Source: Antedon mediterranea (Eukaryota > Animalia > Echinodermata). From it: a stretch of 64,000 nucleotides of DNA. A program made the translations under genes and the position numbers. The notes below the pieces were generated by a model. It worked only from the letters and a program-made list of their open reading frames with translations. It ran no database searches and was not told the origin of the DNA. The stretch is from positions 31,989,648-32,053,647 of the forward strand of contig NC_092673.1 in assembly GCF_964355755.1 (NCBI RefSeq), read 5' to 3'. Shown here piece after piece: positions 1 to 64,000 of this stretch (positions within the stretch are counted from its first letter, which is position 1; each line of letters begins with the position of its first letter).

Positions 1-2
1 AG

Positions 3-236
3 GACTCGCTTGTAGACAGTCATGGGTACCAATATACAGAGAAGATTGATAAAAGACGGGCAAATACAACATGGAGATGTTTTCTCAGAAACAAGAATGT
101 GACGTGCAAAGCAACAGTGTTGGAGAAGAATGGAGTTGAAACATTGTGGGACGAGTACCGCGAGGGCCAACGTAGTGTACGTTCTCAAATGCTTGCCGCG
201 AGTAAACTTATCACTCGCGATGCTCGCGTTGAATAG
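3..236 (+). pseudogene. Internally deleted Mutator/MULE-type transposase remnant (FLYWCH zinc-finger start fused to transposase C-terminus), runs off the window start
   Basis: Open frame DSLVDSHGYQYTEKIDKRRANTTWRCFLRNKNVTCKATVLEKNG resembles FLYWCH (GY.Y...WRC....CKA.V); it joins directly to TLWDEYREGQRSVRSQMLAASKL..., which resembles the C-terminus of invertebrate FLYWCH-MULE proteins; stop TAG 234-236. Confidence 0.55.
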
Positions 237-1603
237 TGCTAATGTTATGTATGTTAGTTAAATTAGTTAACAAATTAGTAAAAATCGTATGTTAGTAATA
301 AACATTAAATATAATTTTTAAATATTTGCAAAATACGTTAGTTAAGAACTTTTGTAAAATAACATGTTATTGCTAGAAATAAAGTCAATTTTAATGTATG
401 TAAAGAAGTAAGATATTAGTAAAAATCGTATGTTAGTAATAAACATTAAAAAAGATATTGTTTCATTGTTACATTTTAAACTATTTGCAAACTATATTAC
501 TTATTAGTTAAGTAGTTTTGTAATATAACATGTTATTACTAGTAATAAAGTCAATTTTAATGCATGCTAGTGGTTAGGCCTATATATGAAAAAAACAATT
601 ATAAATATAAATGTTATATTATATGTTTATTTATAAAATATGGTAGTTAAGTTAATTCGTTTGTAAATTCTCAAACTTATAACATGTCTAAATAAAAATA
701 CAGGAATTGATAATAAATGTGTTAAGATTGTATATAATAAAATAATTTTCATTTTTCTCTATCTGTGATGAATCTAACTGTATCTGAAAAGAAATCGTAA
801 TATTCTATACAATAATACAAATGTAGAGAAAAATCGGTAAAGCAATGCACCCCTATTTTTTTAATGGAATAAGCGACGGAGATCGCTAATCTAAACAATG
901 CATTTAATATAAACAATGCAAGCAAGCCTGGCGTTCCATACTAAATACATGCGGCCGAACTCGTTGGCGCCCGAACACGACGGTATTCTGCCAGGCTGGG
1001 GCCAGCTACATGTGTGCGCTGATTTCTGTGACTCGTCAGCCCTGGGGCTACTGTCTAAATCATAGTATTTGAGGGCCCCTTTATTGTCCGCATTTGCTTG
1101 TTGTTTATGGTCACCATTGTACAAACAAAGTTTAATAAAAAATATAGGCCTAAATAGGCCATTTGGAATAAAAATAAAACCCTCGTCTGCAGCGCACACA
1201 CATCCACGCAGCCTGGCGCCGCCGATAGGAATTCTACATATATAATACAACAGACACGATATGAAAAAAAATCCCAAGTCCTTATACAATGACGTCACAC
1301 ACGTACCAGCACCCCATTGGCTGAATATGACGTAATGCAATGTTACCGTACCTTTAGTAAACAGAAGTTAGAATACGGTACCGTATCTTTAGCCACGGCG
1401 GTATTAATTATTAATATTGCATTCAATTCAATGCTACAGTTACAGTATGTGCGATGTCCTTCTTGTGCGTCCGTCGCCTTGCAAATAGCGCAATGTGTTT
1501 GTTCGTAAAACCATATCACATATTAACTCCATTGGCGAACGCGCGTAAGCTTGTTCATAGATAAAGTCATGTTTTTTGATAACATAACGATTAAAATCGA
1601 AGA

Positions 1604-1855
1604 TGCAGATGACACTACAGCAGCATTTGAAGCCTTCTTTGACGATGAAGATGATTCAGTTTCAGTCATGGGCATAGCTTTCTCAAGTAACAATAATTGG
1701 CTGTACAGCCATTTAACCAAGCCAGTGAGAGAATGATCTGTGTCGTTGTCCCTAACTAACGCTTTTATAGTAAGCTATTCTGTGTTCTTCTGGTAACTTC
1801 TGTTTTATTTGGCTCAGCATGATTTTGCTGTTCAATTCTCCAGATAAACCAATGG
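1604..1855 (-). mobile_element. Isolated ~250-bp BEL/Pao gag fragment, near-identical to 27873-28120 in inverted orientation
   Basis: Translates LVKWLYSQLLLLEKAMPMTETESSSSSKKASNAAVVSSA, identical to the gag of the element at 26549-33044; has an extra 4-bp TAAC duplication; no LTR nearby. Confidence 0.9.
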
Positions 1856-2271
1856 AAGTTCCTGGAGATGATATTTGAACATAAAGCATGCAATTTGAAT
1901 TTTATTTATATCGTATATTTAACATTTTTAAACTTTGTAATAGTGGTTTGGAGGCTGTTAATATTATAATCATACAGCATTTATTTTCACATGCTATTAA
2001 TGATGCATTTATTGGTGGTTAATTGTCATGTCAACAATCAAGGTTCAAATCCTAGTTATTTTATAGTGTAAGAATTTTTTCCTATCCATAGATTTCAGAT
2101 GTGTCTAGTTTTAATGCCAAGATACAGAGCCACAAAAACAATCCTATTGTCTTGGAGGTCAAATAGGAGGTCAAATAGACCTAGATATCAAAAACCTTAA
2201 TCATGTGATGCTGTTGGCATTCAGTATGTACTGTATGATATGATTGCCTACGTTTTTGAGTAATAACGCAC

Positions 2272-3699
2272 CTTCCCTTCTGGAAATACATCGTCAATTG
2301 ATACAAAGTATGCTGGGATACGATGACCCCACCATAGTTGTCGAGATAAACACCAATCTCTGTTAAAATTTACGAAATTGTTAAAATTTACGAAAATTGG
2401 TAAAATGATAAAAGTTTTGTGATATTAATAATGATAACAATGATGTAAGCAACAAATCCTTGAAATCTCCCTGATTGATGATTGTGATAAATGTTGACAA
2501 TGATGCTGGGTGATGATATAATGACATTGATTATGATGATAATGATCTGTTGATGAAAAACAAACAATATGTCAAAGTGCTTTGACTGTATTCTGGAGAT
2601 TCAGAGACTTGACTAAGATGGATCATCTTAGAAACTCACCTGCTGTTCTTTAACCACTGGTTCCATGTTTTTATATGCATGTCAGGGATAATCTCCAAAT
2701 CTCCATCTTCAACTGCTTTCACGGCAGCAACGGCCATTTCAGTGCAGTTTACAAACCATTGAGATTTTATCAGTGGTTCTACAATGTCCTTTGAACGACT
2801 AAAATATTGAAATGTTAATAAGTTAATTATATGTGTATTATATACCTTATACAATTATTAGGAAGTGATCTGGTATAACATCAAAACAATAACATTCCAG
2901 CTTCATAGTTATAATGTAGGAAACCATAGAGGTATTATATTGGAAAAAAGAAGTGGTTAAAAAAGGTATGAACAGTATCATCAAGTTGCTTGATGAGGGT
3001 ATGCTTAGTCCTAAAAATGTTTAACTTACTAAGCTTACAAAAAGCTTTCACATTAAACAATCACTGCTTTGTAATTCTACCGTTTGTGAAAAAGTTTTTT
3101 TTTTTTAATTCTGATACATACAACATTAATTATTTGTATGTTATAACATCATAGCAGTAGTAGTATTCTCTAGGCTTACCTGCATACTGGGACCACCATT
3201 GAGTTATATTTACTGCCTCTGTACAAGTTTCTCTCCTTGAGGGCTTCCAAAACTGCTACCCTAGCATGAAATCTTTTCATTCCCTAACCCCAACAAAAAG
3301 TAATAAACGACTGTTTAAATTTATACAGTACCATAATGGATGGTAAAGTTAGTTAGAGTACTGTACAGAAATTGTGGCTAGAAACGGCCACTTTCCGCAG
3401 ACAAGCGGTAACGGTAACAAAAATATAAAATCTATGTTATTCCTTATGACCATTTACACAAAACGCGGAGCAGACAGGCAGTTTCCCCTCAAGATAGATA
3501 GATTTTCCACATACCGTTACCGCTCATCGGTGTAAATTGGCCTTTATAAAGGTTAGCAAAATATTATTATGTACCTGAAATTGAGAAGCAGTGTCAGCAA
3601 TGTTGCCATCTTCATTGATGACTGTTATTGTTGGAAGGTTGTGTTTCTGCCCAATTTCATAATCATTGTAGTCATGACCAGGTGTTATCTTAACAGCAC
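2272..3699 (-). pseudogene. VARS1: Four consecutive internal exons of valyl-tRNA synthetase (cytosolic VARS1-like): 3699-3575, 3283-3180, 2798-2640, 2359-2272; flanking exons not found, so probably a duplicated fragment
   Basis: GT-AG spliced, phase-compatible translation GAVKITPGHDYNDYEIGQKHNLP...[17 protein letters not shown]...[21 protein letters not shown]...[24 protein letters not shown] contains the ValRS signatures GAVKITP.HD.ND and [17 protein letters not shown]. Confidence 0.9.
3386..3542. mobile_element. MITE with ~31-bp imperfect TIRs (PIF/Harbinger-like ends) in a VARS intron
   Basis: ggccactttccgcagacaagcggtaacggta ... taccgttaccgctcatcggtgtaaattggcc are inverted repeats. Confidence 0.6.
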
Positions 3700-4107
3700 C
3701 TGTAAACAAATGAGTTCTATGAAACAGCTCAGTTTGCACTTGAGGTATGTTGAGCAGCTAAGTTTTCATAGATTATACTGCGAGTTGAAATACACAACAA
3801 TTCACAGTTAAAAGTAAGAAATCTATCAACTGTATGGCTAAACTTGAAGTAATAGTTTGCAATTGGCTTTTTGCTATAAATTTAAAGATTAACAAACCTT
3901 TGTTCGATCTGCTAGTTATTAGCTTAGTGTACAGTAGTGTAACATAGCATAAGATAAAAACATCATTCCATCAATAAGTTACTGTTTTTACATACTTTAG
4001 ATCCTTATTAAAAGGACATCTGGTACCACAAAGTATTAAAAAAAATATATTTAGCTTTGTTCATTTCAGAGAGAAGTGTCCAACTACTAGGTTGTGCTGT
4101 ATACAGT

Positions 4108-4353
4108 GGAGTGGATAACCGAGTGGTTAGAACACTTGACTGTCATACACATAGACCCGGGTTCAATTCCCGACAACTCCCAGTCCACTCAGCTGTAAAT
4201 GAGTACCTAGTTGAAAAAACTAGGGAGAAAAAAGCCGGCGTGGAAAGGAACTGGCCACCCTACCACATAATGCCGAGGCTTAGTACAATGAGCTCCTAAC
4301 AGCTCATTCCCCTATGTTCAGAATGAACACGGGACTCACCTCACCTCACCTCA
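4108..4353 (+). mobile_element. tRNA-derived SINE with (CTCAC)n tail and 11-bp TSD
   Basis: A-box-like tggataaccgagtgg, B-box gggttcaattccc, central gtccactcagctgtaaatgagtacc, tail ctcacctcacctcacctcac; TSD ctgtatacagt at 4097-4107 and 4354-4364. Confidence 0.85.
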
Positions 4354-4477
4354 CTGTATACAGTAAGTATATTTTGCTAGTGGAAACCACATTTTAGTGT
4401 CAGTTAATGTGAAGTAAAAATAATAATACAAGTGCAAATTAAATACAGATCAGGATATTTTCTCTAGATGGAAACCC

Positions 4478-4608
4478 AAACTTTATGTGACAAAAAATGT
4501 GATGTGCCCATATATGGACATGATGTCATATCACTACCATATTTGGATATCACTACCATATTTGGGCACATCACACTTTTTTGTCAAAATATTGTAGACA
4601 GAGCTTTA
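4478..4608. mobile_element. Palindromic MITE family copy 1 (others at 7082-7222 and 11299-11436)
   Basis: Shared core aaaaatgtgatgtgcccatatatgg...ccatatttgggcacatcacactttt and ends ...atagtgtagacagagcttta. Confidence 0.7.
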
Positions 4609-4666
4609 GACAGACAGTCCTAACTACATAAAAAGGGTAAACACCAATGTAAACATTAAACTTTAC

Positions 4667-5908
4667 TTGTTGAGTTTTTCTTCCCAATTATCATCAGTAA
4701 TTGGTTCTCACAAACTTGACATGGCGTTCACATTCATTCATTACTGTTCTTGCTTTCACAACATCATAAGCTACTGGGTTTGGTGCAACAAGCTTCACCA
4801 CATCTATGTTGCTCTCATTTTCTCTAGAAACAAGAAATCGTTAATCATTAAAATATGTAAATAAGATTATTATTTAATTATTAAAGCCCCCTTCCCTACG
4901 TTTTTTAGATCTAATTTAAGATCACAAACTATATTTAATGTAAAAATAATACTATATGGTCCTATTGCGATAACTTTTTTCGTATTTAAACGGTTAAAAA
5001 TGTGAAAAATAAGTCGATTCTAATAATTATAGCGGCCCGCTATAAATCCCAAAATGCATTGCGCACGGATTGATATTTTTGTTTTTCACCTGTAATTTGC
5101 CCACTTTTCGATCGATCGTGAGGCCAAAACAAATGGAAGACTCTTAACTTTTCAGCGAAAATACCGGGTTTTCCCCAATTTGTATCAACGGAGTCTGGCA
5201 AAAATAGAAAGACAATTAATGCAGCAACTATACAACGTCAGGCTAGGTATATAGCTACAGTAGCGTATGATGTTCGTACGTTACCAATGTTTACCAGCTA
5301 GGCCTACAAAACTAAGCCTAGCTAGGCTAGGCCTAAGACCGTCCACGAGAGGTCGATCGCCGCGAGCTACTTAGGTAGTGCATAGTTTCTCACTTTTTAT
5401 CATGATTTACCATAAAACGTACATTTAAGACAAGGAATGACATGGTTTAATGTTTTTAAAGTGATATATATGTATTATTTTCCAAAAAAACGTCCAAAAT
5501 TGCAGGGAAGGGGTCTTTAAGATTATAAATGAAATTATAAAATTTGCCAAAAAGAAAGAAAGATAGGCCTAGACCGATATACTTGGATTTTCAGTTTCTC
5601 ATTTATATATTAAATGAATCTATTGTCTTGTGCAAGTACGGTAGACAGCGTAAACATTTTTATTCAATAATATGCTAACCACAGTACACTCACATGATTG
5701 TCCTGTCTGTCCGTAAGCGTAAGGTACGAGGAACGAACAAACACTTTGCTGGTTTAGCATGACTAGCATCAGGGTGTGTACTCCATGGCCTAGCATATCC
5801 ATGATCAAGCATGACAATGTCAAGCTCCCTTTCACCGGCTGATAGTTGATATAAGAATGGTGATGCCACACTAGGGCGATGTTGTATAGGCGATCCTAAT
5901 GATGACAT
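4667..5908 (-). pseudogene. KANSL3: First two coding exons of KAT8 regulatory NSL complex subunit 3 (5908-5694, 4823-4667), frameshifted in exon 2, no further exons found
   Basis: FLYQLSAGERELDIVMLDHGYARPWSTHPDASHAKPAKCLF and IDVVKL..YDVVKARTVMNECERHVKFVRT..DDNWEEKLNK match the KANSL3 N-terminus (LDHSYAKPWSAHPDAS; KARSVMNECERHV; DWEEHVNR); GT-AG junction in phase; an extra base before TDDNWEE gives TGA TGA TAA. Confidence 0.88.
4885..5516. mobile_element. Non-autonomous Kolobok-like DNA transposon in KANSL3 intron 1
   Basis: TTAA at 4881-4884 and 5517-5520; TIR agcccccttccct / agggaaggggtct (12/13); AG...CT termini inside TTAA fit Kolobok rather than piggyBac. Confidence 0.7.
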
Positions 5909-6351
5909 ATTGGACGAGTCTAACTACAGTCCACACTAATGCACTATACTACTGGATTTCTGACTGAAACGAAGATATATAATATAAATAATAATATTAA
6001 CACATCCATAGTTAGGCCTATTTAATTTAGCATTTTCATCATTTCTAAATACTACTAAAAAACAGGCATATTATGCTTATTATAATTTAGTTTTGTTGAT
6101 GGTACAGAATCAAATGTAGGCCTACTGTATTTCATTTCTTTTGTTGCTATGGAAAGTTTCTCTGAAATAAAATTTGAATTGAATTATTATTGTATTATTT
6201 ATTTTTTCGAACGTCTGATTCACTCTCAGTTAATACTATAGGCCTAATAAAGGAATAGATATATTTCGGACTGTCTGATCAGGTACCCCCGTGACAGATT
6301 GCAACCCCTAACTTAACTATATACGATATACCATCGGACTGTCTAGAATAT

Positions 6352-9322
6352 TAGTCCAGTCCCTAAGGGGAGAAAAAGAGGTGGGATGTTACCACACTGG
6401 ATACAAATTTTTCAGTATAGCAGTTTGGTAGAGTATAGTGTGGAGATGCCAAAACAAAGTTACTGGAAATCTGATTTGACCTCTGTGACCTCTGACCTCA
6501 ATTTTTATATTTTTCTATTATATAACTAAAAATCGCCATATCTTGACAACGCATGGACATTTTACATTTATTTTTTTTTCAAAATGCTTGGAAGATATAT
6601 ATTTATATTCGCTATAATGAAAAAAATTGTACAAAAATGGCCGCAAAGGCTTTATTTTTCAGTTTGACCTTTGACCTTGATTGCCTAATATCTCAATAAC
6701 ACGCAATCTCAGAGATTTGAGAATGGGCTCAAAATGTTAAGAAAATAAATCTAATATTTAGTCTAATAGAAACTTTTTTCAAAAAATTACCATAAATTAA
6801 GCTTTTTTGACCCTTGACCTCTAATGTTTGAATATGTCAATATCTCGGTAACTATTTTTCCTAAAAAGTTCAGTTTGGTGTCAAATTGTTTAGAATATAC
6901 ACATTTATATTTGCTCTAACAAAATATTTTGTCAGAATTCAATTGGAAATGTCATTTTGAGCTATGACCCATCGTTTTGCATATATTTAGCAATTAATAA
7001 TCTATAAAAAGAGATCGAGAGAGGGGAGGGGGTTGGGGTGGATGGAGAGACACATATTTTTGTTACATGTTACACAAATGTTAAACTCTGTCTACACTAT
7101 AACATTTTTATGCGACAAAAAAATGTGATGTGCCCATATATGGACACGATGAATGACATATCACTACCATATTTGGGCACATCACACCTTTTTTGTTAAA
7201 CTAGTTTATAGTGTAGACAAACATGTAAAAAATATGTGTCTCTCCATCACCCCAACCACCTCCCCTCTCTCGCTTTTCCAATGCTACTGCATGCATCTAT
7301 ACACATCCAAATGGCCGGAATTGTACTGGAAAGTTTTTAGCTACATTTGAAAATAAGTCCCAGAGGATGGGTGTATTGTAATGTTATCAGAATTATGGCA
7401 ATTGTTTGTAATGGGAAAGTTTTAAAACTACATTTGAAATATTTGCTAATAATATCACATGCTATTAAAGATATACTTATTTTCCCCCTGACAAAAGTAA
7501 TTTTGACAAATATTTTTGTTGAATATGCAATTTTAATGTCACACATAATAGTTTCACCAAAAATTGGATTGAAAAAACATGATATAGTGCATACCCAAAA
7601 AAACTGTAATTCAAAGCAAAAAATAGGCTGGAAGTCAATGTGATTTTGGTTAAATTAACTGTTTATTTTGTCTTTAAAGTGATATTTACTCTATATTTTA
7701 GATTAGCTCTTTGATTAAACACCTCTTCCAATGCAGTGAAGATCTTAAGTGTTGCCTTGTCTTACTAATCTTTCTTAACTTCTCTTTGAACGATCGTAAT
7801 CAATATTTGTTGAGGTATAATATTTCCCTCTAATATATGGTAATGCCTGTTTTATTGAGTCAAATGCTTTCTGATAATCTCTAAATCAAAGATTTGGTGA
7901 TATTCATTTCCTTTTTATTTTAGTTGATTGACAAACTGTATAAGATGGTCCTACTGTATAAAGCCTTATATATTGGTTTATTTACTTATAGTCGGTCTCT
8001 GATTTTGGTTTTTGATTACTTTTGTAAATTATTTGTGTACATGTTAAAATGTTCGTTTGGTCGGTAATGGTTGATGTCAGTTTTGTCATGTTTTTGTGGA
8101 TTAAAGTATAATTATTATTGCTTCTCTTAATTTCTTCTGGTTTCAAAGATTTTGTTGTATAGTGTTATGAGCTGGATGTGTTATTGCCTCATCAAGCCAA
8201 GATGGTAATTTTGACTGCTCACTGGTTTGTTTTCCTTTTATATTCCACTGCAGTATGTTCTTGAAAAGAAATCAGCCTTGTAATTAATTTGTCTTTGATC
8301 CTTTTCAGATTTCTAATATTTTAAACATATGTTTTTCTTTTCTTCGCTTTTTCCTCACTGTTTCAAACATTTTATTTTTTCAGCATACTTCAAGCAATTA
8401 ATTGATAATTAGGTCATATGTTTTATGAGTATCAAATCGTATTGGTTAATTCTTCTTTTCTTTCTTTAAGATCCTGATTTTCTTTCTTTTTTTAAAATGT
8501 TATTTAACTTTTAAGTTTATCTAATTTTTTGTTGATATTAAGTGTTGCTCTTACGGTGTAGGCCTACCATGCGATGGAATTATATATTGAAATTAAATTA
8601 AACATTAAGCTTTAAGAAAATTGTAAAAGGCTAAATATGATATTGAATGTAGTTCTGGTCCATTAAATCTATATTTTAGGTATATTATTATAAGTATGAC
8701 ACACGCACGCTTAACAGTATATCCTGGTCATACCTCAAACTGGCATTTCCAGTAAAAATATGATAACATCTTCTATTAGAGCTAATATAAATGTTTACAT
8801 TTTGAACATTTTGACACCAAGTTGAACTTTTTATGACATTTGGTTACAGAGATACAGACATATTTAAACATTAAAGGTCAAAGGTCAGTAAATGACATTT
8901 CCTGTGGATTTGGAAGAACATGTTTAATTAGAGTATATATAAATATGTATGCTCTTAACAATTTGAAACAAATTTCAAGAAATTTTGATCAGTAGTTATT
9001 GAGATATAGTAAGCCGAGGTCAAAGGTCAAAACATTGAGAAATTACATTTCCGGTCGTTTTTTTGGAAAAAGTTCTATTAGAGCGAATATAAATATGTAC
9101 CCTCTGATCTATTTGACACCAATATCATTTCAATTGTCAAACCCGTTGCGGAGATATGGCTGTTTAAGATAGAAATATAAAAATTGAGGTCGGAGGTCAC
9201 AGAGGTCAAATCAGATTTCCAGTAACTTTGTTTTGGTATCTCCATATCATGTTCTATCAACATGCCAAAGGGCACACTTGTATCCACTATGGTAACATCA
9301 TTTCCCCTTAGGGACTGGACTA
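6352..9322. mobile_element. Non-autonomous TIR DNA transposon, Academ-like (TAG...CTA ends, long imperfect TIRs)
   Basis: tagtccagtccctaagggga (6352) / tccccttagggactggacta (9322); inner inverted blocks 6445-6520 vs 9170-9245 (gttactggaaatctgatttgacctctgtgacctc); possible 3-bp TSD tat; many tgacct motifs. Confidence 0.7.
7640..8620 (-). mobile_element. Highly degenerate non-LTR retrotransposon RT remnant nested in the Academ-like element
   Basis: Minus-strand fragments LPSWLDEAIT, PIYKAL, DYQKAFDSI, KIFTALEEVF with many stops and frameshifts. Confidence 0.5.
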
Positions 9323-12240
9323 TATAGGTAGCGCCTACCCACCCCCATGACAGATTGCGCCCGAAACATAACAGTTAACCATCTATTATAGAGGGTGCAA
9401 TATTACGGATTGTCTATAATATGTGGTACCCCCGTGACATATTGAACTTTTTTTTTGTGTCAGAAAAATACGATTTAAGAATGTTAATTATTTTAACACT
9501 AAACCACAATAGTTCAATCAGATGAACACATACCGCATTGTACCTATACCACCAGGATCTCGAAAACTAAACACTGTCTTCAATCAAATAATTTATATAA
9601 TAAATAATAATGGTCCTCTCCTTTTGTCATGTTTTTGCAAATGGATATAAAATCCAATGATGGGAGTTTAAAAATATTGTATCCCGGTGACAGATTACAC
9701 CCTTCCAGTATCATATACACCAAGGGATACAATATATTACGGTCGACTCAGTGTATAGAAAATGTACCCCCATGACAGATTGCACACCCTATAATATAAC
9801 AGTAAATAACTATTATTATAGAGGGGTGCAATATATTACGGACTGTCTAGAGCTGGTCTAGACTATTAGGTACCCCTGTGACAGATTGCACTGGGAAAAT
9901 ACGATTAAGAATTATTATTATTATTTTAACGCTAAACCACAATAGTTCAATTGGTCAGATAAGATGGACACATACCACATGTACCTATATCACCAGGATC
10001 TCGAAAACTGAACACTGTCTTCAATCAAATAATTTATATAATAAACAATAATTCTTGGTCCTCTTCTTTTGTCATGTTTTTGCAAATGGATACAAAATCC
10101 AATTCTGGGAGTCTAAAAATATTGTATCCCCGTGACAGATTACACCCTTCCAGTATCTATATACACCAACAATATATTACGGTCGACTGTGTATAGAAAA
10201 GGTACCCCCATGACAGATTGCACACCCTATAGGCCTAATAGTTTAATAACCATCTATTTTAGGGGGTGCAATATATTACGGACCGTCTAGAATATTAGGT
10301 ACTACGTTACAGATTGCACCCTCTATATTATAACAGTTAATAATAAATATAATAATATGCAGTTTGTCCACCCGTGGGAGTTTTTGACTTTTTTAACTAA
10401 ATAATTTGTCTGGGTGTGAGTGTATTTGAGCTTGGATGGGAGGGGCCGGGAGTTCTTGTTTGAACGAAAGGAGGTGGGGAGAGGAGATAATATGTTCAAC
10501 GGAAGGGATGGGAGGGGGTATAGTGTGTAGGGACAGGCCCACACCGTGTGCAACTGAATTGTCCGCCAGAGAGAGTTTAAGGGCATTTTTACATTAATTT
10601 ATATTTACATTTATATGGATCAATTACAAATTATAGCAACAGGGGTGAGGGGGAGGGGGTATGGTGTGTAGGGATAGGCAACTGAAGTGTCTACCAGAGA
10701 GAGTTTAAGGGCATCTTTACATACATTTGTATTTAGTACATTTATATGGACAAATTACAAATAGCAACAGGTACGTTCTATATGAACTGAACATCAGATA
10801 AGCCGTTGATTTCATCGCCCAAAAACGTGCCAACATTTGTTATAACTTAAAAGATAGCCAAACTTTCCACTAGAGAGAGTTTATTGAATTACAATATTCT
10901 GTCTGTCATCGAAAAATATTTTGATATACATTTAATTTTTTTAAATGTAATATTTCCAGAAGGTGACAAATTATGTCTTTACTATAAATCGTGCCGTTTT
11001 TTAATGTCCGTTTAAAAATAGCAGAGAAATGCAGTTTGTTTTACACTATGCCTAATACAGTATGCAGTTTGTCCACCAGAGTCAGTGACAGATGCCCGCG
11101 GTATCTTTAGATGTTACAAATGATGGATCGGTCAGTTAAATAGTGTGAATTTTAAATGATAGAAAAGTTCAAAGGTTATGCAAAGTGTATTTCTTTGGAG
11201 AACTATTTGTTCCCAAAGACACTCTTGTCAATGTCTTCACTGAACGTTTCTGGGGCAAATTGGTGAACTCAATTGAATTATGATATAAATGTTGATTATA
11301 AAGCTCCATTTACACTATTAAACTAGTTTGACCCAAAAAGTGGGATGTGCCAAATTAAAATAAGGTAGTGATATGCCCATACATGGCACATCACATTTTT
11401 TGTCACATAAAGTTTGATAGTGTAGACAAGGCTTTAGATTATATTCTACATCATTACATAATTCACATCCAGGTTCCTCTTTATTTGTAATAATAATCTA
11501 TTTAAAATATAAAAAATGCTTATAATAGTGGCATGCAAAATTAAAGTTGTGTAAACCGCTGAGTAATATACATTATAAAAAAAATTGAGTTAGCCGCTGA
11601 CTATGAAGTGTAACCTTATCACTTTCATTCTCTCTTTTCTCTCTATAAAAAAAAATGCAGTTTGTCCACCAGACGGAATATTTGGACTTAGTGCCTACGT
11701 TATTTTAAAACTAAATCATTTGTCTGGTTTTGAATGTACTTTAGCTTGGTTGGGGAGGGGATGGGAGGGAGTTCATGTTAGGTCGTGTTGAGAAATATCA
11801 AAATGATAAAGAAGGAAAAGTCCCCACAACAGATATCCGAAGTAGTTTATAGGCCGGCTCTAATAATATAGAAACTTGTACATAATGATTGAAATTCGGT
11901 AAATATTAGACTGTTGCCTAGAAAATAAAAATTAAAACAAATAAAATTCCGCTGTTAGGGAAAACAAATGGACCACCAGGAGTTACTCAACAGTTACAAT
12001 GTGGATTCATTTCAATATTTTGCAATAGTGCAGTAGTTCAACAAATCTGCCCAACCCGTTTATTGGCTGAATTTCTATGAATAAATTTGTCACGTCATCT
12101 TACCATGTACTTGTCTTATATTGAACTTTTCCCTTACGCTAATATTACTACATAAGTTTAATGATTGTCACACACCACGAAATGGATAAACCACTGAGTG
12201 AGTATATTACTTTTTCAATTTGTATTTTTTGTTAGCAAGA

Positions 12241-13956
12241 CCATAGCAAAAGGTTAAAAAAATGACGAGGCAAATTTGCTTTAAATATAATTACTTTATT
12301 GATATAGAGTATGACGATCTGTGTTGAGGAATTTAGATGGGTAGTGAAAATTGAAAATTTCAGACGAGATGAACGCCTCGCCTATCTCATGCTGGCTACG
12401 GTCGGCCAACTATCTTTTCATCATTCGGGACGGTCACACCAAAATCGGTCCGGGCCAAAATCGGTCTGGCGGACCAGTTTAAGCTGCCAAAATCGGCCCG
12501 GGGGACCATTAATGGCTGCTAAAACATGAGCAGCGGGACCAATTTTGGTCGTCAAAAACTGGTCCGGCCTCGATTAAATCAGTCCGGGCAGCGATTTTTT
12601 TTTTCGTACATAAGTTGGGGACCCCCTCCTGAAACGTCACAAAATAAACATGAATAATTCATCAGTTAAATTTTCTTGTTCCGTGTGCACCCAAGCGTAT
12701 AGCAACAAGAAGTGATTACAGTAGTTTACACAAGTGCGGTACGATTCTAGGCCTATCTCCGCTGTGGTTGCCGCGTGCGATTTAATAATAGAATAGCGGC
12801 GTTTTGTGTGGATTGTCGAAATAATCAGCCTTTAGTTTATGGTGTGTTTAATATAATTTATTACTAAAGAATTACGTGTTAAAATTATAGTTTCTATTGA
12901 TACTATTAGGCCTAATTACTATTCTCTAAACCCATGTCTATTCTAGTAGTAGCTGTGTTGGTGTGTGTGACGTGTGTGTTAGAGTCAGCAAAATTAAACA
13001 ATAAACATTACACAAAAATACATTTTTTATTCTCGTGGGTCTAACCTTCCCATCTCATGTGTTCATATACGCGCAGTTCCTTTGATTACATGCATATTGT
13101 TTGATAATAAAATAGCAGAATTAAAGAAATACAGTACACAAATTATACACATTCTTTATTCTTGTGGGTCTAAGCTTTCTTTGGGCTATGTCCAATGAAT
13201 TACTACTTAGTGTAATGTCTTGCCTAGCTGTCGATTAGCCTCGACTCGACACATTTTGCATAGTGGTGTGTGTGTGTATGAAGAAGAGTGCGCGAAGGCA
13301 ATCACGTGAATTGACTTAGAATCCTAGGCCTACTGTAAAAGTATCGTATCGCAGTTGTGTAATCACTTCTTGTTGCTATACGCTTGGGTGCACACTGAAC
13401 AAGAAAATTTAACTGATGAATTATATATTCATGTTTATTTTGTGACGTTTCATGAGGGGGTCCCCAACTTATGTACGAAAAAAAAAATCGCGTCCGGGCA
13501 GTAGGACTGTTTTTGGCAGCCAAATATGGTCCGGTCTTACAAATATTATGGTGCGCATATCGAAATTATTCATATATTTTTGGAGAAAATACATCTATCT
13601 ATAGTATTTATCCAACATTATAACAATATCTTAGACCTAGTAATAATTTAATTAAAATTAAAATCGACAGAAGAAAAACCAAGACAGATTTTGGCAGTGG
13701 CGGACTGCTTTTGGCCACAAATGTAGAGCCAAAACTGGTCCGGCCGGACCGATTTTGGCCCCGGACAATATCTAAATGATTTTTAATGAATCACGCGAGG
13801 AAGCATATACAGCATACATATGGTATGATGTCTTGTCTAAAATTTTTAATTTTCACTACCCACCCACCCCAATTCCCCAGCAGAGATCGTCATGTTTTAT
13901 ATTAATAATCATATTCAAAGCATCTTTTCCTCGTCTGTTTCAAACCTATCGCTACG
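12241..13956. mobile_element. Nested foldback structure (non-coding TIR element or elements)
   Basis: 12241-12370 inverted vs 13830-13956; 12435-12590 ggacc/aaaatcggtcc repeats inverted vs 13495-13766; 12595-12745 near-identical inverted vs 13345-13490. Confidence 0.75.
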
Positions 13957-16900
13957 GCAGCCCTTTCACGCATTGTTGGAAAAAAAATATGCACGCGGCG
14001 TTATCGATCACACAATTGTCACGCATTCAGCCCAAGACCATTTTCATCACGCTACTACATTTCGCGTATTTTACGTATCTCCTCAAAAACCACTAAACAG
14101 CGTGCTCAAATTTTGCACACTGTGTTTATTGATGGGCCGCGCATAAAATACATCCACAATTTAAAAAGTTTGTGTCCGAGGGCATCATTAATTTAGAGTT
14201 TGTGTCCGTAAGTATAGCCGTACTTTTATTATTCTATAACTTAATTCATATTTTATAATTAAAATTGTTTAATCTTCCGAATGTTTGTATATCATTGCGG
14301 TCGAGTGAAAGTATTTTGAACAAAATTAATACTATTCGAAAAATGAGTGTCAAATCAAATTTGCAGGTCTATCGATTGTCAATGTGGAGGATGCTGGAAG
14401 CAGGGTTATTCGCTGTAATGAACAACGTCATTGTCAGGGATGGCACTGTGCACTGTGTTCGTTTACCAATATCAGATGGAAAGTGAAACGTCACTTGCGA
14501 TCTGTACATTGGGGTTCACGCATCGAGGTAGATGGTATGTGGATATTTTTATTGCATTATTTTATTATAAAAACGGTTAAGGTATTGTCGTTAATTCATT
14601 AAATAAATGCGTTAAATGGAATCACAACTTTGTGCATTATTCATTGTTCACTTTTTTAGATGACAAGTTATTACTATGTAAGTGTTTTTCCGGTGTACCA
14701 AGTAACCGTCGTCACTGGCACTGTCCGTACTGTAAACCCACTTATAAGTCTTTTCCAAAGGCATCTAGACTAGAAGAACACATAAATCGCAGTCATCAAC
14801 CATCGGGTACTGTAAAACATTTTGCTTTGGGCAAAGAAGTAAAAACGGTCAACACTACGACGGAGAAACCAAGTAGAAAGCCAGTTCAAAAAGCTGAAAA
14901 AAGAAAGAACACAGAAAGAAGTAGTTCTGCAGAGCTAGTTTTGATAACAGAAACAATTTGCAAAGATTGTGGCAGATCAATGCTTAAAAAAAATTTAAAA
15001 ATGCACCAGATGAGAGCGCACAAAGAATCAGAAAGCATACATACTCATTTTCTACCTGCAGTTTGTGTAGATTTGCAAGAAGGTATATTTGCAGTTAAAC
15101 TGGATAATAGGTCTGGGCATCCGATACACGTTAAGAAAAAAACAATTGGTCGAGACACCACGTTGTACTGTGAGGTAGACGAATGTTGCATGTCATCAAA
15201 TGTAGCAAAGCACAGTGGCATAACGTGGTTTGAATGCAAGCATCTTCTGTCTGTTGCAGGAAGTCAACCACACGTGCAACAGCCCCGTTTGGCCCCTGCA
15301 AACCTAAAGAAGATGTCTGAAATTCACAACTTGTACACAGAAGAAACTATTAAATCGGCAATAACGTTGAACTCAACAGCAACGTGTTCAGGACATGTCA
15401 GTGTTTATCCAATTTTAAATTTTTACGAAACAAACAATTGCTTTTTCTATTCAGTTTTTTTGTGGTCTTGTTAGCTATTACAGCAGATTGCAAAGAGTTG
15501 TAGTGTACTACGCACAAGCAGAAAACGAATGGCACTGTAAGTGTCCAAGGGGAAAGCGAGTTTGCATTAGGTGTTGGCTAGGTGGTTCTCATTTGAGACA
15601 GCATCGGACACGGAATATCATCAAGTAAACACTAGCTTTTTTCTCGAAGAAAGTCAAGTACCTAGTCATTCTAGAAATCATGGGTACCCTCCAACAAGAT
15701 TCTTAAAGGAAAAGATGGTCATGCATTGGGAAAATAAAAAAAATTCCCTATCCCCTGCCAAAAGAATTAATGAAAGTTGATCTAGGTGATGTTCATGAAC
15801 TGATTCCTGCCGAAACTACCTGCACCTCTTGTCTGAATAACCCTTTGTTGGGATTGCCAAAATGCATCAATAGACATGCATCTATCATAACGATGAATGG
15901 TATTATTAAAGGTTGGTCACTTTTTTGTTTTTGTTTTTAAGATACCAAAGACGGATTAGATTTACTGTATACGAGAACGGACGCCAAATATTGCATAATT
16001 TTTGCAAACGTAAAACGTTGCGGAAGTTGTATCGTTTGGTCATCTACAATCTATATACCGTTTTTACCTTTTCCTTTTAAAGATGTGCACATGTACATAA
16101 AAGTTTGTAACGTATGTGCATTGCCTTATCGATACCAAGAACACAAAGATGGTATTCATAATTTCAATGACAATTGGACGATTTCTCTGCATTTGTTGGA
16201 GTTTTTGCGTCACAGCCAAATGGTAATACTGCATTATCAAAATATATTTACTTAAATTTATTTGTATTGTGCATGACATTGTATTAAGTAGATTTTAATT
16301 CGATTCTCTGTGTGTATTTCGTACGTTGTTGGAACGTTTTAATTATTTCTCCTGTAAGAATGTAATAATTTGAGAAATGTAACATTTTGATATTACCATG
16401 CATCTTATATCACCATTTTTAATAGTGAATGATTGTACTAATCGGGAACATTTACATTTCAGAATCATACAGCTGTCGGAAGTGTGATAGCAGCTTTGGA
16501 AAATACTTTAAACCAAAAACTACCAACGAGCATAATAATACGTGGACTGGAACACTTTGAGGCCCTAAGCCAAAGATCCTACAACTTTACGTGTGTAACC
16601 TGTGGCATCGAACCGCCTGTACTTATAACAGATTTACAGAAAAAGGCGTGTTTCTCATTGGATGGTACAACCCTTTACTTTTTTTTGTAAGAATATTAGA
16701 TAAGAACACCATCCATGGAGAGTAATTATTACAGCCTCAATTACAGTTTTACATTAACTTAATGCGAAATTTTACAAATTAAAGTTTCAGGTTTAGAACT
16801 TCCAGAACTTAATGAAGAAAACGACATGGTAGACGTACAGAGTTTCTGGTCACAGATTAAAAAAGAAAAACTTATCAACGGATTACTTGCAGGTAAATAA

Positions 16901-18151
16901 AAATACAAAAATGACTAATACAAATAGGCATAACAGTTAATTTGTTGTTTAAATCGATGTTTTTTTTTTATATTTTAAACAGAGAAGGAAAACAACCCAT
17001 TTAGTGTCAAAGCGGCGTACACAAACTGGGCTCCATATATTGGTGAGAAAACAAGAGCAAATAGGGCTACTAATTCAGAACACCGAAAGGTAATCCGAGA
17101 AACATCTCAACTTGAGGTCGACTGTCGTGAGACATCTGAGGAGCGGCTACTTGAAATGCTACATTCTCGTCATGTTAAAGTACGTATAGCTCAACTGGAA
17201 TACAAATAGTGTAGTCGTACATCAACATAGTAACAACAAATTGAAAACTAGGCCTAATGCCTAATATTTCAGACAGTTTACATGTAGACCTATATTTCAA
17301 TATTTAACAACAATATTTTTGTTTACAATAATTAAGGGGAGTCAGCTAAAACAGCTATGCAAAACGTGCGGCATACAGGCAACTGGCTCAAAACATGACA
17401 TAGTTCTGAGAATACGCTCACATTCGAAGGATAGTGTGTTCAACAAGGTTTTTAGTAATGTCTGGGGTACTTCAGGTATGTTTTTATCAGTTTAAAAAAT
17501 AAAATATTAGTAAGACTGAGTAATGGTAATGGATTCTGTAATAACACATAATTACTACCACTACTAATTAATACACTATTACAGTTTGATTATGAACATG
17601 AGAGATGTATAAGTAATTTAATACATTAATAATGAATTCTCCATTTTCATTTTAGGCAGTTGGCTTTCGGCAAGTTTCCCCCACAGAATTGTTTACGGCG
17701 TGAAGTTTTTAGTTCTTGCGGAGAGACCTAGGGATCACGTAGATTTGATAAAGTCCTTTGCAAAACAACCACCAGTTATTATATGCGACATGCCTCATAT
17801 GGTTGCAAGACATGGTAACAAACGAACAAAAGGCGAAATGTTCAAACCACACGAAGGTCGTCTATTAGAACCAACAGAACAAAACATCAAAGCTGCAAGG
17901 GAGGGATGTGTGTCAGTACACCTGCCGTCACTGGATGATATGTATCCATCACTTACCACGTATTTAGAAAGTGTAGACGATAATGCCAGTCTTTGTCTTT
18001 ATGACACGTTCCACCAGTCCAACACAAATAAAGATAGTGAAGTATTGCGTCGAGTTGGCATATGTCCACAACTAAAAGGCATGCTGAATACACAGGTTGC
18101 AGAGCAGTTACATAGGTCTAGAGTAAGGGACATACATTTTCTGAACAATAT

Positions 18152-18433
18152 TTTTTTTTTTTTTTGTATTTTGTATTAATATTTGTCCTCAGTGAGGAAA
18201 TTCGGATTAGGCCCTCCACGGACCCACGGCAGCCAGCAGTGCAGCGCCTACCAGATTAGGCAATGAGAGTAAAGCATCTTGCCTAAGGATGCAATTAGTA
18301 TGGTACAGATAACCTCGAACCCATGCCTATCACATGCTAGTCGATATTACCATTACACCATCACTCTCCAGTATATACAGCACCCGCCACGATTTCTAGA
18401 CGGTCTCCCATCCAGAACGCAACCGGGCCCAAC
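18152..18433 (-). mobile_element. Composite SINE: 5'-truncated 5S rRNA-derived head + tRNA-like segment + core + poly(A), inserted in a Zisupton exon
   Basis: Minus strand GGGCCCGGTTGCGTTCTGGATGGGAGACCGTCTAGAAATCGTGGCGGGTGCTGTA resembles the 5S rRNA 3' half; then GATGGTGTAATGGT...GGGTTCGAG (A/B boxes), CCTTAGGCAAGATGCTTTA, A-tail; TSD caatat at 18146-18151 and 18434-18439. Confidence 0.75.
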
Positions 18434-18795
18434 CAATATGAAAGCATCTTCACATATTTTTGCCTTCTTTGGATATCTTGGATGGTCATAATGTATCATT
18501 GAACACGAAGAATATTGCAAATATGGAAAAAGTATTTGGAAAGAAGCTTATGATCGACCGATTCCATAAAGCAGTTGTCTCTCCAGTATATACAGCACCC
18601 GCCACGATTTCTAGACGGTCTCCCATCCAGAACGCAACCGGGCCCAACCAATATGAAAGCATCTTCACATATTTTTGCCTTCTTTGGATATCTTGGATGG
18701 TCATAATGTATCATTGAACACGAAGAATATTGCAAATATGGAAAAAGTATTTGGAAAGAAGCTTATGATCGACCGATTCCATAAAGCAGTTGTCG
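18364..18795 (+). repeat. Apparently exact tandem duplication, 215-bp period
   Basis: ctctccagtatatacagcacc... begins at 18364 and again at 18579. Confidence 0.9.
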
Positions 18796-19434
18796 GTATG
18801 TCGACAGGTACGTACTTGTTCCAATTGTTTTAATATCCCAAATGTTATAATTTGTATGTATGTATATAATTGTTCTTTTCTCTTTTTTATTCTCTTTATA
18901 GACGTGCCTTTACCCGAAATTTCGGATGAAAGTAATGGTAAGTTGTACTAGAAATAGTTTTGGACACATCACAGTACAGTAGTAAAGAGTACCGTCATAT
19001 CATTTTTAAATAATTGTGTTTTATTTTATAGAATCAGACGACTCTGACACAAATGACTATAAATCAATTGATAGTTGTTTCTTTATTCCAGTCGAAAACA
19101 TAAATGGTACAGTAACGTTACAACTTATACTATTCGAGAAGTAATCATGTAGGCCAATAAGAACATTTACAATTCATGGTTCAATGTGATAAACATGTAA
19201 CCTACAACATGAAAACCCCTAAACAACGAATATACTTTAAGATGAAACAGTACAGTATTTCCCACCATGTCATTTGAATTTTGTTAGATGATGTTGTTTC
19301 ATTTGATGTTATGTCAGAAGAAGCCCATACATGTATGAATACTAATGCCAATCTGGAAGATAGTAAGTCAATAGTAATGAAATAAGGTCATATACATGGC
19401 TGCATTCGCCTGCTAAAATTTGAGTTAATGTTTA

Positions 19435-19510
19435 CCGACCGACCGAGCGACCGACCAACCAAACGAACGACATAGCGAGCTGTAGATTCTCGTTTGCACG
19501 CGACTAAAAT
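19435..19510 (+). repeat. (CCGA)n microsatellite plus hairpin-like end, resembling DINE-1/Helentron-type non-autonomous elements
   Basis: accgaccgaccgagcgaccgaccaacc...acatagcgagctgtagattctcgtttgcacgcgactaaaa. Confidence 0.45.
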
Positions 19511-22319
19511 CGAAGTAGGTTACACAGAACACTCACAATAATTACTTACATATATCTTTGTAGATTAAAAAAATCTCAGTATTTTCAACAATGTATTTGC
19601 ATATATAATAGATAAAAGGATATTTAAAAGTAATATTATGTTTTGTAAAGTTTATTATTCACACATTTGCAGGCACTGATGATTTAAAAAGCGAGATTGC
19701 ACACATTTTAGTAGACCTCCATGCTTCAAGAGAAGGTAAAAATATTTTTAAAAAGTAATAAAATTGAGACTTATCGTTAGTTTAAATAACACAATTTTAA
19801 ACGATTTATAGTTTTGGCATAACTAACTGTTCTTATTTTTAAAGGTCCTGATAAATCTGATGTCAGCAGATTGTTTTACTCACTCCCAGAAAAATGGACA
19901 GAAGAAATGAATGGTTTGTATCGCTTGTGTTTGTACAAAAACTTATAGTTAGTTTAAGACGAACGCATGACTATATAACAATGTATCATAAGCGACGCTA
20001 AAATACACATAGCCTACGTATACATTTTCATGAAGGTATTTATCTAATATTATTTATTTTAGCTTACGTTGCAGAATCTCTGGCATTGTTAGATGCCTTA
20101 AATGAAACAAGCAGAGCGTCTAAGCAAGAAGTAGAAAGAAACAATCTATTACAGAAAAAACTTTATGATGCCAGACTCAAAATATGTGACCCTCCAACCC
20201 CTGGTGATGGCAATTGTCTCTACCATGCCCTTGCACAAGAATCCAACATGCTTCTGCAATGGCATGGATTGACTCAGGCTGACATGAGGAATGCTCTGGC
20301 AGATTTTCTCGACGACCACAAGGAGGATTGGGAGGTGTGAAGTTATTATGTCATTTAAAAGTCCTTGTAATAGAATTATGATGAACTCTAAATAATCCTC
20401 TAAAGCACTATCTAACGTGTACAACAACAAAGGAATAATTGATTTTATGCCACTATACAATACGGCTTTTGTTTTTGTTTACAGGAAAGAGTGGCGCATG
20501 ACTTAAATGACATGGAAATGACTTGGGATGCATATATTGAAGGAGTCCGAACGCAAGGTGTGTGGGGGGATCAGGTTGTACTAACGGCTGCAGCATGGAT
20601 GTTACAGTCAAACATAAAGATCGTTTCATCAACAATGACAAGAACCATCGAACCACCTTGTATGGTAGGCACAGAGCTACCAACTATATATCTTGCATAC
20701 ATAGAAGGGCTGCACTATTCTGCTGCAGAACAAATACAACACACGGTAAGTCCTATAATAGTACCTAATAGGCCCAAACACATTTCGTAACAGCTAATGT
20801 TCGTTTTAATGTAATATTTGTAAAAATTCGGTACAGTAAAGCCCTCCGAAATTAGGACAATTTCTGTTGTTGTTTTCTGAACAATATTTGGAAGACAATG
20901 TTTTGGGTGCCAAAGGGGTCCCATTAAATAAATAATGTTATTACTGTAGTTAATTATTTATTTATTTCAGGAAGCGCACAGTGACAACCGGTGCGATGAC
21001 ACATCCGAATATATTAATGAACAGGTAAATTTGGTTACAAAGTGTAAAATAAATAAAACACCAACTCCTATCACCAACATCACACACAATATTTTCTGTA
21101 GGCCTAAGACCCATTTTCCCGGTTTAATCTACATTTTAAACCAATCATTACCCTGTTGAAAATCCTGTGTTGGTTCATATAACTGTTACACTTTCTAAAT
21201 TATCTTTAGTTTGATGATATGTCGTCATACGTAATGACAGTTATGTCAGAGAATGTGCCCGAAGCAAAGTAAGTACAACCAATAAAAAAAGTAACTGAAA
21301 TAATAAGGTTATGCACATATACTATACACATGTAACATAACATTGCAATCAGTAGCCTATTGTTTTTCTCTTAGGAAACGGCATATGGAATATTTTCAAA
21401 ATACAGACAATGATAAATACCTGTACATTCAAAAGGACCGACTTGGGTTTGCTTCCAAATTCTTGGATGCTGACGTAAGTTACTTTGTACACACGCAATT
21501 TTAAAGAAAAACAGAAATATAAAATATAATGTATTGTGATGTGCTTTGCAGTAATGAAATAATCGTTAATAGTTTATTTTCTACGTAGGATTACTTTCAT
21601 TTAGTAGAGCAAATGCTAAGAAAAATGACTTACTCCACATGGCAAGACCCAAGGTAAAAAATATATTCTGAAATGCAATTGGTGTCCAATCCTCATAACT
21701 TGTTACATAGGCCTATATACCCAATGATTAACTGTTATCCATCATATTTGTTTTAACCTTTAACAGAAAACCATACACAACAAAGGCGATCAGATGTATA
21801 TACAATCTTCCCCCGTCAGCAACAAGGCTCAGCAATCATTGCAGAGAAGATGTTTTGTAAGTAAACTGATATTTTGACTCTAAAGGGTGTTGAAAGATGT
21901 GTTGGGTGGGGTGATGATGAGGGGATGCGTAGTGGAGGAAAGAGGTTCACGTCACTACTTCAAATTTATCTTGGATTGTTTTTATTTAAAAAAAAAAATG
22001 TACATTAGATAGAGTTTAACTCCATGATCAATTCGGAATCAACAGCAGATGTTGTTGTAATTTGTCAATAAGTCTCCATACACTCATAATGAAAAAAAAA
22101 ACCCGTACAACGTCCCAAAAACGAATTGCGTACTTCAGTTATTTGCCCACCCTAATACCGTTCGACTCGCTTTAGCTTCGACGGGCCAGTCCTACCCTAA
22201 AATATACCGCCTCTACACTGTAACATTAAAGTACGGTACGGTATACAGAATATTATTAAATTGTTTTATATTTTTTTTTTAATTACATAACACTAGTTGC
22301 GGCAAAGGAAGCAATAATC

Positions 22320-23115
22320 TACCTAGTCCGCAAGAAATGCGGATTAAGCTACCAAGAAGCCGATGCGGAGTGTGTGGCCACGGAATTTAGTAAACGGAAA
22401 GTAATTCGGAATTTCAAGTCAAATTAAAACTACCCCATCGGGCACAGAACATCATTTCAACATCATGTTAACAGTGTATTCAAAACGATGATTCAATGTT
22501 GAAAATTATCTTTATAACTAACCGTTAACGTTTATTTATCAATGTTAATTTAACGTTTAAATCCAGTTGATTTTGGTTAAAATAATGTGTTTCAAAAAAT
22601 TGAAAGTAGGTAGTGTTTTTTAACAATGTTTTCATCATTGAATAAAGGTTGTAAATGATGATGGCATGTTTTAACCCCATTACAGTATTACGTTTCTTTA
22701 TCAATCTCATTTCAACGTACCTAGTCCGCAAGAAATGCGGATTAAGCTACCAAGAAGCCGATGCGGAGTGTGTGGCCACGGAATTTAGTAAACGGAAAGT
22801 AATTCGGAATTTCAAGTCAAATTAAAACTACCCCATCGGGCACAGAACATCATTTCAACATCATGTTAACAGTGTATTCAAAACGATGATTCAATGTTGA
22901 AAATTATCTTTATAACTAACCGTTAACGTTTATTTATCAATGTTAATTTAACGTTTAAATCCAGTTGATTTTGGTTAAAATAATGTGTTTCAAAAAATTG
23001 AAAGTAGGTAGTGTTTTTTAACAATGTTTTCATCATTGAATAAAGGTTGTAAATGATGATGGCATGTTTTAACCCCATTACAGTATTACGTTTCTTTATC
23101 AATCTCATTTCAACG
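22320..23115 (+). repeat. Apparently exact tandem duplication, 398-bp period, duplicating the Zisupton stop exon and the start of the AACGTT array
   Basis: tacctagtccgcaagaaatgc at 22320 and 22718; duplicate ORFs 22525-22731 and 22923-23108. Confidence 0.9.
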
Positions 23116-23815
23116 TTAAGTTAACGTTAAAATCGAGTTGGCATTTTTGGTTAAAATGGCAACATTTCATCATTGAAAAAAAAGTTGAAATTATGTTTTC
23201 ATGTTTTAACCCCATTTACGTTTCTCTATCAATCTCATTTCAACGACTATTTAACGTTAAAATCGAGCTGGTGGGTAAAATGGCAACATGATTTTAACAA
23301 ATAACACGTTTGTTTATCAACTTTGTTTTAACGTTAATTCAACGTTGAAATCTAGTTGGCATTTTTGGTTAAAATGACAACATGTTTTCAACATTGATAA
23401 AGGTTAAAAATTAGATTGTGTTATAAACAAGTTAGTATGTTTTTTTATAAACTTTAATGTAACATTAAAATCCAGTTGGCATTTTTGGTTAAAATATATG
23501 ACAACATGTTTTCAACATTGAATAAAAAGGTTGAACTTACATTGTGTTTTAACCCCATTATTACGTTTGTTTTTAAATCTTATTTCAACGTTAATTTAAC
23601 GTTGAAATCCAGTTGACAATTTTGGTTGAAATGACAACATGTTTTCAACATTGGTTAACGTTTGAAATGATGCCGTATTTTCAATCAATACAATTAGGCC
23701 TACGTTTGTTTACTAATGTTATCTCAACGCTAATTCAACATTGAATTAATGATAAGATTTCTACCTTGGATTTAGTTGATTATTCTACAATCAACATTGA
23801 TATTTTGGTTGATTT
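22433..23815 (+). repeat. AACGTT/GGTTGAA-rich subterminal repeat array of a non-autonomous DNA transposon (CCC-ended, EnSpm/CACTA-like)
   Basis: Starts cccatcgggcacagaac; many copies of tttcaacgtt, aacgttgaaatccagttg, ttttggttaaaatg. Confidence 0.6.
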
Positions 23816-23978
23816 AAAATATTAAAAAGAACAGTAGATACAGGCATGAATATTTTCATAACCTAATTTATCAATTTTTACTAACTTAACCTTATTTTTG
23901 CTTGGAAATATCATTTGTCCATTCGTCTGCAAGCCTATCGTTTTACAGTATTACAAATGTCTTAATTAAATGCACTGT

Positions 23979-24019
23979 GTTGAAGCATGGAGGTATCTAT
24001 TTTACCTCCGTGGTTGAAG
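23979..24019. other. 27-bp CA..TG imperfect palindrome with 7-bp TSD (P-element-like footprint)
   Basis: gttgaag-catggaggtatctattttacctccgtg-gttgaag. Confidence 0.65.
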
Positions 24020-25142
24020 GGTGCAGTATGCTTGAATTTACAGTTTGTCTGTAATAATTTCTGCTACAGTATTTTGTAGTATTCTGAAAGATATGCTACT
24101 TTAATTAGGGTGTATTTAAAACAATAATCATAATGACGGTTACATTGATTAAACATTAAATTATTACCCGAACTTTCTTTAAAAAAATACAAACAATAAG
24201 TCAATCTATCAATGGAATTTATAAATTATATCTTAAGTTTAGGAAGTATTTTTATGTTTTACATTGTAATGTTTAATGTCCTTTGGAAACTCAGCCTATA
24301 AAAAGCCTTTTTTTAGATTCGTACATCATTTTTAACAATTGGGATTTTTCTTGTGATCTGTTTTTTACTGTATGTTCTGTGAAACAATAAAAATGATATG
24401 AAAAATTAATATGATTTTGAAATTATGAAGATATACAGTAATTCGGTAAATAATGGCCAATGTAGTAGGCCTACACAGTAGTATAACACTACCGTAATAT
24501 TTTTCGTATGCTGCGCAGGAGGCCCCTAGCTATGCTAGTTAATAATAGTTACATGCAAAGGATGGCCACCGGCGACGGTTTTCAGCCGTTCCTACGGACA
24601 ATGCAGTTATTTTTTAGGCCTACGTTGTGTGATGTCTAGCATTAATTTGTTTTTTTAAGGTTGTTATAGTTTTATGTTATTTTTTAATGTATTTATCCGA
24701 TTCTTTATGTGGAGATCTAAGAGTGAGATATGGTATAAACCGCCTGCAAGAAACAGGTTAGATTCACTGAATATTCTACTGATAAAAATATTGTATATAA
24801 AAACGGAACAGAAAAGATTCGATATACAAACCACCTTGGATTAATAATAATAATGGTCTATCAAACTGCCATTTGGATATGTCGACGCAACTCTAGGAAA
24901 AGTAACGCTTTAGTAACGCAATTTACTTACAGAAACAAAATACATATATTTTCCCTCTAAAAAATGGTATCGTCAGGAACGTGTTCCCCTCGCAGACATA
25001 CCGCCTTGCAGACATTACAGAAACAAAGTACAAATATTTTTCCTTCTAAAAAAAATGGTATCGTCGAGAATGTGTTCCTCTGGCGGACATACCGCCTGGC
25101 AGACATACCGCATGGCAGACAGTCTGCAGCAGGATCTCTATC

Positions 25143-25180
25143 CCCGAATCAAAGATAGTGTACACTATCTTTGCCCGAAT
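25143..25180. other. 24-bp perfect palindrome with 7-bp TSD (P-element-like footprint)
   Basis: cccgaat-caaagatagtgtacactatctttg-cccgaat. Confidence 0.7.
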
Positions 25181-25599
25181 GCACGAAAACACCAACAATC
25201 CAAAATGTAAGAGCACCCTCTATCTATTCAACATTGCGCCACCACGTGTATCTAAACCAAAAGCCTACTTGCTAATTTTAATATTTCTATAATTTAGAAA
25301 ACAATTAGATTTATCATATCACCTTTGATAATTATAATGTTAAATTTCAACTATCCAGATGCGAATTTTAGGTTGGGTTTTAAAAAAACTCGACTTCATA
25401 ATATGCTTCAATTTCGAATATCTGCTTAAAACATATTTATTTATTTATTTATTCTGCCATAAACTTTTATTCACAACATATTAGTAGGCCTACAACACAA
25501 TATATTGCATGAATTTTTTTTAAATATTGTTTTTTTTTTTAAATAGAGATATGTGACACTGTATTTGTCGAACATGTATGGTACCATATATTTACATAT

Positions 25600-26060
25600 G
25601 CTTAATACGAAAAGATATTAAAATTCAGTGACTTATTTCTATTTTATATCACTGTGCTCCACTGGCTCCAAGTTGGGTCCACTTGAGCACAGTGTATTAA
25701 CATACAAAAAGATATTTAAATTCCGTGAATTATTTCTATTTTATATCACTGTGCTCGCCTGGTGCCCAATTGGGTACACTTGAGTACATTGTATTAAAAT
25801 ACGAAAAGATATTACAATTCAGTGACTTATTTCTATTTTATATCACTGTGCTCCACTGACGCCAAATTGGGTCCACTTGAGCACAGTGTATTAAAATACA
25901 AAATGATATTAAAATTCAGTGACTTATTTCTATTTTATATCAATGTGCTCCACTGACTGGCGCCAAATTGGGTCCACTTGAGCACAGTGTATTAACATAC
26001 GAAAAGATACTAAAATTAGTGACTTATTTCACTGGTGCTAAAAATTTGGTCCACTGAACC
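25600..26060 (+). repeat. Minisatellite, ~97-bp unit, ~4.5 copies
   Basis: Unit atacgaaaagatattaaaattcagtgacttatttctattttatatcactgtgctccactg...ttgggtccacttgagcacagtgtatt. Confidence 0.85.
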
Positions 26061-26548
26061 AGTTACCGTAGTACTATTTCTATTTCGGAAGTAAATAAAG
26101 GCATAAATGGCTGAGGTTGAGGTGCGACATAAATTCATCAAATGACAAATCAAAGAAAACAAAACTTAGGAAAGAAAGAAATCAAATCATAAAGAATATT
26201 CATACTGAACTTAATAAAGAAAAAGAAGACACACTAAGAGAAAAGATAGCTGACATTGAAAAATTCAAAGATGACTCAACAAGAATGTACCAAGCAGTAA
26301 AAAACCTAAAACTTAACGAAAATAAAAGACTTGTGGTAGAAACAGAGTTCGGTATAACAACAAACGAAGAAGAGCAGGTAGAAATAATTAGCAAATTCTT
26401 TGAAAACGTCTATCACAAATCACAAGAAAAACCTATAAACGAAAACATTAAACCTATTGAAATGAAGTCTCCCTTTACAAGTGATGAAGCTGCCAAAGCA
26501 GCGAAATGCTTAAAAAATAATAAAAGCCCAGGAAGTGACCAAGTATAC

Positions 26549-27058
26549 TGTCATGACGTCATTTGTTTTCAATTTGTGATTTGCGTGCCAGTGCGCGTAC
26601 AATACGCAGACTGAACGAAATCATATACATGGTATCGTGTGAGATATTCATGCAGTGTAATCATCTTTATTTGTTATTTGGAACCCTTTGGGTGAGTTTA
26701 ATTAGAATCGTTTATTAATATGTTTAGCCAGGAGTCTGCAGGGGCAGTCTTTGAGTTGTGTATACCTTTGAAAATTAGATATTTCATTGTTGTTAAAGTT
26801 CATATATCTAGGCCTCACTTGACGTTATCACTTCGTTTAAGTCGAGTCGGCGTACGAGTGTCTACGTCTTTCTATTACTATAGAGGGGGTAGTCGTACTA
26901 TTCTTTATTATCATATGTTTCGAAGTATTTGTTGACTACAGAACTATCTACTTAGTGTATTTTGTTTGTTCTTATAGACAACCCAACACAGTTGTTGAAT
27001 AATAATAAATCTAATAAAGACAACATATTGCAACAACGTGTTCACCGATTCCACAACA
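26549..27058 (+). repeat. 5' LTR
   Basis: tgtcatgacgtc...ccacaaca; differs from the 3' LTR by a handful of substitutions and two indels. Confidence 0.95.
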
Positions 27059-27085
27059 GCTTCAACAACTAGTGAAATAATTACA

Positions 27086-28516
27086 ATGGCAGACTTAAAC
27101 AAACTGAAGCTTACCAGACGGAACAGCAAAGGTCAGTTAACAAGGACTCTGTCCATGATAGAATCACTACTTAAAGAAAATTGCAAACCAGATGTTTTAA
27201 AAACTTACATTATCAAGGCGGAGGAACAGTTCAGAAAAGTTGAGTTAAAACACTCTGAACTGATTGATGTAATTGAAGACCAGGGAGAATTTGAAACGGA
27301 AGAGAAATGGATGTCAGAATGTGAGATGGATTTCCTTCAAAAGTTGGTATGTGCAAAACGGGAGATTACCCTGCGCCACTCACAATCTACAGTCGATGTA
27401 CCATTCTCAACTCCAACAACTCCTCTTCAAACATCAGCCTCAACGCAGCCTGCTGGTACGGTTGCCTCGCCGCCTGCATTCAGTTCACCTACACCTCGAC
27501 CTGCTATGGCAAGGTCAACGCCTACCATGGCAAAGATGAAGTATCCTACATTTAATGGCAACATCCGGGATTACAAAAGATTTAAAGAATTATTTACACA
27601 TTGTGCAACTAATCTAACTGAGATTGAATGTTTCTACCAGCTAACTGAATCTATGATTAACAGCAAAGAAAGAAACATGGTTAAAGGATGTATCGATGTG
27701 GCTAGAGCTTGGGAAGTGTTAGATGAACGCTACGGAGACAAAGACAGAGTGGTTGATAGTCTGTTGAAGGATCTAGAGAATTTAAAGTCCTATGAAAGTA
27801 AGGACAAGATCAACATTCCAGCCATGAGTCGTTTTGTCCAAACCCTTCAAACGTTTGAAACCAGAGCGGAAACCATTGGTTTATCTGGAGAATTGAACAG
27901 CAAAATCATGCTGAGCCAAATAAAACAGAAGTTACCAGAAGAACACAGAATAGCTTACTATAAAAGCGTTAGGGACAACGACACAAGTCATTTTCTCACT
28001 GGCTTGGTTAAATGGCTGTACAGCCAATTATTGTTACTTGAGAAAGCTATGCCCATGACTGAAACTGAATCATCTTCATCGTCAAAGAAGGCTTCAAATG
28101 CTGCTGTAGTGTCATCTGCAGAAGGATACAAGTCAGACTACAATAGAAATCCCAAGTGTGCACTGCATCCAACTGCGAATACTCATTTCTTAAATAGTTG
28201 TAACAAGTTTCGAAGTTTGTCTCAAAAGAAGAAATATGAAGTGATGAAAAAGAACAGAATCTGTTTTAGATGTGGTCACCACAATTGCTCTACTGGTAAA
28301 CCTCCATATGATAAGAATTCCTGTCAATTTGCGGCACCTTGTGGAACTCCATCTTGTGGAAGTAACCTTCACTTTCCGGCTGTTTGTCCTGTCTTGTATG
28401 AAAGAAAGGATCAACCCAATCTTAATTGCAATGCTCAACCATTTCAACCAGCGGATTCAACCACAGTTGTTAAGCAGGCAGGCATGGTCACCCACAATGG
28501 AGAAAGTAAATTATAA
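27086..28516 (+). CDS. BEL/Pao gag (DUF1759-like region, Cys/His knuckles)
   Basis: YPTFNGNIRDYKRFKELF, AWEVLDERYG, ICFRCGHH, CGTPSCGSNLH; an in-frame TAA separates it from pol. Confidence 0.85.
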   Translation: MADLNKLKLTRRNSKGQLTRTLSMIESLLKENCKPDVLKTYIIKAEEQFRKVELKHSELIDVIEDQGEFETEEKWMSECEMDFLQKLVCAKREITLRHSQSTVDVPFSTPTTPLQTSASTQPAGTVASPPAFSSPTPRPAMARSTPTMAKMKYPTFNGNIRDYKRFKELFTHCATNLTEIECFYQLTESMINSKERNMVKGCIDVARAWEVLDERYGDKDRVVDSLLKDLENLKSYESKDKINIPAMSRFVQTLQTFETRAETIGLSGELNSKIMLSQIKQKLPEEHRIAYYKSVRDNDTSHFLTGLVKWLYSQLLLLEKAMPMTETESSSSSKKASNAAVVSSAEGYKSDYNRNPKCALHPTANTHFLNSCNKFRSLSQKKKYEVMKKNRICFRCGHHNCSTGKPPYDKNSCQFAAPCGTPSCGSNLHFPAVCPVLYERKDQPNLNCNAQPFQPADSTTVVKQAGMVTHNGESKL

Positions 28517-31500
28517 GTGACTTTACCTACTGTTATGGGGTACCTGAGATGTGGCAAAACCCGCCGTCTAGTGCGTATCTTATTGGATGGTGGAAGCCAA
28601 GCGACACTTCTGAGATCGGGACTCATTCCACTTACTAATCAAGATGTTTATCAAAAACACGATCTGAGTCTGGTTGGTGGTAAGAAAATTACTAAGAAAC
28701 TACGATTGCTGAATTGCTACATTGCAGACGTAAATGGTACATGGTCTTGTCCACTCACCGTCACAGAAATAGACGAACCCTGCGGAGATGCTCCTGTAGT
28801 ATACAAAGAACAGCTTAAGCAATACAGTCATCTAAATGAAATTGATTTACAAGTTGCTCCATACCCAACTATTGATGTACTGCTTGGTGTCGATAACACA
28901 CACTTAATGATTTGGGAAGAGTACCTCCGAGGTGAATGTATCAATGAACCTGTAGCCGTGAAATGTCCTTTTGGATGGTTTATCCAAGGAGGACAACTCA
29001 CCACATCAGCACTCTTCAACTATGTTAATGTGTCTGCAGTTGGACCAATGGAAGATTTTCTTGGCATTGAGACAATGGGTTTAGAACCAAAGAAGTCCAA
29101 ATGCTCTGAACATCTTACAAACCGCAAGGCAACGGAAGCAATTGATCAGAGTGTAAAACAACTGCCAAATGGAACTTATGAAATTAGATTGCCTTGGAAA
29201 AGGGCACCAAATGACCTTCCAGATAACTATGGGTATGCTGTGAAGAGACTGAAGAGCATAGAAAAGCAATTTGAGAATAGAAGCATAGAATGGGAAGTGT
29301 ATTGCGAACAAATGAAAGATCAACTTAAAAGAGGTGTCTCTCGTCGAGTGACAGAAGCAGAGCTACAAAGAGATAGAGAGGCTGGAAAGAAGATGTGGTT
29401 TTTACCACACTTTGCCGTAACCAAAGAATCCAAAACAACACCTGTGAGAGTGGTATATGATGGGAAGGCAAGATTTCAAGGCCATTCTCTTAATGATTAT
29501 TTATATAAAGGAGAAAATGTTAATACAGATCTTTTTGATGTTGCCTTACGATTCCGAGAAGACGAAGTTGGTATAATTGCTAACATTAGTAAGATGTTCC
29601 AGGCTATTAAAATCAGTTCTGATGATGCCCGCTTTCATCGATTTGTGTTCAGAGAGAATCCTAACCATCCAATTCAAGTGTACGAGTTGACGACTGTTAC
29701 ATTTGGTGACAAGCCATCACCAACTGCGGCTATTGTGACTTTGAGGCATATAGTATCTGAGCATGCACCCGGTGATAAACAATTAGAAAGAATTGTTACT
29801 GACCAGTTTTACATGGATGATTTGAATGAATCTGTTACTGATGCTAATGAGGCCGACAACTTAGAGTCTAAACTCATTGAGACTCTGAAGAAAGGAAACT
29901 TCAATATCAGGAAATGGCAATCCAACGTTAGGAATATGTGTGATGAATCAGAAGACGCCACTGCTGCAACAGCTTTGGGAACAAAGTGGGACCTTGTGAA
30001 CGACACTCTAAAGGTCAAAGAGGTAAAACTAATTCAAGGTCTAACCCCAACTAAACGTAGCATTCTGAAACAAACCGCTTCTTACTATGACGTAATCGGT
30101 ATGCTTTCCGGTGTCCTTGTCCGACCGAAAACACTGTTACAAAAACTGTGGCAACTAAACATTGATTGGGATACACCACTTAACCAGAGAGGTGAACTTT
30201 GTGCTATTCTCAGTGAAATCAATAAAGACCTTGAAAAAGCAAGTGACATAGAAATTCCAAGATGTCTTATTCCAGAGCCATTTAGAGGAAAAAGACCATT
30301 ACCAAAAGTATCTCTGCATGGTGCAAGTGATGCTTCAGAAGATGCTATGGGTATCGGAGTTTGGCTAAGGTGGTCACATGAAGAGTCAACTGAAGCTTAT
30401 TTGTCGTTTGTGTGCGCCCGAGCCAGACTCACACCACTTAAACAATCAAGCATCCCCATGAAAGAACTTCAAGCAATTCTGCTGCTTTCAAGGCTGATGC
30501 TCACTGTAAAGAATGCTTTGAGGTTTGACATAGTTTATTCAAAGATTTGGACAGACAGTATGACTGCCATCAGTTGGCTGAGAGGTCAATCTAAATCTTT
30601 CCGATCGTATGTTGCATACCGTGTAGGTGAGATCACTTCTGAATTTGACCCGATCAAAGATATTGCCTTTGTACAATCAGACCAGCACACTATAGATATT
30701 GTTTCAAGAGGAGGAAACATTGACGATATGAAGCAAGTCATCGATGGACCAGGGTTCCTACGATCACCACCAATCTCTTGGCCTAAAACTCCGACAAATG
30801 TTCAAGTAGCTCCTGAAGATGGAGAACAAAAGAAATTCCATGTCCGTAATGCTAATACACTAACACTCAAAATAAAGGCTATCCCTGAATTTGAAAGAAT
30901 ACTTGATCCCACCAAGTTTTCTAGTTGGCCAAAACTTAAGATGGTAACAGCAAGAGTTGTGTCCTTAAAGCAGTTACCAAAGAACCAATGGTTAAAGAAG
31001 TTAACTTCACAAATTTCTGAGTGGCCTTCACCACATGCATTGAAGGAAGCTGAGTTGCTTTGGATCCGACAGGGACAGGCTGAGATAAATTTCAATGATC
31101 ACAACATCATGAAGCTAGATCCAGTCTTCGATGAGAAAGAAGGAGTGTACCGTGTTGGTGTGGATGGATTAAGAATGCACCACTGTCGTATGACATAAGA
31201 CACCCTTACCTACTACCGAAGGGAAGCCATATCAGTTTACTGATTGTTCGGGATAGACACAGACACTCTTTACATGGGGACCACCTGAGAACCGCATCAG
31301 AGGTCAGAAAGAAGTTTTGGATTATTGGGGATACCAACATCTCAAAAACAGTTGTACGACAATGTACTATTTGTAGGAGACACAAAGGGAAGCCAATAGA
31401 GCAGGAGATGGCTGACCTACCAGACTTCCGAGTGAAACCATGCTCACCGCCATTTAGTTCCACACTCGTAGACTATCTGGGCCCAGTTAACGGTAAACTG

Positions 31501-32364
31501 AACAAAAATACCACCACAAAAGGATATTGTGCAGTTTTTACGTGTGCCGTAACTAGAGCTGTACACTTAACCTGTGTCCAAGATCTTATTACCCAAGCGT
31601 TCCTACAAGCAATGGAACGATTTGTAAGCATCAGAGGAGCACCATCTTTGTTGGTGAGTGACAATGGCACATGTTTCAGAGGGGCTGACAATACAATAAA
31701 TGAGTTGAATTTGAGACTATACCAGACGAAGATACGAGAACAATGCCAACGTTATAATGTGCAGTGGCAATTTGGACCACCAGGTGAACCTCATCACCAA
31801 GGAGCTGTTTATCGCATGGTTCAAGAGGTGAAGAAAGGCATGAGACCGTTGGTGAAAGCTGATAGACTAACATTTGTTGAATGGGAGACGGTGTTCTGTC
31901 AGATATCTGGTCTTATCAATAGTCGACCTTTGACAGCCAAGTCATCATCGCCCCTGGATCACCCGCCAATAACTCCTAATCATTTCCTGATTAGAAGAGG
32001 TGATTTACAGTGTCCGGAAGTACCGTGTGAAGAATTCCATGGAAATTTGAGAAAACGGAGAGAAATTTGTAACTCTATGGTGAATGGTTTCTGGCACCGA
32101 TGGATGGAGTGTATCCATAAGCTCTCACCAAGACTTAAATGGCAGAAATCAATAGAAAATGTAATGGAAGGTGACATAGTGCTTGTCATTGGTGAGAACA
32201 AGAAACGTGGTAGTTGGAAAATGGCAGAAATCAGTAAAGTTTATCCAGGGAAAGATGACCTTGTTAGGATTGTTGTCATAAGATTTGCAGATGGTATCAA
32301 TGCTAAGAAACCAGTTACTAAGTTGATCATGCTAATGAAGAGCACCGAACGTTCAGACATGTAG
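28517..32364 (+). pseudogene. BEL/Pao pol (aspartic protease, RT, Pao RNase H, integrase) with a frameshift near 31160
   Basis: ILLDGGSQAT, WFLPHFAV..KTTPVRVVYDG, FYMDD, LHGASDASEDAMG, WTDSMT, RHPYLLP, VDYLGP, LVSDNGTCF, NSRPL. Confidence 0.92.
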
Positions 32365-32516
32365 TGATATGTGGATCAGATGATGTTCCTTGACCACTTT
32401 GATTGATGATTTAAAGTGTAATTGACATTTATGAACTTTTCATTGTTACATTTAAAGTTGTAGACTTACTTATTGTTACTAGTTGTGACCATCCGTCACT
32501 TTTTAGGGGGCTGGGA

Positions 32517-33044
32517 TGTCATGACGTCAATTGTTTTCAATTTGTGAGTTGCGTGTCAGTGCGCGTACAATACGCAGGCTGAACGAAATCTTATACAATT
32601 TGGTATCGTGTGAGATATTCATGCAGTGTAATCATCTTTATTTGTTATTTGGAACCCTTTGGGTGAGTTTAATTAGAATCGTTTATTAATATGTTTAGCC
32701 AGGAGTCTGCAGGGGCAGTCTTTGAGTTGTGTATACCTTTAAAAATTAGATATTTTATTGTTGTTAAAGTTCATATATCTAGGCCTCACTTGACGTTATC
32801 ACTTCGTTTAAGTCGAGTCGGCGTACGAGTGTCTACGTCTTTCTATTACTATAGAGGGGGTAGTCGTACTATTCTTTATTATCATATGTTTCGAAGTATT
32901 TGTTGACTACAGAACTATCTACTTAGTGTATTTTGTTTGTTCTTATAGACAACCCAACACAGTTGTTGAATAATAATAAATCTAATAAAGACAACATATT
33001 GCAACAACGTGTTCACCTCATTATTTCTCACCGATTCCACAACA
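32517..33044 (+). repeat. 3' LTR
   Basis: Direct repeat of 26549-27058; the same spurious ORF appears in both. Confidence 0.95.
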
Positions 33045-36000
33045 TATACTCTGAAATGGTAAAATATGCACCTATAGAAGTTATAACCACATAGCAGAAA
33101 TATATAACCAAACAGCTAAAACAGGAAACATACCTAAAGAAATCAACGAAGGCATATTGCATCCAATACCGAAACCAGGCAAGAAAAAAGGTCCACCAAA
33201 AAACATCCGACCCATCATCCTACTGTCAGTTCTTAGGAAAATGCTAGCACTATGCTTACTAAATAGGATAAACGACAGATTAGATGAACATGTCCCTGTA
33301 ACACAGGCCGCGTATCGCAGAGGACGAAGCACTACCGAACATGTACATACATGCAAAATGTTAGCAGAAAATGCAATTGCGTCATCTAACTACGAAATAA
33401 TATTACTACTACTTGACATGACCAGTGCATTTGACACTGTGCGGAGGAATACTCTATTCGACATACTGACACATATATTACAAGATGATGAACTACACAT
33501 GTTGAAAGTTTGATAAACAATGTAAAATTAAGCGTTCGAATTGGAAAACAGACAGGAAAATTGTTTACTACTACACTAGGAGTACCACAAGATGACTGTA
33601 TGTCTCCGATACTGTTCACACTATACCTAGCAAAAAGGCACTCGAATCAGCAAACATAACACCACTACCCCTACAACAGCTTAATATCCAGATGCAGTAT
33701 GCAGATGACATTTCATTTATTAGCGACTCAAAAGAACACATAACTAAAATAAAGAAAAAAGTAACAGAGAAATTAGCAGAATTCAATCTAAAGATAAACG
33801 AAAGTAAAACAGAAGAATACCTAATAGGAAGAAACACCGATATTAAATGGGAAGAATGCAAATACCTCGGTAGTAACTTGGACACAGAAAAGGACATTAA
33901 AAGAAGAAAATCACTAGCAGCTATGGCATATAACAATAACAAGCTGAAGCCGTCGCTAGAACACAACACGATGTCTATAATAATAGACGTGAAATCCCGT
34001 TTGTTTGACGCATACATAGCAAGTATTTTCCAACAGTGAACTCTGGGTACTAAACAAAAAATTACAAGAGAGTATAGATATATAGGCCTATCACAGGAAA
34101 ATGTTGCGAAAGATGATAGATAATAAATTAACAGATAGAGTGTGTAACACTAAAATATACGAGATAACAAAACAAGATTCGTATAAAACACATAACATAA
34201 ATTTAGTTACAGAAATAGAAGCATCGGAAGAACCAATCGCACCGATCGGACTTTAAGGTAAAATATATAATAGTAGACCAAGATATAGGATTGTCAAATT
34301 AAGCTGATGAACTCAAAATGATGATTCACGCCCTCTGACAAAAAGGGCTAGGCCCCCCCTAAGGTCTACCACCTTGTTGGCTAATAAAAACCCGTAAACG
34401 TTGGTTGTAAAATGTGTAGTACCCCCTCTCTCTTAGTCTTAGAACTTGTATTTTCCTCACACTTTTTCACTCTCAACAGGCCACAGCACAGCATCCTCAA
34501 ACACCTAATGAACTTATCATATATTTAAACTCAAAATCTAGGCTACTCCATATGAAACAAATGCATCAAGCAAAACCGAGAGCACATATAGCCTCCTTTC
34601 TAGATAGGCCTGTAGTAGTACTAGTAGGCGGCCTACTAAGCATTGCTAAAAACATTTCACATTGGATTATTTTGTGTTGATAAAACTGTGATGTGTATCG
34701 TCAAAAATGCATTTTACGTTGTTTCTGGTAGAAAAAATAAATAAATAAATAAATTCAGGCGTTCAACCACCACATGGTAACAATTTCGGGAGGTTTACAT
34801 TTAATAATAGTTCAACTGATTTGTATCGTTTTTAAGGAATTTGACGTGTTTCTATGATATGACACTTTTGTAATGGATATGACTTAACTGATTTTACGCA
34901 TTTTTAATTCATTGTAAATCAACAATCCAATGTTTTACAGGTCAGATACTAACAGAAATAACCTTACTTACACAGTAAACGTGAGTTTGAAAAATGTTTT
35001 TATCTTAAACCAACATTTTGGGAAATTCAGGAGTTTGGGAGATTTGATGAAAATTTGGAAGGCACCCTAAGAACAAATACCAATTTTTAATAGAAAAAAG
35101 TGTGTTGGTTTCTACCAACAAACTAGCACATAATAAAATATAACCTTAATGAATTCAAATTTGGTTTACAGTTAGATTTCAAACGACTATTGAGCTGTGA
35201 TTAAATAATGTGATTTGTATTAATAGCCAGTTTCTATAGTGATACTTCCCTCGAACTTCCTCCTGAGTTTTTAACAGCAGGAGAATCGCATTAACCTTTA
35301 TTTAATGAAGATTCATGATGTGGTGAGTCATGCATATAGTTATTTGATCTTCAATTCTGATATTACACACAGTTAGTGGTAAACATACATAAAGTCTGCT
35401 TTAGCTGTAGGAATACAGTACATTCAATCAGAAGAGAAAATAGATTTTAAAGCGTTCCCTAATGGTGTACATGTTTGATTTGCTAAAAGGTTCATCTGGA
35501 AACGAGAATCTCGGAACACGATCGCGATATTGAACGCATGTAGAATTTTCATCACCAAGGTTTTGTGGATAGTATAGGAGAGTTGCTTAGTGTCAGAATA
35601 CATGCAGAGAGACTACAGAGAGGTAATTAGAAAAAAGTTTCTTACTGTACACCAGTCTTTCAATCAATTTAGTACTTTACTGCTGTACTTACTAACTATA
35701 CTTCAGTTGAAGTATTGGATGGTAAGTCACTGTATTTAAATGTAAAATGTATTTTTGTGTGTTTCTGTACATACAGGGTACATACCTTTTTATTTCATCT
35801 TATAAATTCAAATTATAAAAACCTACTACATCATACAGTAGGCTATTGTTATGGACATTATAGGGTTTTTCTCATTACAACAATGATAATACTATAGTTT
35901 CTTTCAGATAGAATGTAGTTGTGTGTGCAAAATGCTCTAATGACTAAATAATTAGTTATAATAATTTAATGATCTACAGTACAGTACCCACAAGTTCACC

Positions 36001-37979
36001 ATCAGGAACCCACTACTCTACTTCTTGTTATAGCCACTCATTCGTTCAATTATCCACCATTTATTATCTGCTCAATCTTTAACTCACTCATTAACCCATT
36101 CATTTTTATTTTAGAATTTAAAATAATAAATTAACATATTACAGTCTAGTACTCAATGTTTTTTTCCCACTTGATGTGAGAGACTAATATGAATGTGAAT
36201 GTCATGTTCTTAGGAACATACATAACCTGTGAATAATGGCACGTTTCCAAAATGGCACATTGATATATCATGTGTTGAAGTGATTAACAGTTAAATGCCT
36301 ACATTAGGAGAAGCTCACATTAATGTCAGAAACATAAATTATATTTCACAGTAGTAAAAACAATATATTGTTATTAATTGAATTGGTTAATAATTTAAAA
36401 AGTGTATTTAACACAAAGCTACAGTACATGAATAATTAAAAACTATTTATTTTGAGAATTTTGTGATAAAATAGATTGTTTGCAACCATTTTGGAGACAT
36501 GTCAATATTTTTGAGTGAGGAAATTAAATGAGGCACAATAGGAAATTGCAATTATTAACATTTCCTTAAAAAGAACATTTTGATCGTTTTATTTTAAAAT
36601 CAATTTTAATTAATATGATGGCAGTCTGTTCAGGTCTGTTAAATGCTATGATTGACACATTCTGAACATTTGTTATTATGCAATATAGCACATAGTAGCA
36701 GTGTACAGAGTAATAGTAAAATATTCTCTCATTTGTCTGTTAACCACCGTCAGACCCATTAGTACTGCCACCTTCTATGATGAATTCGCAGAATATGCTT
36801 CGGATATTCTATCGTTACATAGTTCTGTAATATTTTCGGGTGACTTCAACATTCATATGAACAGCAGCAATGACCCGGATAAAATAAAATTTGACGATGT
36901 ACTTGAGTGTTTAAATCTTGATCAACACGTGTCTTTCCCAACACATCGTTCGGGAAATACTCTTGATTTGCTAATAACGAGGGGTAAGGACACTCTTTGT
37001 GTTACCGAGCCCGTTTCAAATTATTCCATCAGTGACCATTGTTTTGTAGAGAATATTTTATCGAGACCAAAACCGAAATGTTACCGTCAAAAGAAAAAGT
37101 TTCGAAAGATAAATAAAATAGATCACACGAACTTTGATGAAGCTTTGTCTCAAGTAGTTATATCATCAACGAATATCGATGATATCGACGATTTGGCAAA
37201 TCACTACAACACTCAACTACTTGCTGCTCTGAATAAGCATGCTCCTATTGTTGAGAAAACTACCACTGTCAGAAGATCGTTACCTTGGTTTGATGACGAG
37301 GCTAATGTGTTGAAGAAGCAACTTCGTCGTGCTGAGAAGACCTTACGGAAGTCTGCCACCGACGAAAATAGGTCAGCTTACAATGATCTACGCAATTCAT
37401 ACAAACGTTATCTTCGTTTAGCCAAGTACGAATTCATTAAGGGTGCTATCAAAGAAGCTGGCAACAACTCAAAAAATCTTTACAAGATCGTGTTTGAACT
37501 CATTGGTAGACGTAAAAATAACCCACTTCCACCACATGAAACTGATAAACTGTTAGCAGACGACTTCATATCTTACTTTATGGGCAAAATAGAGAAATGG
37601 GAGAGGAATTGGAACACTTCCCTTTGTATGAACAAGAACGGCTAATGGCAAATGAATTTATTGCATTTCAGGAAGTTAGCGAAGATGATGTTAGGAAGTT
37701 GATCATAATGCGCAAAACCAACAACCTGCTCCACTGACCCCCTACCGTCGACACTGGAGAAACACCATCTGGATACACTTCTACCACTTATTACAAGGAT
37801 GATCAACAACTCGTTGTGTAACGGCGTATTTGCTCATAGATGGAAAATATCAGTTATAAAACCGCTTATAAAAAAGAATGGTGTTGAATGTATCCTCAGG
37901 AATTATAGGCCAGTAAGCAATCTGTCCTTCGTATCCAAGCTGGTTGAACGCGCATGCTTGAACCAATTCATAGCCTATG

Positions 37980-40283
37980 CAGTCGAGCAGCAAAGTGCTC
38001 ATTTAACCGTTAAAACGCTGTTTTTTAACTGCGCAGGTCACTGAGCATCGCCAAGTTATAGTGACTTCCGGTTCGCTTTTCACTTCGCGGCAAGCATTTT
38101 GCATGGGAATACCCTTACAAATCTGCTGCAATTTCCACCATCCGGGTTAAATTATATCTTTCTATATTTGGAAATTGTTACTCCTAATATGGAAGATTAT
38201 TCCCGCCACAAAATTTTGGTATAAATAGCCCAGGAAATGACGACAGAGCTTATTGAAGAAAAAAGTGCAGATGGAGGTGTTCGTTGAGGTAGGCTACATG
38301 ATTTATTTGTTTGGTTTCGTAGGGAATCCGGCACTTTTCTCATCAGCACGGAACCTTTATAAAAACTTAGTGGTTGGTTATTAGGTTATTAATCTATCTT
38401 TTCTGAAAGTTTAAGCTTGGTTCAGCTTGTGGGACGGATTCAATATCCGTTCAAAGCTGGGGATATATTCTAAGCAGACTCCATCTTGGATTCGTATGTT
38501 TAGTACAGGCCGTGTGGTTGAGTAAATTCAATCCTTCAAAATCACTATGTGCAATCCGTTTTTAAACCAGTTAATATACCAAAATATGTTATTAGTAGCT
38601 TTATTATTTTGGATTTGGTGCTAGTTTGGTAAATATTGCAATATAATTGTAGATTATTTGGTTGTAAAAAAATGTACCCAACTTGTAGTATTATCTAGGC
38701 CTAGGCTAGGCCTAGCCCATTTTTGACGGAAACCCAGTGCTATTTGTAGGCGGATAGAGAGGGCCGCAGGCTAGTTTTTAGTGGCATATCGCCGACTTAT
38801 TATAATCAATGTGAAGCCATATTATTATTATGTTTAAAATGTTGAATCTATATCCACTGGATTATGGATATTTAAAGAAAGGCCTAGGCCTAGACCTTTT
38901 GATTTATTTAATTAATTTAGGACTATATTACGGGAAATTCTTTGCCAAAGAAAAGAAAATACGTTGTGGCTGTTGGAGGTTTGTAAATATATGACAATAA
39001 TGTAGCCTAGGCTAGGAAGGACTGTAGGTAGGATGAGGTTATTTGGATGGTCGTACATATGATATTTATATATACAGTATTGTGTATAGTAGTGATCATG
39101 GCGACAAAATTTAGGATGACTAAATTTGACATTAAAATTATTTAACTATGAATAGCTCATTATTGGTGTTTTTTTTTCTGTCAGGTTTCTAAGAATAAAC
39201 TATCCGACTTGTGATTCATCTTGTGCTGCAAAAACAATCCTATTTTGATATTTGTAAATTGATGTACGTAACAGATGTCTTTTAAAAATAAAAAAAAAAA
39301 TTAAAATTTTTATTATCGCGATGATTTAACTCAAATATTGACATATAACTTGATATTTTAGCCTGAGCAAGATAGTTTGATAGGCATATTTTACTTCGAT
39401 GTAAATAAGATATTACATGTTATACTGTATGTAAAATACTTTTTTGTAAATAAAATTATTTAATGGTGGTTAATTTATTAACTTGTTAATTTGTTTGTTA
39501 GTTATGATGTTATACTATTAATTATTTAGTTATTTAGTAACCAAAGTGGAGTGGATTCGTGGCAGTTGCAACTTGACTGTAATATGCAAATATATAATAA
39601 TATTTACTTCTTCTTGGATAAAGTTAAACCAAAATAAGCAATAATAAAAATTAAATATTTATTTTGCCATAAAGAAAGCAAAAACTAAAAATACAGTACT
39701 ATATGTACAGTAATACCATGGACCTATAGGTCCATGGTAATACATACTGTAGTATTGAGCACCAGTAGCAGAGACGTCTGGACAATCGAATATAATCGTT
39801 ATCAGCTGTCTGGGTACCCAAGGCTAGTGCTAGAAAATGGCGAAAATTCGTGTATTCATTCGCCGTCAGCGAAATGAATCCGGCACTTTTCTCATCAGAA
39901 GCAAATCAACAAATCCTTTTATCAGTTTGTTTTGATATATAATCTGGATAATATATATTAAAATGGCCTTGGTTCAAGCATGTTTAACAGGTAAAATCAG
40001 ATTTTTTCCTACCTAGGCCCCTTAGCACTGCGGTACCCTACGCCGGGTGGGGGAACCGATCTCGGCAGTATTTCTTAAGTAGCCTATCTTTCGTAAAATC
40101 CTTAGTTGAATTTTATTAATATAAATTTAATTGTATGAATATGCTATTTAAATGTTATTGAAATTTTTTTTTGCTGCATTTTGTAATTCCGCACTACTTG
40201 CTTTATCGCGATTCCAAGATGGCGGCAATTCAAATTTTGATTGGGTAATAATTCGCGAGGTCAACCACTTTGCTGCCCGACTG
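37980..40283. mobile_element. 2.3-kb non-autonomous DNA transposon, CAGT...ACTG ends, 4-bp TSD, left arm only
   Basis: TIR cagtcgagcagcaaagtg / cactttgctgcccgactg (17/18); TSD tatg at 37976-37979 and 40284-40287; empty site visible in the right-arm LINE. Confidence 0.9.
39710..39743. other. 20-bp perfect palindrome with 7-bp TSD (P-element-like footprint)
   Basis: gtaatac-catggacctataggtccatg-gtaatac. Confidence 0.7.
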
Positions 40284-41610
40284 TATGTTGAGAACAATAC
40301 CTTATTACCGGCGTACCAATCTGCCTATCGGAAAGGTTTTAGCACAGAGACGGCTTTGGTTAAGTTAACCAATGACGTACTCTGGAATATGGAGCTGCAA
40401 AGGGTGTCTGCGCTGGTATGTATAGACTTGTCAGCCGCCTTCGACACAGTGAACCACGAAGTACTCCTCGACGTTTTGCAGAACAAATTCGGAGTGGCCA
40501 ATGCGGCATTGAACTGGTTTGATACTTACCTTCGTCCTCGATTTGCCAACGTAACAATCGGCGAAACTAACTCGGAGACAGCCAATTTGTCCTTCTCTGT
40601 ACCTCAGGGTAGTATATGCGGTCCAGTTCTATACACCATATATGCCAGCACTTTACAAGATCATATCAGTAAGTTTGATATTTCTGTGATGGGATATGCC
40701 GATGATCACTCAGTGTATGATTCATTTAATCCAAATTATAGTTCTAGTATGGAAAATACAATCACCAAATTACAAGAGTACCTCATATCCATCAACGACT
40801 GGATGAAGTCCAACAGACTAAAAATGAACGGTGAAAAAACAGAGTTCATACTATTGGGAAGCAGAGCTCAACTCCTGAAATGCGAGAAAGATCATATCAT
40901 CGTATGTCAGGACAGAATACCACGTGGTTCATCTGTAAAATACCTTGGTGTTAATATCGACGACCAGCTATCTTTCAAGAACCACATACGTGATAAATGC
41001 AGAACGATAGCTGTTAATTTATACTATATTCGTCAAATCCGCAAATTTCTCTCCAAGGACCTTTGCCAACAACTAGTTCAATCGCTCGTGCTGTCACATA
41101 TTGAATACGCCAATGCATTGTATTATGGTCTACCTGCTAATACCCTTGCTCCAATAAAGAGGTTACTGCACCAAGCTGCGAAAATAATTGTCAGGAAAGG
41201 TCGGTATGACAGTGCAACTAATGCCATGCGATCTTTGTACTGGCTTCCGATGTCTCATAGATGTCAATTCAAAATAGCATGTCTTGTATGGCGTTCGCTT
41301 AAAGGTTCCGCTCCAAGTTACCTGAGAGATATTCTTACTGTGCGGAATGTTTCTCGCAGTACTCGTTCAAGCACCAGCAATTATAACCTGACAATCCCAC
41401 GAACTAAACGAAAGACATTTGCTGACCGTTCGTTCGCCGTAGCAGGACCCAAAATTTGGAACAGATTACCAAGTCACATTAAGCACTTAGACGACTATAA
41501 TCAGTTTAAAAAACATTTAAAAGCACTATATTTCAAAGAATGTTACGATACTAATTGATGTGAAGCGCCGCTGATTATAATTAAATGTTGTATAAATGTG
41601 CGCTATACAA

Positions 41611-41648
<38 letters not shown>

Positions 41649-41734
41649 TATCTTCAAGTTTATTTCTCTTCTCATCTCATAGAAAGAAGTGCTGGACACA
41701 AATAAAGCTTTACAACAATCAGGCAAAGTATTAA

Positions 41735-43460
41735 ACCCATCAAGGCCCATGGGGTCATATTTGACCCGTCACATGACTTAGTCATGTGATTTTACTAGGC
41801 AAATGTTTTAACAAAAAAAATCACTGCAAGACCCATAGGGACAGATAAGGCACAGTTTGAGATCAACAGGAAGTCAATTGAGCCTAGAGTATTTTGTTAC
41901 AGTGTTTACACAATGGCTTCTTCAAGCAGGTAAGCATGCTTCGTTGTCTTTGGATCTTCTAAAGCCTATAACACCTAAAATATTGTGTTATTTGTTTTAA
42001 AAACTAGATAGATATTATCAATAGACTTTATAGATCATGATTATTACAAAAAATAAGTTATAAATTACTTAAATATTTTATTTGGTAGGCGTTTTAAAAA
42101 ATGGGGACATATATGTCCCTATGGCCCTCTATGTTGTGAAACATGGGTCATATATGTCCCAATGGGTCACCATGCTTGTATTGTGTTATAATTATCCAAG
42201 TTCATATGTCAATAATTTATAGAATGTTAGATCTTATTATGACTTTAAAAATACTACACCATATTATTCATTTTCAAAAAGTATTATTTTCTTATAAAAT
42301 TATTATTTTTATTGTGTCTAATTTATAATTGTCATTTTTTATTATATTTTTTTTTTTATAGTAATCGCCAACATAATTTTGCGCGGAAATCATCTTGCCG
42401 GTAGCAATCTCATGTCAGAAAAGGAAATGCAGAAAAAAAGGAAGGAGAGCATGTGACTGGAGAGTAGAAGAGTCGAGTAATGTAGTAGTTGTTAGCTGGT
42501 TGGACACAAAACGAGTAACTTTAATTTCAATTTATGCTGGCGTTGAACCAACAGACAAGGCTGGGACAAAGGGAAAAAAGAATTTTTAGAGGTTACAAGA
42601 CCATCTATTGTAAGCCGGTATAATACCCATATGGGAGGAGTTGACTTAATGGATGCTTGCATTGCCAGATACAAATATCACATCATTTCAAAGCGTTGGT
42701 ATCTGTATTTGTTTTGGCAAGGTGTGTACATAGCCCTTGTGAATGCTTGGCTTCTATATCGCCGGGAATGCAAAGAAGTAGGCGTCGCAAAGAACTCAAT
42801 TTTGAATCAAAGGAAGTTTCAAGCAATAGTTGCACAAACACTCATACAAATAAACACTAAAAAACCATGCAGACCATCAACTTCAGTTGCAGCTAATATT
42901 CAACCTGTAAAGCGTCAACAAAAACGCCCACTTGCAAACGACGATGTAAGGTTGGATAAGGTTGCCCATTGGCCACTAAAAGATGAAAAACGCCGTCGTT
43001 GTGCTATCTGTAAAGTCAACAAGACAGATACAACATTTGAAAAATGCAAAGTAGCTCTTTGCTTTACAGAGAAGAGGAATTGCTTTAGAGAATACCACAA
43101 AAATAGACTTTTCATAATTGTATCAATACAATTATAACAATAGAACAATCACAATTTTTGTTTTTTAATAAGAATTTGGATGTGTAAAATTGTAAATAGC
43201 ATAACAAATCTTTTTACTGAAACTTATGATGTGATTTTTTGATCTTTTTTTGGAAATGTCAATATTTTGTTGTTAAAAAAAATGATTTGTTGTCTATTAT
43301 AACCCATTGGGACATATATGACCCATTACCCAAAACAGGGTCAAAGGTCAAAAGGGCTCAAATTAACATATGGAACTGATTCATGTATGTGTAAAAAGTA
43401 ATACAAACTTGGTAAATATTTTTTATTAACAATAAAATTATGTTTGGGCCTTGATGGGTT
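41735..43460 (+). mobile_element. Internally deleted piggyBac element (PGBD3-like transposase 3' remnant ~42360-43137), left arm only
   Basis: TTAA at 41731-41734 and 43461-43464; TIR cccatcaaggccca / tgggccttgatggg; WLDTKRVTLIS, YNTHMGGVDLMD, KRWYLYLF, C-terminal RRRCAIC..CKVALC..RNCF..YH; empty TTAA site near 53250. Confidence 0.93.
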
Positions 43461-44902
43461 TTAATAGAGAAAGCAGATGAATTGGAATTGTTAAGACAAA
43501 CACAGAAAAAAAATTGTTGCCTCAATGGAGAGGCTACAGGTGTGTTTACCAGGTAAGATATTGTAATGTTTTGTTGAATAGTTTTTTAATACAGTAAAGT
43601 CATATGTTGTATGGGTGTAGATGTTGTGTATCTCAGTTGAAAAGTGGATGACTGAGTCGCTTAGGATTCACTGACCATACAAGGATTATAATTATTCCAA
43701 CCACTTTATGAGTGCTAGCGGTTGTGGCGTTGCGCCTTAGAACTTATCTTTTCGGAAAAAATTCTGCGCATTATAAATATGAATTGAATTGATTATTTGC
43801 AAATTTGCCAAATTATTCCACCCATCATCTACATCATTCAACTTTCTTGTTTGAGAATACAACATATGAAGTGTGTTTGACATGGGAGTTGTCAGAGGAA
43901 GTTGCTATGCTGTTGAACTTTGCACACCACCATTTGTTTAATCTGTTTGTACAGTATGACGACAAATTCATTTGTTTCATTTCAACCAATTATAATTGGA
44001 AAATAATTAATTGGTGTAATTTTAAAATTTAGTTATCCTTTAGTTGTAGAATCATTTTAAGAAACATCACATCACTTATCAAGTACACAAGTAATATTTA
44101 TACATGAATACATTCGTTTTATTGTGTTATTTATGCAGTATATTACATATTTATTTTGCTGGAGTAAAAATTTGTTTGTTTCTTTTTAAATAGTTTAATT
44201 AAAATAATTTAAACTAAATTCCATATCTGTGTTTCATTTTATGTTATGTTAGATACTGTAGATACACTAATAGAATAATATAGAATCTTCTTTTAACTCT
44301 TATAGCAGTATGAACTGAATTATGAAACATTATACCACTATTATACAGCTGACTCTTGTTTAATTTCATATTGTATGTTAATATCAAATGCTGATTGCTA
44401 GCCAGCATTCATTGAACAACCATCATATTTCAACTGGTGGTATTAAGTGTCATATTGATGAGACTGCTATTGTGTACAGAGTGTATTTATAGACTGTTAT
44501 ACAATATTGTTACCAGGGTGCTGATATTGATATCGTGAATAATGTATGAATGCTTCTTAAAATGACTGAGCCACAATGTCAAAGTTAACAACTATTGCAT
44601 GTTCAGTTTCAGTGAGAATCAATTCCGTGAATTTTGTGATCCTCAATATGTGCTTCTTAACAATAACTGAGCCACAATGTCAAAGTTAACAACTAAATAA
44701 TGCTTCTTAAAATGACACACAATGTCAAAGTTAACTGTACAATAATAGTATACATTCAGTTTTAGTGAGAATCAAATTTTCAGAAATCTGAATACAAATT
44801 GTTTCATTTGTGATCTTCCATTGTTATGAAAAATCATAAAACTAGTCATGTAATTATATAATAGTAGTAAAAGAGGTACTTCAGACCCGACCTTGGTGTA
44901 TT

Positions 44903-45199
44903 TCATAATTACGTAATAGTTATGTAATTTCCGCCAGGTGTTTCTAATGAAGGTTGTTCTTTTCATAATTACGTAATAGTTATGTAATTTCCGCCAGGTG
45001 TTTCTATTGAAGGTCATTCTTTTCCTGTTATTGTAATAATTATGTAATTTCCGCCAGGTGTTTCTAATGAAGGTCGTTCTTTTCCTGGTTTTGTAATAAT
45101 TATGTAATTTCCGCCAGGTGTTTCTAATGTAGGTCATTCTTTTCCTGGTTTCGTAATAATTAAATTATTCTTAATTAATGAATTTCCGCCAGGTGTTTC
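44903..45199 (-). repeat. 60-bp tandem array (5 cores aatttccgccaggtgtttc), left copy
   Basis: Cores at 60-bp spacing 44926, 44986, 45046, 45106 plus one at ~45181. Confidence 0.9.
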
Positions 45200-45220
45200 T
45201 TTGTCTCTTAATTATTAATT

Positions 45221-45257
45221 TTTGGCGCGAGGTTCTGGTACGTGGTGAGTGACGTCA
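45221..45257 (+). promoter_or_regulatory. E2F-like site and CRE, left copy
   Basis: tttggcgcg 45221-45229; tgacgtca 45250-45257. Confidence 0.4.
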
Positions 45258-45335
45258 TTACTTTATTTACGATTTAAGACGGTGTAACAAAGTGAATCGG
45301 TTATTGTTGTACTATTTTCCAGTTGTTTTGCCTAT

Positions 45336-46285
45336 TTTTTGAATTTTTTTAAATTTCTTTATTTAGTAATCAAGGTTAAAAAACAATAAAAACAATGCAA
45401 AAAAAGTAGAAAAAACAATTGCACAGAAACACAGGCCTTGATTACAAGGAATGCCAAGAAAAGTTAAAAACTTATTTCTACTTGGGTCCTAAAAACAAGG
45501 AACTGATAAAGAACATACAAATTACATTAAAGAATCCTTAAAAAATGGCATAAAAATATAAAAGTTTAAAAATAACAGTTTATCTAACACTTATCAAAAA
45601 TTTAATCCTAATTTACAGTTTTAAGAAAGATTTATAATAAGAGATATATACAAAAATTGATTTATTGCACTAAAGTAACAAAATTACAATTATTATTATT
45701 ATATTTATATTATTTATTCTTAATTTACAGATTACAGAAAATTATTGATTTACTGCATTATGCTAAAACCTTTTTATAATTTATTGCACATGAGAATTAA
45801 ATGTTGAGGAGATGCTTTTTTAGTGACAATTTAAAATTTTCTAATGAAATATTACTTTTAACATATAATGGTATAGCGTTCCAGGCTTTTATTGAGTTGT
45901 AATAAAAAGTTTTTTGTTCGCAGCCCTTAATTATTGGAATCCTATAATTTAAATTTGTGGCACTACGTGTCCTTCTAGAGTGGTAATCAACAATACGAAC
46001 AAAGTTACTATTTAGATACATTAGAGCAGAATTATTAAAAATTTTATATACATTGCATAAACATTTGAACTTAACTCTTTCTGGGACGTTCAGATATCCG
46101 ATTGATTTCAGCTCAGATTGACCAACATGAGATCTCGAATCTGATTGAGTAATAAATCTGAATATTTTGTTTTGAGTAGTCTGAAGCCTGAGTTTGTGAA
46201 CCTGAGAAGAGTCCTTATACCATGCTGGGGAAGCATAGTCAAAAAGATGCTGAATTAGAGCTGAAGAGAAAAGTTTCCTACTACC
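45336..46285 (-). mobile_element. 3' fragment of an L2/Crack-type LINE at the inner end of the left arm
   Basis: SALIQHLFDYASPAWY..LQTTQNKIFRFI..HSRRTRS..TFYYNSIKAWNAIP..FKLSLKKHL; A-rich tail ending ~45336. Confidence 0.75.
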
Positions 46286-48426
46286 AAATTGTGCTATTTT
46301 TTAATAATTTGTGAAACTAATTTGTATTGTTTACCGCATGTTACAATTGATGATTTCCTACAGATAATAAACCGTTTTGGTGGTTATAGTAGTATAACGT
46401 TTTAAGCAGAATCACACTCTATGAAAAACAACACATTTTAACCATGAGGTGTAGATAAAATGCAAATAAAATGAGTTGGTTTTTAAAAGTAATCATAAGT
46501 ACACTTTTTACAAAATATACGAACAACATGGAGGACTGCAAACTATACGAGTATAAACAAGTAATATAACTCTGCTAGAGAAACACTATCGATATTAACA
46601 AACGTAATTATAAACAATGAGATGGTGTAAACACCGAAAAACATAGGTTACTGTATAACAATGCAAGAAAAACTTGTTATCCCCATTATCAATTGTTTTC
46701 TCGTGTCGCTATGTTGACTTTAAAAAAAATTGTTTTATCGTAGGTCGAGTACAAATTGGCAAGGTTTAGTTGAATGGGACTCCCACACACCTCTCCCACA
46801 CTCATTCAGAGTACTGTTCTTGTTTGTTATGAGTTGTCAAGAAAAAGTAAAGATATAAAGGATTTGTGAAAAGATATTACACCTGATGAGTTAAATAATG
46901 TGTTGGCTAAAATGATGAGTGACCAACAAAATACATATCAGTAGACTTGTTACAGTACGGTACGGTACTTGCAGTATGTGCATGTGTTGCGACGCAATGC
47001 GAAACTGTTTTACAATTGGAAAACGCTAAACGCGTCTCCTGTGATGGACACAATTTAAAGTTATTATAAATTCATAACGAAAATGATTTGTTTGGTGTAT
47101 TTTCTTTTGTTTTGTCTATTATTTATATAAAAATTAATATATATTTATTAATGTGTACGTGTTTCCTTAATTTGTAATTTCCAGAAACTTCTACGCAAAT
47201 CAGTAGCTCAGTCTTGTGATTGGTTAATTGTTCTTGTATGATAAACCGTTTAAAATAGTGACGTCATGTTTTTCAGCCTAATATTGTGCCTCGATGATTT
47301 CATCAATACCACCAAAAATAAACCATTTACTGTGGAACTTTTTTTTTTAAATGGTGCTAGATTAAGGGATTTTTTCATCATCTACGGTAAATTAAAACAT
47401 TCAGAGAACTATAGGTAACAATCAATAAGAGGATATTTACAAAGAACCGTTAAAATGTAGGCCTATGCCGTTATAAGATTTAGCCTGCAAAGCGAAAAAC
47501 AAGGCCTGTAAAAAAATTAATAATGCTTATGAACAGCGGAAGATTCATAACAAGAAAAACAAAATGTCGGTAGATAAACGTGTAGAAAAAAAGTGACAAT
47601 ATTTATTAAAACCAAAGTAGTTCTAAGAATATCTAATGGCAATAACCTGCACGTAAACAAATTTCCATTTTTGGCTCCGGTTGAAGGTCTTGTTTTCTGT
47701 TAAAATGTATTAAGTGTCAAGAAATACAATTGGTAACCAAAATGTCTTTCTGTATTCGATAATTATGATTTCTCTGAGTTTGTTTGTTGTTGTTGCAATT
47801 ATGATAAAAGTAATATTAAATAATACACAGATATCGGTCATTTCTCACGATTGAATTCATAATTTTTATTTACAATACCACTTACAGTAAAACTATCGTA
47901 GATGTACATGGTCTTTATTGTAATAATATTAATCACACATATGTAGATAAATCATTGATACATGTACGAAAATATGTGCTATTATTAGTGTTATTATAAC
48001 GTGTTTTTTTTTTGTTTGTTTTTTTTGTGTTTAATCTACCAGTCCGTTTCAAACGTTACAAGTACCTATTACTCTTGAAATTACGATTAAAATGCTTTAA
48101 AGAAAAACTTACACACTTATTAAAAACATAAAAAATTGTATTTAACAATTAGAAACACATTACAAGTTACTTTTAAGAAATTATTCGTAAAGTTAATCAT
48201 TATCCACAAAAAGAAAAACAATCACATGATTATTAACGATCAATGGAATTAGGCCTAGATCTAAATGAATTAACTTCAATACAATAATACAACCATTTGT
48301 AGGAATATCATCACAAAAATAATTCAACTGGTACTACTATACTAAATGAGAACAGATCATGAACAGTTGATATTCTTGAGATCTACAATCACTATTAAAG
48401 ACTGCAATGTTTGCGTAACATTTCTC

Positions 48427-50260
48427 TCATCTTTTAATATCTCTAAACCTGAGATTTATTCTTGGTAGCTTGATGGATTGATTTTTAGGAAGTGAATGGT
48501 ACCAGTACTCATTAGTGGGATAATTCATCATTAATAATGTACCGTGTTTAAGATCAACAGTTACTGGCTCAATGATTCTTTTGGGACTCTTACCTCGCGC
48601 ATCACCATGTCGAAATCTAAACATACGTGTTTGCCCCAATGATACAGAGGCGATTGGACTAAAGTGATCCATGTCTTTCTCATCGTCTTTGTGTTCGCCA
48701 ATGTAATCACTTCCAGTAGCATATCTATAGAGTAACAACAAAATACAATAGAAAATAAGATATTTTAAGATGAGACTAAAAAACCCCAATTATCCATTAA
48801 AACAATCTTATCTAACAAATTGCAGAAATCATCCAGTATGAATACTGATAGTGTTCAATCGTTTTAGAGGTAAACTATGGACCCTTTTAATCAATAAAAA
48901 AAATAAATAAATAAAATAATAAACAAGAATAATTACCGGTTGACCAAAACAAAATTGAAGTAATGTCCTGTAGCCGATTTTAAAAGGTCGCGGAGATCTT
49001 TCAGGAATGGTGGCCACGGTAAAGCTGGTACTGTATTGCCTGAATATTTGTAAGTTAAGCCCGGATCGCTAAACGAAACCTGCAGAGAGGAAACCATACA
49101 AAGAAAGTCATTTATTATTTGGCGAGATGTAAATGAACACGCCTAAATAAAATAATTTACAGTAAAAGAGTAAATTATACCTATAGCTGCACAGTAAATA
49201 AAGAAAAACAAAGGAAACGATATACAAGTAATTAACAAGTCATTAATACAAAACCACGGATAAAAACATAATGGAACTAACCTGTTTTCTAGGAATATTA
49301 AACCACTTTCCATACACTTTCACCTTTGTAAGATCACCGGTAAAATAGTCAATCTCTTCCTCACATTTTTTAAACAAGGTATCGGCTGCTCCTTTATCAA
49401 GAAGTTGAAGGTAATCATAGTCTAAATTTTCCCCTATTATCTTTTGCACCGATAACTTATCAGGAGGTAGCAATTGATGTTCTGAATTGAATAAACGTCC
49501 TCCATTATCGTTTTTGTCAACACCCCTTCAACAGAAGCTGCATTATCATTACCAACCTCCTCAATCATCTTTTGTATTTCACCGTGTTTTTCAATTAACT
49601 TGAACCACTGACTCTTTGAAAGGTTTACACATTTTTTACCGGGTTTAAACTTTCCTCCTTCTTCAGACTGGTAATAGCGGCGAATACACACAAATTGTTC
49701 TTCTTTCCAGTTACTAACTACCACATGAATTATGTCCGAAAGTGGGATTCTTATTGCCTCCACCATGTTAATGTCTCTTTGTAAGTCTTCCAGTGACTGG
49801 AGAATTAAATTGATATTGTTAAAAAGTTTTTGCCACAGCAGAACGGGTAAATTATTACCTAGAGGTCCAGGTTTGAAGGCACCATATTCTTCCGTTTGGT
49901 AATACTCTCTGAGACAAACATAAACATCGTCACCCATCGTTGGGCCACTACATGGCGTTTTTCAGACAAGAAAATCCGATTCTTTGAAGTTATGGAAATC
50001 TTTGGTACATCATCGGTCATTACGGCAAAATCCCGGGCGCTCATTCCTGAGACTTTACTAAAACCATTACACTCATCTGTTTGACCATTAAAAGAATTCC
50101 TAGGATCCAATATATTCGCTGATGTAGAAGCAATCGTTGGTATTTTTAAACTGCTACACTCGTCAGCTTGACCATTAGAACTCCCCATAACTCTTTTCAT
50201 TGTCCTACGGGCTTTCTCACCAATTGCTAATTTCGGAGAAGGTAAACAGTTGAAACTCAT
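48427..50260 (-). CDS. ALKBH2: Tandem PC4 (Sub1/p15 ssDNA-binding) domains fused to a complete ALKBH2-like 2OG-Fe(II) dioxygenase; exons 50260-49282, 49079-48937, 48724-48427; two single-base frameshifts (~49935, ~49472) in exon 1
   Basis: PC4 repeats IFLSEKRHVVAQRW/GDDVYVCLREYY..FKPGPLGNNLPVLLWQKL and LSDIIHVVVSNWKEEQFVCIRRYY..FKPGKKCVNLSKSQWFKL; AlkB part GENLDYDY..VKVYGKWFNIPRKQ|VSFSDPGLTYKYSG..PWP..FNFVLVNR|YATGSDYIGEHKDDEK..IASVSLGQ..HGTLLMMNYPTNEYWYHSLP..RINLRFR with HxD...H and R...R intact; GT-AG introns in phase. Confidence 0.85.
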
Positions 50261-50341
50261 GTTTATAGACTGTAGAGAGTTACAGAGAGCGAAACGAATG
50301 ATCGTTGACAACTCTGAACGATTACGCTTGAATCAGATCAG

Positions 50342-50352
50342 ATATATATATA
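50342..50352 (-). promoter_or_regulatory. Putative TATA box upstream of the PC4-ALKBH2 gene
   Basis: TATATATATAT about 80-90 bp upstream of the ATG at 50260. Confidence 0.3.
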
Positions 50353-50472
50353 CAGTTATTAATTGATTTTTTCCTGTCAATTGTTTCGCTGCAACATGTG
50401 CTAATTAAAGCATTATTAACTTTTTTGTTTGTTTTCCGGTCATTCGTTTCCGTGACACGTGCGAAACACAAT

Positions 50473-50982
50473 TTAAATGTCCTCGCACAACAGCTTAAAA
50501 ATAGTCTCTGAATTAATCAGGATATTTACAAGAAAATAAACGAAATGTCTATACCGAGGCAATGAATATTCTCCGTGCATATTTAGTTCGTTGTAAACGG
50601 TATCGGCTGAAACATACTTCTTATCCAGAACCTCCCGATAAAAATAGAGACTTCATACAACAGAAATCATGATCTTTTTGACTGCTCCTGTCAAATTCAC
50701 AACCATAACAAGCCGCTTTACTTAACAACCAGCACTGGGCTAACACTTGAGCAACAAACAATTGTTTAATCAAACGCTTCATTTTCAACAAAAATTCTCT
50801 CTCCACCTCGTCTACGTACGTAAATATACAACTTGTAGGCCTGTTACTCCTCTCGACTCCTTCATCTATTTCGACGGGGATAACCTCTTCGGCCTCCCTG
50901 GAACAACAGTCTCCTCATCATCGCTAATTATTATAACAGTATCTGCACAACTCCCTTGCGAAAAATATATACTTCCAGACAT
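50473..50982 (-). pseudogene. Small intronless ORF with a CYGC-x5-SQ-x2-H-x2-CC putative metal-binding motif, broken by two frameshifts
   Basis: MSGSIYFSQG..ISDDEE / EEVIPVEIDEG..KAACYGCEFDRSSQKDHDFCCMK / YREVLDKKYVS..LLCEDI*. Confidence 0.5.
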
Positions 50983-51092
50983 AGTAAAATACTGTAAAGA
51001 GATTCTACGCAAAGATAGGCAAAACAACTGGAAAATAGTACAAAAATAACCGATTCACTTTGTTACACCGTCTTAAATCGTAAATAAAGTAA

Positions 51093-51129
51093 TGACGTCA
51101 CTCACCACGTACCAGAACCTCGCGCCAAA
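51093..51129 (-). promoter_or_regulatory. CRE and E2F-like site upstream of the spacer genes
   Basis: tgacgtca 51093-51100; cgcgccaaa 51121-51129; ~110-150 bp upstream of ATG 50982. Confidence 0.45.
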
Positions 51130-51150
51130 AATTAATAATTAAGAGACAAA

Positions 51151-51448
51151 GAAACACCTGGCGGAAATTCATTAATTAAAAATAATTTGATTATTACGAA
51201 ACCAGGAAAAGAATGACCTTCATTAGAAACACCTGGCGGAAATTACATAATTATTATGAAACCAGGAAAAGAACGACCTTCATTAGAAACACCTGGCGGA
51301 AATTACATAATTATTACAATAACAGGAAAAGAATGACCTTCAATAGAAACACCTGGCGGAAATTACATAACTATTACGTAATTATAAAAAGAACGACCTT
51401 CATTAGAAACACCTGGCGGAAATTACATAACTATTACGTAATTATGAA
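51151..51448 (+). repeat. 60-bp tandem array, right copy
   Basis: gaaacacctggcggaaatt at 51151, 51226, 51286, 51346, 51406. Confidence 0.9.
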
Positions 51449-53335
51449 ATACACCAAGGTCGGGTCTGAAGTACCTCTTTTACTACTATTATATAATTAC
51501 ATGACTAGTTTTATGATTTTTCATAACAATGGAAGATCACAAATGAAACAATTTGTATTAAGATTTCTGAAAATTTGATTCTCACTAAAACTGAATGTAT
51601 GCTATTATTGTACAGTTAACTTTGACATTGTGTGTCATTTTAAGAAGCATTATTTAGTTGTTAACTTTGACATTGTGGCTCAGTTATTGTTAAGAAGCAC
51701 ATATTGAGGATCACAAAATTCACGGAATTGATTCTCACTGAAACTGAACATGCAATAGTTGTTAACTTTGACATTGTGGCTCAGTCATTTTAAGAAGCAT
51801 TCATACATTATTCACGATATCAATATCAGCACCCTGGTAACAATATTGTATAACAGTCTATAAATACACTCTGTACACAATAGCAGTCTCATCAATATGA
51901 CACTTAATACCACCAGTTGAAATATGATGGTTGTTCAATGAATGCTGGCTAGCAATCAGCATTTGATATTAACATACAGTATGAAATTAAACAAGTGTCA
52001 GCTGTATAATAGTGGTTGTGTACTGTACAGTATGAATATACATGTATAGTATTGTTACCTTACTGAATAAGTTCATGATTAAAATGAAGAATTCTTATGA
52101 AAATTAATTATTTAAGTTCAGTGGCAAACATAACAGTAAATAAATGGGACTGAACCAAAAGGACATAAGTTCACAAAGAAAAAACATATTTTTTTACCAA
52201 AATTAAAATGGAATTAGACATTAATTTTCTACATAATAATATCTATATTTAAACAATTAAACAAGAATAACAATTAATATATCAGTCCCACTTTCAATTC
52301 AGTACCAAAGTGATTAATTAATAATAATAGTTTATTTCATCCTTGATTGTCTATTTACTACTGTCATTCCCATTAAAACCATTTTCTGGCATAATTCAGT
52401 TCCTACTGCTATAAGAGTTAAAAGAAGATTCTATATTATTCTATTAGTGTATCTACAGTATCTAACATAACATAAAATGAAACACAGATATGGAATTTAG
52501 TTTAAATTATTTTAATTAAACTATTTAAAAAGAAAAAAACAAATTTTTACTCCAGCAAAATAAATATGTAAAATACTGCATAAATAACACAATAAAACGA
52601 ATGTATTCATGTATAAATATTACTTGTGTACTTGATAAGTGATGTGATGTTTCTTAAAATGATTCTACAACTAAAGGATAACTAAATTTTAAAATTACAC
52701 CAATTAATTATTTTCCAATTATAATTGGTTGAAATGAAACAAATGAATTTGTCGTCATACTGTACAAACAGATTAAACAAATGGTGGTGTGCAAAGTTCA
52801 ACAGCATAGCAACTTCCTCTGACAACTCCCATGTCAAACACACTTCATATGTTGTATTCTCAAACAAGAAAGTTGAATGATGTAGATGATGGGTGGAATA
52901 ATTTGGCAAATTTGCAAATTATCAATTCAATTCATATTTATAATGCGCAGAATTTTTTCCGAAAAGATAAGTTCTAAGGCGCAACGCCACAACTGCTAGC
53001 ACTCATAAAGTGGTTGGAATAAATATAATCTTTGTATGGTCAGTGAATCCTAAGCGACTCAGTCATCCACTTTTCAACTGAGATACACAACATCTACACC
53101 AATACAACATATGACTTTACTGTATTAAAAAACTATTCAACAAAACATTACAATATCTTACCTGGTAAACACACCTGTAGCCTCTCCATTGAGGCAACAA
53201 ATTTTTTTCTGTGTTTGTCTTAACAATTCCAATTCATCTGCTTTCTCTATTAATACTTTGCCTGATTGTTGTAAAGCTTTATTTGTGTCCAGTACTTCTT
53301 TCTATGAGATGAGAAGAGAAATAAACTTGAAGATA

Positions 53336-53370
<35 letters not shown>

Positions 53371-55008
53371 TTGTATAGCGCACATTTATACAACATATAA
53401 TTATAATCAGCGGCGCTTCACATCAATTAGTATCGTAACATTCTTTGAAATATAGTGCTTTTAAATGTTTTTTAAACTAATTATAGTCGTCTAAGTGCTT
53501 AATGTGACTTGGTAATCTGTTCCAAATTTTGGGTCCTGCTACGGCGAACGAACGGTCAGCAAATGTCTTTCGTTTAGTTCGTGGGATTGTCAGGTTATAA
53601 TTGCTGGTGCTTGAACGAGTACTGCGAGAAACATTCCGCACAGTAAGAATTTCTCTCAGGTAACTTGGAGCGGAACCTTTAAGCGAACGCCATACAAGAC
53701 ATGCTATTTTGAATTGACATCTATGAGACATCGGAAGCCAGTGCAAGGATCGCATGGCGTTAGTTGCACTGTCATACCGACCTTTCCTGACAATTATTTT
53801 CGCAGCTTGGTGCAGTAACCTCTTCATTGGAGCAAGGGTATTAGCAGGTAGACCATAATACAATGCATTGGCGTAATCAATATGTGACAGCACGAGCGAT
53901 TGAACTAGTTGTTGGCAAAGGTCCTTGGAGAGAAATTTGCGGATTTGACGAATATAGTATAAATTAACAGCTATCGTTCTGCATTTATCATGTATGTGGT
54001 TCTTGAAAGATAGCTGGTCGTCGATATTAACACCAAGGTATTTTACAGATGAACCACGTGGTATTCTGTCCTGACATACGATGATATGATCTTTCTCGCA
54101 TTTCAGGATTTGAACTCTGCTTCTTAATAGAATGAACTCTGTTTTTTCACTGTTCATTTTTAGTCTGTTGGACTTCATCCAGTCGTTGATGGATATGAGG
54201 CACTCTTGTAATTTGGTGATTGTATTTTCCATACTAGAACTAGAATTTGGATTAAATGAATCATACACTGAATGATCATCGGCATATCCCATCACAGAAA
54301 TATCAAACTTACTGATATGATCTTGTAAAGTGCTGGCATATATGGTGTATAGAACTGGACCGCATACACTACCCTGAGGTACAGAGAAGGACAAATTGGC
54401 TGTCTCCGAGTTAGTTTCGCCGATTGTTACGTTGGCAAATCGATGACGAAGGTAAGTATCAAACCAGATCAATGCCGCATTGGCCACTCCGAATTTGTTC
54501 TGCAAAACGTCGAGGAGTACTTCGTGGTTCACTGTGTCAAAGGCGGCTGACAAGTCTATACATACCAGCGCAGACACCCTTTGCAGCTCCATATTCCAGA
54601 GTACGTCATTGGTTAACTTAACCAAAGCCGTCTCTGTGCTAAAACCTTTCCGATAGGCAGATTGGTACGCCGGTAATAAGGTATTGTTCTCAACATAAGC
54701 TATGAATTGGTTCAAGCATGCGCGTTTAACCAGCTTGGATACGAAGGACAGATTGCTTACTGGCCTATAATTCCTGAGGATACATTCAACACCATTCTTT
54801 TTTATAAGCGGTTTTATAACTGATATTTTCCATCTATGAGCAAATACGCCGTTACACAACGAGTTGTTGATCATCCTTGTAATAAGTGGTAGAAGTGTAT
54901 CCAGATGCTGTTTCACCAGTGTCGACGGTAGGGGGTCAGTGGAGCAGGTTGTTGGTTTTGCGCATATGATCAACTTCCTAACATCATCTTCGCTAACTTC
55001 CTGAAATG

Positions 55009-58000
55009 GGAGCTTGTAAAAACAAAAATAAAAGAATTTTCAATTGCATACGGAAAACAAAAAAATAAAAACCAGAATAAAAAGAAAGAAAAATTACAAA
55101 AACAAATAAAAAACTTAAATGAAACAATTATGAATACTCAAAATTGTGATATAACCATTGAAAATAAAATTGAAAACAAAAAAATAGAGCTTGAAAACAT
55201 TTATAATGTAGAAGCAAAAGGCGCGCAAATTAGGTCCAGAGTAAAATGGATAGAGGAAGGCGAGCGGAATACAAAATACTTTCTTGGGTTAGAAAGATCC
55301 AAAAGTAAAAAGAAACACATAAAAAGTTTAATTACTAAAGATGGGAGCTTAGCAACGAGCCCAATTGATATTTTAAAGGAACAAATACAACATTTCGAAG
55401 GTTTATACGCAAAAAATGTTATAAACCCTGGAAAAATTAATAAATACCTTTGTAATTCTATTATAAACAAGCTTTCAGAAATAGAAAAAGAAAATTGAGA
55501 AGGTTACGTCACTATTGAGGAATGTAAAAAGGCCATTTCAATGATGGAAAAAAATAAAACACCTGGATCGGATGGTCTAAGTGTTGAATTTTATGTGTTC
55601 TTTTAGAATAATATTAAACATTTAATTTGCGATGCGTTAAATGAAAGTTATAATTCTCAAGAATTATCCTTTTCGCAAAAACGAGGTGTAATCACCCTTT
55701 TGTTCAAGGATGGAGAAAGAGAAAATTTGAATAATTGGCGTCCCATTACCCTCTTAAACACCGATTACAAAATTCTTGCACATGTATTAAGTAACAGACT
55801 TAAAATGGTTATTAAATCAATAGTAAGTTCAGACCAAAAAGGTTATATAAAAGGCCGTTTCGCTGGTGAAAACATTCGGTTAATAGAAGACCTGCTTTAT
55901 TATACAGAGTGTAATGATATCGAAGGGGCAATAATTACCGTAGATTTTAAGAAGGCTTTTGACTCTATTAGTAGAGATTTTATGTTCAATGTTCTAGAAA
56001 AGTTTAACTTTGGAATGTTCTTTTGTAACTGGGTAAAAGTATTATACAATAACGTTGAATGTGTCACAGTTAACAATGGTTGGGTTTCAAACAATTTTAA
56101 AATGGAAAGAGGTATTAGACAAGGTTGTCCTCTATCTGCTCTGTTATTCATTTTAGTGGTTGAAGTAATGGCATCTAGAATAAGAAACAAAGATGACTAT
56201 AAACTTCCAAATAATGAAAATAACATAGAAGCTAGAATAAGCCAATTAGCCGATGATACTGTTTTGTATGTTGGTAATGACAAAAGTATTAAGTCAGCAG
56301 TCAGTGTAATTGAACGTTTTTGTGAAGTATCTGGAATGACACTAAATAAAAAAAAAACCAATGCTTTTTGGATTGGTAAATGGAAGAACAGAATAGATAG
56401 ACCTTTAGAATTAAATTGGGTAAAACACCCAATCAAAATTTTAGGCATATATGTAGGGTATAATACAGAAGAATGTACCAGAAAAAACTGGGATGTTAAA
56501 TTAATAGAGCTAGAAAAGACTTTAAAACAATGGAATGCTAGAAATCTCTAAATTTTTGGTAGAATAATAATCCTGAAAAGTCTTGCACTATCTAAATTAA
56601 CATATGCTTTTTTTTTTCTCTTTCGTGGGGGTCACCCACATTTATTCATTCCTTTTACAAATATAAATTATATAACATACATACATTTTTATAAAAATAA
56701 AGAACAATAAAATGCAATATATCAGCTAAAAAGTCACTATATCTATACATGTACATAAAATCGATGGAGTAAAAGTATGCTTTAAAAACGTACATTTTAT
56801 GTTTATTGCAAGTTATAGTAAAAGTACAACTATTTATCATTTAAATTTACTTTATATTAAGAAATGTATTAAAAAGTAGCTGTTTCTTTTATTATATCTT
56901 AAATCAGTACTCACAATTTGTTTCTTTATTTCTTTTGACCTTATATTACATCCGTTACAAATATATACACACATACACACATTAATATACCTATTTACAT
57001 TTACGAATCAGTTTAATCTAGTTATTATAAACACATTATATGCTACTTTTTATGTTTTGGCCTTGTATAACATTTGTTTCATTCCACTATTTCTATTCCT
57101 TTAAAGTTCTTTTCTTACTATGTTGGCCCTTTAAAATTAACATATGCTGCAAATATCACTGATGTTCCAAAATATGTATATACAAAAGTTACAAATCTAA
57201 TATATAATTTTATTTGGAACAATAAAAGGTAAAAGATAAAAAGAAAAACTCTAATTGGTGATGTTGAGATGGGAGGCATTAAAATGCCTGATTTTACTCT
57301 TCATGTTAACGCACTCATGTGTGGCTGGTTAAAAAGAATTATGAATGATGATGGTGCTAAATGGAAAAATATTCCAATGTATTATATTAAAAAAATATGT
57401 GATGTTAATGTTTTACTTAATATGTCATGTTATAACATTATTGATGTTAATTCTGATAAAATTCTACTGTTTTACAAAAATATGATAAAAGCCTACATAA
57501 ATTATAACAGAATCTCTAAAAAAAAACCCTGAAACTTATAACGATATAATGAATGAGCAACTGTGGGGAAACCACTACGTTAAACTAAAAAAAAAAACGC
57601 TTTTCTACAAGCATTGGATTGACAGTGGCATTATCAGTATTAAAGACATTGTTAATAAGAACACTTTTTTAACATCGAACGAAATACTGGTGAAACTACA
57701 ATGTAAAACAAACTGGTTAAATGAGTATTTGTGCATTATTAAGGCAATACCAATTCAATGGAAACGTATTATTAAGGAGGTAGATATTTTCAATTGTGAT
57801 GATAATGATGAAGTAGTTGGGACTAAGTATGAGATTAATACTACCAAACTAATATACTCATGGTTTGTGAAAGAATATTTCATTATTCCAATGTCACAAC
57901 TAAAATGGGAAGAGTACTTCAATGATAACAACATTGATTGGAAAACTTCTTGGTTACGGAAAGTATGTAAAATGAAAGATAAGAAACTAGCACAATTCAA

Positions 58001-58801
58001 TTATAAGATGTTACATAGAATACTGCCTACCAACAAACGGCTGTATCAGTGGAAAGTTAAGGAAACACAAACGTGTGACAAATGTGGAGAAATTGAAAAT
58101 GAAAATCATTTGTTTTTTAGTTGTAGATTTATTCAGAAATATTGGAGGAAAATGCTTAGTATCTTTGTAAGTTTAAATCACAATAATATATCATTTAAAC
58201 AATTAATACTAGGAACGGCAGATAAGCTAATAGATTATATTTACACTTTTGCAGCATTTACTATTTATAGAATAAAAATGTTATCTGCACTAAATAAGCC
58301 AGTGGGTAAATCTTTATGGAATTCATTTAAAAGCAATATGTTATATAACATTGAATGTGAAACATATAACAATAAAGAAACAAGTATAGAAAAATGGGTA
58401 GCTTTAAGAAATAAGATTATGATAATATAAATTCTAATTTGATACGATTAACCGAAAAGGAATTACAGTGATACGGGTTACTGGTGGTACTGAGCTATTA
58501 TTGTTTTTTTTTATCATGTATATAAATATATTGTATAATCCGGGTTGTAAAATGAAAACAAACAAATGAAAATGTGTGAACTATTTTAAAACGGGATAGA
58601 TGATAATGATGATCCTGTCAAGTGTATAACAAAATATAAGAAAATTAATGAAAAAAGGAGTAATACAGAATTCATATATGTAAAAATGTTACTTATGAAC
58701 TGTAACGACATTTACAAGGTAAATAATACGATTTTATGTAATATGAGATAATATGAATGTGAATAAAAGTGGTGTTTGCGCCACAAAAAAAAAAAAAAAA
58801 A
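55009..58801 (+). mobile_element. 5'-truncated Tx1/L1-clade LINE, right arm only
   Basis: GAQIRSRVKWIEEGERNTKYF, NWRPITLLNTDYKI, DFKKAFDS, RQGCPLS, QLADD, CDKCGEIENENHLFFSC; poly(A); 14-bp TSD aacttcctgaaatg at 54995-55008 and 58802-58815. Confidence 0.93.
56609..57133 (-). mobile_element. Short 3' end of a second L1/Tx1-type retroposon inserted into the Tx1
   Basis: Poly(T) at 56608; 15-bp TSD aaattaacatatgct at 56594-56608 and 57134-57148. Confidence 0.8.
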
Positions 58802-61191
58802 AACTTCCTGAAATGCAATAAATTCATTTGCCATTAGCCGTTCTTGTTCATACAAAAGAAAGTGTTCCAATTCCTCTCGTATTTTCTCTATTTTGCCCAT
58901 AAAGTAAGATATGAAGTCGTCTGCTAACTGTTTATCAGTTTCATGTGGTGGAAGTGTGTTATTTTTACGTCTACCAATGAGCTCAAACACAATCTTGTAA
59001 AGCTTTTTTGAGTTGTTGCCAGCTTCTTTGATAGCACCCTTAATGAATTCGTACTTGGCTAAACGAAGATAACGTTTGTATGTAATGCGTAGATCATTGT
59101 AAGCTGACCTATTTTCGTCGGTGGCAGACTTCCGTAAGGTCTTCTCAGCACGACGAAGTTGCTTCTTCAACACATTAGTCTCGTCATCAAACCAAGGTAA
59201 CGATCTTCTGACAGTGGTAGTTTTCTCAACAATAGGAGCATGCTTATTCAGAGCAGCAAGTAGGTGAGTGTTGTAGTGATTTGCCAAATCGTCGATATCA
59301 TCGATATTCGTTGATGATATAACTACTTGAGACAAAGCTTCATCAAAGTTCGTGTGATCTATTTTATTTATCTTTCGAAACTTTTTCTTTTGACGGTAAC
59401 ATTTCGGTTTTGGTCTCGATAAAATATTCTCTACAAAACAATGGTCACTGATGTAATAATTTGAAACGGGCTCGGTAACACAAAGAGTGTCCTTACCCCT
59501 CGTTATTAGCAAATCAAGAGTATTTCCCGAACGATGTGTTGGGAAAGACACGTGTTGATCAAGATTTAAACACTCAAGTACATCGTCAAATTTTATTTTA
59601 TCCGGGTCATTGCTGCTGTTCATATGAATGTTGAAGTTACCCGAAAATATTACAGAACTATGTAACGATAGAATATCCGAAGCATATTCTGCGAATTCAT
59701 CATAGAAGGTGGCAGTACTAATGGGTCTGACGGTGGTTAACAGACAAATGAAAGAATATTTTACTATTACTCTGTACACTGCTACTATGTGCTATATTGC
59801 ATAATAACAAATGTTCAGAATGTGTCAATCATAGCATTTAACAGACCTGAACAGACTGCCATCATATTAATTAAAATTGATTTTAAAATAAAACGATCAA
59901 AATGTTCCTTTTAAGGAAATGTTAATAATTGCAATTTCCTATTGTGCCTCATTTAATTTCCTCACTCAAACATATTGACATGTCTCCAAAATGGTTGCAA
60001 ACAATCTATTTTTTCACAAAATTCTCAAAATAAATAGTTTTTATTATTCATGTACTGTAGCTTTGTGTTAAATACACTTTTTAAATTATTAACCAATTCA
60101 ATTAATAACAATATATTGTTTTTACTACTGTGAAATACACTTTATGTTTCTGACATTAATGTGAGCTTCTCTTAATGTAGGCATTTAACTGTTAATCACT
60201 TCAACACATGATATATCAATGTGCCATTTTGGAAATGTGCCATTATTCACAGGTTATGTATGTTCCTAAGAACATGACATTCACATTCACATTAGTCTCT
60301 CACATCAAGTGGAAAAAAAAACATTGAGTACTGTAATATGTTAATTTATTATTTTAAATTCTAAAATAAAAATGAATGGGTTAATGAGTGAGTTAAAGAT
60401 TGAGCAGATAATAAATGGTGGATAATTGAACGAATGAGTGGCTATAACAAGAAGTAGAGTAGTGGGTTCCTGATGGTGAACTTGTGGGTACTGTACTGTA
60501 GATCATTAAATTATTATAACTAATTATTTAGTCATTAGAGCATTTTGCACACACAACTACATTCTATCTGAAAGAAACTATAGTATTATCATTGTTGTAA
60601 TGAGAAAAACCATATAATGTCCATAACTATAGCCTACTGTATGATGTAGTAGGTTTTTATAATTTGAATTTATAAGATGCAATAAAAAGGTATGTACCCT
60701 GTATGTACACAGAAACACACAAAAATACATTTTACATATAAATACAGTGACTTACCATCCAATACTTCAACTGAAGTATAGTTAGTAAGTACAGCAGTAA
60801 AGTACTAAATTGATTGAAAGACTGGTGTACAGTAAGAAACTTTTTTCTAATTACATTAAGTCTCTCTGCATGTATTCTGACACTAAGCAACTCTCCTATA
60901 CTATCCACAAAACCTTGGTGATGAAAATTCCACATGCGTTCAATATCGCGGTCGTGTTCCGAGATTCTCGTTTCCAGATGAACTTTTTAGCAAATCAAAC
61001 ATGTACACCACCAGGGAACGCTTTCAAATCTATTTTCTCTTCTGATTGAATGTACTGTATTCCTACAGCTAAAGCAGACTTTATGTATGTTTACCACTAA
61101 CTGTGTGTAATATCAGAATTGAAGATCAAATAACTATATGCATGACTCACCACATCATGAATATTCATTAAATAAAGGTTAGTGCGATTCT

Positions 61192-61430
61192 ACATTTGGA
61201 AATTACCTGACATCAATATGATGGATTATGATTATAGATTTAAAAAAGAATTGGAACACGTAAGCTACATTTGAAAATTACCTGCCATCAATATGATGGA
61301 TTATGATTATAGATTTTAAAAAGAATTTGAACATGTAAGCTACATTTGAAAATTACCTGCCATCAATATGATGGATTATGATTGTATAGATTTAAAAGAA
61401 AATGTGAACAGGTAAGCTACATTTGGAATG
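61192..61430 (+). repeat. ~70-bp minisatellite downstream of the Academ gene; inverted counterpart at ~62940-63256
   Basis: tacatttgaaaattacctgccatcaatatgatggattatgattatagatttaaaaaagaa x3-4. Confidence 0.8.
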
Positions 61431-62550
61431 AACATGTTAAGGGCATCAGTTTAAGATCATTCATGCAAAGGTTTCCGTCATCTTTAGCGTTGTTACAGCG
61501 GCATAAAGCTGTACATGGTAGTTTTGACTTCTTGCACCTACATCTATTGGTTATGCATCGTGTCTTGCATCCACAATAAATCATCTCTAACGAAGCAGTA
61601 GGAATAGCTTCATTTTTCAGAAGCACTGGTTGAAGTTTACCATTAGATAGCTCCCAACCAAAATCTGTTGGTGATGGCAAATGCTGGATTGGCGATACAG
61701 CTTTTTTCCATACGAGTGCTTGGAAGTGTGCTCTTTTTATATGTTGGTGCACTGCATCACTTGTTGGAGGTAATGCCTATAGTTTTTTGTTTTTTTTCAA
61801 AAACCTAACTTCATTGGTACTTTTAACTTGACCAACACCGTAAACGTAGCAAATGAATCTTTCCGATTTCATAATAACTTGGTCACTGATAGGTTTTTTC
61901 CCATGTCTTTAATTAGTTCATAATTTTTGTTTAATACTTCCCATGCCGATGCATTTGAGTGACCACTTAGATATGAACAGGGAAGAGTTAAATTACTGTA
62001 TGTATGTATTAATGTAATTTAACTCTTCCATGGATATGAGGTAGTATCGCATCCACTAATAGTGTGGAATGGAATCAGTGCTTTTGCATAACCCTCGGGC
62101 AAGGCTTGAAAAATGTCTTTTATAGATACTTTCTTTTTTTGGATGTCCCTGTCATCATCCATTTGGATACCATGCTTTGGTAGTGAGACACTAGAATCAC
62201 ACGTCTGTATCCCTAGAAGCAACACAACTGTGTCGTATCGGACATTGGCAGCATGACAAGTCTCGTGTCCGATTCTTCATGATCTGCGACCAGAGACAAC
62301 GTAGACTTTTGATGATTTAACAACTGATTCTTTCATAAATCCACCAGCTGTGACAATTTCTTTGTCTATAGGAGCTTGACGAATCAACTCCTCTGATAGA
62401 AATCGTGCCAGATCTGCTTTATTATCTTGTAATGCCAAAAAGTTTGACCAGCAATTTGGCAGCGGTATTTCATCACTTTCTATAATTCGACGAATTGGTC
62501 TCTGTGTTTTGGTTCATCTTTGTCTAGTGGTGTCCTTTATCGACAGTTTT
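61417..62550 (-). pseudogene. AcademX-type transposase C-terminal remnant (XPG-like nuclease + Cys-rich tail)
   Basis: WSNFLALQDNKADLARFL, DHEESDTR, ALIPFHTISGCDTTSY, LPPT..HIKRAHFQALVWK..LPSPTDFGW..CGCKTRCITNRCRCKKSKLPCTALCRC. Confidence 0.78.
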
Positions 62551-63821
62551 AAGTTAGGCATGACATGTTAAAAAAAAAAACCAGAGGCATTACCTCCAAC
62601 AAGCGATACAGTGCACCAGCATATAAAAAGAGCACACTTCCAAGCACTCGTATTAAAAAAAAGCTGTATCGCCAATCCAGCATTTGCCATCATCAACAGA
62701 TTCTGGTTGGGAGCTATCTAATGGTAAACTTCAACCAGTGCTTCTGGAAAATGAAGCTATTCCTACTGCTTCGTTAGAGATGATTTATTGTGGATGCAAG
62801 ACACGATGCATAACCATATAGATGTAGGTGCAAGAAGTCAAAACTACCATGTACAGCTTTATGCTGCTGTAACAACGCTAAAGATGACGGAAACCTTTGC
62901 ATGAATGATCAAAACTGATGCCCTTAACATGTTCATTCCAAATGTAGCTTACGTGTTCACATTTTTTTTCAAACCTATACAATCAAAATCTATCATATTG
63001 ATGGCAGGTAATTTCCAAATTTCCAAATGTAGCTGACATGTTCAAATTCTTTTTTAAATCCATAATCCATCATATTGATGGCAGGTACTATACAATCATA
63101 ATCCATCATATTGATGGCAGGTAATTTCCAAATTTCAAATGTAGCTGACGTGTTCAAATTTTTTTTTAAATCTATAATCATAATTCATCATTTTGATGGC
63201 AGGTAATTTTCAAATGTAGCTTACATGTTCAAATTCTTTTTTAAATCTATAATCATAGAAACACACATGTTTTAAACAATTTCAAAAGAAAAAGAAATTC
63301 ATAAGACCACAATTTTCAAAGTTATATTATTATTATATTATTATATTTGACTAATAGTTCAAAGGTCAATAGTTGTAGAATCGGCCATTTTTTGTAAAAA
63401 CATTTCATTATAATATATATGAATGTATAGTTTCTGAACAATTTGAGCCCTATTTCGTGTCTCTCCGATTATTGGTTACTGAGATACGATAAATCAAGGT
63501 CAAAGTTCAAAATGTCAGAAATAAGACTTGCATTCATTTTTTGAGAAAATGTGTCATTAAAGTGAATATGAAAACATATATTTAAAGCATTTTGAGACCA
63601 AAATTAATTATCTGTGACTAGTGGTTCTCGAGATATAGGGTAATTATAAAAAATGGCCGCCATTTTAAATTATGCAAATTAAGGGCTTAGATGGCCGAAT
63701 TTCGCTTGGGATCCACCATATTCGTAATCAGCGAGGTCGAAATATCCTAAATCAAGTGGATCCCAGCTTCTACCCAAAAATGCTTCTTACACCATATTTC
63801 AGAGGAAATAGAACTTGTCTA
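62551..63821 (+). mobile_element. Inverted second copy of the Academ gene 3' end plus minisatellite and probable right subterminal region
   Basis: 62585-62945 is the reverse complement of ~61420-61778; followed by ggtcaaagttca-type motifs and a possible CTA terminus at 63819-63821. Confidence 0.6.
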
Positions 63822-64000
63822 TAATATGATGCTCAATTTGGTTTTGGATAGCTAAAGGAGACCATGAGAAACAAAAAGAAAAACTACATCTTTCAAAAGA
63901 AGGTGGGTTTAAACATAAATTATTTTATCGTACTGCAACATTTTATTGTGTCAGATCATTATCATAGCACACAATAATCATGATGCATTATGCTTATTTT

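What the first reader, a model, noticed from the sequence alone, without database searches (positions are those of the whole stretch)
48427..50260. PC4-PC4-ALKBH2 fusion: candidate ssDNA-targeted alkylation-repair module of a mobile element
Seen: two tandem PC4-like domains run into a complete ALKBH2-like domain with no intervening intron; catalytic HKD...H and R...R residues and two GT-AG introns are intact. The only breaks are two single-base losses in short runs (TGGG vs TGGGG ~49935; AATT vs AATTT ~49472), which may be sequencing errors or recent decay. Established: PC4 binds ssDNA as a dimer, so a tandem pair could act as a single-chain dimer; ALKBH2 reverses 1meA/3meC, lesions that form preferentially in single-stranded nucleic acid; some viruses carry AlkB domains; canonical ALKBH2 has no PC4 domain. 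Inference: a host ALKBH2 captured at DNA level and fused to element-borne PC4 to protect ssDNA replication intermediates (strand-displacement or rolling-circle), or to remove host-imposed methyl marks. I do not know of a description of this architecture.
Basis: partly seen in the sequence, partly recalled or inferred. Interest (0 to 1): 0.88.

Follow-up and report, generated by a model that had tools for sequence, protein, structure and literature searches.

The report
Maverick PC4–ALKBH2 repair fusion in crinoid
A feather star carries many copies of a gene that joins two predicted single-stranded-DNA-binding domains, likely from a virus-like Maverick transposon, to a copy of the animal's own DNA-repair enzyme ALKBH2, which would likely let the element repair methylation damage on its own DNA as it replicates; the copy in this window is broken.

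Summary
The fusion is real. The window is Antedon mediterranea; RefSeq model P0004 is this locus. The minus-strand gene at 50260-48427 has two PC4 repeats, an ALKBH2 domain and two GT-AG introns. Nine of 16 family proteins carry PC4-PC4-ALKBH2, on six chromosome-size sequences, and seven are uninterrupted. Unfused ALKBH2 genes exist separately. The AlkB half nests among crinoid ALKBH2 (100/99), so it is host-derived. The PC4 pair's best viral fold match is adintovirus MOSUB. The gene lies 1.2 kb inside a 477-bp terminal repeat that begins with the Maverick motif AGTAGT, exactly where empty-site contigs diverge. No polymerase or integrase is in the window. This copy is truncated and probably decaying (13 private substitutions against 0-5 in close paralogues). 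Best reading: a Maverick captured host ALKBH2 and fused it to its own predicted ssDNA-binding protein, which would tether 1meA/3meC repair to its replication intermediates. Function is untested, and a neutral passenger is not excluded. I found no such fusion outside Antedon or in print. AlkB capture by mobile elements is known; this architecture is new.

The parts
51011..51487 (-). Terminal inverted repeat of a Maverick-like element, 477 bp or more, starting AGTAGT at 51487, with 4.2 copies of a 60-bp subterminal repeat (51190-51438)
   Evidence: Empty-site contigs stop matching at 51488 in X1, X5 and X3, and at 51492 in X11; depth falls about 30-fold beyond 51640 in X3. End motif and size range as in PMC8097293.
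50440..50982 (-). Broken upstream ORF (ORF1) with an acidic N-terminus and a Cys/His motif (CxxC...H..CC); function unknown; end approximate
   Evidence: Pieces in three frames; contigs carry extra letters near 50902 and 50644; no Pfam hit above cut-off and no PHROG hit. A likeness to Maverick accessory proteins is recalled, not tested.
49937..50260 (-). Fusion gene, N-terminal low-confidence region and start of PC4 repeat 1, up to frameshift 1 (near 49933)
   Evidence: tblastn of P0010 residues 1-109, 90% identical; pLDDT mostly under 50.
49527..49931 (-). PC4 repeats 1 and 2, up to frameshift 2 (near 49523)
   Evidence: PF02229 E 1e-16; two PC4 stretches in paralogues; folds.
49282..49521 (-). 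Linker, fusion junction (about 49500) and first part of the ALKBH2 domain
   Evidence: Contigs span the junction in X1 (record 4) and X5 (records 22, 23).
49080..49281 (-). Intron 1, 202 nt, GT-AG, phase 0
   Evidence: joint 49076-49279 with CT..AC ends in 3 contigs of X1 and 1 of X11.
48937..49079 (-). ALKBH2 exon 2
48725..48936 (-). Intron 2, 212 nt, GT-AG, phase 2
   Evidence: loose end at 48725 in 2 contigs of X1 that reads as the end of exon 2.
48427..48724 (-). ALKBH2 exon 3 with HxD, second His, R..R and the stop codon
   Evidence: PF13532 E 9e-19; motifs.
46290..48426 (.). Non-coding interior of the same repeated element
   Evidence: Depth several-fold above the flank and 550-860-nt contigs in X2, X5 and X6; other copies continue with other sequence before 46287; no stop-free stretch over 60 aa.
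45340..46290 (-). LINE 3' fragment that replaces the rest of the element in this copy; its A-rich tail abuts the second repeat
   Evidence: 167-aa stop-free frame 46300-45800 (LINE C-terminus recognised from recall, no Pfam hit); lower depth than the element.
44863..45339 (+). Second, inverted copy of the terminal repeat (9 mismatches in 477), also starting AGTAGT
   Evidence: empty-site contigs stop at 44862 in X3, X5 and X6.
35282..61191 (.). Inverted duplication of the flank centred on the element; arms 97.8-98.8% alike, with separate transposon insertions in each arm

Best explanation
The gene is a multi-copy fusion of two PC4 repeats to a crinoid-derived ALKBH2 domain, likely formed when a Maverick/Polinton captured a host ALKBH2 gene behind its own PC4 gene, and the protein is predicted to clamp onto single-stranded DNA exposed during the element's replication and so would hold the demethylase where 1-methyladenine and 3-methylcytosine lesions arise. 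Shown: the architecture, the copies on several chromosomes, the host origin of the AlkB half, and the position of this copy inside an AGTAGT-ended terminal repeat. Predicted: the PC4 pair folds as a single-chain pseudo-dimer like adintovirus MOSUB and Pur-alpha. Inferred: capture at DNA level (introns kept); ssDNA binding; catalytic activity; action at the strand-displacement fork, on the displaced strand or the duplex next to it; benefit to the element. The copy in this window is a truncated, probably decaying one. Odds: Maverick origin about 0.85, active enzyme in uninterrupted copies about 0.75, a role in the element's replication about 0.5.
For: Family: 9 of 16 proteins in the four clusters have two PC4 stretches plus AlkB above cut-off, on 6 chromosome-size sequences; 7 are uninterrupted. 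Host origin: the fused domains form a clade (100/99) inside crinoid ALKBH2 (100/99), sister to unfused P0017 (84/78); grouping with vertebrates is rejected, p-AU 6e-5. Element: AGTAGT falls exactly at the empty-site junction, and the hexamer occurs 41 times in 128,000 strand positions; it is the commonest Maverick end motif and 477 bp is near the mean repeat size (PMC8097293). PC4 pair: pLDDT mostly 81-96 per block over residues 101-250; top viral match MOSUB of Branchiostoma lancelet adintovirus, E 7.8e-7, 185 columns; top solved match Pur-alpha repeats I-II, Z 10.9, rmsd 3.5, 130 residues across both repeats. Its closest sequence relatives are several PC4-only proteins of the crinoid Anneissia, one tandem, none fused. 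Constraint: between subfamilies P0010 and P0016 the AlkB domain is 197 of 203 identical, the PC4 repeats 65 of 74 and 67 of 80, the linker 21 of 30, the N-terminus 20 of 43. Nematode Mavericks carry intron-bearing cargo next to the left repeat (10.1101/2022.07.12.499685).
Against: No polymerase, integrase, ATPase, protease or capsid gene was found in the window, and the surroundings of the other copies could not be read, so linkage to Maverick core genes is not shown. No target-site duplication can be read. The high AlkB identity between subfamilies could come from recent recombination and not from selection; dN/dS could not be computed. Human ALKBH2 is described as working poorly on ssDNA (PMC9370705), though another paper says it handles both forms (PMC2965238 abstract). 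Expression of the fusion is only suggested: the spliced contig of X11 continues into the unfused gene P0017, and one of three spliced contigs in X1 is 9% diverged. The crinoid-unfused-only grouping is not rejected (p-AU 0.35), so the exact donor paralogue is unsure. P0020 (PC4-PC4 without AlkB) shows that the family also exists without the enzyme.
Confidence: 0.55

Rival explanations
1. Neutral passenger: the fusion arose once by chance in a Maverick lineage and multiplied only because the element transposed; the AlkB half does nothing for the element.
For: Copies are young (94-100% alike within the main cluster); several are truncated or broken, including this one; an unfused PC4-PC4 form exists (P0020); the listed contig-versus-window differences in coding sequence split 7 synonymous to 7 non-synonymous (14 of the 40 rows shown, out of 364).
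Against: The AlkB domain is the best-kept part between the two subfamilies (97% against 84-88% for PC4 and 47% for the N-terminus). The fused clade has a stem of 0.15 changes per column with the catalytic residues kept; seven copies are uninterrupted.
Confidence: 0.22
2. Counter-silencing aid: the enzyme would repair 3-methylcytosine that host DNA methyltransferases leave when they silence integrated copies, or oxidise 5-methylcytosine, acting on the integrated element and not on the replicating one.
For: ALKB2 repairs 3meC introduced by DNMTs and tends to be lost with them (PMC7343188, passages). The domain keeps features linked to duplex use.
Against: The element shows no mark of germline CpG methylation: CpG observed/expected 1.36 in the terminal repeat, 1.24 in ORF1 and 1.01 in the interior against 0.25 in the right flank; 2 of 15 listed transitions are in CpG context against a background of 0.18. 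This could also mean successful escape. A PC4 pair would not be needed for duplex DNA.
Confidence: 0.1
3. Host gene family: a domesticated chimeric gene that now serves the animal (for example repair at transcription or replication bubbles) and spread by segmental duplication or by another transposon.
For: No Maverick core gene in the window; spliceosomal introns are present, whereas vertebrate Maverick core genes are intronless; the repeat sits inside another high-copy motif that begins near 44823/51527; a MULE re-captured Maverick cargo in nematodes.
Against: High depth runs continuously from the terminal repeat through the gene to 46290 and stops at the element's end; copies lie on 7 chromosome-size sequences; the PC4 half matches an adintovirus protein best.
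Confidence: 0.1
4. Annotation or assembly artefact: PC4 and ALKBH2 are neighbours joined by gene prediction, or the copies are assembly duplicates.
For: Models are predictions; P0004 skips this locus's frameshifts with false introns; the locus lies in a large inverted duplication.
Against: The junction lies inside one exon; contigs of two samples span it; paralogues differ by 1-19% and lie on different chromosomes.
Confidence: 0.03

Closest known systems
Adintovirus (animal Polinton/Maverick) MOSUB accessory protein (A0A5H3CIS2, A0A5H3CT48; map label in the supplement of PMC8502044)
   Same: Tandem PC4-type fold of about 200 residues (E 7.8e-7); the label stands next to an ITR label in one map row, as the PC4 gene here lies near the terminal repeat.
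   Different: No catalytic domain; 21% identity; function untested; the main text does not mention it.
Human ALKBH2 (PDB 3rzg, 3s57) and unfused crinoid ALKBH2 (P0017, P0135, P0018)
   Same: E 9e-71 to human ALKBH2 against 1e-22 to ALKBH3; 149-169 of 203 identical to crinoid ALKBH2; metal and 2-oxoglutarate residues, hydrophobic hairpin and long R-G-K loop kept.
   Different: N-terminus replaced by PC4-PC4; multi-copy and element-borne; no RKK loop and no APIM-like motif, which the unfused crinoid proteins lack as well.
Orchid Ty3/Gypsy elements with a captured AlkB m6A RNA demethylase (PMC9289625)
   Same: A transposable element took a host AlkB-family gene and kept it through rounds of amplification; activity was shown there.
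   Different: Retrotransposon, plant, ALKBH5/9-type RNA enzyme, separate ORF, no nucleic-acid-binding partner fused.
Viral AlkB domains (plant RNA viruses; giant DNA viruses such as Yasminevirus and Orpheovirus)
   Same: AlkB carried by a selfish replicon, proposed to protect its genome.
   Different: About 30% identity or less, not crinoid-derived; in RNA viruses part of the replicase; none listed with PC4.
Nematode Maverick cargo genes wasp and krma (10.1101/2022.07.12.499685)
   Same: Intron-bearing, host-like genes between the left terminal repeat and the core genes.
   Different: Proteases and kinases, not a repair enzyme, and not fused to an element DNA-binding protein.
Pur-alpha repeats I-II (PDB 3k44) and the PC4/Sub1 homodimer (6ycs, 4bhm)
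   Same: Two PC4-like repeats in one chain form the dimer surface (Z 10.9 over both repeats; Z 6.4, rmsd 1.6 for one repeat on human PC4).
   Different: Sequence is PC4-type (30-32% identical), not PUR-type (7%).

Membership tests
Maverick/Polinton (adintovirus) | Terminal inverted repeats of about 50-1500 bp | tested here: met
   477-bp pair, 9 mismatches. Caveat: the pair lies within a larger inverted duplication.
Maverick/Polinton (adintovirus) | 5'-(AGT)2 or (AG)3 end motif | tested here: met
   AGTAGT at 51487 and 44863, exactly at the empty-site junction; motif from PMC8097293.
Maverick/Polinton (adintovirus) | 6-bp target-site duplication | tested here: inconclusive
   Both flanks are the same sequence inverted, so the other half of the target is not in the window.
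Maverick/Polinton (adintovirus) | Protein-primed DNA polymerase and retroviral-type integrase | tested here: not met
   None between the repeats; no polymerase hit in 32 of the 39 ORFs of 100 aa or more that were scanned, and the one integrase belongs to the BEL/Pao retroelement. This copy is therefore filed as a Maverick-derived fragment, not as an autonomous member. Other copies could not be read.
Maverick/Polinton (adintovirus) | Capsid, packaging ATPase and protease genes | tested here: not met
   No room or ORF for them between 45340 and 51010.
Maverick/Polinton (adintovirus) | Dispersed, similar copies | tested here: met
   Family proteins on 7 chromosome-size sequences; raised contig depth over the whole element.
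ALKBH2 | HxD...H iron triad and R...R 2-oxoglutarate motif | tested here: met
   alignment to 3rzg.
ALKBH2 | Groups with ALKBH2, not ALKBH3 or AlkB | tested here: met
   E 9e-71 against 1e-22 and 2e-3; nested in crinoid ALKBH2.
ALKBH2 | Hydrophobic F1 hairpin (V101-F102 equivalent) and long R-G-K loop | tested here: met
   V-Y-G-K-W and R-G-K present; sea-urchin ALKBH2s also have Tyr there; roles from PMC2965238 abstract and PMC9370705 passages.
ALKBH2 | RKK DNA-binding loop | tested here: not met
   Absent, but equally absent in unfused crinoid P0017, P0135 and P0018, so it is a crinoid trait and not a result of the fusion.
ALKBH2 | Demethylates 1meA and 3meC | not testable with these tools
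   Needs an assay.
PC4/Sub1 (PF02229) | PC4 profile match and fold | tested here: met
   Two stretches, 77-83 bits against a cut-off of 25; Z 6.4, rmsd 1.6, 66 residues to 6ycs.
PC4/Sub1 (PF02229) | Two-subunit ssDNA-binding surface | tested here: inconclusive
   The model of P0020 packs both repeats like Pur-alpha I-II, but pTM is 0.57 on a 10-row alignment, and the full-length model left this part under pLDDT 50.
PC4/Sub1 (PF02229) | Binds ssDNA | not testable with these tools
   Needs an assay.

The most novel reading that the evidence does not exclude
An animal polintovirus lineage in feather stars has built its own replication-coupled repair enzyme by fusing a captured host ALKBH2 to its single-chain ssDNA-binding protein. 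It is kept by selection, and it turns a duplex-preferring demethylase into one that patrols the displaced strand, which would show that alkylation of exposed ssDNA limits Maverick replication and would give the first function for the MOSUB gene.
Probability: 0.4. Interest if true: 0.8.

Novelty: new variant of a known kind. Interest (0 to 1): 0.62.

Why it matters
Mavericks have never been watched replicating, and their accessory genes are mostly unexplained. A recent fusion of the PC4-like accessory protein to an enzyme of known chemistry points to where that protein works and what threatens the element's DNA, and it can be tested in vitro with naturally uninterrupted proteins. It adds an animal DNA element to the short list of selfish replicons that took an AlkB gene. 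It also gives a natural test of whether an ssDNA-binding module can change ALKBH2's substrate choice. It matters for annotation too: a dozen or more 'ALKBH2-like' models in Antedon are probably mobile-element cargo and not a host repair expansion. The limit is that it is known from one genus-level lineage and nothing is yet shown about function.

Tried and rejected
No whole genome is held, so other copies' surroundings, introns and dN/dS could not be read. Scans for related loci found nothing: viral contigs with P0020 and with alignment A4, metagenome contigs with A2 and with a 22-nt repeat motif. No RNA holder was listed; run kinds are not on record, and all laid data were contigs, which drop rare variants, so neither frameshift could be confirmed or dismissed as a sequencing error. 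The full-length model on a 59-row alignment folded the AlkB domain (pLDDT 93-99) but not the PC4 part; a PC4-only alignment fixed that. Long AlkB proteins from other organisms were checked for a hidden PC4: none in the 21 non-crinoid rows scanned, or among all 287 stored proteins with a PC4 profile. The Branchiostoma 1411-aa ALKBH2-containing model has Sushi and Kringle domains, not PC4. Horizontal transfer of the AlkB half from vertebrates, suggested by one shared loop, was rejected. An 8-nt match that might be the LINE's target duplication (45332 and 46294) is low in complexity and was not accepted. Scripts had intron 2 off by one or two bases; their AlkB counts for the window are void and one search replaces them. 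PMC11662393's 'PC4' is a cluster label. The founding Polinton paper was not held. No complex prediction was run, as no binding between separate chains is claimed.
Full report
Observation. The minus strand carries a reading frame from ATG 50260 to a stop at 48429-48427, in three frames joined by two one-base frameshifts and two GT-AG introns (49281-49080, 202 nt; 48936-48725, 212 nt). With X at the breaks it gives 472 aa with no internal stop, and the HxD, second His and R..R motifs are present. The raw ORFs hit Pfam PC4 (E 1e-16) and 2OG-FeII_Oxy_2 (E 9e-19) above cut-off. The first frameshift is near 49933. The second is near 49523, not 49472: the AlkB-side frame already matches the paralogue's linker from 49521 on.

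Organism and family. A search with the PC4 ORF for longer proteins returned 4 hits among 272 candidates, all from the crinoid Antedon mediterranea. P0004 (XP_071948928.1) matches the window letter for letter where compared and is the model of this locus; it hides both frameshifts behind false introns. The four clusters hold 16 proteins on 7 chromosome-size sequences. Nine of the 16 have two PC4 stretches and an AlkB domain above cut-off, on 6 sequences; seven are uninterrupted in the alignment (P0001, P0006, P0007, P0010, P0011, P0013, P0016). These are predicted models, but none is named low quality. Antedon also has unfused ALKBH2 genes, P0135/P0019 and the near-identical pair P0017/P0133, and one PC4-PC4 protein without AlkB, P0020. 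Contigs of two samples span the fusion junction (X1 record 4; X5 records 22, 23).

Range. With P0001 as query, 213 proteins were found and the best 120 listed; only three Antedon rows carry both Pfam families. In the library of 1.84 billion representatives, 7952 hits were found and the best 150 listed; only the Antedon cluster spans both halves. A PC4 profile run over all 287 stored proteins hit only Antedon family members and seven PC4-only proteins, five from the crinoid Anneissia and two unnamed. A divergent fusion ranked below these lists is not excluded. Runs of a second coded organism hold pieces of both the PC4 part and intron 1 (X11), so the family may be shared by a relative; a contig across the junction was not listed there.

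Origin of the halves. In a 32-row tree of the AlkB domain, the seven family rows form a clade (100/99) inside crinoid ALKBH2 (100/99), within Antedon (80/64) and sister to P0017/P0133 (84/78). An 18-row tree rejects a grouping with vertebrates (p-AU 5.6e-5) but not a grouping of the three unfused crinoid proteins (p-AU 0.35). So the donor is a crinoid host gene, probably of the P0017 lineage. The PC4 half ends in a D-x-N-D-N-G motif shared with the unfused Anneissia proteins, and similarity to P0017 begins just after it, which places the junction near 49500. The model of P0020, whose repeats are 84-86% identical to P0010's, is confident over residues 101-250. Among 48,161 solved chains its best match is Pur-alpha repeats I-II (Z 10.9, rmsd 3.5, 130 residues over both repeats), and one repeat matches human PC4 (Z 6.4, rmsd 1.6). 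Among viral models the best match is MOSUB of Branchiostoma lancelet adintovirus (E 7.8e-7, one of 2 matches under 0.001), with a second adintovirus MOSUB at rank 35. The Atlas shows tandem PC4 proteins in nematodes, green algae and bacteria, so the tandem itself is not new.

The carrier. The gene lies in the unique loop of nested inverted repeats. At 51487 the hexamer AGTAGT opens a 477-bp repeat with 60-bp subrepeats, mirrored at 44863-45339 with 9 mismatches. Contigs that lack the element stop matching at exactly 51488 or 44862 in X1, X3, X5 and X6, and X3 depth drops from 23,000-78,000 over the repeat to about 1,000 beyond 51640. The hexamer occurs 41 times on both strands of the window, so a chance match at a fixed junction has odds near 3 in 10,000. 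PMC8097293 (passages read) gives 5'-(AGT)2 as the commonest vertebrate Maverick end and repeats of 46-1447 bp. Depth stays raised from the repeat through ORF1, the fusion and a non-coding stretch to about 46290, where a LINE fragment takes over and other copies continue differently. Depth is no copy number, but 9,100 at 49932 against about 320 for single alleles fits the protein count in order of size. No polymerase, integrase or capsid gene was found in the window, so this copy is a Maverick-derived fragment, and linkage of the fusion to core genes remains to be shown. In nematodes, intron-bearing cargo sits between the left repeat and the core genes (10.1101/2022.07.12.499685, passages). In the supplement of PMC8502044 the label MOSUB appears once, beside an ITR label (the file was cut when stored); the main text does not mention it.

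State of this copy. It has 13 private residues in 383 aligned positions, against 0-5 for ten close paralogue models and 16 for the one full-length member of the second subfamily; three lie at AlkB sites invariant in 9 of 9 outgroups. Its branch is 0.038 against 0.005-0.01 for close paralogues. ORF1 is broken as well. In X3, 8,959 of 9,101 depth at 49932 differs in length from the window. Decay is the simpler reading, but both frameshifts are in short homopolymer runs and contigs cannot exclude error. On its own the first frame would end after 133 residues.

Expression. X1 has three contigs that skip intron 1 and two loose ends that read as the exon 2-3 joint; X3 and X5 show no such joint. Against this, the spliced contig of X11 runs on into the unfused gene P0017, and one spliced X1 contig differs at 20 of 224 letters, so some of the splicing signal belongs to the host gene. 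Transcription of the fusion is likely but not shown.

Mechanism. Polintons are thought to copy themselves with a protein-primed polymerase that displaces one strand (recalled). PC4-type dimers bind ssDNA, and 1meA and 3meC form mainly where bases are unpaired (recalled). ALKBH2 reverses both (PMC2965238, abstract). The captured domain keeps the hydrophobic hairpin and the long R-G-K loop, and lacks the RKK loop and an APIM-like motif, as do the unfused crinoid proteins. Sources differ on ssDNA: efficient on both forms (PMC2965238 abstract) or poor on ssDNA (PMC9370705, passages). The most likely working is therefore a tether: the PC4 pair holds the displaced strand or fork, and the enzyme repairs lesions on that strand or in the duplex beside it, without needing the host replisome. 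Support for selection is indirect: between subfamilies the AlkB domain is 97% identical, the PC4 repeats 84-88%, the linker 70% and the N-terminus 47%, which recent recombination could also give. The counter-silencing rival draws on the DNMT-ALKB2 link (PMC7343188, passages), but the element is not CpG-depleted and its listed transitions are not CpG-biased (2 of 15 against 0.18).

Comparison and novelty. Capture of AlkB by selfish elements is known: orchid Gypsy elements with a working m6A demethylase and plant RNA viruses (PMC9289625, passages), and giant viruses. PC4-like genes are annotated in adintoviruses, and two unchecked earlier notes of this scan report them beside Polinton polymerases. 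I found no report of a PC4-AlkB fusion, of ALKBH2 in a Maverick, or of this Antedon family in six literature searches (listings and abstract starts read), which cover open-access text only. Supplements of the bioRxiv cargo paper were not seen and could list further cargo types. Verdict: a real, new domain architecture, a new variant of host-gene capture by Mavericks, restricted so far to one crinoid lineage, with function inferred. Interest 0.62.

Noticed in passing
window 35282-45339 and 51011-61191: A 26-kb inverted duplication pivots on the element's two terminal repeats; arms are 97.8-98.8% alike, about as diverged as the repeats (9 of 477), with separate LINE and piggyBac-like insertions. 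Contigs show a third allele at about one third of the depth at 44413 (14 of 39 in X2; 324 of 946 in X3), a weak hint that the duplication is real and on one haplotype; a join of two haplotypes is not excluded.
   Followed up: partly
window 44823-44862 and 51488-51527: The 40 nt just outside the AGTAGT end are themselves a very high-copy AT-rich motif that ends in a short palindrome; one allele leaves the window at 44822. The Maverick seems nested 40 nt inside another repeat; a target preference is untested.
   Followed up: partly
window 50440-50982 (-): Broken ORF1 with two hydrophobic-acidic stretches resembling SUMO-interaction motifs (recalled) and a CxxC...H..CC motif; other copies are longer near 50902 and 50644.
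   Followed up: partly
proteins P0017/P0133: Two near-identical unfused ALKBH2 genes on one chromosome, sister to the fused clade; their first residues weakly resemble the start of Anneissia PC4-like proteins (E 0.006), so they may themselves be element-related.
   Followed up: partly
proteins P0017, P0135, P0018: Crinoid ALKBH2 sits on a long stem (0.54) and lacks the RKK loop and the N-terminal APIM-like motif seen in 3 of 5 other echinoderm-type proteins scanned.
   Followed up: no
window 26549-33017 (+): Nearly intact BEL/Pao LTR retrotransposon with 501-bp LTRs 98% alike; gag, pol and integrase ORFs of 505, 893 and 409 aa.
   Followed up: no
window 14581-20790 (+): Cluster of a C2H2-finger ORF, a CxC4-like stretch (15941-16255) and two OTU-like pieces (20002-20790), mostly under Pfam cut-off; may be a decayed KDZ/Zisupton-type element (the family link is recalled).
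   Followed up: no
window 61190-63257: A foldback element with 75-bp tandem units begins exactly where the large inverted duplication ends.
   Followed up: no
window 18364-18794 and 22320-23116: Two perfect tandem duplications (215 and 398 bp, 100% identical), either very recent or assembly artefacts.
   Followed up: no
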